IMG/VR virus record: IMGVR_UViG_3300036716_000305
Span: 1-52,777 of that record
DNA: 52,777 nucleotides
Origin: a virus
Lineage: Duplodnaviria > Caudoviricetes
Direction: 5' to 3' (one strand)
In this document: positions 1 to 52,777 of the stretch, one piece after another
How positions within the stretch are numbered: position 1 is the first letter of the stretch
How the letters are laid out: each line of letters begins with the position of its first letter
Made by a program: the position numbers and the translations under genes
The notes under the pieces: generated by a model
Seen by the model: the letters and a program-made list of their open reading frames with translations, nothing else
Database searches by the model: none
Told to the model about the DNA's origin: nothing

Positions 1-2
1 TT

Positions 3-533
3 AAAGAGTTAGGTTTAAGAGAGGTTGCTTTTGAGAGGCTCACACACGATGGGTCTGCTGAAAGAAACCCCCACATATTCCCAACTAATCGCCAAATAGA
101 TGATTGGATATGGGAGATGCATCAGGTTAATGACAGGGGTTACTTTAATAACGTACTTCTCGAATCGATTTACGCTAAGTTTGAGGGCGGCGGCAACAGG
201 AACTCCACCTTTTGCAGAGGCTGTGAAAAGATAATGTTTACGATTAATGCAGACGGGACAATAGCCGGTTGCCCTAATAGCGCACCCACTAGTCATTATG
301 CCCACATAGGTGATGACATAGACAGTATACTGAACCATGAGAAAAGAGGCTGTATGATAGCCACAGAGGCTCTTATAGACCCGAGATGCATACCGTGCGA
401 AGTTTTCGGACAGTGCGGTGGTGATTGTTACAAACTAGATTGGGACACACAATGTCCCGCGCCTAAGAGGTTAATGTATGGACTTAATAATAAAACCGAC
501 AGAGCTGTGCAACTTCAAGTGCACCTTCTGTAG
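3..533 (+). CDS. Radical SAM/SPASM-domain protein, 5'-truncated by window edge
   Basis: Frame is open from nt 3 (KELGLREVAFERLTHDG...) into the 117..533 ORF; SPASM-type Cys pattern CRGC...TINADGTIAGCP...CIPCEVFGQCGGDC...CP. The CxxxCxxC motif would lie upstream of the window. Confidence 0.8.
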   Translation, partial: KELGLREVAFERLTHDGSAERNPHIFPTNRQIDDWIWEMHQVNDRGYFNNVLLESIYAKFEGGGNRNSTFCRGCEKIMFTINADGTIAGCPNSAPTSHYAHIGDDIDSILNHEKRGCMIATEALIDPRCIPCEVFGQCGGDCYKLDWDTQCPAPKRLMYGLNNKTDRAVQLQVHLL

Positions 534-1440
534 TAGCTCAAACATATCGGAAGATAGTGCCAAGTTACTAGATATCAACGAGATATTTAAGTTTCTTGAC
601 GAGCACCCAGACACAAGAACCGTTATAGTAAATGGTGGAGACCCTTTGATGGTCAAGCCCGAATATTACTATCAGATAATAGACTATCTTGACGAACACG
701 ACATGGACACATCTATATCGTTTACAACCAATCTATGGCCTTTTTATAAGACTAAAAAGTGGGATGAGTTGTTCAAACACCCTAGAATGGCCGTAACGAC
801 ATCTTTCCAATACGGAGGTGGCAGACTCAAGGGTGACTACTCTATGTTCACAGAAGAGGACTTCTGGGGCGTTTCAGACTCAATGTTAGATAGAATAGGT
901 TATAGACCAGATTTTATCGCTGTTGTGGTTGATGGTGAGCAAGACATAGCTATTGACAATGTTAAGTTAGCAAAAAAGATGGGTGTAGAGTGTAAGCTCA
1001 ATTATGCCATGGCCTCCGGCTCACAAGGTAAACCACTATTACTTGCTGATATATATAGTATATATTTAGATATATATGACCAAGGTCTAGAGGAGTGGGA
1101 GTACAACACAAAAGACATAATAAAGTCTATGGCTGGAGAAGATACAACCTGTCCAAGAAATAGAAAGTGTGACGAAGGTATCAGATGCATACAACCAGAA
1201 GCCGACCAATACACTTGCGGATCTTTTGCCGATGACAAAGAGTATCCTATAGGTGACAACTTTAGAGACGACCCTGAGTTGTTATCGATGAACAACTGGT
1301 GTTTTACTTGCCCATTGTTCAATCTGTGCAACGGCTGCTCTAAGACTATAAAAGACCATAAGAGGTTTGATATGCAAGGTAGACATTGTTTTGAAATGAA
1401 GCAACTTGAAGGTAGGCTTCTTAGCATGGAAATAAGATGA
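478..1440 (+). CDS. Radical SAM protein with C-terminal SPASM/twitch-like Cys cluster
   Basis: N-terminal IKPTELCNFKCTFC (CxxxCxxC), GGDPL, TTNL, C-terminal CFTCPLFNLCNGC...HC. Confidence 0.92.
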   Translation: MDLIIKPTELCNFKCTFCSSSNISEDSAKLLDINEIFKFLDEHPDTRTVIVNGGDPLMVKPEYYYQIIDYLDEHDMDTSISFTTNLWPFYKTKKWDELFKHPRMAVTTSFQYGGGRLKGDYSMFTEEDFWGVSDSMLDRIGYRPDFIAVVVDGEQDIAIDNVKLAKKMGVECKLNYAMASGSQGKPLLLADIYSIYLDIYDQGLEEWEYNTKDIIKSMAGEDTTCPRNRKCDEGIRCIQPEADQYTCGSFADDKEYPIGDNFRDDPELLSMNNWCFTCPLFNLCNGCSKTIKDHKRFDMQGRHCFEMKQLEGRLLSMEIR

Positions 1441-1820
1441 ATAAAAAAGTTAAGTTACTGAGTGCTGGCAATAGGTTCTTTTACATCGATAATGATGGAA
1501 GAGATTTTGAGTTAACAAAAGCTGAGGCTGTTATTAAGGTCTGTGAAGGGTTTTTTGTTGTTAAGGTAGAGGGGTTAGAGTCAGTTCATAAGTGGGGAAA
1601 GTCTGTACATGCTTTTATCTCTCCAGCTGGAAGCGCTTCATTCGATACACACACTGACGATGTGAACCTAGTAATAGCTAGCATAGAAGGTACAAAGTTT
1701 TTTGAGGTGTACGGAGAGACTGTAGAGATTAATGAAACATCTTCTTTATATGTGTCCGCAGGTAGCCCTCATAGAGGTGTTAATAGGTATGACTCAATAA
1801 CACTAAGTATTGAAGTATGA
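1437..1820 (+). CDS. Small JmjC/cupin-fold (2OG-Fe(II)-type) protein, putative hydroxylase
   Basis: SFDTHTDDVN (HxD), GTKFF, LYVSAGSPHRG (distal His) match the JmjC/cupin facial-triad layout. Confidence 0.72.
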   Translation: MNKKVKLLSAGNRFFYIDNDGRDFELTKAEAVIKVCEGFFVVKVEGLESVHKWGKSVHAFISPAGSASFDTHTDDVNLVIASIEGTKFFEVYGETVEINETSSLYVSAGSPHRGVNRYDSITLSIEV

Positions 1821-2722
1821 ATATCTCAATCAACCCCTCATACTTCTGCAACTTCAGTTGTAAGTTTTGCTACTTAACACCTGAACAACTTAACGACCAA
1901 AAGAGGATAGACTTAAGGGTTTTGGACAGCCTATTAAAGCAAGTCCCCAAGATAGACTATATAGACCTTTATGGTGGTGAAATAGGAGCACTAAGTTCAA
2001 CATATTTTAAAAAACTAAAAAAGACTATAAGGAAGCACTATAAGGGTGAGATAAACATCATAACTAACTTCTCCATGCTTAGTGATAACTTCTTTGCTGA
2101 TGATATATCCCTTTCGGTGTCGTATGACTTTACCGGAAGAGAGAGACATGCACAAGTATTCTCTAATATGCTAATGTCTCCTAAAAGGTATTCTGTATTG
2201 CTATTAGCTACAGAAGACGTTATTAAGATGGATGTTGATTCAATGGTTTCTCAGTTCAACATATTGCGTAACTTGGACAGCGTAGAGATTAAACCATACT
2301 CTATAAATCAAGCCAACTCCTTCAATGTAACTCATAAGGATTATGAAGACTTTGTGATAAAGTGGCTTGAATGTGATGTTCCAAAAGGCTTTACCTTTGG
2401 CAACAAAAGAAGTATTGAAAAGTCGTTAAAGAAGGAGTACAACGCATTCTCTGATGACCATATATACATCACGCCTAATGGCAAGTTTGGTGTATTAGAT
2501 TTTGACAAGGATGACAAAGAGCTATTCTTAGAACTTGATAACTTTAAAGAATACCTCGAATGGTGTGAGCGTGAAAAGGCTGAGCTTTCTGATATATGCA
2601 ATAGTTGTAAGTATCTTGGAACTTGTCTGACAGAGCACTATAGATATGTAGAGAATCTAGATAACTCTTGTAATGGATACATAGGGTTGCTGGATTATTA
2701 CGACAAAGAACATATGGAATAA
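1817..2722 (+). CDS. Radical SAM protein with C-terminal Cys cluster
   Basis: INPSYFCNFSCKFCY (CxxxCxxC), YGGEI, ITNFS, C-terminal CNSCKYLGTC...SC. Confidence 0.92.
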   Translation: MNISINPSYFCNFSCKFCYLTPEQLNDQKRIDLRVLDSLLKQVPKIDYIDLYGGEIGALSSTYFKKLKKTIRKHYKGEINIITNFSMLSDNFFADDISLSVSYDFTGRERHAQVFSNMLMSPKRYSVLLLATEDVIKMDVDSMVSQFNILRNLDSVEIKPYSINQANSFNVTHKDYEDFVIKWLECDVPKGFTFGNKRSIEKSLKKEYNAFSDDHIYITPNGKFGVLDFDKDDKELFLELDNFKEYLEWCEREKAELSDICNSCKYLGTCLTEHYRYVENLDNSCNGYIGLLDYYDKEHME

Positions 2723-2724
2723 AT

Positions 2725-3150
2725 ATGAAGGACTGGAAAATTAGACAAGAGATGTATCACAGAATGAATGATGATTTCGGAGATGATCTTTCAGATAAGG
2801 ATATTCAATATAGGTACGACACGATAGTTGGGGATTGTGTTGATTACATTAAAAAACCCAAAGAAGATACTGGCTGGATGTATCCTGCTAAGTCATATGT
2901 AGTTGCATTGTGCTATGCACAGTGGATATCAGAGGATTTTAAAGAAGACTTTAACGAGCTTATTAATGACCCTGACCTACTTTATAACAACGACCCTCAC
3001 TTCGTAATATACAAAGACAGCGAAGATGAGTACAAAGGTATTATAGAGAAGATGGGTTTGCCGTTACCGTTTACCGGTGTGGTCCCCGATATAAGAAAAT
3101 ACTACGAGAGAGAATTCATGCTAACACCAATGGAGAATTATGAGCATTAG
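2725..3150 (+). CDS. Hypothetical protein, last gene of the radical SAM cassette
   Basis: 141-aa acidic ORF starting 2 nt after the rSAM stop and overlapping the next gene. Confidence 0.7.
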   Translation: MKDWKIRQEMYHRMNDDFGDDLSDKDIQYRYDTIVGDCVDYIKKPKEDTGWMYPAKSYVVALCYAQWISEDFKEDFNELINDPDLLYNNDPHFVIYKDSEDEYKGIIEKMGLPLPFTGVVPDIRKYYEREFMLTPMENYEH

Positions 3151-3406
3151 AGAAGATAAATGGCACCTAAGTAGATCGGTAAGCATTAGCCACCTACTGA
3201 CGACAGGGGCTTTAATATTTGGGGCCTTAATGTATGTTACAGATATAAGGCAAGACATTGCGGTGATGCAGGCAGAGCAGAAGCATATACAGCAACAGAT
3301 CGTTACCATTCAAGAAGATAATAAAGAAATGTTTGCGTCCATCGATGATAAGCTGGATCAAATGATATCGATTATCCATAACTATCGAACGGAGAATTTA
3401 CGATGA
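3140..3406 (+). CDS. Small membrane protein (one TM + coiled coil), possible lysis accessory
   Basis: Hydrophobic LLTTGALIFGALMYV followed by Q-rich heptads. Confidence 0.6.
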   Translation: MSIREDKWHLSRSVSISHLLTTGALIFGALMYVTDIRQDIAVMQAEQKHIQQQIVTIQEDNKEMFASIDDKLDQMISIIHNYRTENLR

Positions 3407-3606
3407 TGAAGAAAATAAAGCTATACCTACTACTTACAGCCATTGGTTCAACTGGGTTATTCGCTGGTTATAGCTGGCTGGAAGGTGTTGTTACTGATGC
3501 TTTTATTACGGTAGGCACTGACAAGGTAGAAGAGGTAGTTAAGCAGAAAGCTGAAGACAGGTTAAAGGAGAAGCTGGGTGACCTACTTGAGAGCGCATTA
3601 CAATGA
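3403..3606 (+). CDS. Small membrane protein
   Basis: N-terminal basic + hydrophobic segment; ATGA overlaps with neighbours. Confidence 0.6.
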   Translation: MMKKIKLYLLLTAIGSTGLFAGYSWLEGVVTDAFITVGTDKVEEVVKQKAEDRLKEKLGDLLESALQ

Positions 3607-3806
3607 AGATCGACACGCCCACACTATTAACCTTGGCTGGAATTATTGGGGGAATAGTGTTCACTTACGGACAATTAACCAACAAAGTCAACAGCTTAGA
3701 GTACCTGAAAGAGTTGTCAGACACAAACATGAACAGGGTTATTGTGCTGGAAACAAAGATTGAAGCCGCACAGACGGCTTTTGAATTATACATAGGGGGA
3801 CAATAA
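3603..3806 (+). CDS. Small membrane protein (TM + coiled coil)
   Basis: LLTLAGIIGGIVFTYG hydrophobic segment; coupled to neighbours. Confidence 0.6.
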   Translation: MKIDTPTLLTLAGIIGGIVFTYGQLTNKVNSLEYLKELSDTNMNRVIVLETKIEAAQTAFELYIGGQ

Positions 3807-4237
3807 TGTTTGGACTACCAATTGAGATTTTGACGATGCTCGCAAGTACACTTGGGGGTGGCATAATGAAGATGTGGAGTCAGTCACAGGCTGACCTTGC
3901 TGACGAGAGAAACCATCGTAAAGAACAATATATGAACGTAGAGGCTAGTATGGAAAGGGCAGGTAAGCTCAACACTCCAGAGGCGTCTTGGGCTAAGAGA
4001 TTCTTAGTCGTATCATTCATGGCTATGGCCGCTTACATACTAATTGCACCCGCACTAGGAATGTCAACTGTCGTACCAGTAGAGGTTACCTCTGGATTTA
4101 AGTTCTTGTTCTTAGATTTTACAAATACAGTTACAGAATATGTTAGCCTAGAAGGCACAGTAGTTCCAGAATGGCTAGGACATGCAATTATGGCAGTCGT
4201 AGGCTTATATTTTGGTCAATCTATAACTAGACGTTAA
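3806..4237 (+). CDS. Putative holin (three hydrophobic segments)
   Basis: Three TM-like segments and a C-terminal GLYFG..RR resembling 3-TM holins. Confidence 0.55.
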   Translation: MFGLPIEILTMLASTLGGGIMKMWSQSQADLADERNHRKEQYMNVEASMERAGKLNTPEASWAKRFLVVSFMAMAAYILIAPALGMSTVVPVEVTSGFKFLFLDFTNTVTEYVSLEGTVVPEWLGHAIMAVVGLYFGQSITRR

Positions 4238-4246
4238 GGAGTCGAT

Positions 4247-5800
4247 ATGTCTTTTACTAAAACACCAGAGGTTGATTTCTCATCCGTAGGTTTAATTACA
4301 GATGTTCCGAGTCACTCTCTACCTCAAGGGGCATGGAGTGACTGCTTAAATATTAGATGCAAGGACGGTAGTGTTCAAGGTGTTAATGTATTTGAAGATG
4401 GATTTCCTTTATTCACTAGTTCTAACACTGGTATTCGAGACGGAAAGGCCATGGCGGTCACCCAGTTCTTGGAGGCCGGTGGTAACAACCTTGTAATAGC
4501 TTACATCGTAAAGGATGCTAGTGGAGATGGTCACGTTGTAACGTACAACACAGGAACCTCAACATACTTAAACCTTACTAACGCGCTTACACCTAATCAG
4601 TTTACCTTTGATGACAGATACCCTCCACAGATTTATGTGTTCAATGAACTGTTGATTGTTAATCCAGCTAACGATGCTCCTCCAATGTTTTCAGACGATG
4701 TGAACACAGCAGGAAGTCTTGTTACGCTACCAAATTGGCCTAGTGATTCTCATGGTTCAAAATTAGTAACAAGAATATTAAAGCCATTCAACAATAGATT
4801 GATGGCTATGAATATATTTGAAGAGCACCAAGCAACAGCGGACGACGATGAGTTTCTTCCTATTGATATTTTATGGTCATCCCACATAACTGGGATTGGA
4901 AGTATAGATGCCGTAGAGTGGTCTTACGATGGTATTAACACTGCTGGCGATGCCTTTGCAGTTGAGACGCCCGGCAAGATACTTGATGGTGGTCAGCTAG
5001 GAGAATACTTTATTGCTTATAAGACAGATGCTGTCATAAGGGTTAGAGAGACTGGTGACACATACGTACTAGCTTTTGAAAGTATCTTTGAAGATGATGG
5101 TATTTACTCTGCAAGATGTTTTGCTAATATAGGAAACGCACAGCACTTGGTTATTGGAAACTATGGAGTGTACCTTCATGATGGTCAATCACAGAAAGAA
5201 GATATTGCTAAAGGATTATTCCAAGATGTAATGTTTAACTCTGTAAAGGCTACTAAGAAGGACAAGTCGTTCTGCTTCCAACAGACTAGAGATAAAGAAG
5301 TGTGGTTTTGCTTCCCATCTAAAACTATTAGTGGCGATGGTTGTGACAGGGCTTTTGTATTTGACTATAGCACTAGAAAGTTACACTTAAGAAGTTTGCC
5401 AAACATATCCGATGCTTTTGAAACAGAGCAAAATGGAGAGCTTAAGATTTATGCAGCTAAAGAAGGTGCTGCGGCTGAAATTCAAACACTATCAAGTACG
5501 GTGTTTGAGGAAAATGGATTCTTCATAAGGGTTAATGATAACTACAAAGACAGTGCATATAAATGGATAAACGCTATCCATCTTGATTCTATGAATAGTG
5601 TACAGATTAGTGTAGTTGGAACCAATAGTATCACTGATACTGCGGTATACTCTTTACAGACATTTAATCCCACTACGGATTATAAGTTAGACTTTAGAAC
5701 GTCTGGACGTTATATGAATATTAAGGTGCAAATGTTAGGGGCTTCAAACCCATTATTAGGCAGGATGCAATTTGAATTAAAGGTTGCTGGAAAACGATAA
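4247..5800 (+). CDS. Tail nozzle / packaged-DNA stabilisation protein (P22 gp10 or T7 tail tubular B-like)
   Basis: 517 aa, beta-rich; N-terminal GLITDVP..LP...W..CLN; C-terminal DFRTSGRY; position before the tail fibre. Confidence 0.6.
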   Translation: MSFTKTPEVDFSSVGLITDVPSHSLPQGAWSDCLNIRCKDGSVQGVNVFEDGFPLFTSSNTGIRDGKAMAVTQFLEAGGNNLVIAYIVKDASGDGHVVTYNTGTSTYLNLTNALTPNQFTFDDRYPPQIYVFNELLIVNPANDAPPMFSDDVNTAGSLVTLPNWPSDSHGSKLVTRILKPFNNRLMAMNIFEEHQATADDDEFLPIDILWSSHITGIGSIDAVEWSYDGINTAGDAFAVETPGKILDGGQLGEYFIAYKTDAVIRVRETGDTYVLAFESIFEDDGIYSARCFANIGNAQHLVIGNYGVYLHDGQSQKEDIAKGLFQDVMFNSVKATKKDKSFCFQQTRDKEVWFCFPSKTISGDGCDRAFVFDYSTRKLHLRSLPNISDAFETEQNGELKIYAAKEGAAAEIQTLSSTVFEENGFFIRVNDNYKDSAYKWINAIHLDSMNSVQISVVGTNSITDTAVYSLQTFNPTTDYKLDFRTSGRYMNIKVQMLGASNPLLGRMQFELKVAGKR

Positions 5801-5812
5801 AAGGATTACAAT

Positions 5813-8800
5813 ATGGCTAAGATTTCAGAAACGGAACTTCAGAGAAAACTAAGAAACGCTAAAACATCCTCTGGAACCACTGGAGGAAGAACTGCTGTTC
5901 AGAAGGACGGAGTTTGGGAATACACAAGCCCTGTTATTTATACGGCCTATGCCGATAATATTACTAATCGCTCAACAACCGGTAAGATTCCATCACAAGC
6001 AGATGCTGCGGGATTCCAATTGGAGCCGCATGATGCTGGTGGAGAACTGTTAGACTGGAGAGGGCACTTGTTCTCTACAAGTATTTATGAGTCCGGAGAT
6101 CCAACTGATTACACATGGGAGTTGGCCGACTATACTGGTGTTACAACATCTTTTGAGAGAAGCTATACAACATCTACTAAACTACTAGTTGACGTTGGAA
6201 ACCCAACCTTTCCGGGAACTGGCATAACTTGGACGTCAATTGCGTCTAACCTAGCCCTTCCAGATAATGCTTATTTTGTAGCAGAGAGGTACACAATTAA
6301 AGGAGCAACTTCAGCGTGGATGGTTTATCCTGTTGCTGTTGAGGAGAATGGCTTTGGTCTAATTCCTTACACAATAACTGGTAGAGATGCACCAGCCCTT
6401 AATAGTGCTCAGTGGAACACAGATACTTTAACAGCTGTTACTTCTTTTACTGGAAGAACATATTCAACTATTAAAGAGTTCGGATATGGAACAACTATTG
6501 TTATTACATACGATGATGGAAAGCTATATGGGCTACTTAAAAAGGTCAGTGGCACTGCATCTTTTGTTGCTCCTGTGGATTACATCGACGGTGCTTTACT
6601 TGTAGATACATCAATCATTGCAGACAAGATTGCCAACAACGCTATCACGGTTAATAAGATTCTTAACGACTCTATTAACGCTGATAAGATTGCTGATAAT
6701 GCAGTCACTACAGCAGCGATTATTAGCAACGCCATCAATTCAGATAAGATAGCTAACAACGCTGTAACATCTAATGAGATAGCTGCAAACACTATTGTTG
6801 CTAACAATATACAAGCTAACGCAATAGGTGCTAACGAGATAGCTGCAGATGCTATCACTGCTAATGAGATAGCCACAGACGCTGTTACGGCCAACGCCAT
6901 TCAGGCAGGATCTGTTGGTGCTAATGAGATAGCTGCAAATAGTATCACAGCAGGTGAGATAGCTGCAGACGCTATCACTGCAAGCGAAATAGCTGTAGAC
7001 GCTGTAGAGGCTTCAAGTATTAAGGCTGGAGCTGTCACAACAAACAAGATAGAGGCTTTAGCAATAACTGCTGAAACTATAGCGGCAAATGCCATCATAT
7101 CAGACAAGATTGCAACAAATGCTATCACCTCTGGAAAACTATTAATAACCGGAACAGGCAATGTCTCAGAAGTAATCACACCAGCTTATATTGGTGCACC
7201 AACTACTGCTGCATTAGCAACTGTAATTGGCGATGTTGCAACTGCACAGAGTACGGCTGACGGAAAGATAAACTCTTACTTTCAGGACGCTGCACCAACT
7301 AGTTTAACTGCTAGTGATGAAGGTGACTTATGGACAGACACCCTTGCTGCAAATAACAATGAATCATATAGATGGTCAGGAACCGCTTGGGAAGCTATTG
7401 CTGACGGTGGTATCGCAGATGCTATTGCAAGCGCTGCAGCTGCACAAAGTACTGCTGATGGAAAGGTCACAACCTTTTATCATGATGATCCTCCAACTGC
7501 TGAAGGTGAAGGTGACTTATGGGTAGACACTAATGATAGTAACAAACTACATAGGTGGAATGGAAGTGCTTGGCTAGATATTCATGATACAACATACTCC
7601 TCAATAGGTAGTATTACAGGAGGCATTTCAGCCTCTCAAGTTGCAAATGCTGTAAATACAAACTCAACAACAGTTGATGGCGGAAAGATTACAGCCGCCT
7701 CTATTGGAGCTTCACACTTAATTGTCAGTGGCGCAAACGCTGTTGAACTTGATGGTCTTAAAACATTTAGACAAACAACATCACCAACAGCAGAGAATGA
7801 AGGCGACCTATGGTATGACAGTGATGACCATAACAAACTATACAGGTGGGACGGCTCTACTTGGGTCTCAAATCAGGACAATACGGTTGCTGACAATATC
7901 TATTCGTCTGGCACAACCTATATAAATGGTGGTATTATAACTACAGACACAATTTCAGGCAATCATATTCAGGCTGGAGAGATTGATGCTGGCCACCTTA
8001 GTGTTGATTCTGTAACTGTAGATAAGATAAACGTTGATGGGCAATTAGACATTAGCGAATCGACAGGCTCGTTCACTTTTAAGAAGACAAAGTATAGTGA
8101 TTATTCAACAAACGGTGTCTTCCTAGGAAACAGAACAGGTAGCAACATACCCGTGTTCTTGGCAGGAAGCACTACAAGCTATATCCAAGTGGATGATGGT
8201 GGTGTAACTATCGTTGGTGCAGATTTTGCTGACTCAACAACTATTTCAACACCAGCATTGCCTAATGTTCCAACGGAATATAATACTAGTGGTCAATTTA
8301 CCTTTCCTATCTCTAGTGCTTACGACACGCTAACTTTTGAACTATCTGGTGCAGGTGGTGGTGGTGGTGGAGCTCGTGCAGGTGGTGGTAGTACCTCGGG
8401 TGGCGTAACCGGTGGACAAACCAAAGTAGAAATTTTAGATGGTAATGGTGCTGTTGTGAGTGGTGCAACATGGACAGCGAACGGTGGTTCAGGTGGTGGA
8501 CATAACACAACCGTAGCTTCTACTAGATATGGTGATGATTTTGACGTCTCACCAGTTGACACATTTTTTACAGGTGATGGCGGTACGGGAACCCCTTCAA
8601 ACCCAAGTAGTGGTACTTCCCATACTGGTAGCGTTGGTGGCGCGGTATCGTCTGGAGGCGAGGGTGGTGCTGATGGCGCATCTTGGTCTGACTTTGATGA
8701 CGATAGGTTTGGTGTTGGCGGTAGTGCTGGTAGCTTCTCCTCACCAAGTGCTTACACCCTACAAAGTTCTCACCATTCTGTAAGAGTGACGGTTGGAACT

Positions 8801-8881
8801 GGCGGGAATGGTGGTAGTGGTGCTGCTAGTGGTGGTAGAGGCGCCCATGGTGCCGTTCGTATTTCAGTAACTTTACATTAG
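5813..8881 (+). CDS. Tail fibre / receptor-binding protein
   Basis: 10-aa periodic AITANEIAA repeats, three GDLW..D....L.RW.G..W modules, Gly-rich C-terminal domain. Confidence 0.85.
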   Translation: MAKISETELQRKLRNAKTSSGTTGGRTAVQKDGVWEYTSPVIYTAYADNITNRSTTGKIPSQADAAGFQLEPHDAGGELLDWRGHLFSTSIYESGDPTDYTWELADYTGVTTSFERSYTTSTKLLVDVGNPTFPGTGITWTSIASNLALPDNAYFVAERYTIKGATSAWMVYPVAVEENGFGLIPYTITGRDAPALNSAQWNTDTLTAVTSFTGRTYSTIKEFGYGTTIVITYDDGKLYGLLKKVSGTASFVAPVDYIDGALLVDTSIIADKIANNAITVNKILNDSINADKIADNAVTTAAIISNAINSDKIANNAVTSNEIAANTIVANNIQANAIGANEIAADAITANEIATDAVTANAIQAGSVGANEIAANSITAGEIAADAITASEIAVDAVEASSIKAGAVTTNKIEALAITAETIAANAIISDKIATNAITSGKLLITGTGNVSEVITPAYIGAPTTAALATVIGDVATAQSTADGKINSYFQDAAPTSLTASDEGDLWTDTLAANNNESYRWSGTAWEAIADGGIADAIASAAAAQSTADGKVTTFYHDDPPTAEGEGDLWVDTNDSNKLHRWNGSAWLDIHDTTYSSIGSITGGISASQVANAVNTNSTTVDGGKITAASIGASHLIVSGANAVELDGLKTFRQTTSPTAENEGDLWYDSDDHNKLYRWDGSTWVSNQDNTVADNIYSSGTTYINGGIITTDTISGNHIQAGEIDAGHLSVDSVTVDKINVDGQLDISESTGSFTFKKTKYSDYSTNGVFLGNRTGSNIPVFLAGSTTSYIQVDDGGVTIVGADFADSTTISTPALPNVPTEYNTSGQFTFPISSAYDTLTFELSGAGGGGGGARAGGGSTSGGVTGGQTKVEILDGNGAVVSGATWTANGGSGGGHNTTVASTRYGDDFDVSPVDTFFTGDGGTGTPSNPSSGTSHTGSVGGAVSSGGEGGADGASWSDFDDDRFGVGGSAGSFSSPSAYTLQSSHHSVRVTVGTGGNGGSGAASGGRGAHGAVRISVTLH
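6613..7140 (+). repeat. Intragenic ~30-bp periodic repeat encoding (A/S)I(T/G)AxxIAxx units
   Basis: Repeated gctaatgagatagctgca / gctatcactgc variants. Confidence 0.85.
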
Positions 8882-8889
8882 GTATAGTC

Positions 8890-9234
8890 ATGTATATAAT
8901 AACAGATAGAAAGACAGGAAGAGTGTTAAGGACTGGCCTAAGCCGAAGTGAAATGCAAGGCATTATCAATACTTCAATGGACTTCGCTGAAGACAGTGAG
9001 CATGGTGTTGTAACTATTGGAATGAAGTACGACAAAAGCTCTAATAGTTTTGTTGACATGACAGATAGTGATGTTAGAGACATTAGGGCTAAAATACTTA
9101 AAGATACAGATTGGCGAGCCACTGTTGACTATCCAAACACAGACCAAAGTGCTTGGCTTGAATACAGACAGGCGCTAAGAGATATGCCACAGAATAGCTC
9201 TGTGGTATTCCCACAATCACCGGAGGGTGTTTAA
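8890..9234 (+). CDS. Tail fibre assembly chaperone
   Basis: R..L..TDW...W..YRQALRDMPQ...FP..P signature; directly after the fibre gene. Confidence 0.8.
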   Translation: MYIITDRKTGRVLRTGLSRSEMQGIINTSMDFAEDSEHGVVTIGMKYDKSSNSFVDMTDSDVRDIRAKILKDTDWRATVDYPNTDQSAWLEYRQALRDMPQNSSVVFPQSPEGV

Positions 9235-9237
9235 AAG

Positions 9238-9675
9238 ATGTATGAGATAAAGCAAGTAGTCGGGGAAGATATCCTGATTAGATACAACAGCCTCAAGGTT
9301 GAAATTGATAGGGCGATGGAGCATTCTGACGGAGAGTGGAATGCTTCTCAAATTGTTACTAAATGCATTACTGACCCAGTTAACTTTCATATATGGGAAG
9401 TGTGTATAGATGGCTCTCCAGTTGCTATAGCGTCTACTAGGGTTATGTATTACAATAGTTTCACAGCCTTACATATAACAACACTCGGAGGTTCTGGATT
9501 GTACAATCACATGACGGACCTAATCGAAGAGTTTGAGGCAAAGGTAAGAGGGTACAAGAATATTGACTTTCTAGAATATACAGGACGGAAAGGGTTTCTT
9601 AAACAACTCACAAAGTCTGGTTGGAGAGAGACATACACTACTATGAGAAAAGATATCAGGGGGAATAATGAGTGA
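9238..9675 (+). CDS. Hypothetical virion-assembly protein, possibly GNAT-like fold
   Basis: LHITTLGG...EYTGRKGFLKQL...GW pattern; position at the start of the internal-virion block. Confidence 0.45.
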   Translation: MYEIKQVVGEDILIRYNSLKVEIDRAMEHSDGEWNASQIVTKCITDPVNFHIWEVCIDGSPVAIASTRVMYYNSFTALHITTLGGSGLYNHMTDLIEEFEAKVRGYKNIDFLEYTGRKGFLKQLTKSGWRETYTTMRKDIRGNNE

Positions 9676-10261
9676 TTTTGACCTTGGCGAATTCATTCCG
9701 CCAGTTAAGTATGACAATACACGACTTCTTAGTTTTTTAAAAGAGAAGGAAGACCTGAGACTTGAGGGTTATCACGCAACAAAGGATGAGGCAAAAGACG
9801 AACTAGTGACTGTTGGTTGGGGCTCTACTAGGCGTGTTGGACTTGGCGACAAGATTACAGAAGAGCAAGCTGAAGAGTTTTTTAAACAAGATGTTGGTGA
9901 TGCTGAAGGGCATATTCGAGATCTTGTTAAAGTACCACTTAACGATAACCAAAGAATGGCTCTTGTGTCCTTGGTCATGAATATTGGTAGACAGAGACTG
10001 TTAGATTCAAAAGCTTTAAAGAATCTAAACAATGGAGATTACAAAGGCTTCTTATTTGAAGCTAATGATCCAGCAATGGGTTTTGTAAAGGACAGGAAAG
10101 GTGGCGAGATACTTGGCGGACTTCTAAAAAGAAGAGACGATGAAGGGAAGATGTTTAATGGAACCCTTTGGCCAGAAGAAGAGCGTGACTGGCAGAAAGA
10201 GAACTTGGGAGCGTTTGACACAACAAACGACAGGTTCGACGAATTATATTTAGGAAACTAG
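9668..10261 (+). CDS. Phage lysozyme (GH24-like muramidase)
   Basis: EDLRLEGY...VTVGWG, ITEEQAE, VKVPLNDNQ..ALVSL..NIG, GLLKRR. Confidence 0.88.
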   Translation: MSDFDLGEFIPPVKYDNTRLLSFLKEKEDLRLEGYHATKDEAKDELVTVGWGSTRRVGLGDKITEEQAEEFFKQDVGDAEGHIRDLVKVPLNDNQRMALVSLVMNIGRQRLLDSKALKNLNNGDYKGFLFEANDPAMGFVKDRKGGEILGGLLKRRDDEGKMFNGTLWPEEERDWQKENLGAFDTTNDRFDELYLGN

Positions 10262-10268
10262 GAGACCT

Positions 10269-10982
10269 ATGCTAAATACAAAAACAAAGATTTATGACGG
10301 TGTTACATTCGATATGAGCACTGGAGATGTTATTAGTCACGGTAAGGTTTCTTACGTTGATAGTAACAAGGTGGCTTACACAAAAGGTGGAGACACTACA
10401 CAAACGACTACGATGGACCCTGCATTAACAGCGGCAGCAACAAAGATGCTTGGCCACGCAAGTACCGCTTACGAAAATGGTGAGCTTGGTGGTGTTGCTG
10501 AGTTAAATCCATTAGCACAACAAGCAATTGACCAAGCAGGTGGTGTTGCATCTAATCAAGACCAATTAGCAGCCAACATGATGGCTCAGGCTAACCAAGG
10601 CGTTGACCTATCAGGCATGAAGACTAAGTACTCACTTGAGGCTCAACAAGCTCTTGGTGGAAACGCAATGGGCGCTTCTGCAACTGGAACTATGGGTGGT
10701 CAAAGAGAAAGGTTTAACCAAGCCGGTATTCAGAACAATCTTGCAGCTAATTTTGCAAGTGTTGACCAGACGGCAGCACAGCAGAACATGGCATTCAACC
10801 AAGCGGCTCAAGCAGCTCAAAGCACTGGAATTCAAACATTAGGTCAGGTTGGACAAGCTCAACAGACTTATAACCAACAAGTGGCTGACGCGGAAGGCAA
10901 AGCTTTGGAGCAATACGCTCAAACATTTGGTCAGGCTGGCAACTCATTCGGTAAAACTGTTACGCAGACCGGAGGTAAGTAA
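10269..10982 (+). CDS. Internal virion / DNA ejection (pilot-like) protein
   Basis: A/Q/G-rich, ends TQTGGK; located between tail genes and large ejection proteins. Confidence 0.6.
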   Translation: MLNTKTKIYDGVTFDMSTGDVISHGKVSYVDSNKVAYTKGGDTTQTTTMDPALTAAATKMLGHASTAYENGELGGVAELNPLAQQAIDQAGGVASNQDQLAANMMAQANQGVDLSGMKTKYSLEAQQALGGNAMGASATGTMGGQRERFNQAGIQNNLAANFASVDQTAAQQNMAFNQAAQAAQSTGIQTLGQVGQAQQTYNQQVADAEGKALEQYAQTFGQAGNSFGKTVTQTGGK

Positions 10983-11257
10983 TGAACTGGTCAGACCTTG
11001 ACCTTGGCTCAGTTTTTGACTATAAAAAATTAGCCGAGATGAAGATGGACGATGAGGTTGTTAAGGGTGTCACTAATAGTGATATTGCAACTAGCGGTAT
11101 TGGAGCATTGAACTCTGGCAACTGGGGACAAGCTGCGGCTGGACTAGCTGGTAAAGCTGCTGGAACTGCTGTGTTAGGACCAGTCGGTGGTATGGTAGGT
11201 GGAGCTGTAGCTAGTTATTTGACACAAGGTCCACAGCCAATGACTATATGGGATTAA
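10982..11257 (+). CDS. Small glycine-zipper virion protein
   Basis: GxxxG repeats AGLAGKAAGTAVLGPVGGMVGGAV. Confidence 0.6.
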   Translation: MNWSDLDLGSVFDYKKLAEMKMDDEVVKGVTNSDIATSGIGALNSGNWGQAAAGLAGKAAGTAVLGPVGGMVGGAVASYLTQGPQPMTIWD

Positions 11258-11267
11258 GGAGAGTGTT

Positions 11268-13379
11268 ATGACACCAGAAGAATTAGAAAGATTAAAGATG
11301 GAAGGTATCAAAGGATATCTTTCAGGAAACCTCTCACAATCAAGAACAGCTGAGATTTCAAATGCTGTACAAGAAGGTTCGGTAAAACAAGTAACCAGTC
11401 AAACCTCAGCATTTGATCTAAGCCCAGAAAACAGATTTACACCAATGATTGCAGCACAAGCTAATAACAAAGGTGTGAACACAGAAAACCTTGAAACAGG
11501 GAAAATATCTGATTCAATATTTGACCAGATAGGAAAATGGTGGGACGGAGATAAGGCAACTAGTGCTGTAGCAGAATCTCAACCAACGTTTCGACTTAAC
11601 CCAGAAGCAAACAGAGCAGCATTTGATGCGTTGAACGAAAAGTATCCATCAGCTAACTTTAATATGTACCTCCCGGATGTAGACTGGTCTAGTCCAGAGG
11701 CAGAGGCGAAGTTTCAAGCTACTGTTCCAGATAACCTTGCAGTAGACCCTAGAGGGACAAAAGAAGGTATAGTTGTCAATACTACTAACGCTGAGTCTGA
11801 GTTGGTAAACCCTAGAGTCACGGCAAGACAGAACGTTCAAGAAAGAGACGCAGCTGTGAAAGCGGATGTGCAAGCATTTGAAGACGTTTTTGGAGAGAGT
11901 GGCGGTGATGTTCGTGCAGAATATAATGAACATAAAGACACTATTGAAGCTCTAAGCGGACTACAAGAGAGATATAATGCTCTGACCCCTGCTCAACAGA
12001 AAGGTCGTGTTGGATTGGGATTATTAAAGAGGATTGAAGACCTTTCGGTTAATAAAAGCGAAATAGAAGAAAGTATTTTTGAAACTGAAGAGGCTGTATA
12101 TTCTACTAAGGTTGATACTAAGCAGAAAGAAGAAGCCAAACCAGCGGCCACAAAAGAAGAGGTTTATAGCGGTTTAGGCGATGCAGCAAAGAGCTATCAA
12201 GTTCACACCGACGCAGGTGATGCTGAGGGTCAGGCGAATGTTGAAAATGGAATCATTAAAGAGATCGAGAGAAACAAAGGCGACGAAGGCTTCTTAGACA
12301 AACTAAACTCTTGGATTGTAGATAACCCTGCATTAGCCAGTGGTATCGGAAATGCCCTTGTTGGTTTTATTTCAACAGGTAGCGCCTATAAAGCTTTAGG
12401 TCTTGGTATTCAAGGCTATATAAATGGTGTTGGCAAGGCTGACGCAGACAAGAAGGCATGGGACAAGATTGGTAGAGACTTGATGATTGATGATGGAGCC
12501 ACACCGGCTTCTGTCAAGAAATATCTAAAGACTCAGAACATTGAGGACCTTGTATTCTCTAAAGCGCCTCCTGAGATTAAATCAGACTCTCACGGCTCTA
12601 AGTGGGTTGGCGGAAGAAGGTATGAGTTTTGGAATACCCAGCAAGGTATATGGATTAGAAACCCTAATGGAACAGGTTATATTCCAGCAAAGTATTTGTC
12701 TGAGGACTTTCAAAGGTATCCAGACTTTGACAAATCAATACACACAAAGAAAGGTAGAGATGAAGCTCAAAATCAATATGCCAAGGAACAAGCCAACATT
12801 GTAAGCAATGTTATGATAGATTCTGGAGTGCCAACTCATAAGGCAAACGCTCTTCATACAAACCATATTGGAAACGCAATAGATTCGCTACGCACAGCAT
12901 ACGGGCTTGACTTTACAGACCCAGCAACCAGAAACGCTGCTGGCATGGCGATGCAGAGCCATGTTAACTCTGAGGCCGCTAGGTGGCATACCTTTAAAGA
13001 TAAGCACGATGAAAAGGAATATCACAAGTTCAAGTGGGATACTAACTATAAAGCCGCTATTGAGAAAGGGATGATTAAACAGCAGCTTGCTAGTAACTCT
13101 CTTCCACAGGAGATATTGCTTAACAAGGATGGCGAAGTTGACAAGAAAGGTACTTCAAAGTTGTACAGGAAGATTAACAACTTTATTAACCACCCAGACA
13201 ACAAAGGAAAGACGCAAAACCTTGGTTCTGCAATTAAAACCATTTATAACGAATGGGTTACAGAGGTTCATGGTGGAAACAAAGAAAACGCTTTGAAGCA
13301 CAACAAGGGAGAAAGTGCATTTTTAAGGTGGGCTGATGAACACGCAGACTTTGTGATTGAACCACCTGAAGACAAATAG
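11268..13379 (+). CDS. Internal virion / ejection protein
   Basis: 703-aa ORF with AGGAG RBS in the ejection block; one Gly-rich hydrophobic stretch. Confidence 0.55.
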   Translation: MTPEELERLKMEGIKGYLSGNLSQSRTAEISNAVQEGSVKQVTSQTSAFDLSPENRFTPMIAAQANNKGVNTENLETGKISDSIFDQIGKWWDGDKATSAVAESQPTFRLNPEANRAAFDALNEKYPSANFNMYLPDVDWSSPEAEAKFQATVPDNLAVDPRGTKEGIVVNTTNAESELVNPRVTARQNVQERDAAVKADVQAFEDVFGESGGDVRAEYNEHKDTIEALSGLQERYNALTPAQQKGRVGLGLLKRIEDLSVNKSEIEESIFETEEAVYSTKVDTKQKEEAKPAATKEEVYSGLGDAAKSYQVHTDAGDAEGQANVENGIIKEIERNKGDEGFLDKLNSWIVDNPALASGIGNALVGFISTGSAYKALGLGIQGYINGVGKADADKKAWDKIGRDLMIDDGATPASVKKYLKTQNIEDLVFSKAPPEIKSDSHGSKWVGGRRYEFWNTQQGIWIRNPNGTGYIPAKYLSEDFQRYPDFDKSIHTKKGRDEAQNQYAKEQANIVSNVMIDSGVPTHKANALHTNHIGNAIDSLRTAYGLDFTDPATRNAAGMAMQSHVNSEAARWHTFKDKHDEKEYHKFKWDTNYKAAIEKGMIKQQLASNSLPQEILLNKDGEVDKKGTSKLYRKINNFINHPDNKGKTQNLGSAIKTIYNEWVTEVHGGNKENALKHNKGESAFLRWADEHADFVIEPPEDK

Positions 13380-13402
13380 GCAACACTAATACCGGAGAAT
13401 AC

Positions 13403-16400
13403 ATGGCAAACATTAATCTAGCAGCGCGTGATGACACCTTTATTGATACAGAGGTTGGCAAATATGCCTTTATTGATAACGATACAATTAAAAATGATGA
13501 GGGACACTCTGTTAGACTAAAAGGCTTAGCAGGTCCAGAGACATCAAAGTTTCTTAAGCACGATGGACTGTTTGGCGATGAGTACTCTATATCTTCCGGT
13601 CAATACAAGGGAGACCTTAAGACAAAACAAGTAGGTCAGATTGCAAATGAAGGTGGGTACAACAAGCTTGTACTCACTGGCAATCAAACTCATGGAAGAG
13701 ATGAGGGTGACCTTGTGAACGAGGAGGGTCAAACACTCTCTGACAGGCTTATATTCGAGGGCATTATTGACCCAGCAACTAATGAGGGCCTAAAGAAAAG
13801 CGAGCTTGGAAGAATACATAGAGCATTAAGTGGCGAAGGTGATGACATATACTCTCAGGCACGTGCAGAGGAAGCTCAGAAAGATAGAGAGCAGTTTATT
13901 GGCTGGAAAGGGCAAGCCATTGATGAACAAGACCTTATGGAGTACAATCAAGCAAGAGGCTTGGTCTCTGACGGTACTTGGGGTCAGTATGTTCAAAACT
14001 CAGTTCAATTCAGGTCTAACGATAGAGATATAAACAACCAAGCAAACAGTGCATTCTCTACAGGTCTTGAATCAGGTCTTAATAACATCGCCTCGTCTGC
14101 TTATGGCTTTGCCAGCCTTATTGGAGATATGGTTAATAATGAAGAGTTGTTCGACTGGGGTCAAAGAAATGCAGAGCATTATGAGATTGAGAATGAACAG
14201 TTAGGTCATTATGTAAATACTATTGGAGATGTTGATAGTCTTGTAGACTTTGGAAGATACACAGCTGGAATGTCTGGACAGATGATTCCGTATCTTGTTG
14301 GCTTATTTGGCGCTACAGTTGGTGGTATTGCAGTTGGTACTGCTACTGGTGTAGCCGCTCTAGGAACAGGTATAGCTGTTGGTATCCCTTCAATTATCTA
14401 TGCTGGTGAATCATACCAAGGAATGGAAGGAGACATGACTGAGCGCGGTGTTGGCTGGGCTTTGTCAGCAGGTGTTGCTGCGACTCTTTTAGATAGGGCT
14501 GGACTAAGAGGTATGCTAGATGTTAAAGACGTCTTGTCAAAAGATATTACTGAGCAATTAGTAAAGTCATATGCAGCTAAACAAAACATACCTGTAGATA
14601 AGGCAAGAACATTTTTACAACACCAAGCCAATGCAAGAGTTGTTAGTGCTTATGCAAAACTCAATGGTATTGGATTCGCTGAAGCTAAAAAGAAGATTGG
14701 AGACATAACTGCTGACATTCAACAAGAATTGATTAAGTTCTTAGGAGACAAGGCGTCACTAACACTTAACAAAAGACTTTTGGCTAAGCAAGCAGCTAAA
14801 TCTTTTGGAACTTCTGGTGTTAAAGAGTCATTCACAGAGATGGGTCAAGAGGGTTCTATATACGCATCACAGGTTTTAGGTTCTCAAAAAGAATTTAATT
14901 CTGACGAGTTGCAAGACATCCTTATAAACTCAGCTACTGGTGGCTTTATACTTGGTGGCGGCATTGGTGGATTCCACGGAACTGGGTCATCTTACGCTAA
15001 ATTTCAACAAGCCAAAAGAAACATAAGTGTTTCAGATGGGTTTCATGATAGAAACTTTTATGGAAACAACACAGAGGTTAACTATCAGACTATAGTTGAT
15101 CTGGCTGACAAGGAGTTTGAAAGAATCAAGGCAGAAAATCCTGATGTAGATATTGATGTTACAAAAGAAGGTGAGAAAGATTATAAAGAGGGAACTCTAC
15201 TAGACTCTGTTAAAGAGAAAGGCGTAGTTAAAACAGCCAAAGAGTTTCCCGGTAGGTTTGCTAGAAAGTTTGGTGAGATTATTCAAGATAAGGCAGACGG
15301 CCTGTCTGATGACGCCAAGTTTACTTTGTTTACATTGCTAGATAACTTTGCTCCATCTAATACATCACATATGGCTGGAGTAAACTTTGGAAAGCTAAAA
15401 AGATCTTTGATTGGAAGTCTGAATAGAGAGGTTGGTAATATAGAAGCTAAGCTTATTGCCAAGATAGGAAAGAGGGTCAACAAAAAGTCTAAGCAAGATG
15501 TTTCTGATATGCTAGTTGCATTTCAAAGACTTCAAGAGAAGAAAGGTGAAGAGCCACTTACTGCTAAAGACCTTCCTGAGAATCTTAAGCCACATTTAGA
15601 TGAATTGCACGATGCTAGCAATAAGATAAATCAAGCCACAGACACTCTTCTTCAGATTGTTGAAAGACAAACAGGTACAAAGGTTGGAAGACAGGGTAAT
15701 TACTTTAGTAATGCTGTTCAGTTAGATATTGATAAGATAATCAAAAAGAAAGCTAAGTTCATTCAAGATGTTTTAATAATTCATTTAGGAATGACTCAAG
15801 CTGACGCTTTGCAGTTTTATGATGACCTTGTTAACAGTCCTAAAGGGTACGACCCAGAAAAGCTAAAAGAACTTGGGTTTAAAAACACATCAGGTCCTCA
15901 GAATCTAAAGAGAGCAAATGCTGGTCTTAAGAATTTTAAAGATATTGATGAGTTTACTTATGACAATAAGTTTGACCAGTTGGTTGGTATAGTTGAGAAC
16001 AATATTAACTACGCCATTGATACTAAGTATCTTGGAAAGAACAATGAGAAGTTAGACAAGGCTCTTCAGGTGCTTAAACAACAGATGGGAGACCAGTGGG
16101 ATCCTAGAATTGCAACTTGGATTAAAGATTCAATTGCTGCTGAAAGAGGTGATTACAAGCCTGTTAAGAATAAGTACCTAAGAGAAATGCAATCTTGGAT
16201 ATCTTGGTATAACGCCACTACTCAGCTAAACACAACTCTTCTAGCGTCACTACCAGAGCTAGGTATGGTTATGTTTGGAAAGAGAGCTAAGTCAAACAAC
16301 GAGTTAATATTAGACGCCACAAAAGGTGTTAGTGGTAAATGGTTGCATGACTTTAGAAGAATGAAGTCTAAAGTTCTTAAAAACTCTGGCTTCAGTGAGG

Positions 16401-17428
16401 AGAGTGAGAATAGAGCTGTAGAAGATTTTTACAGATATCAATACGCTCACGGCTCTCAAGGTGCTGTAGCTCAGTTTGATATTGAGATGGGTAATGGCAG
16501 GTCTAGGAAGTTTAGAGAGAAGACTTTAGAGGCTTTCTTTAAGCTTAACCTCCTAGGACCATTTACAGACGGAACTCGTATCGCTCGACTAGCTATGGCG
16601 GTTGATGCCATCTTTAGTGATATAGAGATTATGATAAATCACTACAACGGTTCCCAAAGGGTTTCCAATTATGCAGCTGACGCTTTTGCTAGGCTGAGAG
16701 ATTTAAATGTAAATCCTACGGATATCTCTAAAAGGTATGATAAGCTTGTAAATAATATGAAGAATGACCCTATGGTCGACAAAACAGACGCACAGTCTAT
16801 TCATGAGTATATCGTAAAGAACGACCCAGAGTTGTTAGAAATACTAGATATTGCACGTAAAAGTTACGTTGACAACGCTCTAGCAAACCCTAACCCTGTT
16901 GACAGGCCTTTATGGTATTCTAATCAGCACTTTAGATTGATGACACAGTACAATGGTTTTCTTTCAACATTTTCTTCTCATATTCTACCAAGAGTGTGGA
17001 GAGAGATTAAGCAAGGAAACCCTTCAGCAAGATACAACGCTGTAGCTGCTGTAGCTGGTATGATGGCTCTTGGTTTTATTGGTCAGTCACTTAAAGATGA
17101 GGTTGATAGAGAGGGTGAAACACCTGAAACTTTAACTGAAATGGGATTCTACCAGAGAGGAATAACAGCATCAGGCTTGTTAGGAACTTCTGAAAGGTTC
17201 TTAAACATTGTCCACCCTTTATATAGGTCTTATGAAACAGTTCCAGAACAAATGTTTGATGAGATTGCAGGACCAACATCTGGATCTGCTGGAAAGATAT
17301 ACAGGGCTTTAGAAACAATAGCTGAAGGTAACAACCTAAGGCCAGTGCAATACGGTAAGTTGACTCCTTATGGATCCACTTTGAACTCGTGGAGCAATAT
17401 AGGAAACAATATCATTGGAGATAAATAA
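13403..17428 (+). CDS. Large ejection protein with N-terminal thermonuclease (SNase)-like domain
   Basis: 1341 aa; IDNDTI...VRLKGLAGPE...HGR...G.TLS..LI.EG resembles SNase; TM-like Gly-rich segments; C-terminal LMTQYNGF region reminiscent of T7 gp16-like proteins. Confidence 0.6.
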   Translation: MANINLAARDDTFIDTEVGKYAFIDNDTIKNDEGHSVRLKGLAGPETSKFLKHDGLFGDEYSISSGQYKGDLKTKQVGQIANEGGYNKLVLTGNQTHGRDEGDLVNEEGQTLSDRLIFEGIIDPATNEGLKKSELGRIHRALSGEGDDIYSQARAEEAQKDREQFIGWKGQAIDEQDLMEYNQARGLVSDGTWGQYVQNSVQFRSNDRDINNQANSAFSTGLESGLNNIASSAYGFASLIGDMVNNEELFDWGQRNAEHYEIENEQLGHYVNTIGDVDSLVDFGRYTAGMSGQMIPYLVGLFGATVGGIAVGTATGVAALGTGIAVGIPSIIYAGESYQGMEGDMTERGVGWALSAGVAATLLDRAGLRGMLDVKDVLSKDITEQLVKSYAAKQNIPVDKARTFLQHQANARVVSAYAKLNGIGFAEAKKKIGDITADIQQELIKFLGDKASLTLNKRLLAKQAAKSFGTSGVKESFTEMGQEGSIYASQVLGSQKEFNSDELQDILINSATGGFILGGGIGGFHGTGSSYAKFQQAKRNISVSDGFHDRNFYGNNTEVNYQTIVDLADKEFERIKAENPDVDIDVTKEGEKDYKEGTLLDSVKEKGVVKTAKEFPGRFARKFGEIIQDKADGLSDDAKFTLFTLLDNFAPSNTSHMAGVNFGKLKRSLIGSLNREVGNIEAKLIAKIGKRVNKKSKQDVSDMLVAFQRLQEKKGEEPLTAKDLPENLKPHLDELHDASNKINQATDTLLQIVERQTGTKVGRQGNYFSNAVQLDIDKIIKKKAKFIQDVLIIHLGMTQADALQFYDDLVNSPKGYDPEKLKELGFKNTSGPQNLKRANAGLKNFKDIDEFTYDNKFDQLVGIVENNINYAIDTKYLGKNNEKLDKALQVLKQQMGDQWDPRIATWIKDSIAAERGDYKPVKNKYLREMQSWISWYNATTQLNTTLLASLPELGMVMFGKRAKSNNELILDATKGVSGKWLHDFRRMKSKVLKNSGFSEESENRAVEDFYRYQYAHGSQGAVAQFDIEMGNGRSRKFREKTLEAFFKLNLLGPFTDGTRIARLAMAVDAIFSDIEIMINHYNGSQRVSNYAADAFARLRDLNVNPTDISKRYDKLVNNMKNDPMVDKTDAQSIHEYIVKNDPELLEILDIARKSYVDNALANPNPVDRPLWYSNQHFRLMTQYNGFLSTFSSHILPRVWREIKQGNPSARYNAVAAVAGMMALGFIGQSLKDEVDREGETPETLTEMGFYQRGITASGLLGTSERFLNIVHPLYRSYETVPEQMFDEIAGPTSGSAGKIYRALETIAEGNNLRPVQYGKLTPYGSTLNSWSNIGNNIIGDK

Positions 17429-20400
17429 TGTCAAAGTTTAATATTAATCTAGGATTAAGGGATAAACAAAACCTTAGTGCAGAGAATGTGGCAAGTGCCA
17501 ATGCAGTGCTGGAGAGGATGAGCCGAACAGCCTCAGCAAAGAACCCTCAGGATGATGCTTATGCAGGTCTTGAGGGGACTGAGGTTCCATATAGTGAAGA
17601 GCTTAACAATGTGCTTACTAGGACTGTTAATAGAACAAAGAAAGACTTACCAACAGATGACCTTGCTCAAAACCCAGCTGTCTACGCTGGGACGCTCAAT
17701 CAAATCAATCAGGCAGAGGATAATCTTAACACTACAGACCTTGGCATTAACCCCTCAAGCGACATCAAAGGTCCTTTTGCTGAGGGTGCAAACCAATCTC
17801 CTGAGGAGGCTCTTAATACAGCAGCCGCTGGGAACTTAAGAACTATGGAGACCGGTGAATGGGTAGAGAATTTCGCACCTGAGTGGACTGGTCAGTCTAA
17901 GGCGCTTATGCACGACCAAGTAGAGTCGTTTCTTGGCTACTCTGCTGAGGTAAACAAAAACGCTCAAAAGCTGTCAATTGGGTTAACAGGGCCTCAAAGA
18001 ATAGCGTTTAGTCGGAACTTGGCTGAAGAGAACGGATTAGACCCTAACTCTGTTGGTGAATACCTTAATGGATTTATTGTAAACTACGCACACCTTCAAG
18101 AAAAGGGCGTACCTCAAGCTCTTACAGATATCCATATGGCTGCGATGCTACACGTTGGTATGGAGAACAAATGGATGTCTGCACAGACTAAAGAACAAAG
18201 GGATGTCTTACAACCCGGACAGGTTGCTGTAGACTATGAAACTGAGCTTGGAGCGTCATCTCGTACAGATGAAAAGGTTGGTAGGTTAATACACAAAACA
18301 CTTGGTATTCAATCTGACTCAAAGATGGACGTGATTGGAGGAGCTATAGCTAGAAAGCTAGTTGTAGATACTCATGGTGGTGATAAACTATGGGGAGTAG
18401 CCAGAATAGCCACATCCAAAAGAGATGATCAAGGGGTTCAGCATACAGCAAATGTTTCTGTTTTAACCAGAGAGGGTGTTGCTAAAGCCAAGTCGATGAG
18501 GGGATTGATTGAAACAATGATACCGTCAACCCTTAAAGAGCCTAGGTTTACTCGTACAGAAGAGCCAGCAAACTTTGTAAGGCCATCTAAAGGAGATCCA
18601 AAGAAAGACTATGGAAGGTTTAAGTTTGTAAACAAAACCATAGATATTCTTGATAACACACCCGGAAGAGCGTCAACGCTTGTAGCTAATGTTCTCAATA
18701 TCATTCAAGATACTAAAGCCTTTCAAGAAGAGGGTTTCTTAAATATCAAGAAAGATGGAAAGGGCGGAGAGAAGACTGTTCAACTGGATGAGGCTACTGG
18801 ACAGTACAAGCCATACAAGGGTAACGAGATAAAAAGAAGAGCTGCAAACAATGAGATAGCGTTCGCCTTTCATATGAACAATGCCTTTTCGTATAATGAC
18901 CACTTCTTAGGGACTAACAACAGGTTCTATGCTAGAGGCGTTCATTTTAACGGAGCTAGTGTTGGAAACTATCAGGCAACCAAGTCCGCTAGAGCTATGC
19001 TTGAAGGGCTCCCTGTCGAGTACAATATAGATCCAAACCCAGCAGGAAACAGCAAAGATGGAAGTAATGATCTTCAGAATCTTAAGGCTGGAATCATGAA
19101 GAAGTTTGGAAAGCCATACAGTACAACACGATATGGAGTTAGAGAAGCTGCAATGGTGTTTGATAAGAGGGTTGCATACTGGGCAGAGTTAATGAAAGAT
19201 GATGCCGCTATCCATCAGAACAAAGAGGAAATTGCACAAGAAGCTATTAGAGAGTTTGCAGATGAGCATAACAATAAAGGTGAGGGCGAAGGCTACATGG
19301 CTGTTAGTGCAATGGTTGAGGCCGTTAAGCTTCACCAAGCTATGCAGGTAAACAAAAATAGAGCGAGAGCTGGCCAAAAGGCACTTACTTATCGGTCTGG
19401 TTTTTATACAGAGATTGATGGTATCGCTAATGGTATTGGTCATAATACATTACAAGGTGGTGGGTCTGAGCTTATCCAAAGGGCGGTTGGACTATACTCT
19501 CCAAAAGAGTTGGCGCAAGTTGCAAAAGATGTTAAAGATGGCATTCACAACCCTGATGATGTATATGAGTTAACAACGGATGGTGCTATAGCGGCCTTAA
19601 CAAGCAAAGGTTGGAACGATGAAAGACAAGCAAAGGTAGATGCAGTTCTTTCCTTGTTCACACTTGACCGTGGTTTCGGTAAGAAGCCAATGATGATCTT
19701 TGGTTATGGCGCTCGTGAGGCAAGGATACTAGATGCTGTTGGTGATTGGGTTGATGAGCAGATAAACAAAGACCCTGATTTGGCGAGAGCTATCGCAGAC
19801 TCGGGTGTTATTAACTTGGAAGATGTTAAGCAAATTCTTGGATGGGGAGCTAACAGCGCTGTAGAGGAGACGTTCACATCTGTCAAGCTTCTGAATTCGT
19901 TTATGCAAGAAACTGCACAGATTGCAATCAATGCTGGCTTAGAACCTTGGTTTACTATGAGAGAGGGTCATCGCATTAACTTTGGTGAGTTTATAGATGA
20001 AATAATCCCGGGCGCAGGAATTCCTATAAGATATCAAGAGGGTAATAGGGTAGGAGACGACATGAATGTCACAGCCTATCCTAGATTTAGAGGTATTCAG
20101 GGCAAGAGTAACAAGTCTGTTACACAGGCTGGAGTTCTTCCAACACAGGCTCAGGATGGTATTAATATCGGAACCTCTTTTCAAAACATGGAGAGATACT
20201 TCGCCAAGCGTGGTAATGCTAGAAAAGGAGCTGGAGGTCACCAAGTGTTTGATGGTATCTTTATGACACCTAAAGACGCTCCAAAGTGGGCAAAAACTCT
20301 AAATGATGACTTTTACGACATCAACAAAAGCTTTAGTTTTGCTCAAGAGTTTTACGACCAGTTGATGACTGAAGCAGCATTTAGAAATGCAGACAAAAAG

Positions 20401-20499
20401 GGGATTTTAGGCATGTTAAATGCAATTAATAACGCTAGAAGATCTGTGCTTGGTAGAGTTAGTAAGGAAAATGTAAGACAATTCTATTGGGACCATTAA
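17428..20499 (+). CDS. Putative virion-encapsidated single-subunit RNA polymerase (N4 vRNAP-like)
   Basis: Motif A YTEIDGIANG, motif B RGFGKKPMMIFGYG and motif C HQVFDG in the correct order; last gene of the ejection block. Confidence 0.8.
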   Translation: MSKFNINLGLRDKQNLSAENVASANAVLERMSRTASAKNPQDDAYAGLEGTEVPYSEELNNVLTRTVNRTKKDLPTDDLAQNPAVYAGTLNQINQAEDNLNTTDLGINPSSDIKGPFAEGANQSPEEALNTAAAGNLRTMETGEWVENFAPEWTGQSKALMHDQVESFLGYSAEVNKNAQKLSIGLTGPQRIAFSRNLAEENGLDPNSVGEYLNGFIVNYAHLQEKGVPQALTDIHMAAMLHVGMENKWMSAQTKEQRDVLQPGQVAVDYETELGASSRTDEKVGRLIHKTLGIQSDSKMDVIGGAIARKLVVDTHGGDKLWGVARIATSKRDDQGVQHTANVSVLTREGVAKAKSMRGLIETMIPSTLKEPRFTRTEEPANFVRPSKGDPKKDYGRFKFVNKTIDILDNTPGRASTLVANVLNIIQDTKAFQEEGFLNIKKDGKGGEKTVQLDEATGQYKPYKGNEIKRRAANNEIAFAFHMNNAFSYNDHFLGTNNRFYARGVHFNGASVGNYQATKSARAMLEGLPVEYNIDPNPAGNSKDGSNDLQNLKAGIMKKFGKPYSTTRYGVREAAMVFDKRVAYWAELMKDDAAIHQNKEEIAQEAIREFADEHNNKGEGEGYMAVSAMVEAVKLHQAMQVNKNRARAGQKALTYRSGFYTEIDGIANGIGHNTLQGGGSELIQRAVGLYSPKELAQVAKDVKDGIHNPDDVYELTTDGAIAALTSKGWNDERQAKVDAVLSLFTLDRGFGKKPMMIFGYGAREARILDAVGDWVDEQINKDPDLARAIADSGVINLEDVKQILGWGANSAVEETFTSVKLLNSFMQETAQIAINAGLEPWFTMREGHRINFGEFIDEIIPGAGIPIRYQEGNRVGDDMNVTAYPRFRGIQGKSNKSVTQAGVLPTQAQDGINIGTSFQNMERYFAKRGNARKGAGGHQVFDGIFMTPKDAPKWAKTLNDDFYDINKSFSFAQEFYDQLMTEAAFRNADKKGILGMLNAINNARRSVLGRVSKENVRQFYWDH

Positions 20500-20501
20500 A
20501 A

Positions 20502-20550
20502 TAAAAAATACCCACCGAACACTTAATTGTGTCTGGTGGGTATTTTTTTA
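20502..20550. terminator. Bidirectional intrinsic terminator between the convergent modules
   Basis: TAAAAAATACCCACC...GGTGGGTATTTTTTTA inverted repeat with A/T tracts on both sides. Confidence 0.9.
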
Positions 20551-20551
20551 T

Positions 20552-20830
20552 CTAATAGCCTCTTTGGGCTGTTACATTCTTTAAGTTCTTTTTAGCTTGA
20601 ATCATACCATCCTTGGCCAGCTTAGTAGCTAAGGACATAGCCTCACCGGGTTCCATGCCAGCTTCTAGGTTTGCTTTGGTTTCTGCTTCAATATTCTCTC
20701 TGTAAATCTTATCAATCATGTAGTCATTGATTTTAGGCGTACCACATAAACTCTCTGGTACACCATATTGTTCGCAATAATCAGAGTCTTTAACTCCGTG
20801 TATTGACATTATGTTATGATCTCTTGACAT
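20552..20830 (-). CDS. Hypothetical protein
   Basis: 92-aa ORF with AGGAG RBS, ending at the terminator. Confidence 0.7.
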   Translation of the reverse strand: MSRDHNIMSIHGVKDSDYCEQYGVPESLCGTPKINDYMIDKIYRENIEAETKANLEAGMEPGEAMSLATKLAKDGMIQAKKNLKNVTAQRGY

Positions 20831-20985
20831 TCGTCTTCTCCTTTTTTGTTTGTATCAATCCATTCGATTAGGTGTTGAACTGGATGTTTGTCACCAACTT
20901 CAAATGGTCCATACTCTGTAATTATGGTTGTCTTCTCACCCGTGTGGTCATCAACAATTGTAAACACGGCTTTACACAAGGCCAC
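20809..20985 (-). CDS. Hypothetical protein (58 aa; not in ORF track)
   Basis: GTG start after GAGG (MALCKAVFTIVDD...), overlaps the upstream TAG. Confidence 0.5.
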   Translation of the reverse strand: MALCKAVFTIVDDHTGEKTTIITEYGPFEVGDKHPVQHLIEWIDTNKKGEDECQEIIT

Positions 20986-21164
20986 TACCTGTCCTCACTA
21001 ACCATATTAAAACCATGAATAGCTGCTGACTTCAATAGGCTTTGTATGGTTGTCTCTGCAGCGTCTACCATTGAATCTGATGCTACAGTTGATTCTAGAA
21101 CCATTCTAGCTTCCTTTAGCATGACAGATAGTCCGGCAGAAATTGCTTCTGTGTTTTCTAACAT
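20985..21164 (-). CDS. Hypothetical protein (59 aa; not in ORF track)
   Basis: GGAG RBS + ATG (MLENTEAISAGL...) immediately after thyX. Confidence 0.55.
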   Translation of the reverse strand: MLENTEAISAGLSVMLKEARMVLESTVASDSMVDAAETTIQSLLKSAAIHGFNMVSEDR

Positions 21165-21165
21165 A

Positions 21166-21807
21166 TTATTCTTCTCCGTGTGTTGTAAGTGCCTTCCATG
21201 ACACTGGGTATAGTGGTTTTACAATGTCTTGAATAAGCATTGCCAGTTCTGTTACTTCTTGTTGGGCTCCATCATGAGTCCTTTGTGTATAAAATCTTGC
21301 GTAAGCCGCTAAAGAGCCTGTCCAGTACCATTCGGTATAAACACCTTGTGGTAGTACGAACCTTGCTTGCTCTGGAGCGACACCTAGCTTTAATAAAGAA
21401 TCATAATTAAAAAGGGCTGTCTTACACCCATCTCTATACGATGCCTCTACTAACCATAGGTTACTACCTATCTCTCCAGAAGAGCCTTGCTTGGCTCCAT
21501 CGGTAGGGGCTTTTCTCCATTTAGGCATAAAGAGCTCTGGAGGGTCTGAAACATATCTTCTGCTTATTTCATTCTCAGTAAAGCCAACTTTGTGTTTGAA
21601 ACATTGTGTTCTTATGCTTATTGGTGCTTTAATTCTTAAAGTAATCTGCGGGTGTGCAAATGGTGTCCAATGGTTATGAGATGCTAAGTACTCTATTAGC
21701 TTTTCATCCTTGGAATCAAAAGTATCTTTGTGTTTATTGAAAGAAACTCTTGCTGCGTTTGCAACTGTTGCGTCACTACCCATACTATCTACTAGTGTTG
21801 CATTCAT
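21166..21807 (-). CDS. thyX: Flavin-dependent thymidylate synthase
   Basis: ANAARVS, HWTPFAH, NEISRRY, APEQARFVLPQ, AQQEV motifs. Confidence 0.95.
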   Translation of the reverse strand: MNATLVDSMGSDATVANAARVSFNKHKDTFDSKDEKLIEYLASHNHWTPFAHPQITLRIKAPISIRTQCFKHKVGFTENEISRRYVSDPPELFMPKWRKAPTDGAKQGSSGEIGSNLWLVEASYRDGCKTALFNYDSLLKLGVAPEQARFVLPQGVYTEWYWTGSLAAYARFYTQRTHDGAQQEVTELAMLIQDIVKPLYPVSWKALTTHGEE

Positions 21808-21998
21808 TCAGGTGGCTCCCCAATGTTTCTTAAATTACCTATAGAGTCTATTTCTGGAAGTACGTCATCTAGCTTTTTAACGTACTCTCTGTGCTGTTGA
21901 CATAGTAGAAGCTCTTCATCAGTAAGTAATAACCTTTCTAATACTTCACTTAAGGTGTATTTTTTACCCCATATTTTCTTCTCTTCTGGTTCGTTCAT
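21804..21998 (-). CDS. Hypothetical protein
   Basis: GGAG RBS before MNEPEEKK; overlaps the thyX start. Confidence 0.55.
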   Translation of the reverse strand: MNEPEEKKIWGKKYTLSEVLERLLLTDEELLLCQQHREYVKKLDDVLPEIDSIGNLRNIGEPPE

Positions 21999-22052
21999 TA
22001 TCTCTCCCAATGGCAGGACAACCCTATAAACATAAGGTTGCCATGTTTTTGT

Positions 22053-22154
22053 TTAGCCTCCAAATACTAGCATCAATACCACAATGCCAGCAAATACCAA
22101 GGTGCTACTTTTAGCAGCTAAGACTTTATCAATTAAAACTTTTAAGTCATCCAT
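22053..22154 (-). CDS. Small single-TM peptide (33 aa; not in ORF track)
   Basis: AAGGAG RBS; MDDLKVLIDKVLAAKSSTLVFAGIVVLMLVFGG. Confidence 0.5.
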   Translation of the reverse strand: MDDLKVLIDKVLAAKSSTLVFAGIVVLMLVFGG

Positions 22155-22169
22155 ACGTATTACTCCTTA

Positions 22170-23123
22170 TTAATTCCAACCCCACTCACCAGTCATACCA
22201 GACTTTGAATAGTCTGTGACTGTCTTCTCAAAGAAGTTACTCATCGAATCACCTGATGTTAACTCCTCTACCCAAGGCAAGGGGTTTGTCTTTACCTTGA
22301 AGTTTCCTTTAAATCCCATCTGGATTAGACGCCTGTCCGCCAGATACCTAATGTACTCTTTAACTTCAGCTTTGTTAAGACCATCCACACTTCCAGCCTT
22401 ATAAGCAAGATCGATAACCTTATCCTCCAGCTTAACAATGGTCCTTGCCATTCTGTAAATCTCTTTCTTAAATTCATCGTTTACCAACCTTGGGTGCTCC
22501 GCTACAAACTCACGGAATAGTTTACTCATACCTTCAACATGCATAGTCTCGTCTCTGATACTCCATTCAACTACCGTGTTCATTCCTTTCATCTTGCCGT
22601 ACCTTTGATAGTTTAACAGCATAACGAACGCACTGAAGAGGGACACACCCTCGTTGAATACACTTAAAGCTAGAGCTTTCGCTAATCCGTGCTGTGTGTT
22701 CACGTCTGCGTCCTTCATAAACTCTACCTTCTTTACCATGGCGTCGTACTCAAGAAACATGGAGTACTCACTCTCATGAAGTCCAAGTGTGTCGTTAAGT
22801 AGAGCATAGGCTCGTTGGTGTATGCCCTCTCTAGCTGCAAAGGACAGTAGCATAGACCTAATCTCATTATTCATAAACTTAGGTATATACAGTGTTGAGT
22901 AATTACCAGCAACCACAACATCAGACTGTGTAAACAATCTGAGTATCTGTGTAATGTGGTTCTTCTCAATGTCTGATAGTGACCCATCCTTCCATTGAGT
23001 TATATCATCAGCTAAGTTTATTTCACTCTCAGTCCAATGCAAGTCCTCGTGCTGCTCTGTAAGCTCCATAGCCCATGGGAACTTAAAGGGCTTATAGGTT
23101 TTATTCTCTTCTAATAGACTCAC
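22170..23123 (-). CDS. nrdB: Ribonucleotide reductase class Ia beta subunit
   Basis: FTQSD, REGIHQRAY, EGVSLFSAF, IRDETMH, NFFE..VTDY. Confidence 0.95.
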   Translation of the reverse strand: MSLLEENKTYKPFKFPWAMELTEQHEDLHWTESEINLADDITQWKDGSLSDIEKNHITQILRLFTQSDVVVAGNYSTLYIPKFMNNEIRSMLLSFAAREGIHQRAYALLNDTLGLHESEYSMFLEYDAMVKKVEFMKDADVNTQHGLAKALALSVFNEGVSLFSAFVMLLNYQRYGKMKGMNTVVEWSIRDETMHVEGMSKLFREFVAEHPRLVNDEFKKEIYRMARTIVKLEDKVIDLAYKAGSVDGLNKAEVKEYIRYLADRRLIQMGFKGNFKVKTNPLPWVEELTSGDSMSNFFEKTVTDYSKSGMTGEWGWN

Positions 23124-23132
23124 TTATTTCTC

Positions 23133-23519
23133 CTAATTATCAGATAGCCTCATCTCAATATGTCTTATTCTGTGACAATTGGGACAAAGCATATCGCATT
23201 TCTCTGCTTCTCTTTCAACCTTATCCTTAGATAGGGCAATCTTTGAAGAAACGTTGAATAGTTTTTTGCTTGGGTCTCTGTGATGGTAATCAAAGAAACC
23301 AACTGTCTTGCTAGTCATTCCACAATCTAAACATTTGTAATCATTCTTTGCGTAAAAGTATAGCGTTCTTTCTATCTTAACACTTGTCTTAGTTTTTGAG
23401 CCACACTCTCTACATTTGTATTGAAGCCCTCCCCGAAGCTTGCTACTCTTAGCAAAACACTCCAGCTCTTTGTCTTCTTTACATGTGTTACATTTTTTTA
23501 ACCTTGGCAACTTAAGCAT
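23133..23519 (-). CDS. HNH endonuclease, probable free-standing homing endonuclease
   Basis: N-terminal CxxC..K....F...CxxC; CLDCG, DYHHRDP, LCPNCHR; wedged between nrdA and nrdB. Confidence 0.85.
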   Translation of the reverse strand: MLKLPRLKKCNTCKEDKELECFAKSSKLRGGLQYKCRECGSKTKTSVKIERTLYFYAKNDYKCLDCGMTSKTVGFFDYHHRDPSKKLFNVSSKIALSKDKVEREAEKCDMLCPNCHRIRHIEMRLSDN

Positions 23520-25279
23520 TCGTCATCCTCTACAAAGTCCTTGAGAGCAATACGTTCAACCTGTTTGCCCACATTCTCAGCGTTACTACTTGCTGATGTG
23601 CGTAGGTAATACAGACCTTTTAGTTTATTCTTCCAAGCCTTGATGTGGACTTTATTAACATAAGACTTATCACTTCCAGAGGGAAAGAATAGGTTCACTG
23701 ATTGACCCTGACAGATAAACTCCTGTCGTTGTGCGGCTTGTTCAACTACCCAGCTCTGGTCAAGCTCAAAGGCAGTCTTGAAGACGTCCCTCTCCCACTC
23801 AGACAGATAGTCAAGTTGCTGAACAGACCCTTCATGGTGTCCAATGTTTCTCCACTCACGATCTAGCCAGTCCTTGTCTTTCCCAAGTCTTAGTCGGTGC
23901 TCTTCTAGTACAGCTTCAAGGTGTTTGTTCTTGATAAAGTGTGAGCCAACCCTAGTCTTGTGCGTGTAAGCATTTGACTTAATAGGCTCAATAGAAGCTG
24001 AGGTGCCAATGATCATCCCGCTATTAGCATTAGGAGCAATAGCAAGGAGATGAGAGTTCCTGTCACCAGTGCCGGTCCCATCAGGATACTCTCCTCTAGT
24101 TTTAGCAAGTTCTTTAGTAGCTTCAACGGCCTTCTCCTTAATATGTTTGAATAACATCTTGTTCTGGCCAACAGCCATCGAAGATTCCCAAGGGATATTC
24201 TTTGATTGCAGGTACGAATGGAAGCCCATTGCGCCCAAACCTAAGCTACGTTCTTGATAAGCCGAGTGAGTAGCTTTAGCTAACTCCCTAGGAGCACTAT
24301 CAATGAAACAAGTGAGAACATTGTCCAACATAGTAATAAGGTCAGCCACGATTGAGGTTTCTTTCCACTCATCATACATCTCCAAGTTAAGTGACGAGAG
24401 ACAACATACCGCTGTACGATTTTCATCTGTTGGTAGGTGAATCTCATTACATAGATTACTTCCACGAATCTTTAACCCTTTCTTTTTAAGACTTTTTGGA
24501 AGATGCTTATTAGCCTCGTCGATGAAGTTAATGTACGGCTCGCCCGTTCTAAACCTCGTCTCCAGAATGCGTTCCCACAATTCTCTAGCAGGTACGCTAT
24601 CGCGTACAGAACTATCATTTGGATCAACCAAACTCCATACACCACCACTAACAACGGAATCCATAAAATCAGTACAAACATTAACAGCATTGTTAATATT
24701 AAAGCACTTACGGTTGCTATCGCCTCCCGTAGGTATTCTAATGTTAAGAAACTCAATAATGTCTGGGTGACTGACGTCCATATACGCTGCATAACTTCCT
24801 TTTCTTGTTTGTCCTTGTTTGTAAGCAGTCATTGCTGAGTCTGCTACTTTAATAAACGGTATTGGTGATGGTGCTTTATCACTTACTGCACGAACATCCG
24901 ACCAATGACCTCCAACTCCTCCACCTTTTACACTAAGCCAAGCCAGTTCTGCTTGATGATCAATAAGTCCACCAAGAGTATCAGGTACATAGCTAAGAAA
25001 GCAAGATATAGGCATGCCTTTAGATTCCTCTTCGGGGTTAGGAGCATTGCTAAGAATAGGACTGCTGAACATGAACCAATTATTACTAATACCATCATAT
25101 AACCTCTGAGCTAATTCTAAATCACCACCACAATATGCAACACATGCTCGTGCATATGCTTCTTGTGGGTCTTTCTCAGCGCCCCTTAAGTAATATCCCT
25201 TAAGCAGGTCTATTGACTGTGGGGTAAGCGCCTTACTCCTTTCTCTATCTATTGTTATTCCTAGATACTTTGCTTTCAT
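23498..25279 (-). CDS. nrdA: Ribonucleotide reductase class Ia alpha subunit (short, no ATP cone evident)
   Basis: PISCF, GGGVG, SNLCNEI, AIAPNA, QGQSVN, LYYLR, C-terminal CLSCQG. Confidence 0.95.
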   Translation of the reverse strand: MKAKYLGITIDRERSKALTPQSIDLLKGYYLRGAEKDPQEAYARACVAYCGGDLELAQRLYDGISNNWFMFSSPILSNAPNPEEESKGMPISCFLSYVPDTLGGLIDHQAELAWLSVKGGGVGGHWSDVRAVSDKAPSPIPFIKVADSAMTAYKQGQTRKGSYAAYMDVSHPDIIEFLNIRIPTGGDSNRKCFNINNAVNVCTDFMDSVVSGGVWSLVDPNDSSVRDSVPARELWERILETRFRTGEPYINFIDEANKHLPKSLKKKGLKIRGSNLCNEIHLPTDENRTAVCCLSSLNLEMYDEWKETSIVADLITMLDNVLTCFIDSAPRELAKATHSAYQERSLGLGAMGFHSYLQSKNIPWESSMAVGQNKMLFKHIKEKAVEATKELAKTRGEYPDGTGTGDRNSHLLAIAPNANSGMIIGTSASIEPIKSNAYTHKTRVGSHFIKNKHLEAVLEEHRLRLGKDKDWLDREWRNIGHHEGSVQQLDYLSEWERDVFKTAFELDQSWVVEQAAQRQEFICQGQSVNLFFPSGSDKSYVNKVHIKAWKNKLKGLYYLRTSASSNAENVGKQVERIALKDFVEDDECLSCQG

Positions 25280-25285
25280 AACTGT

Positions 25286-25987
25286 TTATCCTTTTATAAT
25301 TTCCTTCGCTTTAATGTAATCTTTTACGATTCCAGATCTTACAATATCATCACTAGAAAAGTAGTTAAAATCAACCCACTTTGACATTCTTTGGAGGATA
25401 CCCATAAAATCACTAATATCCTTGCTTTTGTTAAATACAAAATCTGTTTGGTCTGTATCTCCACAAAAGATAATCTTGGAGCCTTTACCTAATCTTGTCA
25501 TAATAGAGTCTGCTTCATGAGCTGTCATGTTCTGAAACTCATCAACAATTACTATCGTGTCATCAAGGGTGATGCCCCGTACATAAGATGTAAGCATGAA
25601 CTCTACGATTCTATTCTTCTTCATCAGCCCGTAAGCGTCACCTCTACCAAATAGCTCGTTACAGATGCCTATATAAGGCAACTCATATATGGCTTGCTTC
25701 TCTTCAAGTGAGCCGGGTAAGTGACCGATATCCCTTGTGGCTACAGCTGACCTTACAATTACAACTCTTCTATACCTTGACTTTGAGTTAAGTATCTCAT
25801 CAAAGGCGCTAGCAAGGGCTAGATAGGTCTTTCCGGTGCCAGCAGAACCTCTTAATACTTGTGACCTTCCGGATTCATAGTTGTTAAAATAAGCTTCCTG
25901 TGCTCCCGAAATCGGGGTCACACTCTCCATCTCCAGATGTTGCTTCATCATTAGCGCTCTGGCTGTTGACTGTCGGTTCTTTGACAT
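25286..25987 (-). CDS. phoH: PhoH-family ATPase
   Basis: GSAGTGKTY, IGHLPG, YVRGITL, VDEFQN, TRLG, GDTDQ, DIVRSGIV. Confidence 0.93.
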   Translation of the reverse strand: MSKNRQSTARALMMKQHLEMESVTPISGAQEAYFNNYESGRSQVLRGSAGTGKTYLALASAFDEILNSKSRYRRVVIVRSAVATRDIGHLPGSLEEKQAIYELPYIGICNELFGRGDAYGLMKKNRIVEFMLTSYVRGITLDDTIVIVDEFQNMTAHEADSIMTRLGKGSKIIFCGDTDQTDFVFNKSKDISDFMGILQRMSKWVDFNYFSSDDIVRSGIVKDYIKAKEIIKG

Positions 25988-26168
25988 TGTTTTCTTTCCA
26001 TTGATTGTTTAAATAAGTTTTAAGCACTCCCTCGTCTTGCCATGTTCCTCCGGGGAGATTGTCCATCCAAGATGTATCTACTGTATAGCATTTGTGCATA
26101 AGTATCATACTTGGACTAGGCTTTGAATAACCGGGAACACCCGCCCTAATTTCTTTTCTTTTTGCCAT
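25884..26168 (-). CDS. Hypothetical protein (start and extent uncertain)
   Basis: Fills the gap 25988-26145; likely start MAKRKEIR; long overlap with phoH lowers confidence. Confidence 0.4.
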   Translation of the reverse strand: MAKRKEIRAGVPGYSKPSPSMILMHKCYTVDTSWMDNLPGGTWQDEGVLKTYLNNQWKENNVKEPTVNSQSANDEATSGDGECDPDFGSTGSLF

Positions 26169-26361
26169 GACTATATTTAATAGTAATGCAATCCATTCCA
26201 TCTTCGTCCTCGTACCTATCATAGGTAAGAATTCCTTCAGAATGCATCTCTACTGCGTATTGTACTCCTTCCTCAAACGCTTCTTTCTTTGCTTGAGCGA
26301 TTAAAAGGTACACTATAAAAATTGATACCGGTAATAGTATCATCCAAAGCTCTATAAACAT
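26146..26361 (-). CDS. Small membrane protein
   Basis: AAGGAG RBS; N-terminal TM. Confidence 0.65.
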   Translation of the reverse strand: MFIELWMILLPVSIFIVYLLIAQAKKEAFEEGVQYAVEMHSEGILTYDRYEDEDGMDCITIKYSHGKKKRN

Positions 26362-26370
26362 ATAGTCTCC

Positions 26371-26565
26371 TTAATGTATTTGCCACATTCCATCCTCTTC
26401 TCCATAATCATCAAGTGTTATAAATCTTAACCCTAAAGACCTCATGATATCTATAGTTCCATACCAAGCTTCACATTCTAATATGAGCTCTTCATCTGTT
26501 GTTGCTCTAAGCACTAATGTAATCTTTTCTTCTAGGTCGTTGATGTGTATCTGGTATGTTGCCAC
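26371..26565 (-). CDS. Hypothetical protein
   Basis: GAGGAG RBS, GTG start. Confidence 0.6.
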   Translation of the reverse strand: MATYQIHINDLEEKITLVLRATTDEELILECEAWYGTIDIMRSLGLRFITLDDYGEEDGMWQIH

Positions 26566-26566
26566 G

Positions 26567-26947
26567 CTACTCCTCCTCTACAATTTCTACCATTACATAG
26601 TCCTCTTCGCCATAACCACCAAAGAATGCCGAGAAACCTACAAGTATCTCAACATTGTCATCAGCTATCTTCCCGGCCTTAGTCATTTCATCACACATAA
26701 ACTTATGCACAGGATATGTGAGGTTGTCAACATCCTTCTTCCTTTTGTTACTGAAGAACAATGTGTAATGAATACTTATGCGCCCCTTGTATACTGGAAG
26801 ACTTTCAATAAATCCAGTAATATGTTCTGCATAATCTCTTTTAGACTTTGCCAACGCAGCCCAATGAGCATTTCTGTAGATATTCATTGTAAGCATTCTG
26901 TCTGACTTGTTCTTTCTTATGGTCGGTAAGTCTAATCTAGCTATCAT
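26567..26947 (-). CDS. RusA-like Holliday junction resolvase
   Basis: KKDVDNL...D...GKIADDN acidic motif. Confidence 0.75.
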   Translation of the reverse strand: MIARLDLPTIRKNKSDRMLTMNIYRNAHWAALAKSKRDYAEHITGFIESLPVYKGRISIHYTLFFSNKRKKDVDNLTYPVHKFMCDEMTKAGKIADDNVEILVGFSAFFGGYGEEDYVMVEIVEEE

Positions 26948-27237
26948 GCCTTTTTACTTTTCGGAAGAGGATCTTTCATCTTCATAACATAAGGGTAGTC
27001 CTTTTCTGGAGGGGCAGACATAGCTTCATTAAGTATAGCTCTACTCTCCTCCAGCTCTATAAGCTTCTTTAAATACCAATGGGCCTTTTTAAGGTCCTCA
27101 ATACCATTTTTAAACTTATATCTAGAAACGTACTTAACGATATTACCCTCTAGATATGAGAACTTCTGATCTAAGATGTAATCAATAACTTCTATCTCCC
27201 CTTGTTTATAATGGTCTGGGTTTATTTTATCACTCAT
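26944..27237 (-). CDS. DUF3310 family (T7 gp1.7-like putative nucleotide kinase)
   Basis: INPDHY..G.IEVIDYI...GNIVKYVSRY..KNG.EDLKKA.WYL. Confidence 0.88.
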   Translation of the reverse strand: MSDKINPDHYKQGEIEVIDYILDQKFSYLEGNIVKYVSRYKFKNGIEDLKKAHWYLKKLIELEESRAILNEAMSAPPEKDYPYVMKMKDPLPKSKKA

Positions 27238-28052
27238 TTAATTTCTCCAACTGTCCAAGTACCTGTTTTGTTGTTACGTCTACATCTTACACCATTTCCT
27301 TGGTGACTTTGGTTGTCACACATGTAAATAAGATCGTGCCTAAGGTTTTTTAATTCCTTGGTGTATTCGTCAACCAACCCTTTACAGGCTATCCATTTTG
27401 TTGTTGTTTCCAGCCAAACTTTATCATCTCTCTTTACAATGTCTAGCGGTCCAGCTTCGGGCTTGCCCTTAAAATACTCTTTCCAGCCATCCAAGATTGT
27501 TTCTCTTATCTCTGGGTCGCTTTGGTAAACAATGTATTGACCATCTTTATTCTTCCAGTCATACACCACAAAGTTACAGAAAGACTCTTTGGATAACATC
27601 ATCTGCTGTTCCATCTGCATCCGATATTGTAGGGGCAACTCTTCACCGTTTAACACTGTTAGCCACAATGGACTTTCACAACCATTAAGTGGTACTTTAA
27701 TTTCTACAATCTCAGTACCTCCATAGTATTGCTGGCCATCTAAGGAGGCCATTAAAGGCATACCAAAGGTTTCATCATCAACAATACAAAGTGGTAGGAA
27801 GAATTTTTTAGATTCTCTCTCGTACCACTCTAAGGCGGAATCTTCATATTGAGAACCTATAGACATAGCAAAGTTTTGCTTAATCTCAAGCTCTCCGTGT
27901 TTTAATTCCCAAAGCTGTAGCCTACTCTTTGGTATCCATGGGGAGACTTCACAAGCACTTGATGCTTCGCTAGCTGTTCCATACTTTCTTCTAAGGTTTA
28001 GCCATTCTTCGCTACCCTGCTTAAGGTCTTCTTCTTTATATACTTTAATCAC
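27234..28052 (-). CDS. YqaJ / lambda-exonuclease-like recombination nuclease
   Basis: QGSEEWL..R...TASE, ASLDG, EIKVP, Y..QM..QM. Confidence 0.88.
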   Translation of the reverse strand: MIKVYKEEDLKQGSEEWLNLRRKYGTASEASSACEVSPWIPKSRLQLWELKHGELEIKQNFAMSIGSQYEDSALEWYERESKKFFLPLCIVDDETFGMPLMASLDGQQYYGGTEIVEIKVPLNGCESPLWLTVLNGEELPLQYRMQMEQQMMLSKESFCNFVVYDWKNKDGQYIVYQSDPEIRETILDGWKEYFKGKPEAGPLDIVKRDDKVWLETTTKWIACKGLVDEYTKELKNLRHDLIYMCDNQSHQGNGVRCRRNNKTGTWTVGEIK

Positions 28053-29551
28053 TACTTTCTCCTTTTTGATCTTCTAATATTTAAGTATGTTATGTAGCTT
28101 TTAGTGTCTTTTGAGGGAGGCTTTGCGTTTGCATCTCTAAAGTCAGGGTCTGTTTTGAACCTAACTCTATAGCTGTGTACACACCATGATGGGTTGTATC
28201 CTTTAACGATAGCATATCCCATTAACTCTTCAAAAAAGTTCTTCTTAAAACCATCTCCATACCTTTCGGACTTCTCAACCTTTTTGGTTTTTTTGTCTAC
28301 TAAACCTAAAAGACCATCTACGTAAGCAACATGCTCACTCTTTGGTTTGGCTATATGACCACAGTTAGGACATATATTACTTCCAGAGAACACATGAAAA
28401 CAACCATCGCAAACAACTTGTGCCTCTTCTCTATCTTTAGAGTCTTTCCTTTCATTTTCCGAACTCCTTCCATTTGTCAGCACCCACTCATGGTCATCTG
28501 TTGCAAATCCACACGTATGAACGGCTCCTGAATGGTCAATGACGATTGCATTGGCCTTACCGGGGTAAGGTCTAAGAACTCTTCCAACCATCTGTATATA
28601 TAGCCCTAGAGACTTTGTTGGTCTCGCTAGGACGCATGTCTGAGCAATAGGGGCGTCAAACCCCTCTGTTAGAACCATGCAGTTACATATCACACTTATA
28701 TCGCCCCTGTTAAAGGCGGTGAGGACTTTTAATCTCTCTTCATTATCTGTTGTTCCATCAATGTGTGCAGCAGTAACTCCAGCTTGTTGGAATTGATTGG
28801 CAATATTCATTGAATGCTTAACGCTTGATGCGAAAACAATGGTGCTTGTGTCATTAGCTATGTGCTTCCAAGTTTCAACGATATTTCCAACCAGTTTAGG
28901 CTTATCCATAACATCGTTAAGATCTTTCTGGTTGTAGTCGTTGCCTATCGTTCCAACTTTCCTCAAGTCTGGAAGAGATGGCGCATAATAATTAGCAGTA
29001 ACTAAGCTTTTGTTCTCGGTTAATTCTTTAATGCTTGGAGCCTGAACCATGTCTGTGTATATATTGCCTAATCCAGTTCCATCACTGCGTATTGGTGTGG
29101 CTGTTAACCCGACAACTAATGGTGTACCAAGCTTCTCATAAAGCTCTAATAGCTTTAAATATGTTGGAGATGCAGACCTATGGGCCTCATCAATAACAAT
29201 CAAATCTGCTGATGGTAATTCCATCACTTTTCTTTCTATAACTCTAGCTCTAAGCGTGTCAATAGATGCTAATTGCACCCTTATATGGTCGCTAGATGGC
29301 ATTCCAGCCATTATTACCCCGTGGTCAACCCCTAGGTTATCTAGGGTCGTAGAGGCTTGTGTAATCAATTCTCTACGATGGGCTAAAAAAATAATTCTCT
29401 TGTCTTTAGAGATGTAGTGTTTTATTAATGCACTTGACATGACTGTTTTACCTGAGCCTGTCGCAGCTTGAAGAAGTATTCTTTTATGTCCAGATTTGGC
29501 AGAATGTACTATCTTATTTAAGACGTCTTTCTGATATTGCCTTAATTCCAT
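28052..29551 (-). CDS. SF2 (DEAH) DNA helicase with Zn finger
   Basis: LRQYQ, ATGSGKT, IDEAH, GLTATP, LTEGFD, QMVGRVLR, CDGC..CPNCG. Confidence 0.93.
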   Translation of the reverse strand: MELRQYQKDVLNKIVHSAKSGHKRILLQAATGSGKTVMSSALIKHYISKDKRIIFLAHRRELITQASTTLDNLGVDHGVIMAGMPSSDHIRVQLASIDTLRARVIERKVMELPSADLIVIDEAHRSASPTYLKLLELYEKLGTPLVVGLTATPIRSDGTGLGNIYTDMVQAPSIKELTENKSLVTANYYAPSLPDLRKVGTIGNDYNQKDLNDVMDKPKLVGNIVETWKHIANDTSTIVFASSVKHSMNIANQFQQAGVTAAHIDGTTDNEERLKVLTAFNRGDISVICNCMVLTEGFDAPIAQTCVLARPTKSLGLYIQMVGRVLRPYPGKANAIVIDHSGAVHTCGFATDDHEWVLTNGRSSENERKDSKDREEAQVVCDGCFHVFSGSNICPNCGHIAKPKSEHVAYVDGLLGLVDKKTKKVEKSERYGDGFKKNFFEELMGYAIVKGYNPSWCVHSYRVRFKTDPDFRDANAKPPSKDTKSYITYLNIRRSKRRK

Positions 29552-29570
29552 ACCAACTCCGTTATTAAGA

Positions 29571-29616
29571 ATCAGTTAAACCTATAGGACTGAAGCCTTA
29601 CATAGGTCTAACTGAT
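29571..29616 (-). promoter_or_regulatory. Long intergenic RNA hairpin (possible RNase III site or attenuator)
   Basis: Minus strand ATCAGTTAGACCTAT...ATAGGTTTAACTGAT, 15-bp stem with one G-U pair. Confidence 0.55.
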
Positions 29617-29629
29617 ATTTGCTTACCCT

Positions 29630-30139
29630 TTAAAAGGGAGGTTCGTCATCCATTCCAGCACTTGCCGAAGACAAACTTACTTCGGATTTTGGAGTGAAAG
29701 AGAAAGAACTACCCTCTCCACCATCGCCACCAGCGTACTCAACCAGCTCAAGGACTTGCACGGCTCTTAGTTCTGAGCCTACACCTGCGCGACCTTTGAA
29801 GTTGTACTCATATGTAGAGACTTCTACATTACAAACACTTCCGTTACCGATAATTGTGGTATCTACAGCATCACCAAACTTATCAACAACAACTGGGGCT
29901 GCTTTAGCGTCACCAGACTTCTTAAAAGTGCAACCACGCTTAACACCAATGGTTTCTACACCATCTTCAGACACCTTAATCTCAGGAGATGCTTTAGATG
30001 CTCTCCATTTTTTAGCTTGATCAGAGTCCAAAACAATAGTAATAGACCATTGCTGACCATCCTGATTAAAATTATCTTCTGTGTTAACGCCAAGTTTAGG
30101 CCACAAAACTTTTACATTTTCAAATACTGTTTTAGCCAT
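29630..30139 (-). CDS. Single-stranded DNA-binding protein (T7 gp2.5-like)
   Basis: IGNGS.C.V, LRAVQVLELVEY, acidic tail DDEPPF. Confidence 0.8.
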   Translation of the reverse strand: MAKTVFENVKVLWPKLGVNTEDNFNQDGQQWSITIVLDSDQAKKWRASKASPEIKVSEDGVETIGVKRGCTFKKSGDAKAAPVVVDKFGDAVDTTIIGNGSVCNVEVSTYEYNFKGRAGVGSELRAVQVLELVEYAGGDGGEGSSFSFTPKSEVSLSSASAGMDDEPPF

Positions 30140-30142
30140 TTG

Positions 30143-30433
30143 TTATACTCCTATATTTTTAAAGGTTTTTATCTTATAGCGAACCTTCATTTGATTCACT
30201 AATACTCTAGTCATCGCACGAACCATCGATAGTCTCTCACTCTTTTCAACCTGAGCGAATTGACGTTGATTCATGTTTAGACGTCTCTCGATCATTCGTG
30301 TCGCTTCAGCTCTCAACCTATTGGTTTTGAACGCTTTGACAGAACGACCATACCTAGCAATAGGCAGTATGTCCTCTTCGGACAACTCGTACATGCTAAA
30401 TTCTTTTGGTGTAATTAATTTTATTTCTATCAT
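30143..30433 (-). CDS. Hypothetical basic protein
   Basis: AAGGAG RBS before MIEIKLIT (start revised from 30481). Confidence 0.6.
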   Translation of the reverse strand: MIEIKLITPKEFSMYELSEEDILPIARYGRSVKAFKTNRLRAEATRMIERRLNMNQRQFAQVEKSERLSMVRAMTRVLVNQMKVRYKIKTFKNIGV

Positions 30434-30444
30434 ATTACTCCTTA

Positions 30445-30562
30445 TAAAAAAGAGCCATAAAAGACTATGCAGGAGGTGCATTGTGGTAGTAGTCTTCTAT
30501 GGCTTATTTATTATTATCACTTTCCACTACCACGTGGACCGGTGTAATTAAAATTTATTCTC
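30445..30562 (-). ncRNA. Candidate sRNA or attenuating leader with anti-SD (CCUCC) loop
   Basis: Starts at the promoter-like element; 15-bp stem (30504-30490/30467-30453), inner UGCA-CCUCC-UGCA hairpin, followed by a U-tract. Confidence 0.45.
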
Positions 30563-30581
30563 TATAACCCGTAGGACGAGA
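30552..30581 (-). promoter_or_regulatory. Putative phage RNAP promoter (leftward, replication genes)
   Basis: TCTCGTCCTACGGGTTATAGAGAATAAATT, exact copy of 41804-41833 on the opposite strand; TATA|GAG initiation-like end; abuts the RNAP stop. Confidence 0.75.
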
Positions 30582-30582
30582 T

Positions 30583-33015
30583 TCAACAGAAGAAATAATC
30601 TGAATCAACGACCTTTGAGATATCCAGTCTTCCTAGTTTAGGAGGGTGTTCTGTATATCCAATACCAGCCATATCTTTTCTTATATGACCAAATATATCC
30701 CTATCGTACATATTGATAAAGACGCTCTTTGTTACTCTTACTAAGTCTTCAACATCATCTGCATGGACACTATAAGAATCATGAATAGCGCCAAACGATG
30801 TAATACCCATATCATGTAGTTCATTAATGACCAGTGACATATGGCTAGCATCCATGCTGTGAACGTAGTTGGGGCTTATCCCACTCATTACCTCATGTAT
30901 AGCTGGTATTTCAGTTTGCTCTCTATAAACTAAAACGATCTTTTTGTTTTTGTAGAACAATGATACATCCTTTTGTCGAGTTACCCACTTCTCAGATATA
31001 ACTGGGAAGCCACTGGGAGTTGACCAAGTAACACAACTATGCCCCTCATCTTTCATTACATACTTCACAACAGATTGCAGGTAGTTCTTAATAGCTACTG
31101 GGCCACTACATATAGTGTTGTATGTATCAACCAAGTCCTTACTAAGCTTTCTAGCGATTGACTTTGTTATTCCATACTTTGTGGTCATCCCGGCATTGTA
31201 GCAGTCTGTATAGATAATGTCAGCGATACAGTTGACTCCAGCATCGTATGCCTTGGTCATAGACCCACGCTTACTAATTCCTTTACGAATCAGCTTCATC
31301 GGTATCTTAGCCAAGACAGCGCCCAAGTCAGTACCAATATTTCTATTGATAATTCCTTTGGCCACAATGATGTAGAAGTCTATCGGCTTATCTTTAGGTA
31401 TTAAACCGACCATACCGCCAGACACCTCATCTCTACTCATAGCCGCTAGATGTTGTGTTCCGTTTGAACTTCCATCTATGGATATTGGTAGTCGTGTGTA
31501 GTATTCATCACCAGACAACAAAGAACCATGATAGGCACAAACTTCAAAACAAAGGGACAGAAATACCCAAGGTTTCTCAGCATCCATCCAAATGTCTTTA
31601 TTCTTTAATGGATCTTCAGCAATATCCCATAATAACTCGATATTCTCTTCAGCCCATCTAAACCTGTCATTTAGCGACATTTTGTCCACACTCAGGTCAG
31701 GTATTCCATCAGCCTTAAGGTCTGTCACATAGTCAACCTCGAGCCAATCAAGCTTATTCAACTCATTAATCGTATATGATTTGTTGAAACTGTTGGCTGT
31801 GTGGATCATCATCCACCTATAACCTTTGTCAGTCATTAACCTCTTCTCATTGAACATTAAATGCCCTCTGGCAAGGTCGCTAGACTGATATGAAAAGAAC
31901 GGGTCTTTAGCATATATACGCCCTCTAAAGTCTAAAAACATAGACTGATAGAAAGAGTACGATGCCCAGCCACTAGGACCATTAATAGTCTCTAAGATTG
32001 CCTTATCTCTAGCTGCTTTGGATTGTTTGGCTAAGCAGTATTGCTTTGCTATCCAATTCTGATTATGAGCCTCAAACAAGACTTCTGTCTCTTTGATTTG
32101 CTCCTTAATCTTTAAGGCAACCTTTCCACCATCCTTTAAAGACCTTACTCTTCTGAAGAGTTTATTCAATTCAGACTCAATAGTCTTAACTGTTGTGGCG
32201 TTTCCCTTTTCTGGTTGGAATATCGCTCCATCCTTGTACAGGTCTACACCAATCAATTGTTTATTGAACGAGCCTCTTCTGATGTCTCTTACATCAAACA
32301 CCCTGTCTTTATTATTTATATCTTTAAGAACTATGGTGGTCGAGGTAATGTCATCCTCTAAAGACTCTGAGACTCTTGCAACATCTGGATTAACAATCCA
32401 TTTGACAGATTCAAGGTTGTTGACCGCCTTTACATATTCAGCCTTTGATTCTATAGTGTTCACCTTAGACTTAACAAGCTTACTTTTAATACCACCTACC
32501 ATGCGCTCGTTGGACTCCCATTGGGGGTACTTGTAGAGGCTGATACCAGACCGTTCTTTCTCGATAAAGCTAATATCCATGAAGTTGACACCCATCTCTA
32601 AATGATATGGCTGTAATCTTAACGTTCTTGTGATATTGTTCGACTTTATCTGCTCTAATGTAAAGTACGGCTCTCTACCCATTACTAAGTAGTCCGCAGA
32701 CACTAGTCTTGTTAGTATTAGCCAACCAAGCCTCATCCTATCGTCAGATGATACATCTAGAGACAGGTTGTCTTTTACAATACCTCCAATAACCATGTTG
32801 GCATTTGTTAGCATTATGTGTCCATCATGCCTCCTGAATTGCCCAATTAGGGCGAGGAATGAATCTTTAACAATATTGAACATTCTAAAATCATCTCTAA
32901 GGCATTTTGCATTCCTGATGATCTTACATGCAATGTTATTATTGTTGCGCTTGTGCATAACGTAGTCTTCTACGATCCACACAATCTCTTGAATTTCATT
33001 TCGATTGTCTTGCAT
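30583..33015 (-). CDS. T7-like single-subunit DNA-dependent RNA polymerase
   Basis: DFRGRIY, PISIDGSSNGTQH, RKGISKRGSMTKAY, W.TPSGFPV, SPNYVHSMDASH, IHDSY; start ATG 33015 preferred (track gives 33066). Confidence 0.95.
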   Translation of the reverse strand: MQDNRNEIQEIVWIVEDYVMHKRNNNNIACKIIRNAKCLRDDFRMFNIVKDSFLALIGQFRRHDGHIMLTNANMVIGGIVKDNLSLDVSSDDRMRLGWLILTRLVSADYLVMGREPYFTLEQIKSNNITRTLRLQPYHLEMGVNFMDISFIEKERSGISLYKYPQWESNERMVGGIKSKLVKSKVNTIESKAEYVKAVNNLESVKWIVNPDVARVSESLEDDITSTTIVLKDINNKDRVFDVRDIRRGSFNKQLIGVDLYKDGAIFQPEKGNATTVKTIESELNKLFRRVRSLKDGGKVALKIKEQIKETEVLFEAHNQNWIAKQYCLAKQSKAARDKAILETINGPSGWASYSFYQSMFLDFRGRIYAKDPFFSYQSSDLARGHLMFNEKRLMTDKGYRWMMIHTANSFNKSYTINELNKLDWLEVDYVTDLKADGIPDLSVDKMSLNDRFRWAEENIELLWDIAEDPLKNKDIWMDAEKPWVFLSLCFEVCAYHGSLLSGDEYYTRLPISIDGSSNGTQHLAAMSRDEVSGGMVGLIPKDKPIDFYIIVAKGIINRNIGTDLGAVLAKIPMKLIRKGISKRGSMTKAYDAGVNCIADIIYTDCYNAGMTTKYGITKSIARKLSKDLVDTYNTICSGPVAIKNYLQSVVKYVMKDEGHSCVTWSTPSGFPVISEKWVTRQKDVSLFYKNKKIVLVYREQTEIPAIHEVMSGISPNYVHSMDASHMSLVINELHDMGITSFGAIHDSYSVHADDVEDLVRVTKSVFINMYDRDIFGHIRKDMAGIGYTEHPPKLGRLDISKVVDSDYFFC

Positions 33016-33037
33016 AGCTACCACCCTATATAATGAA

Positions 33038-33196
33038 TTATTTGTCTTTCTTGTTAAAGGCGTCAATAACCCTTATTGGATTTACTTCCTTACCTCGCCT
33101 AGTATCTCGCCACTCATATGTGTAGCGTTCTTTACCTGTCACCGACCAATACACATCTGACTTAAAACCATCCCAAAGATCTTTGAAGAAGCTCAA
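33038..33196 (-). CDS. Hypothetical protein (52 aa; not in ORF track)
   Basis: TTG start overlapping the upstream stop, GGAG upstream (MSFFKDLWDGFKS...). Confidence 0.4.
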   Translation of the reverse strand: MSFFKDLWDGFKSDVYWSVTGKERYTYEWRDTRRGKEVNPIRVIDAFNKKDK

Positions 33197-33387
33197 TTCA
33201 GACTCTCCATTACTGTGAAGAGCCTCCTCATACTTGTGCGGTCTTCTTTGGTTTTAACATTGAAGTGCAACGTTCGCTCCAATGGCATGTCGTTAGTTAC
33301 TGTTTCGAGACCCTCTTCCGAGGCAATACTATAAAGAGTATCCGCACCTTTTTGAGTATCCATCTGAATTGTTATAATTATATTCAT
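33193..33387 (-). CDS. Hypothetical protein
   Basis: ATGA-coupled to the primase stop. Confidence 0.6.
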   Translation of the reverse strand: MNIIITIQMDTQKGADTLYSIASEEGLETVTNDMPLERTLHFNVKTKEDRTSMRRLFTVMESLN

Positions 33388-34316
33388 TTTAATCCTTTCA
33401 TGTGTAAATCATTAAAGTCTGTGCCTACCTGTTCGGGTAGAAATACATACACCTCTAAACCTTTATTTCTGAGCTTCTTAGCAAGGATATAGGCCGATGC
33501 TTGACCAGTAAAGGATTTGTCATTATCTCCATAGATAAACACAGTCTTAACCTTTTCTGGCGGTACAAAACTTTCCAAGCCACCTGAACTAACCGTTGCG
33601 AATGCCGGCAACCCACAATCAATATGGGCAGCATAAGCGGTCTCAACACCCTCAGCAATACAGATCTTATCTTCAAAGTCAATATGAAGCCTAATCGCAG
33701 CGCCACTTATTGTACCTTTAGGAGGCATAACCTTTCTTGCTGGGTCTAGATTAGCTTTCTTACCATCCTTAGTATATGTAAGGTGATAAGAGACCCCATT
33801 ACCCTCGTAGTCCTGAATTAAAGACACAAGGGTATCGTATGTACCAACTACGCGACCATCAGCCCAGTAGTCAAGCTTAGCCTCTCTCAAGCCATCAGGT
33901 ATCCCACCAAACCCTCTAGACATTAAGTACTTGTGAACACTCCCGGATGGGTGTATTCTCGAAGTCTTCTGAGCCACATTCCTTAGAGCAGGAACAGGGT
34001 CTCTCTTAGCTGTCTTGGGTTTTGCGAATACCTCAGGATTGTTGTTGTAGTCAACAATGGGTTTAACCATTTCTACAGCTTGTGCGAAACCAATCCCTTG
34101 GTACTTCATGAGTAACGTCCAGCCATCACCATTGCCACAACCGCGACAAAGATAAACACCAGCATCGTTCATGTCTGTAAAGGCAAAACGATCTTTACCT
34201 CCACACATTGGGCAAGGAGTATTCTTACCGCTTAGAAATGTTTCGTCAATACCGCATTGCGATAGTATCCCAAACCATTTCCCTTTTACCATTTCGGTAA
34301 TATCTTCTCTATACAT
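33384..34316 (-). CDS. DNA primase (Zn-ribbon + Toprim)
   Basis: PCPMCGGKDRF...CRGCG.GDG; IAEGVETA; YGDND; DFND. Confidence 0.9.
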   Translation of the reverse strand: MYREDITEMVKGKWFGILSQCGIDETFLSGKNTPCPMCGGKDRFAFTDMNDAGVYLCRGCGNGDGWTLLMKYQGIGFAQAVEMVKPIVDYNNNPEVFAKPKTAKRDPVPALRNVAQKTSRIHPSGSVHKYLMSRGFGGIPDGLREAKLDYWADGRVVGTYDTLVSLIQDYEGNGVSYHLTYTKDGKKANLDPARKVMPPKGTISGAAIRLHIDFEDKICIAEGVETAYAAHIDCGLPAFATVSSGGLESFVPPEKVKTVFIYGDNDKSFTGQASAYILAKKLRNKGLEVYVFLPEQVGTDFNDLHMKGLK

Positions 34317-34354
34317 CTTATTACTCCTTATTTATTATTAATTACACCACTAAC

Positions 34355-34750
34355 TTACCAGACTTTCTCCTCCATGGCTTTGTGCCAAGACTTCTTCCAG
34401 TCTGACTCTCTGGCGTAAGCTTCCTCCTCGTTGTTAGCGAAGTCGTTAAAATCAAACCTACCATCCCTATACTGCTCGAAATGAATCAGTTCGTGAGCAT
34501 AGGTTGTCAAGAGTTCGTCAATAAACAGGTCATCGCTCTCTAAGAGTTGTACTCTTGAACCACAAACTATATTAATCTCTATTGGGAACTCCTCCCAAGG
34601 ATCGGTCTCTTCAAAGAAAGGGTTAAAGAAACCCTCTATGTACCATTCGGCATTTATGCCTTGGCAAGCTTCCGCATCTTCGACTACGTTCAACTCAACA
34701 TAGTCTGGCAATGCAAAGCGCATTGTTTTAGCCATTCTCTCTATGTTCAT
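34355..34750 (-). CDS. HExxH metallopeptidase-like protein
   Basis: YAHELIHFEQY...EEEAY. Confidence 0.6.
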   Translation of the reverse strand: MNIERMAKTMRFALPDYVELNVVEDAEACQGINAEWYIEGFFNPFFEETDPWEEFPIEINIVCGSRVQLLESDDLFIDELLTTYAHELIHFEQYRDGRFDFNDFANNEEEAYARESDWKKSWHKAMEEKVW

Positions 34751-34808
34751 AATTTACCCCTAAGTCATTGTACTTGTTACAATTATAACAAATAATAACC
34801 ACTAAGTG

Positions 34809-35114
34809 TCAGTCATCTTCATATTCTCCAGTTATTCCATCAGGATTGTAGCTCTCATGTTCCATCCAATATTCAAGGAATGATCTAAGCGCCCGAATAT
34901 CTTCGATTTTCTCTACATCAACAGATATTGACTTAAAGCCAACCTCTCTTTCATCTAAAGATGCTTTTAACGAATCACCTGAAAAGTCCACATCTTGCTG
35001 AATTACCTTACCCTCAACAAAATCCATTTCCATGTCGCTCTGTGTTGCTAGGCAAAGTAACTGCCACATCTTATGCTTCTTCTCAAAGTCATTTTCAATT
35101 ATTAGTATTTTCAT
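34809..35114 (-). CDS. Hypothetical protein
   Basis: Coupled ORF with AGGAG RBS. Confidence 0.65.
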   Translation of the reverse strand: MKILIIENDFEKKHKMWQLLCLATQSDMEMDFVEGKVIQQDVDFSGDSLKASLDEREVGFKSISVDVEKIEDIRALRSFLEYWMEHESYNPDGITGEYEDD

Positions 35115-35332
35115 TTGTTACTCCTTTTTAGTTCTAAAATTGCTTCTAATCCCTCAATGATAAAAGACCATTCTTGGGAGTTGTTACCCTCAAAGCACAA
35201 ATGTGACCATTCATCATTAGAGAGTGTTGTGTCTAACGCGTGTTCAATAGACTCCTTATTCCAATGAGCTATTATGATGTTATCCTCTAACGGCTCTTCT
35301 TCCAATATTTCTATTGCTTCTTTTACTAGCAT
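35111..35332 (-). CDS. Hypothetical protein
   Basis: Coupled ORF with AGGAG RBS. Confidence 0.65.
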   Translation of the reverse strand: MLVKEAIEILEEEPLEDNIIIAHWNKESIEHALDTTLSNDEWSHLCFEGNNSQEWSFIIEGLEAILELKRSNK

Positions 35333-35333
35333 T

Positions 35334-35564
35334 TTACGCTCCTACTGGTAGTATTGAAATGTCTTTATCTGATGTGTATAACGCACCGGGGCCATTACCC
35401 TCATCATCTTGACTTGGAAATAAGAACGAACCATCAGTAAACTCTATTATTGGACAAGATCTGTCCCAATACATTTCTTTCTGTTCATCCTCGGTCATCC
35501 ATCGAATTGACTGAATGACTTTCCCTTTGAATGCCTTTGTGGCTTCATCTTCCCAGTTTCTCAT
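35334..35564 (-). CDS. Hypothetical phage protein
   Basis: AGGAG RBS; PSQDDEGNGPGAL motif. Confidence 0.7.
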   Translation of the reverse strand: MRNWEDEATKAFKGKVIQSIRWMTEDEQKEMYWDRSCPIIEFTDGSFLFPSQDDEGNGPGALYTSDKDISILPVGA

Positions 35565-35737
35565 TTTATTACTCCTATGAAATCATCTAATTGGTCTTCC
35601 GTTACTTCATCATTCCATTCATCTAAATGGCTCTTCAGTAAACTTATGTATGTTCTAAACGCATCGTCCTTACTACTGGCGATAACCTTTGCTACATCTC
35701 TTACAAGCCATTCTGGCTTAATTATTTCAAAAACCAT
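35561..35737 (-). CDS. Hypothetical protein
   Basis: AAGGAG RBS before MVFEIIKP. Confidence 0.55.
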   Translation of the reverse strand: MVFEIIKPEWLVRDVAKVIASSKDDAFRTYISLLKSHLDEWNDEVTEDQLDDFIGVIK

Positions 35738-35756
35738 ACTTACTCCTTTATTATTA

Positions 35757-36836
35757 TTAATCATCTCTTTCAACCCTCATCTCTTGCAAGATGTGGCTTA
35801 TTACATCGACAGTCCAACCATTACCAAGCATACGGTATCGCTGGGTATTTGACACACCCTCTGTGTAGTTGTCAGGTACGGTTTGCAGTCTTTCGCATTC
35901 CAAAGGCGTTAGTTTGCGATAGGTTGGGTGTTCATACCGCATGTAATCATAGTTCGCAGCAGTCAGACAGTTACTCTTGTCTTTCATGTTGCGCCCTCTT
36001 CTGGTCTTTGAGTTGATAAAGGTAGCATCAAAGCAATCACCATCTTCTATCTCTGTATAGCCTTTTTTGGTGGCTTCTGGAACAACTAAAACCTTTGGCT
36101 CTCTGTGACCACCACCCATCGTTGTCAAGGTAGGGGATTTTCCATCACGGTGATAAACTCTTTTAATAGAGTCATTCCCACTTAGATCTGCATCGCCCAC
36201 ATGGCACAACCCATCCTTGGAGAACACTAACTGTCTACGGTGCTTCTCAAAGTAAGACTTTAAGTTGCCACCTTTGAAGTAGTTAGCATCTATACAGAAA
36301 CTTTTGTCTCTATCGACAACTCCATCTTCCAGAATATCCTTTAGAACAATACCCTTATCTTCGGGTTGTTCGATGTTTGGGATATTAGTCCAATACAGTC
36401 TCACTCTATTCTGAGCGCAAAGCAAAGAACTATTGATCTTTACCGGCTTACAACCTACGGCCTCGCTGATAACGTCTTGATACTCCTGTTTCATTCTTAC
36501 ATTCTCTAGCAAGAAGTATTTAGGCTTGCATTCCTTTAGCAAGCGAACAAACTCAAAGAACAACGCTGACCTTGGGTCATCAAAGTTCAACTGTTTGCCA
36601 GCGAAAGAGAATCCTTGACAGGGACTTCCACCAATCAACAAGTCAATCTCTGGAAGCTGACTTGCTTTAACTTGTGTTACATCTCCGATATGCTCCATGT
36701 TCGGAAAGTTCTTCTTAGCTATCTTCATAGCCCATTTATCAATCTCAGATGCATAATAGTTATCCACCTTTACTCCAAGTTTAGCCAGTGCTATCTGCCC
36801 ACAACTCATACCATCAAATAAACTTAATACATTCAT
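35757..36836 (-). CDS. C5-cytosine DNA methyltransferase (orphan)
   Basis: LSLFDG, GGSPCQGFS, LLENV, QNRVRLYW, RKLTPLECERLQ, LGNGW. Confidence 0.93.
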   Translation of the reverse strand: MNVLSLFDGMSCGQIALAKLGVKVDNYYASEIDKWAMKIAKKNFPNMEHIGDVTQVKASQLPEIDLLIGGSPCQGFSFAGKQLNFDDPRSALFFEFVRLLKECKPKYFLLENVRMKQEYQDVISEAVGCKPVKINSSLLCAQNRVRLYWTNIPNIEQPEDKGIVLKDILEDGVVDRDKSFCIDANYFKGGNLKSYFEKHRRQLVFSKDGLCHVGDADLSGNDSIKRVYHRDGKSPTLTTMGGGHREPKVLVVPEATKKGYTEIEDGDCFDATFINSKTRRGRNMKDKSNCLTAANYDYMRYEHPTYRKLTPLECERLQTVPDNYTEGVSNTQRYRMLGNGWTVDVISHILQEMRVERDD

Positions 36837-36846
36837 TATGTTTCTC

Positions 36847-37242
36847 CTATCTTGTTAACATTATGCCAGAAGCCTCAATAACTGTAAAGTCACTATGCTT
36901 TATTGGCTTGTCATTTCCCACCACAAATGATGTATATTTGTAGGGATTAAAGCGCACTTTGCGAGTTGGTATGAATGTTTTGGCATTCTTATCAATCTGT
37001 ACCTTTCTTCCTAATCGGCTCACAAAGCCTTTCATTTGGACGATGTGTCCGTTAACTGTAGCTACTACAGCTTTACGCTTATCGCGTCTTATACGGGCAA
37101 CACCGGCCTCTGAGACCTGAAACGTCACATCTGAGAGCTTAATCTCGTCACAATGACCAACAACCAGCCCTGATGACTGATCTTTAATCGATAGCTTACC
37201 GTTGTGTAAGTTTCGATACACTTTGTACATTAAATTATTCAT
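36847..37242 (-). CDS. Conserved-looking phage protein of unknown function
   Basis: VYRNLH...G.V..H...L.DV.F.VSEAG..R...K...FNPY pattern; AGGAG RBS. Confidence 0.7.
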   Translation of the reverse strand: MNNLMYKVYRNLHNGKLSIKDQSSGLVVGHCDEIKLSDVTFQVSEAGVARIRRDKRKAVVATVNGHIVQMKGFVSRLGRKVQIDKNAKTFIPTRKVRFNPYKYTSFVVGNDKPIKHSDFTVIEASGIMLTR

Positions 37243-37562
37243 TTATTACTCCTATGTTATTGTTTATAACTTTCTCTGCACCGGTAATCCATACTGTATG
37301 CCAGCCTCTAAAGCCTCTTTGCGATGTCTTTCGCTCCTTGCTCTTATGTGGCTAGCGACAATGTTAAGAAGCAAGAAAGTACCCTCATACAATTGCACCC
37401 CATCTTTAACCTCTTCGCCCTCAGATACTTTTATAACATTATCGATGTATCGTATAGCCGCTTCAGCGGATTCTACATCTGAAAACACTCCGTGCCACTC
37501 TAGTAGCCTCCATTCTGCGTCAGTTAACATATTATTACTCCTATATTATTGTTTATAACTTT
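37243..37562. repeat. 31-bp direct repeat pair (37243-37273, 37532-37562) flanking one gene
   Basis: TTATTACTCCTATRTTATTGTTTATAACTTT, one mismatch. Confidence 0.85.
37264..37530 (-). CDS. Hypothetical protein
   Basis: AGGAG RBS provided by the repeat. Confidence 0.65.
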   Translation of the reverse strand: MLTDAEWRLLEWHGVFSDVESAEAAIRYIDNVIKVSEGEEVKDGVQLYEGTFLLLNIVASHIRARSERHRKEALEAGIQYGLPVQRKL

Positions 37563-37570
37563 TTCCTCCA

Positions 37571-37654
37571 CTAGGGGAGACTCAGCCCCAGTATAGTAAA
37601 CACTATAAGCCATGTGCTTATGGTTACCGCAAGCACTAACATCATTTTTAACAT
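37571..37654 (-). CDS. Small hydrophobic peptide (27 aa; not in ORF track)
   Basis: GGAG RBS; MLKMMLVLAVTISTWLIVFTILGLSLP. Confidence 0.4.
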   Translation of the reverse strand: MLKMMLVLAVTISTWLIVFTILGLSLP

Positions 37655-38188
37655 TTAATCATCTCCATTATTCATAAAGCCGTACTGATCTATCGACAAA
37701 AGCCATTCATTCCTTGCAATGTCCATGTCTGATGGTGCTAGCTTGTCACCCTCTACCCAGTCTACAAATGGAACTCCCCACACTACTCGAGTTTTCTGTT
37801 TATTACTCTCTAGTGCTTCAACTGCAAGCTTAGCCCTCTCTTCACCATTAAAATCTGTCTTACCTTTGGGCGCATATACCCTTACAGGGTCATCATATTT
37901 GTTTAATCTTGACCTTGCTGCGGCTTCATTCAACCTACACTTCACCATAAGATCTTTATAGTTTATTTCGTCACCATTTGACAAAATGTACGTCTTAAGT
38001 TTTGCATACACTCTCCTACCGCTTTGTGTTCCGGCCTTTTTAAAGATTTCTTCTTTAGTTTGGGCTTTTCTTAGCCTATACCTTACAGCGCCATTAGTTT
38101 TAAGACCAGTAACCTCCTTTATTTCATTGACTGTTACTTTAAAACCATCTGGAAGTGTGTGCACTACAGCCTTTCTACCTCTTTTCAT
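37655..38188 (-). CDS. Putative DNA-binding protein with two HTH-like repeats
   Basis: TVNEIKEVTGL...VRYRL and NYKDL..KCRL...ARSRL repeats; basic. Confidence 0.55.
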   Translation of the reverse strand: MKRGRKAVVHTLPDGFKVTVNEIKEVTGLKTNGAVRYRLRKAQTKEEIFKKAGTQSGRRVYAKLKTYILSNGDEINYKDLMVKCRLNEAAARSRLNKYDDPVRVYAPKGKTDFNGEERAKLAVEALESNKQKTRVVWGVPFVDWVEGDKLAPSDMDIARNEWLLSIDQYGFMNNGDD

Positions 38189-38601
38189 TTAATTCTCCTT
38201 GTTTTGGTCCAGTGATTGGGTGCATATTCTACATCTTCTTCTATGTAAACATCAGGCTCATCTTCTTCGATGTAGTCATCATCGTTCAAGTCTGTAAAGA
38301 CAAAACGATCGTTACCTCCCTCGTAGATGTCAGAGTCACCCGTATCTTTTGCTTCTTGTTTTGCTGCCCTCTCATTGAGCATGATAGCCATACACTCATT
38401 CATCGCATCAAGCGGAGAGATGATCTCTGAAGATGTTATATTTAATTCTATTGTGTGAATTAAACACTTGCCGGTGATTGAGCGAACCTCCATCGTTTCT
38501 TTACCAAAAGACAGTAACACACCAATCAGCCTTACATCATCAGTAAATTGGTGAAACACTTTGATAAATCTTCCTCGATTACTTCCTGTCCATGCTTTCA
38601 T
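38185..38601 (-). CDS. Hypothetical protein with acidic C-terminus
   Basis: Coupled ORF, AGGAG RBS. Confidence 0.6.
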   Translation of the reverse strand: MKAWTGSNRGRFIKVFHQFTDDVRLIGVLLSFGKETMEVRSITGKCLIHTIELNITSSEIISPLDAMNECMAIMLNERAAKQEAKDTGDSDIYEGGNDRFVFTDLNDDDYIEEDEPDVYIEEDVEYAPNHWTKTRRIK

Positions 38602-38765
38602 CTCAAATCTCCTAAATATCTACTCGCATCCATCCATAACGACTCATAAGAGCCTAGCTTGGCTAGTTTAAGCCTAACATCACCGGGCAATTCATCCCAG
38701 TGGTTATATACCGCCCATTTATTAAGTAATTTCACTTGATTTCTATTTAATGTTCTTGTTGACAT
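38598..38765 (-). CDS. Hypothetical protein (55 aa; not in ORF track)
   Basis: AGGAG RBS; MSTRTLNRNQ...; ATGA overlap downstream. Confidence 0.55.
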   Translation of the reverse strand: MSTRTLNRNQVKLLNKWAVYNHWDELPGDVRLKLAKLGSYESLWMDASRYLGDLR

Positions 38766-38871
38766 CGTATTTCTCCTGTGTTTTCTTATTAATTTTATTA
38801 GCTGTTTCCTTGATGCCCACCATACAGTAGGCTATCAAGAGAGTGATTAAACCTAAAAGTATGATAATCAT
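38743..38871 (-). CDS. Small membrane peptide (42 aa; not in ORF track)
   Basis: ATGA overlap; MIIILLGLITLLIAYCMVG... Confidence 0.45.
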   Translation of the reverse strand: MIIILLGLITLLIAYCMVGIKETANKINKKTQEKYDVNKNIK

Positions 38872-39083
38872 GCGTACATACCATCTATGAACTCTATTTC
38901 AACCCCGATACATCTGTCGGGATCTCCTTGGGCTTCACATTCTCTAGTGGATAGCCAATGACCCTCGCCAGACATATCCTCAGTTAGATGAACGCAGTGC
39001 TCGCAGTGTTCGCAATGAATACCATCATCGAAAACCTCATCCATGCAGTATTGTCGGTCTGCTAACCATTGTTCCTTACTCAC
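38868..39083 (-). CDS. Small Cys/His-rich protein
   Basis: GGAGGTG RBS + GTG; HCEHCEHCVH. Confidence 0.6.
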   Translation of the reverse strand: MSKEQWLADRQYCMDEVFDDGIHCEHCEHCVHLTEDMSGEGHWLSTRECEAQGDPDRCIGVEIEFIDGMYA

Positions 39084-39249
39084 AATTCACCTCCTCTTCA
39101 AAGTTCAACGCTAAATTTACCACTTTAACGTCATCATATCCGTTGTCAGTCCAACTCTGTTTGATGCGTAACGCTGTTTCTTTACAAACAAGGTGATTAA
39201 CAACCTCTGCGCCACCAACCCATACTGTATATGTGCCTTCTCTTTTCAT
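39076..39249 (-). CDS. Hypothetical protein (57 aa; not in ORF track)
   Basis: AAGGAG RBS; MKREGTYTVWVGGAEV... Confidence 0.6.
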   Translation of the reverse strand: MKREGTYTVWVGGAEVVNHLVCKETALRIKQSWTDNGYDDVKVVNLALNFEEEVNCE

Positions 39250-39259
39250 TTCTTACTCC

Positions 39260-39982
39260 TTATAGGTTTATTAACTTACTAATTGTGTCAATCACAAAGC
39301 CACTTGTATCTTTCTTTGCTGACCCTTTGGCTGACAATCCAACGACAACGCGTTTCTCATCTAAGAATCGCATATCGTGCTTATCTCCATCAATTACCTT
39401 TCGACCCTTAAAGGTCTTAGGGAATATCTTTGTTCTGAATACTACGGCAATGTTATTATCTGTATCCCACACATGCTCCAGAGACTTGAGATATTCTTCA
39501 GAGTGTTCGCTGTAGCTGTATGTAAGATGATAATTGCTAGGAAGTACCTTGTTGGATCTGTTGCCAACCTTAGTATAGTCATAGAACTGAATGTCCGGGA
39601 ACTCTTCCACGACCTTGAACCAGTTGACATCCGAAATAACATTTAGTCGAACAACTGGGATTTCGCCTTTCTTTTGGCATTTTATTTGTATCTTGGCAAG
39701 CTCACCTCTCAAGATCATCATAAATGTCTTGCGGTCTTTGTGAAATAACTCAGCCTTAGCCTTACGAGCTTTGATTACATTTGGGAAATTACCATGACCT
39801 GCTGATCTTAAGCATCCCTCCGTGCATCCAGCTTGCTCTTGCTTTGGACACAAGATAGGGTCTGGGTACAACGAAAGACCAAAAGTAACGTACTTCTTAA
39901 GGCCTCTAATAGCCATTTCGATGGCTAATTCGTTACTTTTCTCAAGTTTGGCATTGGACTTGCCGGGTGCTAGTAGTTGCAT
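39260..39982 (-). CDS. Gene-product-88-like protein (divergent radical-SAM-like, three-Cys motif)
   Basis: LCP...AGC..GCL..AG.G, VRLNVISD, FYDYTK, NYHLTYS, DGDKHDMRFLD. Confidence 0.75.
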   Translation of the reverse strand: MQLLAPGKSNAKLEKSNELAIEMAIRGLKKYVTFGLSLYPDPILCPKQEQAGCTEGCLRSAGHGNFPNVIKARKAKAELFHKDRKTFMMILRGELAKIQIKCQKKGEIPVVRLNVISDVNWFKVVEEFPDIQFYDYTKVGNRSNKVLPSNYHLTYSYSEHSEEYLKSLEHVWDTDNNIAVVFRTKIFPKTFKGRKVIDGDKHDMRFLDEKRVVVGLSAKGSAKKDTSGFVIDTISKLINL

Positions 39983-40032
39983 ATTAATGCTCCTTTATTA
40001 TTATTAATTATCAATTGCTTATGGTGTAAGTT

Positions 40033-40522
40033 TAACACACCTCATTGCCATCTGCAAGTTTTTATCCTCACAAATGGCAATAGGTTGTATTATTGTTGCT
40101 TGTTAGATGGAGCAAAGTCAACATGCGCCACAGTAAACTCTGGCACTTTGAACTTAGACTCTTGAGATTGACCCATTGTCGGTGTAACCGTAACAATGAC
40201 AGGTGAACCAACCTTGAAATGATTGTTCAAGAACTCAGCAGTACTTTCAAAGGCCGTAAGAGGGAAGAACTCCGCTCTTGACTCGCCCTTAACTTGGTAG
40301 TTATGAGCCACCGATACCTTGGTGACTGACTTCTTACCGTTACGTGCTGGGAAATACTTAAGTGCTGCAATGTTACCTGCTAATGTGAAAGTTGTTTTCA
40401 TGATATTTATACCTTTTGTTTTATTATAAGTGCCTCCGTAGCCTCATGACTACAGATAGCGTGATGTATTTAATAACACATCTCATTGCCATCTTTATTG
40501 AAGATAGCAATAGGCTGTATTA
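40033..40522 (-). repeat. Two related long hairpins (40033-40092, 40474-40522), each starting at a TAA stop
   Basis: Minus strand TAATACARCCTATTGCYAT...AGATGGCAATGAGRTGTGTTA with different loops. Confidence 0.75.
40090..40401 (-). CDS. ssb: Short bacterial-type single-stranded DNA-binding protein (OB fold, no acidic tail)
   Basis: LAGNI, VSVAHN, EFFPLTAF..TAEFL..HF.VGS.V.V. Confidence 0.7.
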   Translation of the reverse strand: MKTTFTLAGNIAALKYFPARNGKKSVTKVSVAHNYQVKGESRAEFFPLTAFESTAEFLNNHFKVGSPVIVTVTPTMGQSQESKFKVPEFTVAHVDFAPSNKQQ

Positions 40523-40606
40523 CTTGATAAGAATCCAAGCGATTATAAAAGGAATAGCTGTCAGGCATGCTCCAGATATTACTAATAACATTTCTGCATC
40601 GTTCAT
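40520..40606 (-). CDS. Small membrane peptide (28 aa; not in ORF track)
   Basis: ATGA overlap; MNDAEMLLVISGACLTAIPFIIAWILIK. Confidence 0.4.
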   Translation of the reverse strand: MNDAEMLLVISGACLTAIPFIIAWILIK

Positions 40607-40842
40607 AGCACCCCCCATCGCTCTAGTTGAGCCTCTGTGAAGTCTCCATACTTGCCAAATGCCTTCAAGTCATGGCGAAATTGAGCTTCCTCCATCTCTT
40701 GGGTTTCGCTCAGTATCAACAAGAGCCTTTCTATCTCAGACCCTTGTTGACCCTCTGTCAAGTACTCAAACCACTCACAAACCTCTTCGCTTGGTCTGGA
40801 CAAGTGTACTTCTTTCCAGCAATCACTAAACATATTAAACAT
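40603..40842 (-). CDS. Early hypothetical protein
   Basis: GGAGGTG RBS from repeat 1. Confidence 0.7.
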   Translation of the reverse strand: MFNMFSDCWKEVHLSRPSEEVCEWFEYLTEGQQGSEIERLLLILSETQEMEEAQFRHDLKAFGKYGDFTEAQLERWGVL

Positions 40843-40906
40843 AACGCACCTCCAGTGCTAAAGTAAACGATAGAGACTGCTCGTTAGAACAGCCTCGACT
40901 CTTACT

Positions 40907-41164
40907 CTATCCAATCCCAAAGTTCATTGAACATATGAACTTATAAATAGCTGGCTGAGACTTGCCATTAGGCCAGATCTTAGTCATCTTAAAGGACTGT
41001 GTGTATGGCTCTTCTTTCATGAACCATTTACGAAACGCAACGCGTCTCTTTGGTGAACTATCAAGTTCCTTAATCCACTTAGGATTAAACACCTTAAACT
41101 CAATTAAGGATTCGCCCGACTCATGGTGTGTTGCACCTGTCATTTCATAGCTTTCTTCTAACAA
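40907..41164 (-). CDS. Early hypothetical protein
   Basis: TTG start behind the GGAGGTG RBS of repeat 2. Confidence 0.65.
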   Translation of the reverse strand: MLEESYEMTGATHHESGESLIEFKVFNPKWIKELDSSPKRRVAFRKWFMKEEPYTQSFKMTKIWPNGKSQPAIYKFICSMNFGIG

Positions 41165-41227
41165 TTTGCACCTCCGTGCTTAAAGTAAACGATAAAGGCT
41201 ACTCTATGAATAGCCTTGACTCTTACT

Positions 41228-41413
41228 CTACAACTCATGCTCTAACCCATACAGGCCAGACTGCTTATGTTTCCTTGTATATGAGCCTTTGACTCCAAAT
41301 ACAAAGTCAATATAGGCGGCTATGTGTGCTGAATGACTAGTGCAAGATCTGTACTTATCAAACGCACATTTAGCTTGTTGTAACGCTCTTTCTTCTCTTT
41401 CTCTATGTAACAC
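41228..41413 (-). CDS. Early hypothetical protein
   Basis: GTG start behind the GGAGGTG RBS of repeat 3. Confidence 0.65.
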   Translation of the reverse strand: MLHREREERALQQAKCAFDKYRSCTSHSAHIAAYIDFVFGVKGSYTRKHKQSGLYGLEHEL

Positions 41414-41483
41414 AATGCACCTCCGTGCTTAAAGTAAACGATAGATACTACTGGGTCTCAGTCCAATAGTATCGACTCTTACT

Positions 41484-41765
41484 CTAAATATGACCACCAC
41501 GCACACCCTTGCTACCACCAGCAAAACCATACGCACACTCAAGACTATCCCAAGCCTTAACATCCTCAGAGAGGAAGTCAACACAGACAACCCACTCCAT
41601 GAACATCGAAGACCCAACACCACACATAGCCTCAACCATGTGGTAAGCCTCGTCCTCAGTGCCAGCCTCAACAACAATCTCCTGACCAAACTTGTACTTC
41701 CATACAGGGTTAGTTGCATCGCCATAGTTCTCTTCTACCTGTGTAATTGCTTTATATGTGTTCAT
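41484..41765 (-). CDS. First early gene, hypothetical acidic protein
   Basis: AAGGA RBS; TQVEENYG...WKYKFG; stop coincides with repeat 3. Confidence 0.7.
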   Translation of the reverse strand: MNTYKAITQVEENYGDATNPVWKYKFGQEIVVEAGTEDEAYHMVEAMCGVGSSMFMEWVVCVDFLSEDVKAWDSLECAYGFAGGSKGVRGGHI

Positions 41766-41803
41766 TGTATTTCCTTATATTATTATTAAATTATTAGATC
41801 TAT

Positions 41804-41833
41804 TCTCGTCCTACGGGTTATAGAGAATAAATT
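41804..41833 (+). promoter_or_regulatory. Putative phage RNAP promoter (rightward, toward the packaging/late module)
   Basis: Exact 30-bp match to the reverse complement of 30552-30581. Confidence 0.75.
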
Positions 41834-42023
41834 ATTTTCTTGAGCGCCTTTTAGAGTTACGACCCAGACTCACACAAGGTAGGCGCAATAGGGACGAGCT
41901 GTTAAAAGCTCACACTACCACAATGGGTCACCCAGTATCTATATGTATCTGAGAGATGAATATGTCCATCTTCCTCTGATGCCATAGATACCTATTGAAA
42001 CATTGAGTATGATAAGCTCTTCG

Positions 42024-42496
42024 TGTACTATAAGCTGACCTTTGGGAAGCAAAGACACTGAGTGTACTTAGTGTACTTGAGTGTGCTTGTATGTACAATG
42101 TATGTACAATGTATGTACCATTGAGTACCCTTGGGGTTAAACATACGTACACCACACGCACCATCAGTACACCATGATCCCTACAGTAACTCAGCGAATA
42201 CAGTGTACCTTATGGTGATAATGTACCCACAATGTACCCACAGTACCCATCTGTACCCATCTGTACCTATATGTATCATGCGACCTTTGGGAGCAGTGTG
42301 ATCTTAAAGTACTGTGTGTACCTATAAGCCGCCATCCGTCCTGTTAGTCATCGATCGTACTATATACGACCTCTGGGAGTTAAGGGGGGTGTGGAATCTA
42401 TTCGTCCCCCATCAATTATATAGATAACTCACAAACGACGAAAGGTACCAAACGTCAGAACAGCACCAACAATACTAACAATACTAACAATACTAA
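42024..42496. repeat. Short-repeat-rich non-coding region (possible terminus, origin or pac region)
   Basis: Many GTAC-cored repeats (TGTATGTACAA, GTACCCAYM), GACCTYTGGGA x3, AACAATACT x3. Confidence 0.7.
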
Positions 42497-42658
42497 TAGG
42501 TTAAATTAGAAACCATACAGGTCTCTCACAGAGCCCGTTCGCACCCTAACCCAAACTTAGCGGTCTGGTGGATGCAACAGCTGGTTGCGTAAGAACATAC
42601 AGGGAAAGTTAAGATCTTCGGAGACTTAGCAGATTTGTATGGTTCCTAATATAACTTA
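42497..42658 (+). ncRNA. Candidate structured RNA upstream of terS
   Basis: 28-bp closing stem (42497-42524/42631-42658, 2 mismatches, 3 G-U) enclosing hairpins, including a C(UUCG)G tetraloop. Confidence 0.55.
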
Positions 42659-42684
42659 AATTTCTAGAAAGTAAAGGAGGCTAT

Positions 42685-43173
42685 ATGCCTAGAAAACATG
42701 ATAAACCTGATTACAATATTAGTGATAAGATTGCGGATCAGATAAGGGATGCAGTCCACAAAGGATTAGATGGCAACCTTATTGTTAAGAGTGCTAAAAG
42801 GTCTAGAACGCAAGCACAGATTGATAGAGATACAAATCCTACAGAGGATCAAATAAAGAACAGGTGGTCCGAAGGGGTGTCTGGAAATCCTGCGGGAAGA
42901 CCTAAAGGTTCAAAAAATAAAATAACTGGAGTTTTAGAAGCTATTACTAGGGGTGATGGATTAAGCCCTGCTGAAATGATGATGGAGATTGCAAGACGTC
43001 AATTTGCTCAAGAAACTACAGCTGGTGATGCATTGGCACTTAAGGTTATCGTTGAGGCTAATAAGTTTATTGAAACTACTGCGGATACTAAAGCTACACT
43101 TCAAGATGTTAAAGCAATGTCAGACGATGAGATTCGTACAGAAGTATTAAGATTGGTAGGAAACGATAAGTAG
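42685..43173 (+). CDS. terS: Terminase small subunit (DUF5681-type motif)
   Basis: WSEGVSGNPAGRPKGSKNK; directly upstream of terL. Confidence 0.75.
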   Translation: MPRKHDKPDYNISDKIADQIRDAVHKGLDGNLIVKSAKRSRTQAQIDRDTNPTEDQIKNRWSEGVSGNPAGRPKGSKNKITGVLEAITRGDGLSPAEMMMEIARRQFAQETTAGDALALKVIVEANKFIETTADTKATLQDVKAMSDDEIRTEVLRLVGNDK

Positions 43174-43183
43174 GAGTATTATT

Positions 43184-44818
43184 ATGAAACATGACCCTCA
43201 AGAGTTGTTGCTAGAGATGCAGAGGAGAGAGTCTTGGAAGCTTTACAAGGACGACCCATTAAAGTTTATAAACGAATGTTTGTGGATATATCCTAAAGAC
43301 CCCTCACAGGGTAAGATAAAGCTTACAGTTAATAAGGCACAGGAATTAGTTGTTGCAGAGTTTGTTAGACAGATGAAGGATACTGGTAGGGTGAGAATGA
43401 TTATCGCCAAGTATAGACAGGCAGGATTTAGTACAATATCCTCAGCTCTTATCTTCCACAGGTCTTTATTCTTTGAATCTACTCGGTCTGTTATTATTTC
43501 CTTAGACAAGCCAACAACAGAAAGTATTTTTAGTATGTCACAAACCTTTTGGGAAAACCTTCCTCAGGAATTAAAGCCCATACTCTCTCAAGCTAATAAA
43601 AGAGAGATGAAGTTTGAAGACAACAAGAGTATGTATAGATGTTTTACAGCCGGTGCAGACAATCCCGGACGAGGAACAACTAACACAGCTCTTCTATGTG
43701 ATGAAACAGCGTTCTTCCAGAATGCCGCTAAAGTTATGGCTGGTCTATTCCAGTCAATATCTACAGCAAAAGGAACAATCATTATTATTAATAGCACCTC
43801 TAATGGTGCTCAAGGTGTTTACTACGATCTATGGAATAAGGCTGAGAAAGGGGAAGGACAATTCACCCCATTATTTGTTCCTTGGTATCTTCAAGATGAA
43901 TATACGCTTGAAGTTCCTGACGATTTAGAGATGACTTTAGATGAAAAGAAGTTAAAAGAACAATGGTCCCTTACAGATGGGCAAATTTTCTGGAGACGAA
44001 TAAAAATATCTGAAACATCAACCTCTACATTTAAACAAGAATATCCCTTCACGGCTGAAGAATCCTTCATCCAATCGGGATCAAACGTGTTTGATATGGA
44101 GGCAATTAAGAAGTACATATCAACACCATATGCTTCGCTTAGAGCTTTCAATAGAGAGTACGCTTCGTTCGATGAGAATGAGGACGGTCACCTAAGTGTG
44201 TGGGAGCCACCAGCCAGAGATAGTAAGTACCTAATAGGTGCAGACGTCGCAGGTGGTGTCGGAGGAGACTACAGTGTAGCAGTGGTAATGGACAGCGATA
44301 GAAATATTGTTGCCATGTACAGGAATAATAAGATCGACCCTGTTTACTTCGGTCAAGTTTTATTCTACCTAGGAAGATGGTATCATAACTGTCTTTTGGC
44401 CTGTGAGAGCAACTCAATAGGTCTTGCAACATTACAACAGTTGTTCAGCATGAATTACCCATCGATATACCAGCAAAAGAAAACTGCCAACATAAGGCAA
44501 GCATCTGATGTTACATCTTTAGGTTTTAGAACAACATCTGCTTCAAAGACTCCAATCATATCAAACTTACAATCGCTTATTAAGGATTATGATATAAACA
44601 TCCCGAGTCAAATTATTCTCGACGAGCTTAGAAACTATATACTCGTTGGAGATAATCAAAAAATGACAGCAGCACCCGGACACTATGACGACACAGTTAT
44701 GGCTTTAGCTATATGCTGCGAAGCATGGAGAACACATGGACATGCATTAACAAACCGAGCGTTTTCGTTCGGGGAATCAAATAACTATTCAACCCAGATA
44801 GAAACTAACTGGATTTAA
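43184..44818 (+). CDS. terL: Terminase large subunit
   Basis: KYRQAGFST (Walker A variant), LCDETAF (Walker B), STSNG, FKQEYP, GADVA, HYDDTVMA. Confidence 0.93.
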   Translation: MKHDPQELLLEMQRRESWKLYKDDPLKFINECLWIYPKDPSQGKIKLTVNKAQELVVAEFVRQMKDTGRVRMIIAKYRQAGFSTISSALIFHRSLFFESTRSVIISLDKPTTESIFSMSQTFWENLPQELKPILSQANKREMKFEDNKSMYRCFTAGADNPGRGTTNTALLCDETAFFQNAAKVMAGLFQSISTAKGTIIIINSTSNGAQGVYYDLWNKAEKGEGQFTPLFVPWYLQDEYTLEVPDDLEMTLDEKKLKEQWSLTDGQIFWRRIKISETSTSTFKQEYPFTAEESFIQSGSNVFDMEAIKKYISTPYASLRAFNREYASFDENEDGHLSVWEPPARDSKYLIGADVAGGVGGDYSVAVVMDSDRNIVAMYRNNKIDPVYFGQVLFYLGRWYHNCLLACESNSIGLATLQQLFSMNYPSIYQQKKTANIRQASDVTSLGFRTTSASKTPIISNLQSLIKDYDINIPSQIILDELRNYILVGDNQKMTAAPGHYDDTVMALAICCEAWRTHGHALTNRAFSFGESNNYSTQIETNWI

Positions 44819-44832
44819 AGGAGCGAGAGAGA

Positions 44833-46986
44833 ATGGATCACTCAAAAATAACCGACGAGGAATTGTTAGCATCAATTGACTCAAAGGTAAGGAATAGTGT
44901 AGGCGGAGCTACGGGGTCATCAGACCTCTCTAAAAAGCGAGAAAGTTCTACATACGAATATACTATGGACCCTAGGGGTGATTTAGCACCACAAGGCGTA
45001 TCAAAAATTGTATCCTCGGATACTGTTGAGATTATCGAGGGGTATACGTCCTTGCTAGTAAAGCTATTACTAGATAACAATAAATTAGCAAATTTTATAC
45101 CTAGGTCTGCGACAGCTAGAGACATCCATGATGCCAAAACAGCATCAGACATAGTTAACTACTGTATCTTTAATAAGAACGATGGTTGGAGAATTATTAA
45201 CACTTGGATCAAATCTTCATTATTATATGGAAACGGAACGGTTAGCTGGATATGGGAAGAGGCAGCAGATTATGAAATAGAAGAGTACGATGAGATTCCT
45301 GAGGCTGTTCTTGACGAACTCCTTGCGGACTCAAACGTTGAGATAGTGGGCGAACTGGAAATCAGCGAAGAAATTAACCCTGAGAACCCTGAGATCGTCT
45401 ATCAGAATGTCCGACTAAGAAGAAAGGTAGATAAGTCTAGAGTGACTTTCGATGCCATTCCTCCTGAGACATTCTTAATCAACAGGTCGGCAACGAGCAT
45501 TCAAAGTGCCTCGTTTATTGGAAAGGTAACTGAGTTGTCTCATTCAGAGATTAGACAAATGTTTCCTGAGTTCAAAAAGGATCTAAGCGAACTAGGCGAA
45601 AACGCAGAATCTTCAAGAGGCAGTCATTGGTCCTCTGAGAAGTTCTCACGTAGAGACGCTACTGGTATTGAAAACCTTGGTTATGAAGAAGAAGACGAGG
45701 AAGCCAATACTATTGTAGAAGTTATCGAGTGCTGGATTAGATCGGACAGAGATGGTGATGGTATTGCTGAATTAAAGCATGTTATCAAAGCTGGTGAAGA
45801 TATCCTTTTAGAAGAAGATGTCTCATACATCCCTGTGGCTGACCTGAACCCTATTGAAGTGCCTCACGAACACTTTGGACTATCTTTATCAGATATGGTC
45901 CGCCCACAAATGCAAGCTACTACAGCTATCATGCGTGGATTCGTTGAGAATGTTTATTATGGTAACTACGGAAGAACATTAGCAGATCCTAATGTTGTTG
46001 ACTTCGCAGCTTTACAGAACCCTGTTCCTAAGCAAATTATCGCTACGAATGGTACACCTGTAAACTCTGTTCAACAACTAAACCCTGAGCCTATCAGCTC
46101 TGGGACACAAGGTATGTTAGAATTCTTACAGTTGCAGAAAGAGCAAGCTACTGGATTAACAAAAGCATCTATGGGTCTTAATGACGCACTATATGTTTCT
46201 GGAAACTCAGCAGAGAAGACAGCACAAGCTCAATCAGCAGCTCAAATTCGTATCGAACATATAGCTAGAAGATTTATGGAGACAGGTCTTAAAGACTTGT
46301 GTAGAGGTCTTCTTAAAGAAATGAAGCAGAATATTAAAGAAGATATGATGTATAAAACCGAAGCCGGTTATGCGTCCATCTCTCCTTTGGATCTGCAAAG
46401 AATACCTTCAAATATGGATTTGGATATTCAAGCCAATCTTGGTGAAAACTCAAACTCTTCCCTGCAACAAAAGCTTGGGAAAGTGGCTGAGCTATTACCT
46501 ATGATGGCACAAGACCCAGAGGCTAGAAAGTATATTTCTCCTCAGGCTGCTATGAACTTAGGAACTCAAATGATTAACTCAATGGGCTTTGACCCGCTGG
46601 ATTACTTCGTTGACCCTGAAGACCAGCAGACAATGGATCTTGTTCAGAAGCAAATCGATCAAGAGGCGCAAGGTGCACAACAGGCTAAAGAGCTTGAGAT
46701 GAAGACCATCACAGCAAACATTAGTTTGGTTAAGGCTGAAGTTGACAATAAGAAGATTGACAACAAGAGGCAATTACTAGAAGCGCAGGATGAATCAAAT
46801 CGTAAGTGGGCTGAGTTGGAGATTAAGGCTGTTCAAGCTGGAACACCTCCAATCAAAACTGTACCACTAGACTTTCCAACTCTTTATACAGACACGGAAG
46901 GTAACGAGAAGAGACAGGCTGAGCATGAGCAAATGAAACAGCAAGCCGCCCAACAGCAGCAAGCTGGTCAAGAGCCACAACAATAA
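44833..46986 (+). CDS. Portal protein
   Basis: 717 aa after terL; SKIVS.D, D.DGDGIAEL, IEHIARRFMETG, Q-rich tail. Confidence 0.88.
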   Translation: MDHSKITDEELLASIDSKVRNSVGGATGSSDLSKKRESSTYEYTMDPRGDLAPQGVSKIVSSDTVEIIEGYTSLLVKLLLDNNKLANFIPRSATARDIHDAKTASDIVNYCIFNKNDGWRIINTWIKSSLLYGNGTVSWIWEEAADYEIEEYDEIPEAVLDELLADSNVEIVGELEISEEINPENPEIVYQNVRLRRKVDKSRVTFDAIPPETFLINRSATSIQSASFIGKVTELSHSEIRQMFPEFKKDLSELGENAESSRGSHWSSEKFSRRDATGIENLGYEEEDEEANTIVEVIECWIRSDRDGDGIAELKHVIKAGEDILLEEDVSYIPVADLNPIEVPHEHFGLSLSDMVRPQMQATTAIMRGFVENVYYGNYGRTLADPNVVDFAALQNPVPKQIIATNGTPVNSVQQLNPEPISSGTQGMLEFLQLQKEQATGLTKASMGLNDALYVSGNSAEKTAQAQSAAQIRIEHIARRFMETGLKDLCRGLLKEMKQNIKEDMMYKTEAGYASISPLDLQRIPSNMDLDIQANLGENSNSSLQQKLGKVAELLPMMAQDPEARKYISPQAAMNLGTQMINSMGFDPLDYFVDPEDQQTMDLVQKQIDQEAQGAQQAKELEMKTITANISLVKAEVDNKKIDNKRQLLEAQDESNRKWAELEIKAVQAGTPPIKTVPLDFPTLYTDTEGNEKRQAEHEQMKQQAAQQQQAGQEPQQ

Positions 46987-47010
46987 GTAGTTAAAAGGAG
47001 ACGTTGAGAG

Positions 47011-47328
47011 ATGAACTATAAACGTACTCCCGGACACAAAAGCGTCGAGGGGAAGCCTAAAAAGGTGACCCCTTACGATGACGCCCAAAGGGTTCTGGAG
47101 AAAGGATGGGGTTGTGAAGATTTAAAAGACACAATGACATTCGTATATGAAGACTTGATGAATGATTTATTCAAGGCTTGGATTGAGACTAAACATCACG
47201 AAACCCAAGCAAGAGAATTTATCTATCACCAAGCGGTTTCGCTAGGGGCAGTTCAAGCTAACATAGAGAGAGCAGTTACAGCGAAAACTAATAAAACTCG
47301 TGAGCTAGAAGGAGATGATGATGAGTAG
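47011..47328 (+). CDS. Hypothetical protein between portal and scaffold
   Basis: AGGAG RBS; W..T.....REF.Y. Confidence 0.7.
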   Translation: MNYKRTPGHKSVEGKPKKVTPYDDAQRVLEKGWGCEDLKDTMTFVYEDLMNDLFKAWIETKHHETQAREFIYHQAVSLGAVQANIERAVTAKTNKTRELEGDDDE

Positions 47329-47491
47329 AGAAAGAAAAGCTATTGAGAATTTAGAGTCGATTATTTCGGTAATGATTAATGATATGAGTATTGGCGCATC
47401 CTATGTTAGGACAAATGCGTCTTCATGCTTAGATATGATTAATCTTGTTGATAAAATCCAAGCTAGAATCCCAAAAGATAAAAAGAAATAG
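47321..47491 (+). CDS. Hypothetical protein (56 aa; not in ORF track)
   Basis: AAGGAG RBS; MSRERKAIENLE...KDKKK. Confidence 0.55.
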   Translation: MSRERKAIENLESIISVMINDMSIGASYVRTNASSCLDMINLVDKIQARIPKDKKK

Positions 47492-47567
47492 AGGTTCTTG
47501 AAGAACCCTTGATGAGAGAAGTGAGAGTTGTTCAAGACTCTCTTTAACAAAAAGGAGAACTTAAATT

Positions 47568-48701
47568 ATGAGTGAAAATTCTACCGGCTCAGCCGATGAT
47601 GCAAACACGAATGATTCAGTATTTGAAGGCGCAATGGATGATGCAATTGATAGTTTATTAGATAAAGCAGTTGAAAGTGGAACACTACAACCAGCTTATG
47701 ATGAACAGGACGAAGCATCTACCCCGAGCGAGGACGAGGACACAGAAGAACTTGAAGGCGAAGAAGAAGACCAAGCTGACGAGGACGCTGAAAATGTTGA
47801 TGAAGATGAAGATGATGCCACCGAAGACGAGGAAGAATCCAAGGATGATGAAGAATCTACCCTTGATGATGAAACTGAGGAAGAGGAAGAAGGCGAGCTA
47901 GATATGGACTTTATGGTTCCCGTTAAAGTTGACGGAGAAGAATCAGAAGTTACATTAGAAGAGCTTGTTAAAGGCTATCAAACTAATCAGAGCCAGACTA
48001 AGAAAGGTCAAGAATTGGCAGAACAGGCCAAGGAACTAAAAGTTGCAAAGGATAAGGCAGATTTGTTTTCGCAAATTAATGTCGAACTTCTTAAACAGCA
48101 AGATGATAGAGATAAGAGCTTACTAAAGAGTCGCAAGGACATTATGGACTTGGTGGCGAAGGGTGAGTATGTAGAAGGCGTTGATGATGACCTAGCTACT
48201 TTGCAATACAAGTACAAGTCCTTAGAGGATGAGTATACTACTCGCAAAGCAGATAGAGACTCAACAGTGTCCAAGATGGAAGAGGCAAACAAAGAGAGAT
48301 ATGAAGAGGTCGTTAAGGAGCGTGTTGAAAATTTCCAAAAGGAAATAAAGAACATCATCCCTGACTGGTCTACTGAGATCGCTCAAGAAAACTACAAGTT
48401 CGCAATTGATCAAGGAATCCCTGAGGGGTTTGTTGCGTCAATTACCGATCCTGAGATTGCCAAATTCATCGATGACTACAGAAGACTAAAATCTTCATCG
48501 TCTAAAGGTGCTGTTAAGAGAAAGAAAGTCCCTGTAAAGAAAGTTCCTAATAAAAAGCCTGTTTCTGATAAAGTTAAACAGAAGAGCAAGACAAGCAAAG
48601 CACGTTCACGAGTCCAAAAAGGAAAAGGCTCCGACAGCGACTTTGCTACAATCAACGATGGAATCTACGATGATATTTTTGATGGGTCTGAACTCTTCTA
48701 G
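47568..48701 (+). CDS. Capsid scaffolding protein
   Basis: Very acidic N-terminus, VKVDGEESEVTLEELVKGYQ, coiled coil, basic C-terminus; precedes the capsid gene. Confidence 0.85.
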   Translation: MSENSTGSADDANTNDSVFEGAMDDAIDSLLDKAVESGTLQPAYDEQDEASTPSEDEDTEELEGEEEDQADEDAENVDEDEDDATEDEEESKDDEESTLDDETEEEEEGELDMDFMVPVKVDGEESEVTLEELVKGYQTNQSQTKKGQELAEQAKELKVAKDKADLFSQINVELLKQQDDRDKSLLKSRKDIMDLVAKGEYVEGVDDDLATLQYKYKSLEDEYTTRKADRDSTVSKMEEANKERYEEVVKERVENFQKEIKNIIPDWSTEIAQENYKFAIDQGIPEGFVASITDPEIAKFIDDYRRLKSSSSKGAVKRKKVPVKKVPNKKPVSDKVKQKSKTSKARSRVQKGKGSDSDFATINDGIYDDIFDGSELF

Positions 48702-48722
48702 CTATTTATAGGAGAAATTATA

Positions 48723-49715
48723 ATGGCAACTGTATTTAATACAACAAACGCGGGTTCTCAACGTGAGGACCTAGCGAACTTCATCTCAAACATTGTTCGT
48801 GATGAAACACCATTCATGTCATCGATTGGCAAGACATCTGCAAAAGCATTGTTACATAGCTGGTCAACTGACGAGCTAGCTGTACCGGGTGCTAACAACG
48901 CTGCTGAAGGCGCTGGCTTCCCAAGTACTGTTTCTGCGGGTCCTGAAATCGTTCAACTTACCAACCAAACACAAATCTTTACTAAGTCTATCGAAGTATC
49001 AGGCTCAGTTGAGGCGGTTGATAAAGCTGGTCGTAAGTCAGAATTCAAATACCAATCTACTAAGCGTGGTAAAGAATTGATGCGTGATATCGAATGGGCT
49101 CTTACAACTGGTAAAGGTGTTAAATCATCATCAGGCAACCGTTTGATGGGTGGTTTTCAATCATGGGTTCCAGCTGGTAACACAGTAAACGCTTCTGGTG
49201 GTGCTATCACTTTAGGTAACGCTACTGGTGCAGATGTACCAACTTCTGCTGGTACTGCAGCTGCATTCTCTTTGTCACAAGTTGACCAAGTAATGCAAAA
49301 CTGTTACGAGAATGGTGGACGCCCTAACACTCTTATGATGTCTCCAAGAGTTAAGAGAACTTTCTCTACAGCTGCTCAAGGTCAAGCTGCCAACGGTAAC
49401 GTTCGTCGTAACATTGACGATTCTGGTAAGCTACGTCAATCAGTTGAAATCTATGAGACTGACTTTGGTGTTGTTAAGGTTGTCCCTAACTATGTTATGG
49501 GTTCAACTGGATCAGGTGCTGGCGCGGCTAACGCTGCTGCAGACGACAACGTACTAGTCTATGACGCTTCAACGTTTAAGATGGCTGTACTACGTCCATT
49601 GCATCACAGAGACATCTCTGAAGATGGTGACCGTCTACGTGCGCTTATGGTTCACGAGACTACGCTGGAGTGTGCAAACCCTTCTGCTAACGGTCTGATC
49701 GACAACCTAAGCTAA
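48723..49715 (+). CDS. Major capsid protein (DUF5309 / SU10-type)
   Basis: REDL...I...ETPF.S.IG, N.TQIF.K...VSG, KELMRDIE, YETDFG. Confidence 0.88.
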   Translation: MATVFNTTNAGSQREDLANFISNIVRDETPFMSSIGKTSAKALLHSWSTDELAVPGANNAAEGAGFPSTVSAGPEIVQLTNQTQIFTKSIEVSGSVEAVDKAGRKSEFKYQSTKRGKELMRDIEWALTTGKGVKSSSGNRLMGGFQSWVPAGNTVNASGGAITLGNATGADVPTSAGTAAAFSLSQVDQVMQNCYENGGRPNTLMMSPRVKRTFSTAAQGQAANGNVRRNIDDSGKLRQSVEIYETDFGVVKVVPNYVMGSTGSGAGAANAAADDNVLVYDASTFKMAVLRPLHHRDISEDGDRLRALMVHETTLECANPSANGLIDNLS

Positions 49716-49728
49716 ACACTTAGTACTT

Positions 49729-49762
49729 TACCCCCTATCTACACGATGGGGGGTATTATTTA
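49729..49762 (+). terminator. Terminator-like hairpin after the capsid gene
   Basis: TACCCCCTATC-TACAC-GATGGGGGGTA followed by TTATTT. Confidence 0.65.
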
Positions 49763-49772
49763 TGGAATATAT

Positions 49773-50069
49773 ATGAATAGAAATATAACAAAAGATGGCT
49801 TTGGAGCCTCTCAGGATATAGAAGAGCATCTAAAGTACGCACATGCTATGAGAACCGATATCCAGCAAAATACCACAGTGCGTAGCTTTGCAATCATCCC
49901 CGACATTGTTGCTATTGATATATATTCTAAGCACAAGATTGACGTACACTCAGAAGAGATTATGTCTAATCCTGCACAATTGTCGAAACTACAAAGAATA
50001 ATTCGACAGGAATATCCTAGACTCTTAACAGGCGGGATTACAAATAGATTTAATATGGGAGGTCAATAA
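49773..50069 (+). CDS. Hypothetical virion-associated protein
   Basis: ATG at 49773 downstream of the terminator; A.IP.IV motif. Confidence 0.6.
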   Translation: MNRNITKDGFGASQDIEEHLKYAHAMRTDIQQNTTVRSFAIIPDIVAIDIYSKHKIDVHSEEIMSNPAQLSKLQRIIRQEYPRLLTGGITNRFNMGGQ

Positions 50070-50791
50070 TGGCGATTAATAACCAAGCATCCTTAAGGCT
50101 AGCTATCGCTGACTGGCTTAATAGAGGGGATTTAACAGATTCTCAGATCGACACGTTTATCGAGATAGCGGAAGCCAGAGTTTACGAGGTTCTTAGAGTT
50201 CCGACTCTTGAAGCTGTTGATGGCTTTTCAGTCGCTGAAAGCGATTCTAGCGTAATACTTCCAACTGGATTTAATGAGTTAATAGAATTAAGAAAGGAAG
50301 GTACAGGAACCTGCTCCATATCTGAGCATACAACAAGGTCGGCTTGTAGTTCTGCTTCAGGAACATGGACAGACTCCGACAAGGACGATAACATAACTCT
50401 GCGAAGGGTTGATGGTCAAACTTTTCACAACAATAGAATTCCGAACGCCTTTACTAGAGAGCTTGGAACACTTCTTATTACAGATGAAAACGGAGCAAGA
50501 AAGGCGTCAGGAGAGTACTTATTAAAGTATTATAAATCTGAAGACGCAATTGGAACTATGAGTTCAGCAACACCACCGGTGGAGCAGGTGCCTTGGATAC
50601 TTCTTGTTGAGTATGAGGTAATTCTTTTTGCGGCCTTGGCTGCGGCTCAAATCTTTCTTGGGGACTTTGATGCTGAAAATAAATATAACGAACTAACTAA
50701 TCGTAAAATATCAGCGTTAAACGAAAAGACTAAGAAGGCAGATTTAAGGGGCGGTATCTTTACCTCAAACTTTTCTTCAAATTTAATTTAA
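50069..50791 (+). CDS. Head-tail adaptor (tail tubular protein A-like)
   Basis: L..AIADWLNR.DL...I..FI..AEAR....LR; position after the capsid gene. Confidence 0.75.
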   Translation: MAINNQASLRLAIADWLNRGDLTDSQIDTFIEIAEARVYEVLRVPTLEAVDGFSVAESDSSVILPTGFNELIELRKEGTGTCSISEHTTRSACSSASGTWTDSDKDDNITLRRVDGQTFHNNRIPNAFTRELGTLLITDENGARKASGEYLLKYYKSEDAIGTMSSATPPVEQVPWILLVEYEVILFAALAAAQIFLGDFDAENKYNELTNRKISALNEKTKKADLRGGIFTSNFSSNLI

Positions 50792-50801
50792 AGGAGGGGA
50801 G

Positions 50802-51134
50802 ATGTCTAATAGAAATTCTTTTTATGATGGAGCATCATCATATAGAGTTGTTGTAAATAACTCTTCTGGAGCAGTTGGTCACGATGTCTCTATTGACAGT
50901 TCTTTGGCAGCTGCTCAATTAGCAGAAGAAAATGCAACAACATCGGCTGCTTCTGCGTCGGCTTCGGCAGCTGCTGCACTAACCTCACAAAATGCTGTAA
51001 ATGACATCATACCAACTGGCGGTGATGATGAGATGATCCTTGTAAAGAATAGCGCAACCGATCACGACTTAAAATGGACTAGTACGCTAGACAACACAAC
51101 TATAGACGCCTCTATGAATGGCGGATATTTTTAA
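50802..51134 (+). CDS. Short tail-associated protein
   Basis: Ala/Ser-rich coil, PTGG....ILVKNS.TD.D..W fibre-type motif, ends GGYF. Confidence 0.6.
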   Translation: MSNRNSFYDGASSYRVVVNNSSGAVGHDVSIDSSLAAAQLAEENATTSAASASASAAAALTSQNAVNDIIPTGGDDEMILVKNSATDHDLKWTSTLDNTTIDASMNGGYF

Positions 51135-51149
51135 TTCAAGGAGAAATTC

Positions 51150-52103
51150 ATGGCAAATACAATTAAAATCAAAAGAGCTGCGAGTAGCAGTTCAAGCGCA
51201 CCATCATTAGCAGAGGGAGAATTAGGTCATAATGAATACAGTAAGCTTCTTTATATTGGAACCAGTGGTGGAAACATACAAGTTATTGGTGGTAATACTG
51301 ATGTAACAAAGTTAGCTACAATTGAGACAAATGCTGACGTAACAGACACAGCTAATGTAACATCTGCTGGTGCTTTAATGGACAGCGAATTAGCTGGACT
51401 TGCGGCAGTAAAAGCTACAACAGGTACATTCCTAACTGCTGACCAAACTAAACTAGATGGTATAGCAGCAAGTGCTAATAATTACTCTTTACCAGTTGCT
51501 TCCTCGACTGTTTCAGGTGGTATTAAGGTTGGTGCAAACCTAACAATAACTGGTGGCGTTCTCGCCTCAGCCAGTTCGTATTCTCACCCAACACATCCGG
51601 GCGACGACCTTTCTGTAGATACTACAGCCTTAACAGGCGCCACAGTAGTTAGTGACATTGACATCAATGTAACAACGGATACACTTGGACACGTTACAGA
51701 TGCTAACGGCACTGTATCTACTCGTGAATTAAGTTTGGGTGATCTTGGCTATACAGGTGCAACCGATGCTAATAACTATTCACTACCAACAGCTACCTCA
51801 AGTGTATTAGGTGGTGTTAAGAATGGTGCTGGAATAACAAACACAGCAGGTGTTCTTTCGGTTTCTACAGCATACTTAGCTAGTGGTCATGATGCCTCTA
51901 ATGTAACGTCCAGCAAGATAACAAACTGGGACAATGCCTATTCATGGTATAACACAATGACCACAGCTGATGGTGATAGTGTTATTGATACTGTGACTGA
52001 AATAGTTGCTGCATTCGAGAACCATGCTGAAGGCTTAAATCTAATTACAGAGCTTGATGCAAAACTAACTGCATCATCTACAATTGACGGCGGTACATTC
52101 TAA
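51150..52103 (+). CDS. Tail fibre protein
   Basis: MANTIKIKR...LAEGEL N-terminal module; KLDGIA, YSLP.AS....GG.K.G repeats; ends IDGGTF. Confidence 0.8.
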   Translation: MANTIKIKRAASSSSSAPSLAEGELGHNEYSKLLYIGTSGGNIQVIGGNTDVTKLATIETNADVTDTANVTSAGALMDSELAGLAAVKATTGTFLTADQTKLDGIAASANNYSLPVASSTVSGGIKVGANLTITGGVLASASSYSHPTHPGDDLSVDTTALTGATVVSDIDINVTTDTLGHVTDANGTVSTRELSLGDLGYTGATDANNYSLPTATSSVLGGVKNGAGITNTAGVLSVSTAYLASGHDASNVTSSKITNWDNAYSWYNTMTTADGDSVIDTVTEIVAAFENHAEGLNLITELDAKLTASSTIDGGTF

Positions 52104-52147
52104 ATATTTCTAACCCGCTTATATAAGCATTTAAGGGAGTCATACAT

Positions 52148-52777
52148 ATGGCAAATACGATTAAGATAAGACAGAGTGCGACTGCAGACAAAGTTCCTAC
52201 TACTGATAATACAATAACTGGCACACCAACCATAGCACAAGGTGAGTTAGCGATAAATACGGCAGACCAGAAGTTATTCTCTTCTGACGGGTCAAGTGTT
52301 TTTGAGCTTACTGGCGGTAGTGGAAGTGGAGACATTACAACCACAGCCCTAACGGCCTTTCCAACAGATACTGATGCCGCCTCTTCAGACTTTATTCCTG
52401 TATACGATGTTAGCGCATCTAGATGGGAGAAGCAGACAATAGCCAATGCAGCATTGCAAGGAGCTACAGGTGCTACAGGAGCCGCTGGAGCCGATGGCGC
52501 TACAGGAGCAACTGGCGCTACAGGTGCAGACAGCACGGTAGCTGGACCAACAGGAGCAACTGGAGCCACAGGACCAACTGGTGCTACAGGTAGTCAGGGA
52601 CCAATAGGTAATACTGGTTCACAAGGACCTACAGGTTCAACAGGTGCCACAGGCGCTACCGGCGCTACAGGAGCTACGGGAGCGGATGGTGATGATGGTG
52701 CTGATGGTGCTGATGGTAACTCAGATTACACAGAAGCCACAAGTGCGCCAAGCTCACCGTCAAATGGTGATATGTGG
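52148..52777 (+). CDS. Collagen-like tail fibre, 3'-truncated (not in ORF track)
   Basis: [10 protein letters not shown]...[12 protein letters not shown], then long G-X-Y repeats (GAT, GPT, GAD), then [12 protein letters not shown] at the window end. Confidence 0.88.

What the first reader, a model, noticed from the sequence alone, without database searches (positions are those of the whole stretch)
3..3150. Phage cassette of three radical SAM/SPASM enzymes plus a JmjC/cupin oxygenase inside the virion module
Seen: five overlapping or abutting + strand genes (rSAM-SPASM, rSAM-SPASM, HxD..H cupin, rSAM, unknown). They lie before the holin/tail genes and, if the genome is circular, after the collagen-like fibres at the window end. 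Established: SPASM-domain rSAM enzymes mainly modify peptides and proteins (RiPP cross-links, sulfatase maturation), and JmjC proteins hydroxylate protein residues. Inference: this is a late-expressed, multi-step post-translational modification system acting on a short precursor peptide or on tail fibres, i.e. a phage RiPP-like pathway or chemically tailored receptor-binding apparatus. No nucleotide-modification partners (QueC/D, FolE, DpdA) are present. The substrate is not visible and probably lies just upstream of nt 1.
Basis: partly seen in the sequence, partly recalled or inferred. Interest (0 to 1): 0.9.

Follow-up and report, generated by a model that had tools for sequence, protein, structure and literature searches.

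The report
Phage rSAM cassette maturing CHxS-tail protein
The window holds the last five genes of a widespread, undescribed phage gene cluster in which several radical-SAM enzymes and a cupin always accompany a small protein ending in an invariant Cys-His-x-Ser triple repeat, which is most likely the protein they chemically modify.

Summary
Window 3-3150 carries five coupled + strand genes: the SPASM end of an rSAM, an rSAM-SPASM, a small cupin, an rSAM with a 4-Cys auxiliary site, and an unknown 141-aa protein.

The window is a cut phage contig and holds only the 3' end of a larger cluster. In the closest relative (L003, 85% DNA identity) four more rSAMs, two unknown genes and a 127-aa protein ending ...CHSSCHSSCHSSRGRR-stop lie upstream.

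- That tail, (C-H-x-S)x3-R-G-R-R, is encoded beside the cassette in 49 of 83 sources.
- 4 of 5 re-examined records carry it just beyond the fetched flank.
- A scan for the motif alone gave 119 viral stretches; 113 hold a cassette rSAM.
- A profile of the N-domain without the tail found 17 full-length proteins, all with the tail.
- A public contig from a marine run that holds the window runs collinear from the window's start back to this gene.

None of the enzymes reaches any curated family cut-off; the nearest are peptide or protein maturases, not QueE, NrdG or MoaA. My best reading is an rSAM/oxygenase maturation system for a phage protein, often beside tail-fibre genes. The chemistry and the biological role are unknown. 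I found no description of it in print.

The parts
3..533 (+). R5: C-terminal 176 aa, the SPASM half, of an rSAM-SPASM enzyme. The N-terminal half is lost at the contig end.
   Evidence: It is 5'-open. TIGR04085 SPASM scores 30.1 bits against a cut-off of 27. phrog_1802 E 4e-20. The full-length orthologue L003:9040-10056 (338 aa) has CX3CX2C plus 8 Cys conserved in 60 homologues.
478..1440 (+). R6: rSAM-SPASM enzyme, 320 aa. It is the most conserved gene of the cluster.
   Evidence: Radical_SAM scores 36.5 bits against a cut-off of 29.5. C11/15/18 plus C225, 231, 247, 275, 278, 284, 287 and 304 are 100% conserved in 71 homologues. There are 243 IMG/VR relatives. It is 47.5-52.9% identical to proteins in 15 jumbo-phage records.
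1437..1820 (+). Small single-domain cupin, 127 aa, with a His-x-Asp...His metal site. It is a probable oxygenase.
   Evidence: H58, H72, D74, H112 and K43 are invariant, and K87 is conserved in at least 90%, in 41-47 homologues. JmjC_2 scores 23.8 bits and Cupin_2 23.0 bits. In PDB, the single sequence hits MINA53 at E 1.5e-3. The profile ranks generic cupins first, with quercetinase at 1.6e-10.
1817..2722 (+). R7: rSAM enzyme, 301 aa, with one 4-Cys auxiliary-cluster site (twitch-like or partial SPASM).
   Evidence: C11/15/18, C261, C264, C270, C285, H215 and H274 are invariant in 62 homologues. Radical_SAM scores 24.7 bits, below the cut-off. hhalign to R4 gives 97.2% and to R6 96.6%.
2725..3150 (+). 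O5: conserved 141-aa protein of unknown function that always ends the cassette.
   Evidence: phrog_20737 E 2.4e-36. There is no Pfam or NCBIfam family. 14 columns are invariant in 40 sequences, none of them Cys or His. The model is confident, pLDDT 90.7. No solved fold matches: Foldseek finds none at E<=1e-3, and the best VIA Z is 3.6.
52148..52777 (+). Context only: collagen-like tail-fibre gene, 3'-open. By synteny it lies upstream of the missing part of the cluster.
   Evidence: It hits PHROG tail-fibre families, e.g. phrog_5073 at 5.9e-20. Window 52643-52777 aligns at 80% to a stretch about 1 kb upstream of L003 position 1.

Best explanation
Window 3-3150 is the 3' end of a conserved phage gene cluster that post-translationally matures a phage-encoded protein.

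**The candidate substrate.** It is 124-364 aa. It has a variable N-terminal domain and a flexible, invariant C-terminal tail, C-H-x-S-C-H-x-S-C-H-x-S-R-G-R-R-COOH.

**The enzymes.** Four paralogous core rSAM enzymes carry auxiliary Fe-S clusters: R4, R5, R6 and R7. The window holds R5 (part), R6 and R7. In the window's lineage there are further R3-type rSAMs.

**Proposed mechanism (inferred).**
1. The rSAMs abstract hydrogen atoms from tail residues and install covalent changes. The likeliest are thioether or carbon-carbon cross-links, or oxidation at the Cys, His or Ser of each repeat.
2. The cupin and the many accessory 2OG-Fe(II) oxygenases add oxygen-dependent steps such as hydroxylation.
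3. O5 and two other conserved unknown proteins are non-redox accessory factors.

**What is shown.** The genes, their cofactor motifs, the obligatory genetic linkage to the tail protein, and the presence of the upstream part in the source population.

**What is inferred.** That the tail is the substrate, the type of chemistry, and the role. Because the tail is invariant while its carrier domain varies, I read the modified tail as a prosthetic or metal-binding group. It would be carried by a phage-specific adaptor, probably linked to the tail-fibre module.
For: 1. **Anatomy.** CX3CX2C plus 7-8 conserved C-terminal Cys in R4, R5 and R6, and 4 in R7. The cupin has an invariant H-x-D...H.
2. **Upstream genes in the nearest relative.** Window 1-3140 is 85.1% identical to L003 9524-12644. 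Upstream, L003 has R4, three R3-type rSAMs, two unknown genes, and a 127-aa ORF ending CHSSCHSSCHSSRGRR-stop.
3. **Forward linkage.** The strict motif CHxxCHxxCHxx, always followed by R-x-R-R-stop, is present in 49 of 83 sources. Two more carry a variant. Of 5 records lacking it in the fetched stretch, 4 have it just beyond the flank. The fifth is a contig cut at that end.
4. **Reverse linkage.** 113 of the 119 hold at least one cassette rSAM homologue. The 6 that do not are 1.1-10.7 kb stretches.
5. **Test without the tail.** An HMM of the N-domain with the 16 tail residues removed found 27 representatives. 16 have the 3x tail and 1 has a 2x tail. 2 start the repeat and then diverge. 7 are fragments that end earlier. 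1 is a tail-fibre protein.
6. **Conservation not imposed by the pattern.** Ser at -13, -9 and -5 in 126, 111 and 126 of 138 unique proteins. Gly at -3 in 122 of 138.
7. **The tail is modelled as flexible.** pLDDT is 53-58 for the tail against 75 overall.
8. **The source population has the upstream part.** In run X2, which holds 100% of the sampled words of window 1-3150, one 10,376-base contig lies collinear on L003 2487-12638. Its roughly 85% identity matches the window's divergence from L003. It bridges the position of window nt 1 and reaches the tail-protein gene. The differences listed at the gene's start reproduce the N-terminus of P0057, which ends CHSSCHTNCHTSRGRR.
9. **Nearest curated families.** They are peptide or protein maturases: PapB 50 bits, YhhB 44.5, TIGR04083 44, anSME 40, FxsB, HxsB/C and the CXXX-repeat maturase.
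10. **Accessory genes typical of peptide tailoring.** 2OG oxygenases in 74 of 80 loci and a B12-rSAM in 26 of 80. A Trp-halogenase-like flavoenzyme is also present.
11. **No nucleotide partners.** No QueC or TGT in the window.
Against: - No modification has been observed; the evidence is genetic linkage only.
- The window itself does not contain the tail-protein gene.
- The pattern of a variable N-domain with an invariant tail is the reverse of a typical RiPP. It would also fit a metal or Fe-S binding tail that serves the enzymes rather than being modified by them.
- No RRE domain is present. R5, R6 and R7 start with CX3CX2C at residue 11-12.
- No leader peptidase and no exporter were identified in the cluster.
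- All family matches lie far below curated cut-offs.
- R7 resembles the viperin core over about 215 residues, at 37 bits.
- In RSL2-type jumbo phages a dihydrofolate reductase gene sits inside the cluster.
Confidence: 0.7

Rival explanations
1. The CHxS tail is not a substrate. It would be a metal or Fe-S binding module: a cluster carrier or scaffold, or a structural subunit. It would supply or organise the many Fe-S enzymes of the cluster, which act on something else.
For: The tail has three Cys and three His in 12 residues and is invariant. Each locus encodes 4-9 rSAMs needing 2-3 clusters each. Marine phages are reported to carry Fe-S assembly genes together with many rSAM genes (PMC5332604, passages seen).
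Against: The tail matches no known Fe-S carrier family: no Pfam or NCBIfam hit in 11 tail proteins scanned. The N-domain is highly variable and often duplicated in tandem, which is odd for a housekeeping carrier. The conserved Ser and the terminal RGRR are unexplained. No alternative substrate is conserved in the cluster.
Confidence: 0.12
2. The chemistry is as in the best explanation, but the product is not virion-bound. It would be a soluble or released effector. One possibility is a phage counterpart of the bacterial HXS effector, blocking DNA entry of competing phages. Another is a peptide acting on the host or on neighbouring cells.
For: The tail contains three H-x-S units next to basic residues. 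HxsA likewise carries HxS repeats rich in basic residues, is matured by two rSAMs plus a small protein, and binds DNA (PMC13128918, abstract and section 9). In jumbo phages the cluster is not always next to fibre genes.
Against: The tail proteins I read show no obvious signal peptide. This was by eye; no predictor was run. No peptidoglycan-binding domain, exporter or protease was detected. No HxsA, HxsB, HxsC or HxsD model is matched at its cut-off. In the window and in many loci the cluster lies inside the structural or fibre module.
Confidence: 0.2
3. The enzymes make or modify a nucleotide, DNA base or small cofactor, and the tail protein is unrelated.
For: There are weak rSAM-core similarities to MoaA (30 bits), NrdG (22.6 bits) and viperin (31-39 bits). 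A DHFR gene lies inside the RSL2 cluster.
Against: All these scores are far below cut-offs of 131-284 bits, and are lower than or equal to the scores for peptide maturases. There is no QueC or TGT in the window. This reading does not explain the near-obligatory linkage to the tail protein.
Confidence: 0.05

Closest known systems
Bacterial HXS anti-phage system (HxsA with His-Xaa-Ser repeats, rSAMs HxsB and HxsC, small protein HxsD). Source: PMC13128918, abstract and section 9 read.
   Same: Several rSAM enzymes plus a small accessory protein mature a protein rather than a short peptide. That protein carries tandem H-x-S units next to basic residues. The modified motif is essential in HXS.
   Different: No model is matched at its cut-off: HxsC 33.5 bits against 267.9, HxsB 31.6 against 370, and no HxsA or HxsD hit. 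Here the repeat is C-H-x-S x3 at the extreme C-terminus. There are at least four rSAMs with SPASM-type clusters plus oxygenases. The system is phage-encoded, and no export or peptidoglycan-binding part was found.
Protein-modifying rSAM-SPASM enzymes without a leader-recognition domain: anaerobic sulfatase maturase (anSME) and QhpD. Their properties are recalled, not taken from a call.
   Same: The architecture is compact, about 300-340 aa. CX3CX2C lies near the N-terminus and 7-8 Cys form auxiliary clusters. They act on Cys/Ser, or form Cys thioethers, in a protein substrate.
   Different: Scores are 40 bits against 349 for TIGR03942 and about 30 against 453 for TIGR03906. The substrate motif is different. 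Four paralogues work together here.
RiPP maturases for repeat-motif precursors: PapB ranthipeptides, three-residue cyclophane enzymes (XyeB, GrrM, FxsB, YhhB) and the CXXX-repeat maturase TIGR04115. Their chemistry is recalled.
   Same: An rSAM-SPASM enzyme acts repeatedly on a short motif repeated in the C-terminal part of a ribosomal product. These are the best NCBIfam hits for R5 and R6.
   Different: All scores (18-50 bits) are far below cut-offs of 310-450. There is no RRE. The carrier is a folded, variable domain and the core is invariant. The system is viral.
Proteusin (polytheonamide-type) clusters. Recalled.
   Same: Many tailoring enzymes act on one precursor: several rSAMs including B12-dependent ones, and 2OG-Fe(II) oxygenases.
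   Different: There is no nitrile-hydratase-like or Nif11 leader hit and no homology shown. The core is 16 residues and invariant.

Membership tests
Radical SAM superfamily (PF04055) | A CX3CX2C motif that binds the SAM-cleaving [4Fe-4S] cluster | tested here: met
   ORF2 has C11/C15/C18 and ORF4 has C11/C15/C18, each 100% conserved in 71 and 62 homologues. For ORF1 the motif lies in the missing N-terminal half; it is present in the L003 orthologue.
Radical SAM superfamily (PF04055) | Pfam score at or above the gathering cut-off of 29.5 bits | tested here: inconclusive
   ORF2 scores 36.5 bits and passes. ORF4 scores 24.7 bits, below the cut-off. ORF4 is homologous to R4 and R6 by hhalign, at 97.2% and 96.6%.
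SPASM / twitch auxiliary-cluster domain (TIGR04085) | A C-terminal Cys-rich domain with 7-8 Cys for two auxiliary clusters (SPASM) or about 4 Cys for one (twitch). The Cys numbers are recalled. | tested here: met
   ORF1 scores 30.1 bits against a cut-off of 27. R5 has 8, R6 has 8 and R4 has 7 conserved C-terminal Cys. R7 has only 4, which is twitch-like or partial. The HMM itself was passed only by ORF1/R5.
JmjC_2 / ribosomal-oxygenase-type 2OG oxygenases (PF08007) | A double-stranded beta-helix with an H-x-D/E...H iron triad, and a family HMM score above the cut-off | tested here: inconclusive
   The triad H72-x-D74...H112 is invariant. PF08007 scores 23.8 bits against a cut-off of 22, over 43 residues only. 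A profile search of PDB ranks generic Cupin_2 proteins first (1.6e-10) and MINA53 at 1.6e-3. 2-oxoglutarate binding cannot be tested here.
HXS system (HxsA/B/C/D) | NCBIfam equivalog models TIGR03977/03978 for the rSAMs, and HxsA and HxsD partners | tested here: not met
   HxsC scores 33.5 and 21.8 bits against 267.9. HxsB scores 31.6 against 370. There is no HxsA hit for the tail protein at E<=0.1 and no HxsD hit for O5 at E<=1.
   MoaA scores 30 bits against 284, NrdG2 22.6 against 131, and QueE 21.9 against 260. PF06508 (QueC) and PF01702 (TGT) give 0 matches in the window. QueD and FolE were not searched.
RiPP pathway (general definition, recalled) | A gene for a ribosomal precursor next to the modifying enzymes | tested here: met
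   This is met in relatives and in the source-run contig, not in the window itself.
RiPP pathway (general definition, recalled) | A leader-recognition element (RRE), a leader peptidase and/or an exporter | tested here: inconclusive
   None was detected by Pfam, NCBIfam or PHROGs in the core genes. The O5 model has only weak winged-helix-like matches, Z<=3.6. Absence of detection does not show absence.
RiPP pathway (general definition, recalled) | Demonstrated post-translational modification of the precursor | not testable with these tools
   This needs mass spectrometry.

The most novel reading that the evidence does not exclude
Phages of many lineages, from marine roughly 60-kb podovirus-like phages to 200-490-kb jumbo phages, build a protein-derived prosthetic group. 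This would be a cross-linked and/or metal-binding (Cys-His-x-Ser)x3 'warhead' made by four or more radical-SAM enzymes and oxygenases. It would sit on a small adaptor protein that is part of, or docks to, the tail-fibre apparatus. It would act in adsorption or genome delivery. If so, this is the first radical-SAM-matured virion component and a new class of protein-derived cofactor.
Probability: 0.3. Interest if true: 0.93.

Novelty: new variant of a known kind. Interest (0 to 1): 0.82.

Why it matters
Radical-SAM/SPASM maturation of ribosomal products is known from bacterial natural products, cofactors and, recently, one anti-phage effector. Here the same logic appears as a large gene cluster with a conserved gene set. 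So far it has been seen only in viral sequence. Cellular genomes could not be searched because the machine failed.

Its reach is wide:
- At least 243 IMG/VR relatives of one enzyme.
- At least 119 motif-bearing IMG/VR stretches.
- 15 records of cultured jumbo phages.
- 20 of the 21 listed marine runs (17 studies), which hold this window's cassette at least in part.

Its proteins have no curated family and are annotated only as 'radical SAM' or 'hypothetical'. In the jumbo-phage papers whose passages I read, they are simply listed.

The work defines a concrete substrate hypothesis, a 16-residue invariant tail, so the chemistry is directly testable by co-expression and mass spectrometry. If the product is a virion or fibre component, it would add a new layer of enzymatic tailoring to phage-host recognition. 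It would also explain why many phages carry several rSAM and 2OG-oxygenase genes near structural genes.

Tried and rejected
- **Complex prediction, O5 with the L003 tail protein.** No verdict: score 0.00, and the controls were not run. This says nothing either way.
- **Fold searches, O5 model (pLDDT 90.7).** Foldseek/PDB found nothing at E<=1e-3. The best VIA wide Z was 3.6.
- **Fold searches, tail-protein model (pLDDT 75.4).** The best VIA wide Z was 4.9. BFVD found nothing at E<=1e-3. No fold was assigned.
- **ESM Atlas, the two conserved unknowns.** g248 (L003:3953-4696) and the cluster-9 protein (L025:4329-5453) gave no usable hit. The Atlas's own models were poor, pLDDT 0.31 and 0.36.
- **Pfam on 10 diverse tail proteins.** 0 families.
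- **PADLOC.** Only weak pVip rSAM-core hits, 20-39 bits.
- **PDB sequence search with single rSAMs.** ORF2 gave only lysine 2,3-aminomutase, E 1.1e-3. R5 gave none.
- **Promoter/terminator scan of 1-6000.** Nothing above the shuffles.
- **Distribution in cellular genomes.** Not obtained. Three genome contigs attempts got no answer from the machine.
- **The search of earlier findings.** Closed.
- **Virion proteomics of Atu_ph07.** The list is in Supplementary Table S5 of PMC6102473. Supplements are closed, so I could not check whether gp170, the tail protein, is virion-associated. The main text has no mention of gp169-171.
- **Literature.** Eight answered searches found no paper describing this cluster or the motif. 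One further search failed on a term-format error.
- **P0132.** A weak hit of the N-domain profile to this 1811-aa tail-fibre protein (E 2.3e-4) is kept only as a lead.
- **Reading the cupin as a histidyl hydroxylase.** This came from the MINA53 hit. I rejected it as a claim after the profile search.

Full report
**1. The observation**

The window is the whole held record: a 52,777-base linear IMG/VR virus contig with no terminal repeat and a CheckV estimate of 92% complete. It is cut inside genes at both ends. The ORF at 3-533 is 5'-open, and a collagen-like tail-fibre gene at 52148-52777 is 3'-open.

- 3-533 is the SPASM end of an rSAM enzyme (TIGR04085 30.1 bits, cut-off 27).
- 478-1440 is an rSAM (PF04055 36.5 bits, cut-off 29.5). 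Its CX3CX2C and eight C-terminal Cys are each conserved in all 71 homologues.
- 1437-1820 is a 127-aa cupin with an invariant H72-x-D74...H112.
- 1817-2722 is an rSAM with CX3CX2C and four invariant C-terminal Cys. Its PF04055 score of 24.7 bits is below the cut-off.
- 2725-3150 is an unknown protein, phrog_20737.

The genes overlap or abut: a 56-nt overlap, two 4-nt overlaps and a 2-nt gap. The last gene overlaps the next one by 11 nt.

The three rSAMs all match phrog_1802. Together with an upstream one, R4, they are paralogues (hhalign 96-99%).

Downstream lie small ORFs, then a virion structural protein (4247-5800, phrog_3287) and a tail fibre (5813-8881). The major head protein is at 48723-49715. 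The cassette therefore lies in the structural part of the genome and on its strand. The 'holin' label was not verified.

The nearest cultured phage by large terminase is Roseobacter phage CRP-7 at 43% identity. CRP-7 is not among the records that hold the cassette.

**2. The cassette is a conserved module and the window holds only its end**

ORF2 and ORF5 each hit 15 of 50,697 phage records, and they hit the same phages. These are the jumbo phages Atu_ph07, Phosso, the RSL2/RSF1/FLC/S13/RsoM3USA group, and pPa_SNUABM_DT01. In IMG/VR, 243 stretches encode a relative of ORF2, and the best 80 were fetched.

tblastn with the proteins of the closest locus, L003, against 82 loci plus the window (83 sources) found:

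| Gene | Sources with a hit (of 83) |
|---|---|
| R6 (ORF2) | 83 |
| R7 (ORF4) | 81 |
| R5 (ORF1) | 78 |
| cupin | 72 |
| O5 | 71 |
| R4 | 70 |

Of the 80 IMG/VR loci, 51 hold the whole core (R4-R7, cupin, O5) within the fetched stretch.

L003 is 85.1% identical to window 1-3140, and the alignment stops exactly at the end of ORF5. Upstream of the point that matches window nt 1, L003 carries, reading 5' to 3':
- three 2OG-oxygenase-like genes;
- a collagen-like fibre gene with a Peptidase_G2-like C-domain;
- a 127-aa ORF;
- two unknown genes of 348 and 248 aa;
- three diverged rSAMs (R3 type);
- R4;
- the full R5.

That makes seven rSAMs in a row. The end of the window aligns about 1 kb upstream of L003 position 1. 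If the two phages are collinear, about 10.5 kb is missing between nt 52777 and nt 1. This figure is an inference, and CheckV's 92% suggests less.

**3. The candidate substrate**

The 127-aa ORF of L003 ends ...LCHSSCHSSCHSSRGRR-stop. A six-frame scan for CHxxCHxxCHxx found it in 49 of 83 sources. Every instance sat at the extreme C-terminus and was followed by R-x-R-R-stop. Two further loci have the variant CHYSCFTSSCHFSRGRR. The window has none.

Most of the other loci are cut by a contig end or by the 10-kb flank. I re-examined five of them on their whole records. Four carry the motif just beyond the fetched stretch, including L050, the one locus that had seemed to lack it. The fifth contig ends at that side.

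My back-of-envelope expectation by chance is far below one. Of the 119, 113 contain at least one cassette rSAM homologue. The six that do not are stretches of 1.1-10.7 kb.

*Test free of the motif.* I built a profile of the N-terminal domain with the last 16 residues removed (A4) and searched 1.84 billion representatives. It found 27 proteins:
- 16 end in the triple repeat;
- 1 ends in a double repeat (P0130);
- 2 start the repeat and then diverge, probably through frameshifts;
- 7 are fragments that stop earlier;
- 1 is a weak hit to an 1811-aa tail-fibre protein.

Among 138 unique complete tail proteins (124-364 aa, median 187), positions not fixed by my pattern are also conserved. Ser occupies -13, -9 and -5 in 126, 111 and 126 of 138. 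Gly occupies -3 in 122 of 138. The residue before the first Cys is V, I or L in 113 of 138.

The N-domain is variable, 26-63% identical within the small class. It is often duplicated in tandem. It matched no Pfam family in 11 proteins and no NCBIfam family in the one protein scanned. PHROGs matches only the C-terminal part (phrog_35144, function unknown). An AlphaFold model (pLDDT 75.4) shows a small helix / beta-hairpin / helix domain with a low-confidence tail. No fold match was found.

**4. The window's own phage has the upstream part**

Of the 21 marine metagenome runs listed, 20 hold window 1-3150 or part of it, and 18 hold at least half of the sampled words. They come from 17 studies. 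Six of the runs may be the source of the window.

I laid four of these runs on L003 1-12700. Run X2 has a single 10,376-base contig lying collinear on L003 2487-12638, with 480 differences and 25 gaps over 9354-12638. That is about 85% identity, the window's own divergence from L003. The contig bridges L003 9524, which corresponds to window nt 1. It continues through R5, R4, the R3 genes and both unknowns into the tail-protein gene (L003 2514-2897). Runs X1 and X7 show the same layout in two contigs each.

The differences listed at the start of that gene translate to MSMTASQLD... This matches protein P0057, which ends CHSSCHTNCHTSRGRR and occurs on 12 contigs, the longest 64,054 bases. The evidence is indirect because I could not read the contig itself.

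**5. What the enzymes resemble**

No rSAM reaches any NCBIfam cut-off. The best hits for the full R5 and for R6 are peptide or protein maturases:

| Family | Score (bits) | Cut-off (bits) |
|---|---|---|
| PapB | 50 | 340 |
| YhhB | 44.5 | 445 |
| TIGR04083 | 44 | 300 |
| anSME | 40 | 349 |
| DynA | 40.6 | 450 |
| FxsB | 34.7 | 370 |
| HxsC | 33.5 | 267.9 |
| HxsB | 31.6 | 370 |
| CXXX-repeat maturase | 31 | 350 |
| MoaA | 30 | 284 |
| NrdG2 | 22.6 | 131 |
| QueE | 21.9 | 260 |

The last three, the nucleoside and cofactor enzymes, score no better than the maturases.

R5, R6 and R7 begin with CX3CX2C at residue 11-12, so they have no N-terminal recognition domain. From memory, that is the compact layout of the protein-modifying anSME.

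The cupin passes JmjC_2 marginally. As a single sequence its best PDB hits are the histidyl hydroxylases MINA53 and NO66, at E 1.5e-3 and higher. The family profile ranks generic cupins first. I therefore call it a metal-binding cupin and probable oxygenase, and nothing more.

O5 is a confidently modelled helical protein with no conserved Cys or His and no known fold. The 248-aa unknown belongs to the same family as 'cluster 10' (phrog_20767) of the other loci (hhalign 98.9%).

Accessory genes vary between loci. 2OG-Fe(II) oxygenases are in 74 of 80 loci and a B12-binding rSAM in 26 of 80. A tryptophan-halogenase-like flavoenzyme is also present.

**6. Link to the fibre module**

In the window the cluster is flanked by fibre genes. 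Across loci:
- A fibre-type gene (clusters colS74, 31 or 44) lies within three genes of the tail-protein gene in 23 of 45 loci.
- The Peptidase_G2-like C-domain of the L003 fibre is found within 4 kb of the motif in 89 of 166 motif-bearing loci. Some contigs are counted twice because two searches fetched them.
- A gene resembling an L-shaped tail-fibre assembly protein follows O5 in 14 of 80 loci.

In jumbo phages the neighbours are mixed. RSL2 has a virion structural protein upstream and DHFR inside the cluster. Atu_ph07 has tail sheath and endolysin genes about 10 kb away. The link is frequent but not universal, and no proteomic evidence was accessible.

**7. Mechanism proposed**

*Shown:* the genes, their cofactor motifs and the linkage.

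*Inferred:* the flexible (C-H-x-S)x3-RGRR tail is the common substrate. The four core rSAM paralogues each perform a radical step on it. By analogy, these steps would be thioether or C-C cross-links, or oxidation at Cys, Ser or His. The cupin and the 2OG oxygenases would add hydroxylations. O5 and the two unknowns would assist.

The tail is invariant while its carrier varies, so I read the product as a functional group in its own right rather than a diversifying peptide.

*Rivals:*
- the tail is a metal or Fe-S carrier for the enzymes (0.12);
- the same chemistry, but a soluble HXS-like or other effector rather than a virion part (0.2);
- nucleotide or cofactor chemistry (0.05).

**8. Comparison and novelty**

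The nearest described system is the bacterial HXS defence. There, two rSAMs and a small protein mature a protein that has HxS repeats (PMC13128918; abstract and section 9 read). The membership tests fail, so this is an analogue and not a member.

The jumbo-phage papers I could read only list 'cupin, Fe-S oxidoreductase, radical SAM, 2OG oxygenase' genes (PMC8066314 and PMC11898562; passages). Eight answered literature searches found no description of the cluster or motif.

I rate it a new variant of a known kind: rSAM-SPASM maturation of a ribosomal product. It has a new substrate family, new enzyme families and a viral setting.

**9. Limits**

- No chemistry has been shown.
- The substrate gene is not in the window.
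- Cellular genomes could not be scanned.
- Supplements were closed. Supplementary Table S5 of PMC6102473 may already say whether the Atu_ph07 tail protein is in virions.

Noticed in passing
L026:4748-5437 and L027:4748-5437; protein P0130: Natural variants of the tail exist. One is CHYSCFTSSCHFSRGRR, where the middle unit has lost His and gained a residue. The other is a two-repeat form, ...YCHTSCHGSRGRR. They could show which units are essential.
   Followed up: partly
L033:13118-14458 (cluster 42); L050:8356-10026 (cluster 13): Some versions of the cluster add a tryptophan-halogenase-like FAD enzyme (PF04820, E 1.3e-72) and a B12-binding rSAM. This hints at halogenation and methylation steps in some lineages.
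   Followed up: no
P0132 (1811 aa): This tail-fibre protein (phrog_9942, E 4e-84) has five internal stretches weakly similar to the central part of the tail-protein N-domain (E 2.3e-4). It may be a shared fibre repeat or only a compositional effect.
   Followed up: partly
window 17428-20499 and 13403-17428: Two very large + strand ORFs of 1023 and 1341 aa follow the tail genes. The first has a weak RNA-polymerase PHROG hit (phrog_414, E 2e-4). The second hits virion structural protein families. They may be ejected internal virion proteins.
   Followed up: no
window 5813-8881: This tail-fibre protein has many 'ANxIxxxxI'-type repeats and a long Gly/Ser/Ala-rich C-terminal region.
   Followed up: no
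window ~20500 and ~42000: GC skew and coding strand switch at these two points. They divide the genome into a + strand structural block and a - strand replication block.
   Followed up: no
L003:3-1727 and further downstream in L003 and L006: The window-type relatives carry a second copy of the 2OGa/2OGb oxygenase pair several kb downstream of O5 (gene-order table).
   Followed up: no
L001 (RSL2) 6941-7477: A dihydrofolate reductase gene sits inside the rSAM cluster of RSL2-type jumbo phages. Its relation to the cluster is unexplained.
   Followed up: no

What the first reader, a model, noticed from the sequence alone, without database searches (positions are those of the whole stretch)
17428..20499. 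Stand-alone ~1000-aa 'mini' virion RNA polymerase alongside a second, T7-like RNAP
Seen: EIDGIANG, RGFGKKPMMIFGYG and VFDG motifs in the last gene of the ejection-protein block, plus a separate conventional T7-type RNAP at 30583-33015. Established: N4 packages a ~3500-aa vRNAP whose ~1100-aa core has, as I recall, similar motif variants (FDG rather than HDS in motif C); T7-like phages have one RNAP and N4's second RNAP is split in two. Inference: this phage injects a naturally minimal vRNAP and then switches to an unsplit T7-like RNAP, fitting neither the T7 nor the N4 scheme. It is a possible new in vitro transcription enzyme.
Basis: partly seen in the sequence, partly recalled or inferred. 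Interest (0 to 1): 0.85.

Follow-up and report, generated by a model that had tools for sequence, protein, structure and literature searches.

The report
Hidden second RNA polymerase, probably injected
A marine phage carries, beside an ordinary T7-type RNA polymerase, a second and very divergent RNA polymerase gene at the end of its ejection-protein genes, where phage N4 keeps the polymerase it injects into the host.

Summary
ORF 17428-20499 (1023 aa) has no Pfam hit, yet its AlphaFold model matches T7, mitochondrial and N4 single-subunit RNA polymerases over residues ~120-1020 (Z 21-27). The catalytic residues are invariant in its relatives.

It belongs to a rare, unannotated polymerase lineage. 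That lineage is separate from both T7-like RNAPs and N4 virion RNAPs, and closer to each than they are to one another. "Mini" is a misnomer: it is a full T7-sized enzyme plus a ~115-aa disordered N-terminal extension.

The second RNAP (30583-33015/33066, minus strand) is a canonical PF00940 enzyme. All 5 related IMG/VR records examined carry both polymerases.

The nearest cultured phage is Roseobacter phage CRP-7. Its gene in the same position (gp33, "hypothetical") also folds as an RNA polymerase.

Virion packaging is not shown, but three things support it:
- The gene holds the N4 vRNAP position: last gene of the late operon, after two large ejection-like proteins, followed by a terminator.
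- It lies in the unit headed by the promoter-like element tentatively assigned to the T7-like RNAP.
- Its N-terminal peptide matches, genome by genome, that of the upstream 1341-aa ejection-like protein. This could be a shared capsid address tag.

Verdict: new variant of a known kind. Interest 0.72.

The parts
17428..20499 (+). Gene for the divergent single-subunit RNA polymerase (P0001, 1023 aa). Residues 1-113 are predicted disordered; residues ~120-1020 form a full T7-RNAP-type fold.
17440..17463 (+). N-terminal peptide NINLGLRD of the polymerase, matching NINLAARD at the N-terminus of the upstream 1341-aa protein. Candidate shared capsid-targeting or ejection tag.
18910..18930 (+). T/DxxGR-type motif (GTNNRFY; R499 invariant)
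19411..19434 (+). Motif A (EIDGIANG). D664 equals T7 D537; G669 equals T7 G542.
19669..19713 (+). Motif B (RGFGKKPMMIFGYGA). R748, K752 and Y760 equal T7 R627, K631 and Y639.
20242..20256 (+). Motif C (QVFDG). D942 equals T7 D812. The F-D-G form is shared with N4 virion RNAPs.
20495..20556 (.). Inverted repeat with A/T runs on both sides: a likely bidirectional terminator that closes the late operon directly after the polymerase gene.
   Evidence: I7. RNA-library contigs of two studies stop at 20466 and 20483 while a DNA contig runs on (weak hint).
13403..17428 (+). 1341-aa ejection-like (internal virion protein D-sized) protein. Its C-terminus hits PHROG 'virion structural protein' families and CRP-7 gp34. 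Its N-terminal peptide (13409-13432) matches that of the polymerase.
11268..13379 (+). 703-aa protein, first of the conserved triad (about 700 aa, about 1340 aa, polymerase). No family hit.
30583..33066 (-). Canonical unsplit T7-type RNA polymerase (P0002; 827 aa from TTG, 810 aa from the ATG at 33015).
30552..30581 (-). 30-nt promoter-like element ending ...GGGTTATAGAGAA, directly after the T7-type RNAP stop and pointing at the replication genes.
   Evidence: (I1)
41804..41833 (+). Second, identical copy of the 30-nt element, pointing at the terminase/structural operon that ends with the polymerase gene.
   Evidence: (I1)
42037..42378 (-). Three same-direction copies of TCCCARAGGTC-N(3-8)-TATAG (42037-42047, 42282-42292, 42368-42378), upstream of the first early ORF (ATG near 41764). 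Candidate early promoters; a replication origin or pac site is not excluded.

Best explanation
ORF 17428-20499 encodes an active DNA-dependent single-subunit RNA polymerase of a previously unannotated lineage. Shown: the fold, the homology, the conserved catalytic residues, the gene position and the co-occurrence with a T7-type RNAP. Inferred: it is made late, as the last cistron of the structural operon, which starts behind the promoter-like element that I tentatively assign to the T7-type RNAP. It is then loaded into the capsid with the two large ejection-like proteins encoded just upstream, perhaps through the short N-terminal peptide it shares with the 1341-aa protein. It would be ejected unfolded through the tail at infection. 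In the cell it would transcribe the early leftward genes (about 41.8 kb down to 30.6 kb), which include the T7-type RNAP gene. The three TCCCARAGGTC...TATAG repeats, or the conserved hairpin cassettes, are the candidate promoters. The T7-type RNAP would then take over from the two ...TTATAGAG elements to express replication and late genes. That gives an N4-like 'bring your own polymerase' start followed by a T7-like continuation, with the packaged polymerase free-standing rather than embedded in a 3500-aa protein.
For: Fold: the AlphaFold2 model has pLDDT 77.9 and pTM 0.75. The listed top Foldseek PDB hits (ranks 1-50 shown) are all single-subunit RNAPs: yeast mtRNAP 1.3e-16, T7 1.4e-16, N4 mini-vRNAP 5.3e-15. 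VIA-align gives T7 elongation complex Z 26.9 (525 aligned, rmsd 4.1), yeast mtRNAP Z 24.7 (682), T7 promoter complex Z 22.1 (687) and N4 2po4 Z 21.9 (737). Model residues ~120-1020 cover T7 residues 14-883.

Homology: family profile against the T7-like family gives 99.7%, E 2.2e-25, 512 columns. Against the N4 vRNAP family it gives 98.8%, E 5.8e-17, 448 columns. 19 of 40 relatives hit PF00940 at E<=0.01.

Catalytic residues: R499, D664, R748, K752, Y760 and D942 are kept in 21 of 21 family rows and G669 in 20 of 21, in the T7 and N4 catalytic columns. The small residue at the T7 G542 position and the single acidic residue in motif C are RNAP-type features (recalled knowledge).

Context: in 17 of 17 IMG/VR loci the gene is followed by a strand switch. 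In all 12 loci with enough upstream DNA, a 1300-1384-aa ORF lies directly upstream. Before that ORF, 9 of the 12 have a 699-815-aa ORF, 2 have a 507-aa ORF and 1 is cut by the locus start. Several of these loci are near-identical. N4 gp50 has the same position: last gene of the late operon after gp52 and gp51, convergent on gp49. Of the 17 loci I examined the records of the 5 with the longest contigs, and all 5 also hold an 816-828-aa PF00940 RNAP.

Shared N-terminal peptide: window NINLAARD/NINLGLRD, L015 SSLIDML/SSLIDLI, L016 YLKGLKDRL/YLSGLSQRL, L018 RINALLDIL/RMNALIEAL. Same-genome score excess has z 3.9, and 4 of 20000 permutations reach it. Five control region pairs give z -0.7 to 0.3. 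The Arg codons differ (CGT vs AGG), so the match is selected at peptide level.

Promoter logic: an element ending TTATAGAG lies just after the T7-type RNAP stop and again before the late genes in the window, G001 and G002. No copy lies ahead of the early genes. Sigma-70-like sites in 40300-42800 are no more frequent than in shuffles: 5 against 6.8 +/- 3.1.

Cultured relative: the CRP-7 portal is 44% identical. The gp33 family is in the same position and folds as an ssRNAP: pLDDT 80.5, Foldseek 3.1e-11, Z 22.8 to T7.

Weak hint of expression: contigs of two RNA libraries cover the gene and stop at 20466 and 20483, while a DNA contig runs on.
Against: There is no virion proteome, no biochemistry and no transcript mapping, so packaging rests on gene order and a short peptide match.

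The 1341-aa protein family gave no profile match to T7 gp16 or to the C-terminal domain of N4 gp50 (probability 0.2-0.3%). The window's capsid protein and 703-aa protein show no pairwise similarity to N4 gp56 or gp51. The 'ejection protein' label therefore rests on size, order and two PHROG 'virion structural protein' hits.

The tree does not join this lineage to N4 vRNAPs, and the profile score is higher to T7-like enzymes.

The N-terminal match is clear in about 4-6 of 10 genomes. It is weak or absent in L005, L007, L017 and CRP-7. The regexes were derived from the pairs themselves.

P0001 has Gln, not His, at the T7 H784 position (16 of 21 relatives have His).

The promoter assignments are guesses. 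The host is unknown, so the sigma-70 scan says little. The three repeats are absent from the other 47 loci held and could be origin or pac elements.

The Asp-Asp distance in the model could not be measured, because no coordinates were available.
Confidence: 0.58

Rival explanations
1. It is an active second RNA polymerase that is not packaged. It is made late and works in the same cell, for example on a subset of very late transcripts, as a back-up when the host attacks the T7-type enzyme, or to make primers or R-loops for late replication or packaging.
For: The fold and catalytic residues fit any RNAP role. Alteromonas phage R8W is annotated with two PF00940-type RNAP genes, neither in the structural block, so two non-virion ssRNAPs in one phage may already exist. 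No proteomic evidence of packaging is available.
Against: An enzyme needed in the same cycle is oddly placed as the last cistron of a ~30-kb late operon. That position is conserved in 17 of 17 loci and in CRP-7, and it equals that of N4 gp50. The N-terminal peptide shared only with the neighbouring ejection-like protein has no explanation under this reading. No third promoter class was seen in the late region.
Confidence: 0.2
2. It is the phage's replicative or priming polymerase, a Pol I-fold enzyme that copies or primes DNA. This would make up for the lack of a recognisable DNA polymerase gene.
For: No PF00476 family A DNA polymerase is found in the window (92% complete by CheckV) or in 5 of 5 related records. 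No other unassigned large ORF lies in the replication block. ssRNAPs and family A DNA polymerases share a fold, and mitochondrial and T7 RNAPs do prime replication (recalled).
Against: The whole model, including the N-terminal domain, matches RNAPs. Motif A is DGxxNG with Gly at the T7 G542 position. Motif B has Tyr at the T7 Y639 position. Motif C has a single Asp. These are RNAP signatures (recalled). CRP-7 has both a DNA polymerase (gp24) and the gp33-type protein. The gene is in the structural operon, not with the helicase and primase. The five relatives are only 43-82% complete.
Confidence: 0.08
3. It is an ejection or structural protein that keeps only the polymerase fold and no longer polymerises.
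For: P0001 gives no Pfam hit. H784 of T7 is replaced by Gln. The gp33 family is so divergent that 0 of 27 members hit Pfam.
Against: Every catalytic position tested is kept in 20-21 of 21 family rows, across sequences only 20-40% identical. The gp33 family also keeps the Arg, both Asp and the Tyr-Gly. Such conservation is not expected in a dead enzyme.
Confidence: 0.04

Closest known systems
Coliphage N4 virion RNA polymerase gp50 (Schitoviridae), central 'mini-vRNAP' domain
   Same: Single-subunit RNAP fold: Z 21-22 with 737-760 residues aligned, the longest alignments of all hits. Family profile match 98.8%, E 5.8e-17. Motif A is DG[IV]xNG and motif C is F-D-G. The gene is the last of the late operon, after ejection-protein genes, and convergent on the replication genes.
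   Different: N4 gp50 is about 3500 aa, with N- and C-terminal domains flanking the polymerase. Hardies et al. 2016 relate the C-terminal domain to internal virion protein D (PMC4819975, passages read). Here the polymerase is a separate 1023-aa protein downstream of a separate 1341-aa protein. No longer fused form was found (weak evidence). The lineage is not nested in N4 vRNAPs. N4's second polymerase is split into two genes (RNAP1 and RNAP2), whereas here it is one 810-827-aa protein. Packaging is shown for N4 and not here.
T7 RNA polymerase and T7-like RNAPs (Pfam PF00940)
   Same: Best structural Z is 26.9, with full-length coverage of T7 residues 14-883. Best profile match is E 2.2e-25. 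His at T7 H545, Met at M635 and, in most relatives, His at H784 are shared. Size is similar once the ~115-aa extension is set aside.
   Different: P0001 itself fails PF00940 at E 0.1. It forms its own lineage (SH-aLRT 100). Motif C is FDG, not HDS. The gene lies in the structural operon, not among early or middle genes. It has a disordered N-terminal extension with a tag-like peptide.
Roseobacter phage CRP-7 (MK613349), CRP-7-type marine podoviruses
   Same: Nearest cultured genome: portal 44% identical, T7-type RNAP gp30 the best tblastn hit (5e-58). It has the same layout of three large genes (gp35, gp34, gp33) ending the structural block and convergent on the early block. The gp34 C-terminus matches the window's 1341-aa protein. 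The gp33 family folds as an ssRNAP.
   Different: gp33 belongs to a different, still more divergent lineage (profile match to the P0001 family only E 7e-4 to 2e-3). It has a ~250-aa C-terminal extension and an H-D-A motif C. CRP-7 encodes a DNA polymerase and the window does not. The CRP-7 paper names only ORF30 as an RNAP (PMC6918029, passages read).
Other virion-packaged phage RNAPs: crAss-like phage phi14:2 gp66 and phiKZ/AR9 virion RNAPs
   Same: The same strategy: a phage-made RNAP carried in the particle to start transcription independently of the host (recalled; PMC7598289 seen in a search listing only).
   Different: Those enzymes are of the two-barrel (multisubunit-type) kind, not the Pol I-like single-subunit fold found here (recalled, not tested here).
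Alteromonas phage vB_AmeP_R8W (Autographiviridae, Foturvirus)
   Same: One phage with two full-length single-subunit RNAP genes (gp05 and gp33). Both fall in the T7-like group of the tree.
   Different: Both R8W genes are canonical T7-like and lie in the early or middle region. Neither follows the internal virion protein genes.

Membership tests
Single-subunit (T7 / N4 / mitochondrial type) DNA-dependent RNA polymerases | Pol I-like right-hand fold with the RNAP-specific N-terminal domain | tested here: met
   The model (pLDDT 77.9) matches T7, yeast and human mitochondrial and N4 RNAPs at Z 19-27 over model residues ~120-1020, covering T7 residues 14-883.
Single-subunit (T7 / N4 / mitochondrial type) DNA-dependent RNA polymerases | Motif A and motif C aspartates (T7 D537, D812) | tested here: met
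   D664 and D942 lie in the same alignment columns and are kept in 21 of 21 family rows. D664 sits at the end of a beta hairpin and D942 at a beta turn in the model. Their distance could not be measured because no coordinates were available.
Single-subunit (T7 / N4 / mitochondrial type) DNA-dependent RNA polymerases | Motif B R-x3-K-x7-Y-G and the T/DxxGR arginine | tested here: met
   R748, K752, Y760, G761 and R499 are kept in 21 of 21 rows and are invariant in the 40-row alignment.
Single-subunit (T7 / N4 / mitochondrial type) DNA-dependent RNA polymerases | Template-dependent RNA synthesis | not testable with these tools
   Needs purified protein.
Pfam PF00940 (RNA_pol) | Score above the family's gathering cut-off (22 bits) | tested here: not met
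   P0001 has no hit at E<=0.1. 19 of 40 relatives hit at E<=0.01, best 6.3e-14. PHROG 414 'RNA polymerase' hits at E 2e-4. The family is a fringe lineage that the model only partly reaches.
N4-type virion RNA polymerase (Schitoviridae gp50) | Giant (~3500 aa) protein with the polymerase domain between N- and C-terminal domains | tested here: not met
   The protein is 1023 aa. Relatives are 872-1699 aa. A search among proteins of 1792-5000 aa found none (weak).
N4-type virion RNA polymerase (Schitoviridae gp50) | Polymerase domain groups with N4-like vRNAPs | tested here: not met
   Homologous (E 5.8e-17) but a separate group. The P0001 family and the 7 N4-like domains are each one side of a branch (SH-aLRT 100 and 96), and the order among groups is unresolved.
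N4-type virion RNA polymerase (Schitoviridae gp50) | Gene at the end of the late operon after ejection-protein genes | tested here: met
N4-type virion RNA polymerase (Schitoviridae gp50) | Protein present in virions and injected; early transcription independent of host RNAP | not testable with these tools
   No proteome or infection data. Indirect support only, from the shared N-terminal peptide.
N4-type virion RNA polymerase (Schitoviridae gp50) | Recognition of hairpin promoters on single-stranded template | not tested
   Hairpin cassettes precede early genes, but their role is unknown.
T7-like RNAP (for the second gene, 30583-33066) | PF00940 above cut-off, a single unsplit chain, groups with T7-like enzymes | tested here: met
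   PF00940 at 248 bits, E 2.3e-73. A single ORF without stops. It lies inside the T7-like group, next to CRP-7 gp30 and the partner RNAPs of related records.

The most novel reading that the evidence does not exclude
A whole, widely distributed group of marine podoviruses (CRP-7 type and its metagenomic relatives) starts infection with a free-standing ~1000-1400-aa single-subunit RNA polymerase. The enzyme is carried in the capsid and addressed there by a short N-terminal peptide that co-varies with that of the largest ejection protein. It then hands over to a T7-type RNAP. The P0001 and gp33 lineages would be the unfused state from which the giant N4 vRNAP (polymerase plus internal virion protein D) arose, or a parallel solution. 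The tag would be a portable capsid-loading signal for cargo proteins in podoviruses.
Probability: 0.4. Interest if true: 0.85.

Novelty: new variant of a known kind. Interest (0 to 1): 0.72.

Why it matters
Virion-packaged single-subunit RNAPs are so far known only as the central domain of the giant gp50 of N4-like phages. A free-standing, T7-sized enzyme in the same genomic position would matter in several ways.

- It would show that the 'bring your own polymerase' strategy is wider than Schitoviridae. It would also give a simple case of how a ~115-kDa enzyme is loaded into and ejected from a podovirus capsid.
- It offers evolutionary context for the origin of N4 gp50. The lineage is closer by profile to both T7-like and N4 enzymes than they are to each other.
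- It makes the question testable in a cultured system, because CRP-7 gp33, annotated as hypothetical, is the counterpart.
- The co-varying N-terminal peptide is a concrete candidate for a capsid-targeting signal.
- The enzymes are a new source of single-subunit RNAPs with unknown promoter specificity for in vitro transcription.
- The phage is common. 15 runs hold at least half of the sampled words of an 8-kb stretch; the 20 runs holding any part of it come from 17 studies.

Tried and rejected
Sequence searches that found nothing:
- phmmer of P0001 and a 16-sequence profile against PDB sequences found no RNAP.
- tblastn of P0001 and of the distant relative P0017 against 50,697 deposited phage genomes gave no match. 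Megablast of 20 kb of the window gave none either.

Tests of the ejection-protein identity of the neighbours:
- The profile of the 1341-aa family against T7 gp16 and against the N4 gp50 C-terminal domain gave probability 0.2-0.3%.
- BLASTP of the window's capsid protein against the N4 coat protein, and of the 703-aa protein against N4 gp51, gave nothing.

Fused forms: a search among proteins of 1792-5000 aa found none. The tool calls this weak evidence.

CRP-7 gp33:
- The single sequence against the P0001 family gave probability 0.17%.
- Its family profile against the P0001 family gave 12-26%, E 7e-4 to 2e-3.
- Its family profile against a single N4 mini-vRNAP sequence gave 0.3%. Against the N4 vRNAP family profile it gave 17.6% and against the T7-like family 0.5%.
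- Only the predicted fold and the motif-consistent alignment settled it.

Tree: a quick LG+G4 search with SH-aLRT only. It does not resolve the order of the P0001, T7-like and N4 groups. No root and no mitochondrial sequences were available. I left N4 RNAPII out of the tree because it is split.

Other negatives and limits:
- The TCCCARAGGTC motif is absent from all 47 other loci held.
- Model coordinates are not exposed, so the Asp-Asp distance was not measured.
- All runs laid were contigs, so depth cannot rank genes and no transcript starts were seen.

Literature: five searches found no description of a free-standing packaged ssRNAP beside a T7-like RNAP.
- PMC10386132 and PMC12629253 (passages read) had nothing relevant.
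- PMC10747016 (passages read) proposes a vRNAP in phage StenR_269 from size and helicity alone.
The supplements of PMC6918029 might hold CRP-7 annotation or proteome details that I could not see.


Full report
**Setting.** The window is a whole IMG/VR virus record of 52,777 bp, linear and about 92% complete.
- Plus-strand structural genes run from 42.7 kb to the end and from 1 to 20.5 kb. They include terminase, portal, scaffold, capsid, fibres, lysin and three large proteins.
- A minus-strand block runs from about 41.8 kb down to 21.2 kb. It holds small early genes, an SSB, a methyltransferase, a primase, a T7-type RNAP, a second SSB, a helicase, an exonuclease, PhoH, ribonucleotide reductase and ThyX.

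**Observation.** ORF 17428-20499 is open and gives 1023 aa with the three quoted motifs at residues 662-669, 748-761 and 939-943. ORF 30583-33066 (810 aa from the ATG at 33015) hits PF00940 at E 2.3e-73. The N4 mini-vRNAP, translated from EF056009, reads EADGVTNG, KRGIAKNPLTITIYGSGA and KIFDG.

**Is it a polymerase?**
- Standard tools mostly miss it. There is no Pfam hit and no PDB sequence hit with one sequence or a 16-row profile. The only hit is PHROG 414 'RNA polymerase' at E 2e-4.
- Relatives are rare. A word-indexed search of 5.8 billion proteins found 27. Among 1.84 billion cluster representatives read exhaustively, 42 scored E<=0.001. In the word-indexed search no source gave any of them a name other than 'hypothetical protein'.
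- The nearest ESM Atlas clusters are also 'hypothetical protein', followed by PF00940 clusters. Of 40 aligned relatives, 19 reach PF00940 at E<=0.01.
- An AlphaFold2 model built on the 40-row alignment has pLDDT 77.9 and pTM 0.75. Residues 1-113 are disordered.
- In Foldseek, the listed hits (ranks 1-50) are all single-subunit RNAPs.
- VIA-align gives T7 elongation complex Z 26.9 (525 aligned, rmsd 4.1), yeast mitochondrial RNAP Z 24.7 (682), T7 promoter complex Z 22.1 (687) and N4 mini-vRNAP Z 21.9 (737) and Z 21.3 (760). Model residues ~120-1020 cover T7 residues 14-883. The protein is thus a complete T7-sized RNAP with an N-terminal extension, not a cut-down one.

**Catalytic residues.**
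- An E-INS-i alignment of the polymerase cores of four groups (49 rows) puts the motif A Asp, the motif B Tyr-Gly and the motif C Asp of all groups in the same columns.
- T7 R425, D537, G542, R627, K631, Y639 and D812 correspond to P0001 R499, D664, G669, R748, K752, Y760 and D942. These are kept in 20-21 of 21 family rows.
- The signature is mixed. Motif C is F-D-G as in N4 vRNAPs (5 of 7). The residues at T7 H545, M635 and mostly H784 are T7-like. P0001 itself has Gln at the H784 position.

**Relationships.**
- With family profiles, the P0001 family matches T7-like RNAPs at 99.7%, E 2.2e-25 (512 columns). It matches N4 vRNAP domains at 98.8%, E 5.8e-17 (448 columns). N4 against T7-like gives only E 2.6e-8.
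- A quick maximum-likelihood tree (514 columns) makes each of the four groups one side of a branch (SH-aLRT 96-100). The order among the P0001 family, T7-like and N4 groups stays unresolved.
- The family is its own lineage and not a member of either named family.

**Context and conservation.**
- A scan of IMG/VR gave 17 related loci. In all 17 the polymerase-like gene is followed by a switch to the opposite strand.
- In all 12 loci with enough upstream DNA, a 1300-1384-aa ORF lies directly upstream. Before it lies a 699-815-aa ORF in 9, a 507-aa ORF in 2, and a cut ORF in 1. Several of these loci are near-identical.
- I examined the records of the 5 loci with the longest contigs. All 5 also hold an 816-828-aa PF00940 RNAP on the opposite strand.
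- In the window the polymerase start overlaps the stop of the 1341-aa ORF by one base. A long inverted repeat with T-runs follows at 20495-20556.
- N4 has the same logic. The late operon runs gp53, gp52, gp51, gp50 (vRNAP) and ends convergent on gp49.
- gp51 and gp52 are ejection proteins released with the vRNAP (PMC13434306, abstract read). The N4 vRNAP is embedded in an internal virion protein D homologue (PMC4819975, passages read).

**Cultured relative.**
- The best deposited match for the portal (44% identity) and for the T7-type RNAP (5e-58) is Roseobacter phage CRP-7. Its structural block ends with gp35, gp34 and gp33 (1223, 1368 and 1235 aa), convergent on the early block.
- The gp34 C-terminus matches the window's 1341-aa protein. 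gp33 is annotated as hypothetical, and the paper names only ORF30 as an RNAP (PMC6918029, passages read).
- The gp33 family (27 proteins) has 0 of 27 Pfam hits and only marginal profile matches.
- Its invariant residues form RNAP-like motifs. A model of the member P0078 (pLDDT 80.5) matches RNAPs: Foldseek 3.1e-11; Z 22.8 to T7, 21.1 to yeast mtRNAP and 18.2 to N4.
- The position at the end of the ejection-like genes is therefore held by an RNAP-fold protein in two divergent lineages of this phage group.

**A shared N-terminal peptide.**
- The first residues of the 1341-aa protein and of the polymerase resemble each other within a genome but differ between genomes:
  - window: MANINLAARD / MSKFNINLGLRD
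  - L015: SSLIDML / SSLIDLI
  - L016: YLKGLKDRL / YLSGLSQRL
  - L017: KRMQSILSLL / KRMMTLVNSL
  - L018: RINALLDIL / RMNALIEAL
  
- I scored the first 60 aa of one protein against the first 80 aa of the other in 10 genomes. The same-genome sum was 306 against 230 +/- 16 in 20,000 permutations, and none reached it. 6 of 10 pairs were top of both row and column.
- With 9 genomes the excess has z 3.9 (4 of 20,000). Five control pairings of other regions, or of the ~700-aa protein, gave z -0.7 to 0.3 and 0 of 9 top pairs.
- The Arg codons differ between the two copies in the window.
- I read this as a shared address or docking peptide. The signal is absent or weak in L005, L007, L017 and CRP-7.

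**Transcription logic (inference).**
- The 30-nt element ...GGGTTATAGAGAA occurs twice. One copy lies just after the T7-type RNAP stop, pointing at the replication genes. The other lies at 41804-41833, pointing at the late genes.
- Two related records have the same layout with their own version ending TTATAGAG. This fits a promoter class for the T7-type enzyme, and it places the P0001 gene in a late unit.
- The early genes between 41.8 and 33 kb, including the T7-type RNAP gene, have no such element.
- Sigma-70-like sites are not enriched there: 5 found against 6.8 +/- 3.1 expected. This is weak evidence because the host is unknown.
- Upstream of the first early ORF lie three same-direction copies of TCCCARAGGTC-N-TATAG. 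Conserved hairpin cassettes lie between the first early genes, and a related version occurs in G002. Either could serve an injected polymerase. An origin, a pac site, RNase III sites or terminators are alternatives.

**Environmental data.**
- 15 runs hold at least half of the sampled words of an 8-kb stretch; the 20 runs holding any part of it come from 17 studies.
- Contigs of two RNA libraries cover the polymerase gene and stop at 20466 and 20483, just before the hairpin, while a DNA contig runs on. This is a weak hint of a transcript end.

**Rival raised by the data.** No family A DNA polymerase is detectable in the window or in 5 of 5 relatives. A replicative role was therefore considered. 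It is made unlikely by the RNAP-type motif signature, the full-length match to RNAPs, the late-operon position, and the fact that CRP-7 has both a DNA polymerase and gp33.

**Verdict.** Packaging and early function are the best-supported reading, at about 0.6, but remain unproven. The finding is a new variant of a known kind (virion or second phage ssRNAPs). It comes with a testable cultured counterpart and a candidate capsid tag.

Noticed in passing
L028 (MK613349) 17859-21566, minus strand: CRP-7 gp33, annotated as a hypothetical protein, belongs to a family with 0 of 27 Pfam hits. Its model nevertheless matches T7, mitochondrial and N4 RNAPs (Z 22.8, 21.1, 18.2), and it keeps the Arg, Asp, Tyr-Gly and Asp motif residues. 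It is a cryptic second RNAP in a cultured marine phage.
   Followed up: yes
window, whole; records G001-G005: No family A DNA polymerase (PF00476) is found in the window or in 5 of 5 related records, and there is no other unassigned large ORF in the replication block. CRP-7 has one (gp24). The phage may rely on the host replicase or on an unrecognised enzyme.
   Followed up: partly
window 40837-41486, minus strand; G002 about 36123-36790: Stop / AGTAAGAGTC / variable hairpin / TATCGTTTACTTTAAGCAC / RBS cassettes lie between the first early genes. A related version (AGTAAAAGTC ... TATCGTTTACTTTAA), differing at one flank base, recurs in a related phage whose proteins are far more diverged. The scan flags them as terminator-like. 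Promoter, RNase III site or attenuator roles are open.
   Followed up: partly
window 42037-42047, 42282-42292, 42368-42378, minus strand: Three exact same-direction copies of TCCCARAGGTC, each followed within a few bases by TATAG or a similar sequence, lie in the 660-bp non-coding region ahead of the early genes. The motif is absent from the 47 other loci held.
   Followed up: partly
window 30552-30581 and 41804-41833; G001 19003-19026, 33294, 33725; G002 24139-24159, 37268, 37657: A promoter-like element ending TTATAGAG sits immediately after the T7-type RNAP stop codon and again (once or twice) ahead of the late genes, in three related phages. The upstream part differs between the window and G001/G002.
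   Followed up: partly
G001 (L046) 32185 and 32845: Two copies of a 30-nt repeat containing an 8-bp stem with a 3-nt loop (GAAGACAC-AGC-GTGTCTTC) lie in the early leader region of a related phage. The shape recalls N4 vRNAP promoter hairpins.
   Followed up: no
proteins P0019 and one other member of alignment A2: Two relatives of the polymerase carry an RNase_T-type exonuclease domain (PF00929, best E 2.4e-18). P0019 is 1699 aa, with the polymerase part at residues about 1012-1384.
   Followed up: no
Pfam gave no hit at E<=0.1.
   Followed up: partly
window 40090-40401, minus strand: A short (103 aa) SSB-family protein (PF00436, E 1.5e-7) lies among the earliest genes, in addition to an Enc34-type ssDNA-binding protein at 29630-30139. 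N4 RNAPs depend on ssDNA-binding cofactors, so this may be relevant.
   Followed up: no
window 478-2722: Two radical SAM proteins (PHROG 1802, E 5e-51 and 5e-31) are encoded inside the structural gene block.
   Followed up: no
L029 (MW043865) 1608-3734 and 20915-23305: Alteromonas phage R8W is annotated with two full-length T7-type RNAP genes, both outside the structural block. This is a deposited, annotated genome with two single-subunit RNAP genes in one phage.
   Followed up: partly
window 36000-44000: Near-identical DNA is held by many marine metagenome runs: 15 runs hold at least half of the sampled words. One metatranscriptome library holds 77% of the words.
   Followed up: partly

What the first reader, a model, noticed from the sequence alone, without database searches (positions are those of the whole stretch)
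30445..30562. Candidate anti-Shine-Dalgarno sRNA made by the phage RNAP that could shut off early genes
Seen: the leftward transcript from the 30-bp element folds a 15-bp stem (its G-U pair works only on -) ending in a U-tract. The stem is topped by a CUACCACAA bulge and a UGCA-CCUCC-UGCA mini-hairpin. Its CACAAUGCACCUCC is a perfect 14-nt complement of the RBS+start of early ORF 41228-41413 (GGAGGUGCAUUGUG). It also matches 14/15 to the RBS+start of ORF 38868-39083 and 8-9 nt to the RBSs at 41167-41175 and 40846-40853. CACCUCCU equals the 16S rRNA anti-SD, and upstream GUGGUAGU could pseudoknot with the bulge. Established: CCUCC-loop sRNAs repress translation by SD pairing. Inference: feedback shut-off of early (or host) translation once RNAP is made. 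A lone 14-mer match can occur by chance in 53 kb; the context is what makes it notable.
Basis: partly seen in the sequence, partly recalled or inferred. Interest (0 to 1): 0.8.

Follow-up and report, generated by a model that had tools for sequence, protein, structure and literature searches.

The report
Phage feedback RNA against early genes
Just behind its RNA polymerase gene this uncultured marine phage, like about fifty relatives, encodes a short two-hairpin RNA whose terminator loop mirrors the ribosome-binding sites of early genes (in most relatives, that of the polymerase gene itself), so it probably shuts down early protein synthesis once the polymerase is active, though no transcript or repression has been observed.

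Summary
On the - strand a 30-bp promoter-like element (30581-30552) is followed by hairpin H1, a 15-bp hairpin H2 and U6. The H2 loop is a perfect 14-nt complement of the SD+GTG of ORF 41228-41413, with weaker matches to three sister early sites.

New here: the element is a conserved RNA family that Rfam does not hold. I found 50 distinct copies in uncultured marine relatives, always behind the phage-type promoter that heads the SSB/replication operon. Both stems covary. The H1 and H2 loops pair with each other in five different word versions.

The H2 loop is also the best predicted partner of the RNA polymerase gene's own start site in 37 of 50 distinct relatives, against 24% for shuffled loops, with clade-specific compensatory changes.

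So the principle of an anti-ribosome-site loop made after the polymerase appears is supported. The conserved target, however, is the polymerase gene. The 14-nt match to early ORFs is special to this phage, and its nearest relatives lack CCUCC.

No transcript end, termination or repression is shown.

This scan has noted phage RNAs with anti-SD loops on other DNA before; those notes are unchecked. Confidence 0.5; interest 0.7.

The parts
30552..30581 (-). Promoter-like 30-bp element, leftward copy. It starts 2 nt after the RNAP stop codon; the TATAG core is at 30566-30562 and the inferred start is near G30562.
   Evidence: Exact inverted pair with 41804-41833. Relatives carry their own ~20-nt word ending in TTATAGAG, TATAGG or TAAAGG at the same place, with a second, opposite-facing copy about 10 kb upstream in L026, L100, L051, L031 and L005. 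The promoter function is inferred.
30523..30538 (-). Hairpin H1: 5-bp stem with loop GUGGUA. The kissing word GUGGUAG(U) lies at 30533-30526.
   Evidence: MFE fold. The H1 stem covaries in relatives: 5 of 6 pairs show changes on both sides in alignment A4.
30453..30504 (-). Hairpin H2: 15-bp stem (14 Watson-Crick pairs plus 1 G-U) closing a 22-nt loop.
   Evidence: Homologous stems covary: 10 of 12 pairs (A3) and 11 of 18 pairs (A4) show changes on both sides.
30468..30489 (-). H2 loop. It holds the kissing word CUACCAC (30489-30483), the anti-start-site stretch CACAAUGCACCUCC (30485-30472), and the small UGCA-CCUCC-UGCA hairpin (30480-30468).
30446..30451 (-). U6 tract directly after H2. Together with H2 it looks like an intrinsic terminator.
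   Evidence: A run of 4 or more T follows H2 in 47 of 50 distinct relatives: 45 by script and 2 more by eye.
30431..30443 (-). AAGGAG plus ATG of the next gene (96 aa, no family hit). The gp2.5-like SSB (29630-30139) and an SF2 helicase (28052-29551) follow.
30583..33015 (-). Single-subunit RNA polymerase gene (PF00940).
   Evidence: The ATG at 33015 is conserved with relatives L003, L084 and L085.
33013..33024 (-). RNAP start site: GUGGUAG (33024-33018), then CU, then AUG. It is a 7-nt complement of the H2 loop and has the same word as the H1 loop.
   Evidence: It is weak in this phage: -11.9 kcal/mol, rank 22 of 63.
41411..41424 (-). SD plus GTG start of early ORF 41228-41413. It is a perfect 14-nt complement of the loop.
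   Evidence: duplex -31.5 kcal/mol, best of 152 sites.
39081..39095 (-). SD plus GTG start of early ORF 38868-39083; 14 of 15 nt complementary.
   Evidence: -24.8.
41164..41175 (-). SD (9-nt complement) of early ORF 40907-41164.
   Evidence: -24.2.
40840..40853 (-). SD (8-nt complement) plus ATG of early ORF 40603-40842.
   Evidence: -23.3.
41804..41833 (+). Second, rightward copy of the promoter-like element. It faces the virion genes (portal at 44833-46986).

Best explanation
The stretch encodes a member of a conserved, undescribed family of phage RNAs. A phage-RNAP promoter sits just behind the RNAP gene. It is followed by hairpin H1 and then by a long terminator hairpin H2.

The 5' half of the H2 loop pairs with the H1 loop in a kissing interaction. 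The overlapping 3' half is antisense to the translation start site of one or more early genes.

Proposed course of events:
- Host RNA polymerase makes the early messages, including that of the phage RNAP.
- Once the phage RNAP is active it fires the promoter. It yields a ~115-nt RNA ended at H2/U6, or the same structure as the leader of the SSB/replication operon.
- The H2 loop pairs with SD/start regions and blocks 30S binding. Early proteins are therefore shut off in step with RNAP activity.

In most relatives the target is the RNAP message itself, giving negative feedback. In this phage the loop has grown by about 5 nt. It now matches four cassette-type early start sites by 14, 14/15, 9 and 8 nt, and keeps only 7 nt to the RNAP site.

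H1 copies the target word. It may pre-order the loop or act as a built-in competitor.

Shown: sequence, fold, covariation and complementarity statistics. Inferred: promoter use, termination, pairing in cells and repression.
For: Structure:
- 50 distinct copies were collected.
- In A3 (29 sequences), H2 has changes on both sides in 10 of 12 pairs. Overall 92.3% of cells pair against 81.7% in shuffles, and 0 of 500 shuffles reach this.
- In A4 (11 sequences), H1 has such changes in 5 of 6 pairs and H2 in 11 of 18, again 0 of 500.

Kissing words, each with its exact complement in the H2 loop:
- GUGGUAG/CUACCAC, 37 copies
- UGUGGCG/CGCCACA, 9 copies
- GUGGUGG/CCACCAC, 2 copies
- GUGUGGG/CCCACAC, 1 copy
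- GUAGCAG/CUGCUAC, 1 copy
L149 and L151 pair through a G-U, which fits RNA rather than DNA.

Target:
- An open search for matches of 10 nt or more hit the RNAP start site in L003.
- Among all SD-bearing start sites of each locus, the RNAP site is the best partner of the loop in 37 of 50 distinct pairs. Uniform expectation is 3.7. Shuffled loops give 121 of 500, reversed loops 17 of 50, and the sense control 0 of 50.
- Paired segments differ by clade: AGUGUGGUAG/CUACCACACU (L003), UGAUGUGG/CCACAUCA (L104), GGCGUGG/CCACGUC (L110), AGGUGUGG/CCACACCU (L042), UGUGGCG/CGCCACA (L159), GUGGUAGUAU/AUACUACCAC (L016), CGGAGGUGU/ACACCUCCG (L126).
- GUGG or GGUGU stands in the RNAP start site of 29 of 37 distinct start sites from loci with the element by the script, against 2 of 15 without it. 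Those 2 (L151, L030) do carry the element in its G-U form, which makes it 31 of 39 against 0 of 13.

Window: the 14-nt run was not reached in 4000 shuffles, and the four early cassettes are the top real targets.

Promoter: each phage has its own word, present twice in opposite orientation.

Strand: the sense strand is more stable than the antisense in 32 of 50 copies.
Against: - No transcript ends are known. RNA-library contigs only show that the region is covered.
- The RNAP start sites are G-rich and attract any C-rich loop. Shuffled loops rank them first in 24% of trials and a bare CACCUCCU in 19 of 50. Part of the signal in the large ACUACCACACCUCC clade is therefore just the strongest SD.
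- The 50 pairs are related by descent and are not independent.
- L093, L094, L097 and L009 carry the element but show no RNAP-site match. L095 ranks first only weakly, at -7.9 kcal/mol.
- In this window the RNAP site matches by only 7 nt (rank 22 of 63).
- The 14-nt early-gene match has no counterpart in relatives, and the nearest relatives lack CCUCC.
- The 50 copies were collected with a search that required complementary words, so the fact that all of them pair holds by construction. Only the variety of words counts as evidence.
- H1 competes for the same loop bases.
- A 14-bp helix inside a closed 22-nt loop is strained. If H2 must open, the net gain is only -5.2 kcal/mol.
Confidence: 0.5

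Rival explanations
1. It is only the early terminator and a stabilising 3' end of the RNAP message, like the early terminator of T7 that lies behind internal phage promoters, and at the same time a 5' leader. On this view the complementarity of the loop to start sites has no function.
For: H2 plus a U tract is the first terminator-like site after the RNAP gene in all clades. C-rich loops score well on G-rich start sites by chance: 24% of shuffled loops rank the RNAP site first. Some clades have the element without any start-site match.
Against: A plain terminator needs neither a conserved loop nor a second hairpin whose loop covaries with it. True loops rank the RNAP site first three times as often as shuffled ones. 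The paired segments change together between clades.
Confidence: 0.22
2. It is a cis-acting leader or attenuator of the SSB/replication operon. The kissing fold would set how often the phage RNAP terminates at H2, or serve as an operator for the SSB, as the T4 gene 32 leader pseudoknot does.
For: The element always lies between the promoter and the gp2.5-like SSB gene. In relatives the SSB is the next gene, often after further hairpins. A terminator 90-115 nt behind the only promoter of an essential operon calls for read-through control.
Against: It does not explain the complementarity to the RNAP start site 2.5-3.4 kb upstream. In this window a 96-aa ORF separates the element from the SSB gene. 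Relatives with the same promoter and SSB gene do without it: L008, L101-L103.
Confidence: 0.15
3. It is a transcription-primed replication origin, as behind gene 1 of T7 (recalled). The promoter and the AU-rich linker between H1 and H2 would give a primer RNA.
For: The position behind the RNAP gene, and the AT-rich linker in this window and its nearest clade.
Against: The linker is short and not AT-rich in other clades. The covarying RNA helices and the match to start sites are not needed for an origin.
Confidence: 0.05
4. The mirror-image RBS on the + strand (30472-30485) starts a real 22-aa hydrophobic peptide gene, or the complementary words are DNA sites for a protein.
For: GGAGGT, a 6-nt spacer and GTG open a 22-codon frame. 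The + strand folds nearly as well.
Against: In relatives the opposite strand reads GGAGGTGTGG, with GTG too close to the SD, and no common frame follows. G-U pairs in stems and in one kissing version fit RNA of the - strand only.
Confidence: 0.03

Closest known systems
c4 antisense RNA of phages P1/P7 (passages of review PMC12197685 read)
   Same: A phage-encoded structured RNA whose loop sequences pair around the ribosome-binding site of a phage gene and block translation.
   Different: There is no Rfam match to C4 or any other family. Here the pairing bases sit in a terminator loop, a second hairpin kisses that loop, the RNA is placed behind a single-subunit RNAP promoter, and the conserved target is the RNAP gene.
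C-rich / anti-SD loop sRNAs
   Same: An unpaired C-rich word (CCUCC) in a hairpin loop that can pair with SD sequences.
   Different: The pairing extends beyond the SD into the spacer and start codon, and in several clades it does not include the SD at all. It is of phage origin and belongs to no Rfam family.
5'-3' UTR pairing of icaR mRNA in Staphylococcus aureus (PMC3868564; search listing and start of abstract seen)
   Same: An anti-SD word downstream of a coding region pairs with the SD of the same message. H2 is the first terminator after the RNAP gene, so the early RNAP message should carry it at its 3' end.
   Different: Here a promoter lies between the gene and the element, so the same RNA can also be made on its own. 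Whether it acts in cis or in trans is open.
Terminator loops of sRNAs acting in regulation (SdsR, RseX, ArrS on fepA; PMC11979758, abstract and outline read)
   Same: The loop of an intrinsic terminator is the regulatory part.
   Different: According to one of that paper's section headings, the loops there act 'likely without base-pairing'. Here extended complementarity is the main evidence.
T7 layout: phage promoters just behind gene 1, upstream of the early terminator (recalled, not checked here)
   Same: A phage promoter follows the RNAP gene and precedes a host-type terminator, ahead of the replication genes.
   Different: No kissing hairpin or anti-start-site loop is known to me there. 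The RNAPs are under 30% identical.
phi29 pRNA (PMC4201828, search listing and start of abstract seen)
   Same: One RNA carries two loops that are complementary to each other.
   Different: pRNA loops pair between molecules to build a packaging ring. Nothing here links the element to packaging, and whether the pairing is within or between molecules was not tested.

Membership tests
Intrinsic (Rho-independent) terminator | A stable hairpin directly followed by a U tract | tested here: met
   A 15-bp stem is followed, after one C, by U6. 47 of 50 relatives have a run of 4 or more T. The simple scan missed it because its loop limit is 8 nt.
Intrinsic (Rho-independent) terminator | Transcripts end there | not testable with these tools
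   Only contigs of RNA libraries were available, and they show no ends.
T7-group single-subunit RNAP promoter | A ~20-nt phage-specific word that recurs in the genome, faces genes and ends in a TATAG-like core, in a genome that encodes a PF00940 polymerase | tested here: met
   Two identical 30-mers. Each relative carries its own word twice. PF00940 at E 2.3e-73.
T7-group single-subunit RNAP promoter | Initiation by the phage enzyme at the core | not testable with these tools
   No raw RNA reads and no enzyme assay were available.
Anti-SD / C-rich-loop trans-acting sRNA | A C-rich word left unpaired in a loop | tested here: met
   CCUCC lies in the 5-nt loop of the small hairpin within the H2 loop. 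ACCUCC lies in the H2 loop of most copies.
Anti-SD / C-rich-loop trans-acting sRNA | Complementarity to start sites beyond chance | tested here: met
   Window: the 14-nt run was reached in 0 of 4000 shuffles. Family: 37 of 50 against 24% for shuffled loops.
Anti-SD / C-rich-loop trans-acting sRNA | A discrete small transcript that represses its targets | not testable with these tools
Any Rfam family (C4, RNAIII, riboswitches, ribozymes) | A match to a covariance model | tested here: not met
   Window 29500-42700 at E up to 1 gave only an unrelated weak tp2 hit elsewhere. Six relatives' loci gave 0 hits.
icaR-type 5'-3' UTR pairing | An anti-start-site word in the 3' UTR of the same message | tested here: inconclusive
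   The position fits in all clades. The pairing to the RNAP site is strong in relatives but only 7 nt here. The extent of the transcript is unknown.
T4 gene 32-type SSB operator | A pseudoknot in the leader of the SSB gene, followed by an unstructured stretch that reaches the RBS | tested here: not met
   The element lies in the leader of the SSB operon. However, it consists of two kissing hairpins ending in a terminator, and in the window a 96-aa ORF intervenes.

The most novel reading that the evidence does not exclude
A self-limiting RNA circuit for a single-subunit RNA polymerase. The enzyme's first product from the promoter behind its own gene is a small RNA whose terminator loop base-pairs with the ribosome-binding site of the polymerase message, and in this phage with four further early genes. 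A built-in hairpin copies the target and kisses the same loop. This would be a new RNA family, widespread in uncultured marine T7-like phages. It would do by RNA what T7 does with a protein inhibitor and host shut-off.
Probability: 0.4. Interest if true: 0.85.

Novelty: new variant of a known kind. Interest (0 to 1): 0.7.

Why it matters
How phages with their own RNA polymerase limit that enzyme and switch off early genes is known mainly from T7, where proteins do it. An RNA made by the polymerase that masks the polymerase's own ribosome-binding site would be a minimal, portable feedback module.

It would add a structured RNA family (two covarying hairpins, a covarying kissing loop, and a target that changes in step with it) to a large group of uncultured marine phages that has no cultured member. 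The best RNAP match among 50,697 phage records is under 40% identical.

It is directly testable with reporters in E. coli. It also shows how such a loop can be retargeted by a small insertion, as in this window.

Tried and rejected
Searches for relatives and known families:
- DNA search of the element and its surroundings against phage records: no match.
- Exact-peptide scan of viral contigs with the single RNAP: nothing. The alignment-based scans worked.
- Rfam: nothing.
- Reference genomes: only one 26% relative, so no host could be named. The name 'Candidatus Thioglobus' on one homologue is a bin label, not evidence.
- Roseobacter phage CRP-7, the nearest cultured RNAP relative, has a different layout behind its RNAP gene.

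Sequencing runs:
- Three RNA-library runs and one DNA run were laid, all as contigs.
- They give no ends, strand or level, so they say nothing on a discrete sRNA. Parts without cover are no finding.

Analyses that did not help:
- MAFFT of all clades together misaligned the GUGGCG clade. I therefore used two separate alignments.
- Own-versus-swapped loop matrix: only 7 of 18 rows have their own loop as best, because the ACUACCACACCUCC loop binds nearly every site. I do not use it as support.
- Whole-locus sliding-window ranks were noisy because stem flanks were included. They were replaced by ranks over start sites only.
- RNAcofold cannot model loop-target pairing with H2 closed, so its small gains are a lower bound only.

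Leads dropped:
- The second conserved motif behind H2 in the GUGGCG clade gave no consistent target.
- The 12-nt match at 41914-41925 is at chance level: about 0.7 expected by my own estimate, not by any search.
- The + strand 22-aa frame is not conserved.
- No covariance model was built.
Full report
WHAT THE WINDOW IS. The window is a whole IMG/VR virus record of 52,777 bases, estimated 92% complete.

Genes on the - strand between about 41765 and 20552 include:
- small early ORFs;
- a primase (33384-34316);
- a single-subunit RNA polymerase (30583-33015/33066; PF00940, E 2.3e-73);
- a 96-aa ORF;
- a gp2.5-like SSB (29630-30139; phrog_112, E 1.1e-13);
- an SF2 helicase (28052-29551).

Virion genes lie on the + strand, with an SU10-type portal at 44833-46986. 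No cultured phage is close: all 2728 tblastn hits of the RNAP are below 60% identity and the listed ones are at 24-30%.

THE OBSERVATION. The 30-bp element is an exact inverted pair, at 30552-30581 on the - strand and 41804-41833 on the + strand. No other copy appears at up to 3 mismatches of its core.

Read on the - strand, its TATAG core ends at G30562. The RNA from there to 30445 folds at -33.2 kcal/mol (z -4.5; 0 of 200 shuffles as good). Its parts are:
- H1 at 30538-30523, with loop GUGGUA;
- an AU-rich linker;
- H2 at 30504-30453, with 15 pairs of which one is G-U;
- U6 at 30451-30446;
- then AAGGAG and the ATG of the 96-aa ORF.

The 22-nt H2 loop holds CUACCACAA and the small UGCA-CCUCC-UGCA hairpin. 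The + strand folds almost as well, so the strand must be argued from context.

CACAAUGCACCUCC (30485-30472) is the perfect complement of the SD plus GTG of ORF 41228-41413. The sister sites at 39083, 41164 and 40842 match by 14/15, 9 and 8 nt. All four belong to one repeated stop-hairpin-RBS cassette (families D6 and D10), so they count as one event.

Of 152 SD-bearing start sites on both strands, these four are four of the five best partners, at -31.5, -24.8, -24.2 and -23.3 kcal/mol. The fifth is an ORF in the non-coding strand-switch region. A 14-nt run was never reached in 2000 shuffled loops or in 2000 shuffles that kept CCUCC fixed.

I therefore aligned 29 RNAP homologues and fetched 80 loci from viral contigs (of 153 relatives found) and 80 from metagenome contigs (of 203).

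Reading the DNA behind each RNAP gene showed the same layout in many of them. It has a phage-specific word ending in TTATAGAG, TATAGG or TAAAGG, then a short hairpin, then a long hairpin mostly followed by a T run, and then the gp2.5-like SSB gene, either directly or after further hairpins. In the clade with 46% RNAP identity the element sits about 0.9 kb further on, behind two extra ORFs, but again between the promoter word and the SSB gene.

I collected 50 distinct copies. A run of 4 or more T follows H2 in 47 of them: 45 by script, and L018 and L027 by eye. The true exceptions are L009, L010 and L104. A promoter-like word lies upstream in all 50: 40 by a regular expression that proved too strict, the other 10 by eye.

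Several relatives show their own ~20-nt promoter word a second time, facing the other way about 10 kb upstream. These are L026, L100, L051, L031 and L005. This is the two-promoter layout of the window.

Rfam holds nothing like the element.

Relatives without the element also exist. In some the promoter word runs straight into an RBS (L004, L005, L008, L086-L092, L101-L103). In others there are different hairpins (L007, L012, L031, L100). The remote group L053-L082 has a gene directly behind the RNAP.

STRUCTURE AND KISSING LOOPS. In alignment A3 (29 sequences), 10 of 12 H2 pairs show changes on both sides. In A4 (11 sequences of the GUGGCG clade), 5 of 6 H1 pairs and 11 of 18 H2 pairs do. In both, 0 of 500 shuffles reach the observed pairing or covariation, and slid controls fall to 27-52% of cells paired.

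The H1 loop is complementary to the 5' part of the H2 loop. The words differ between clades:
- GUGGUAG/CUACCAC in 37 copies, extended to UGUGGUAGG/CCUACCACA in some;
- UGUGGCG/CGCCACA in 9;
- GUGGUGG/CCACCAC in 2;
- GUGUGGG/CCCACAC in 1;
- GUAGCAG/CUGCUAC in 1.

L149 and L151 pair GUGGUAG with UUACCAC, that is through a G-U.

One caveat applies. The 50 copies were gathered with a search that required complementary words, and the words were forced unpaired. That all of them pair is therefore true by construction. The evidence is the variety of words at one homologous place, and their position in loops in the unconstrained folds.

The sense strand is more stable than the antisense in 32 of 50 copies, and 90 of 1293 stem pairs are G-U. 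This gives modest support for an RNA of this strand.

THE ANTI-SD PART. The nearest clade (L003, L084/L112, L085; RNAP 63-68% identical) keeps the small UGCA hairpin, but with UUA or AUAUUAU in place of CCUCC. The L006, L097, L010, L104, L110 and L009 types also lack CCUCC.

In the large 46% clade and its neighbours, however, the H2 loop is almost invariant ACUACCACACCUCC. Variants are ACCUCU, ACCUAC and ACUUCC. The window's loop reads like that loop with about 5 nt (AAUGC) inserted between CUACCAC and ACCUCC. The anti-SD word is therefore recurrent but not universal.

THE CONSERVED TARGET. An open search for antisense matches of 10 nt or more within each locus gave AGUGUGGUAG at the RNAP start site of L003. 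I then read all the RNAP start sites. Most carry GUGG, often as a GUG start codon plus G, or GGAGGUGU.

By the script, such a word stands in 29 of 37 distinct RNAP start sites from loci with the element, against 2 of 15 without it. Those 2 (L151, L030) do have the element in its G-U form. This makes it 31 of 39 against 0 of 13.

I then compared each loop with every SD-bearing start of an ORF of 60 aa or more on the same strand of its locus. The RNAP site is the best partner in 37 of 50 distinct pairs. The controls were:
- uniform expectation: 3.7;
- shuffled loops: 121 of 500;
- reversed loops: 17 of 50;
- bare CACCUCCU: 19 of 50;
- sense control: 0 of 50.

By the script's groups, whose group C also took in three L006-type rows:
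- window plus nearest clade: 3 of 4;
- C: 4 of 6;
- GUGGCG clade: 5 of 10;
- ACUACCACACCUCC clades: 25 of 28;
- L097: 0 of 1;
- L009: 0 of 1.

The paired segments differ by clade and change together:
- L003: AGUGUGGUAG/CUACCACACU;
- L084: the same, with one G-U;
- L104: UGAUGUGG/CCACAUCA;
- L110: GGCGUGG/CCACGUC;
- L042: AGGUGUGG/CCACACCU;
- L159: UGUGGCG/CGCCACA, plus GGAGUA/UACUC;
- L016: GUGGUAGUAU/AUACUACCAC;
- L126: CGGAGGUGU/ACACCUCCG.

The RNAP sites are G-rich and the sequences are related, so the raw counts overstate the case. The threefold excess over shuffled loops and the clade-specific changes remain.

In the window itself the RNAP site (GUGGUAG at 33024-33018, ATG at 33015) pairs by 7 nt only: -11.9 kcal/mol, rank 22 of 63.

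HOW IT MOST LIKELY WORKS. Shown by sequence and computation:
- the fold;
- the covariation of H1, H2 and the kissing pair;
- the promoter-word layout;
- the complementarity of the loop to start sites.

Inferred:
- Host polymerase reads the early operon through the RNAP gene and stops at H2.
- The phage polymerase then starts at about 30562 and makes H1-H2, either as a ~115-nt RNA or as the head of the replication message.
- The H2 loop pairs with SD/start regions and keeps 30S subunits off.

In most relatives this would be negative feedback on RNAP synthesis. In this phage the lengthened loop is aimed mainly at four cassette-type early genes.

H1 carries the same word as the target. It may pre-stack the loop so that the adjacent 3' bases are presented for pairing, or it may act as an internal competitor that sets a threshold. 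I cannot tell which.

Action in cis (3' end of the early RNAP message on its own 5' end, as in icaR) and action in trans are both compatible with the data.

Physical caveat: 14 contiguous pairs inside a closed 22-nt loop are strained. If H2 has to open, the net gain is small (-5.2 kcal/mol).

COMPARISON WITH WHAT IS KNOWN.
- It works like loop-presented antisense RNAs that mask ribosome-binding sites: c4 of P1/P7 (passages of PMC12197685) and the C-rich-loop sRNAs (recalled).
- It also resembles 5'-3' UTR pairing (icaR, PMC3868564, listing and start of abstract).
- Regulation through terminator loops has a precedent (PMC11979758, abstract and outline).
- It is a member of none of these families: there is no Rfam match, and the architecture, source and target differ.
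- The gene layout recalls T7's promoters behind gene 1 and its early terminator (recalled).
- My literature searches and the 2025 review of phage sRNAs (passages only: 0 occurrences of 'RNA polymerase') showed no report of an sRNA that targets a single-subunit RNAP gene. These four look-ups are the only basis for calling it not in print. Supplements were not seen.
- Earlier notes of this scan describe phage RNAs with anti-SD loops on other DNA. They are unchecked and are not used as support.

VERDICT.
- The RNA family and its kissing fold are well supported, about 0.9.
- That its loop acts on start sites of early genes is the best reading, at about 0.5.
- That the four early ORFs of this window are true targets stands or falls with that reading and has no support from relatives.
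- It is a new variant of a known kind. Interest 0.7.

Noticed in passing
L037 5090-5113, L051 8644-8667, L040 6290-6308 and other GUGGCG-clade loci, about 20-60 nt behind the H2 U tract: There is a second conserved motif, UUUCAU..CUUCCUUA, paired with a GGAGG-like word in a further hairpin. It is the mirror of a generic SD plus AUG. In L037/L051 its best partner is the start site of a 574-aa gene (-23.5 kcal/mol), but other loci gave different top hits.
   Followed up: partly
Relatives' loci of the 46% clade, 20-60 nt upstream of the RNAP start (e.g. L018, L024, L126): The word AATAAGGGT(A/G) recurs, sometimes twice, just upstream of the RNAP gene. It may be an early promoter or another signal.
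   Followed up: no
window 41914-41925: The - strand reads CATTGTGGTAGT, and the + strand reads ACTACCACAATG about 95 nt behind the rightward promoter copy. This is the same 12 nt as in the H2 loop. About 0.7 such matches are expected by chance (my own estimate). Relatives L051 and L044 do not show it near their second promoter copy.
   Followed up: partly
window 30483-30551 (+): A 22-codon hydrophobic frame (VVVVFYGLFIIITFHYHVDRCN) lies behind the mirror-image RBS. It is not conserved in relatives.
   Followed up: yes
window 30415 and 30449: Contigs of DNA run X17 leave the window's sequence at these two places, at the 3' edge of the element. This suggests strain mosaics with breakpoints beside the terminator.
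   Followed up: no
window 41606-42000: In RNA-library run X6 the summed contig depth of this bin is 74. This compares with 27 over 29600-34981 and 1-12 over the early genes. These are contig means, so there is no measure of expression.
   Followed up: no
window 40446-40558 (-): There is a weak Rfam match to tp2 (29.2 bits against a gathering score of 50, E 0.22). It is most likely chance.
   Followed up: no
window 40837-41486 (-): A stop-hairpin-TATCGTTTACTTT-RBS cassette is repeated three times between the first early genes. In each copy the SD sits in a small GCAC-GGAG-GUGC hairpin. Its own role (processing site, attenuator) is open.
   Followed up: partly
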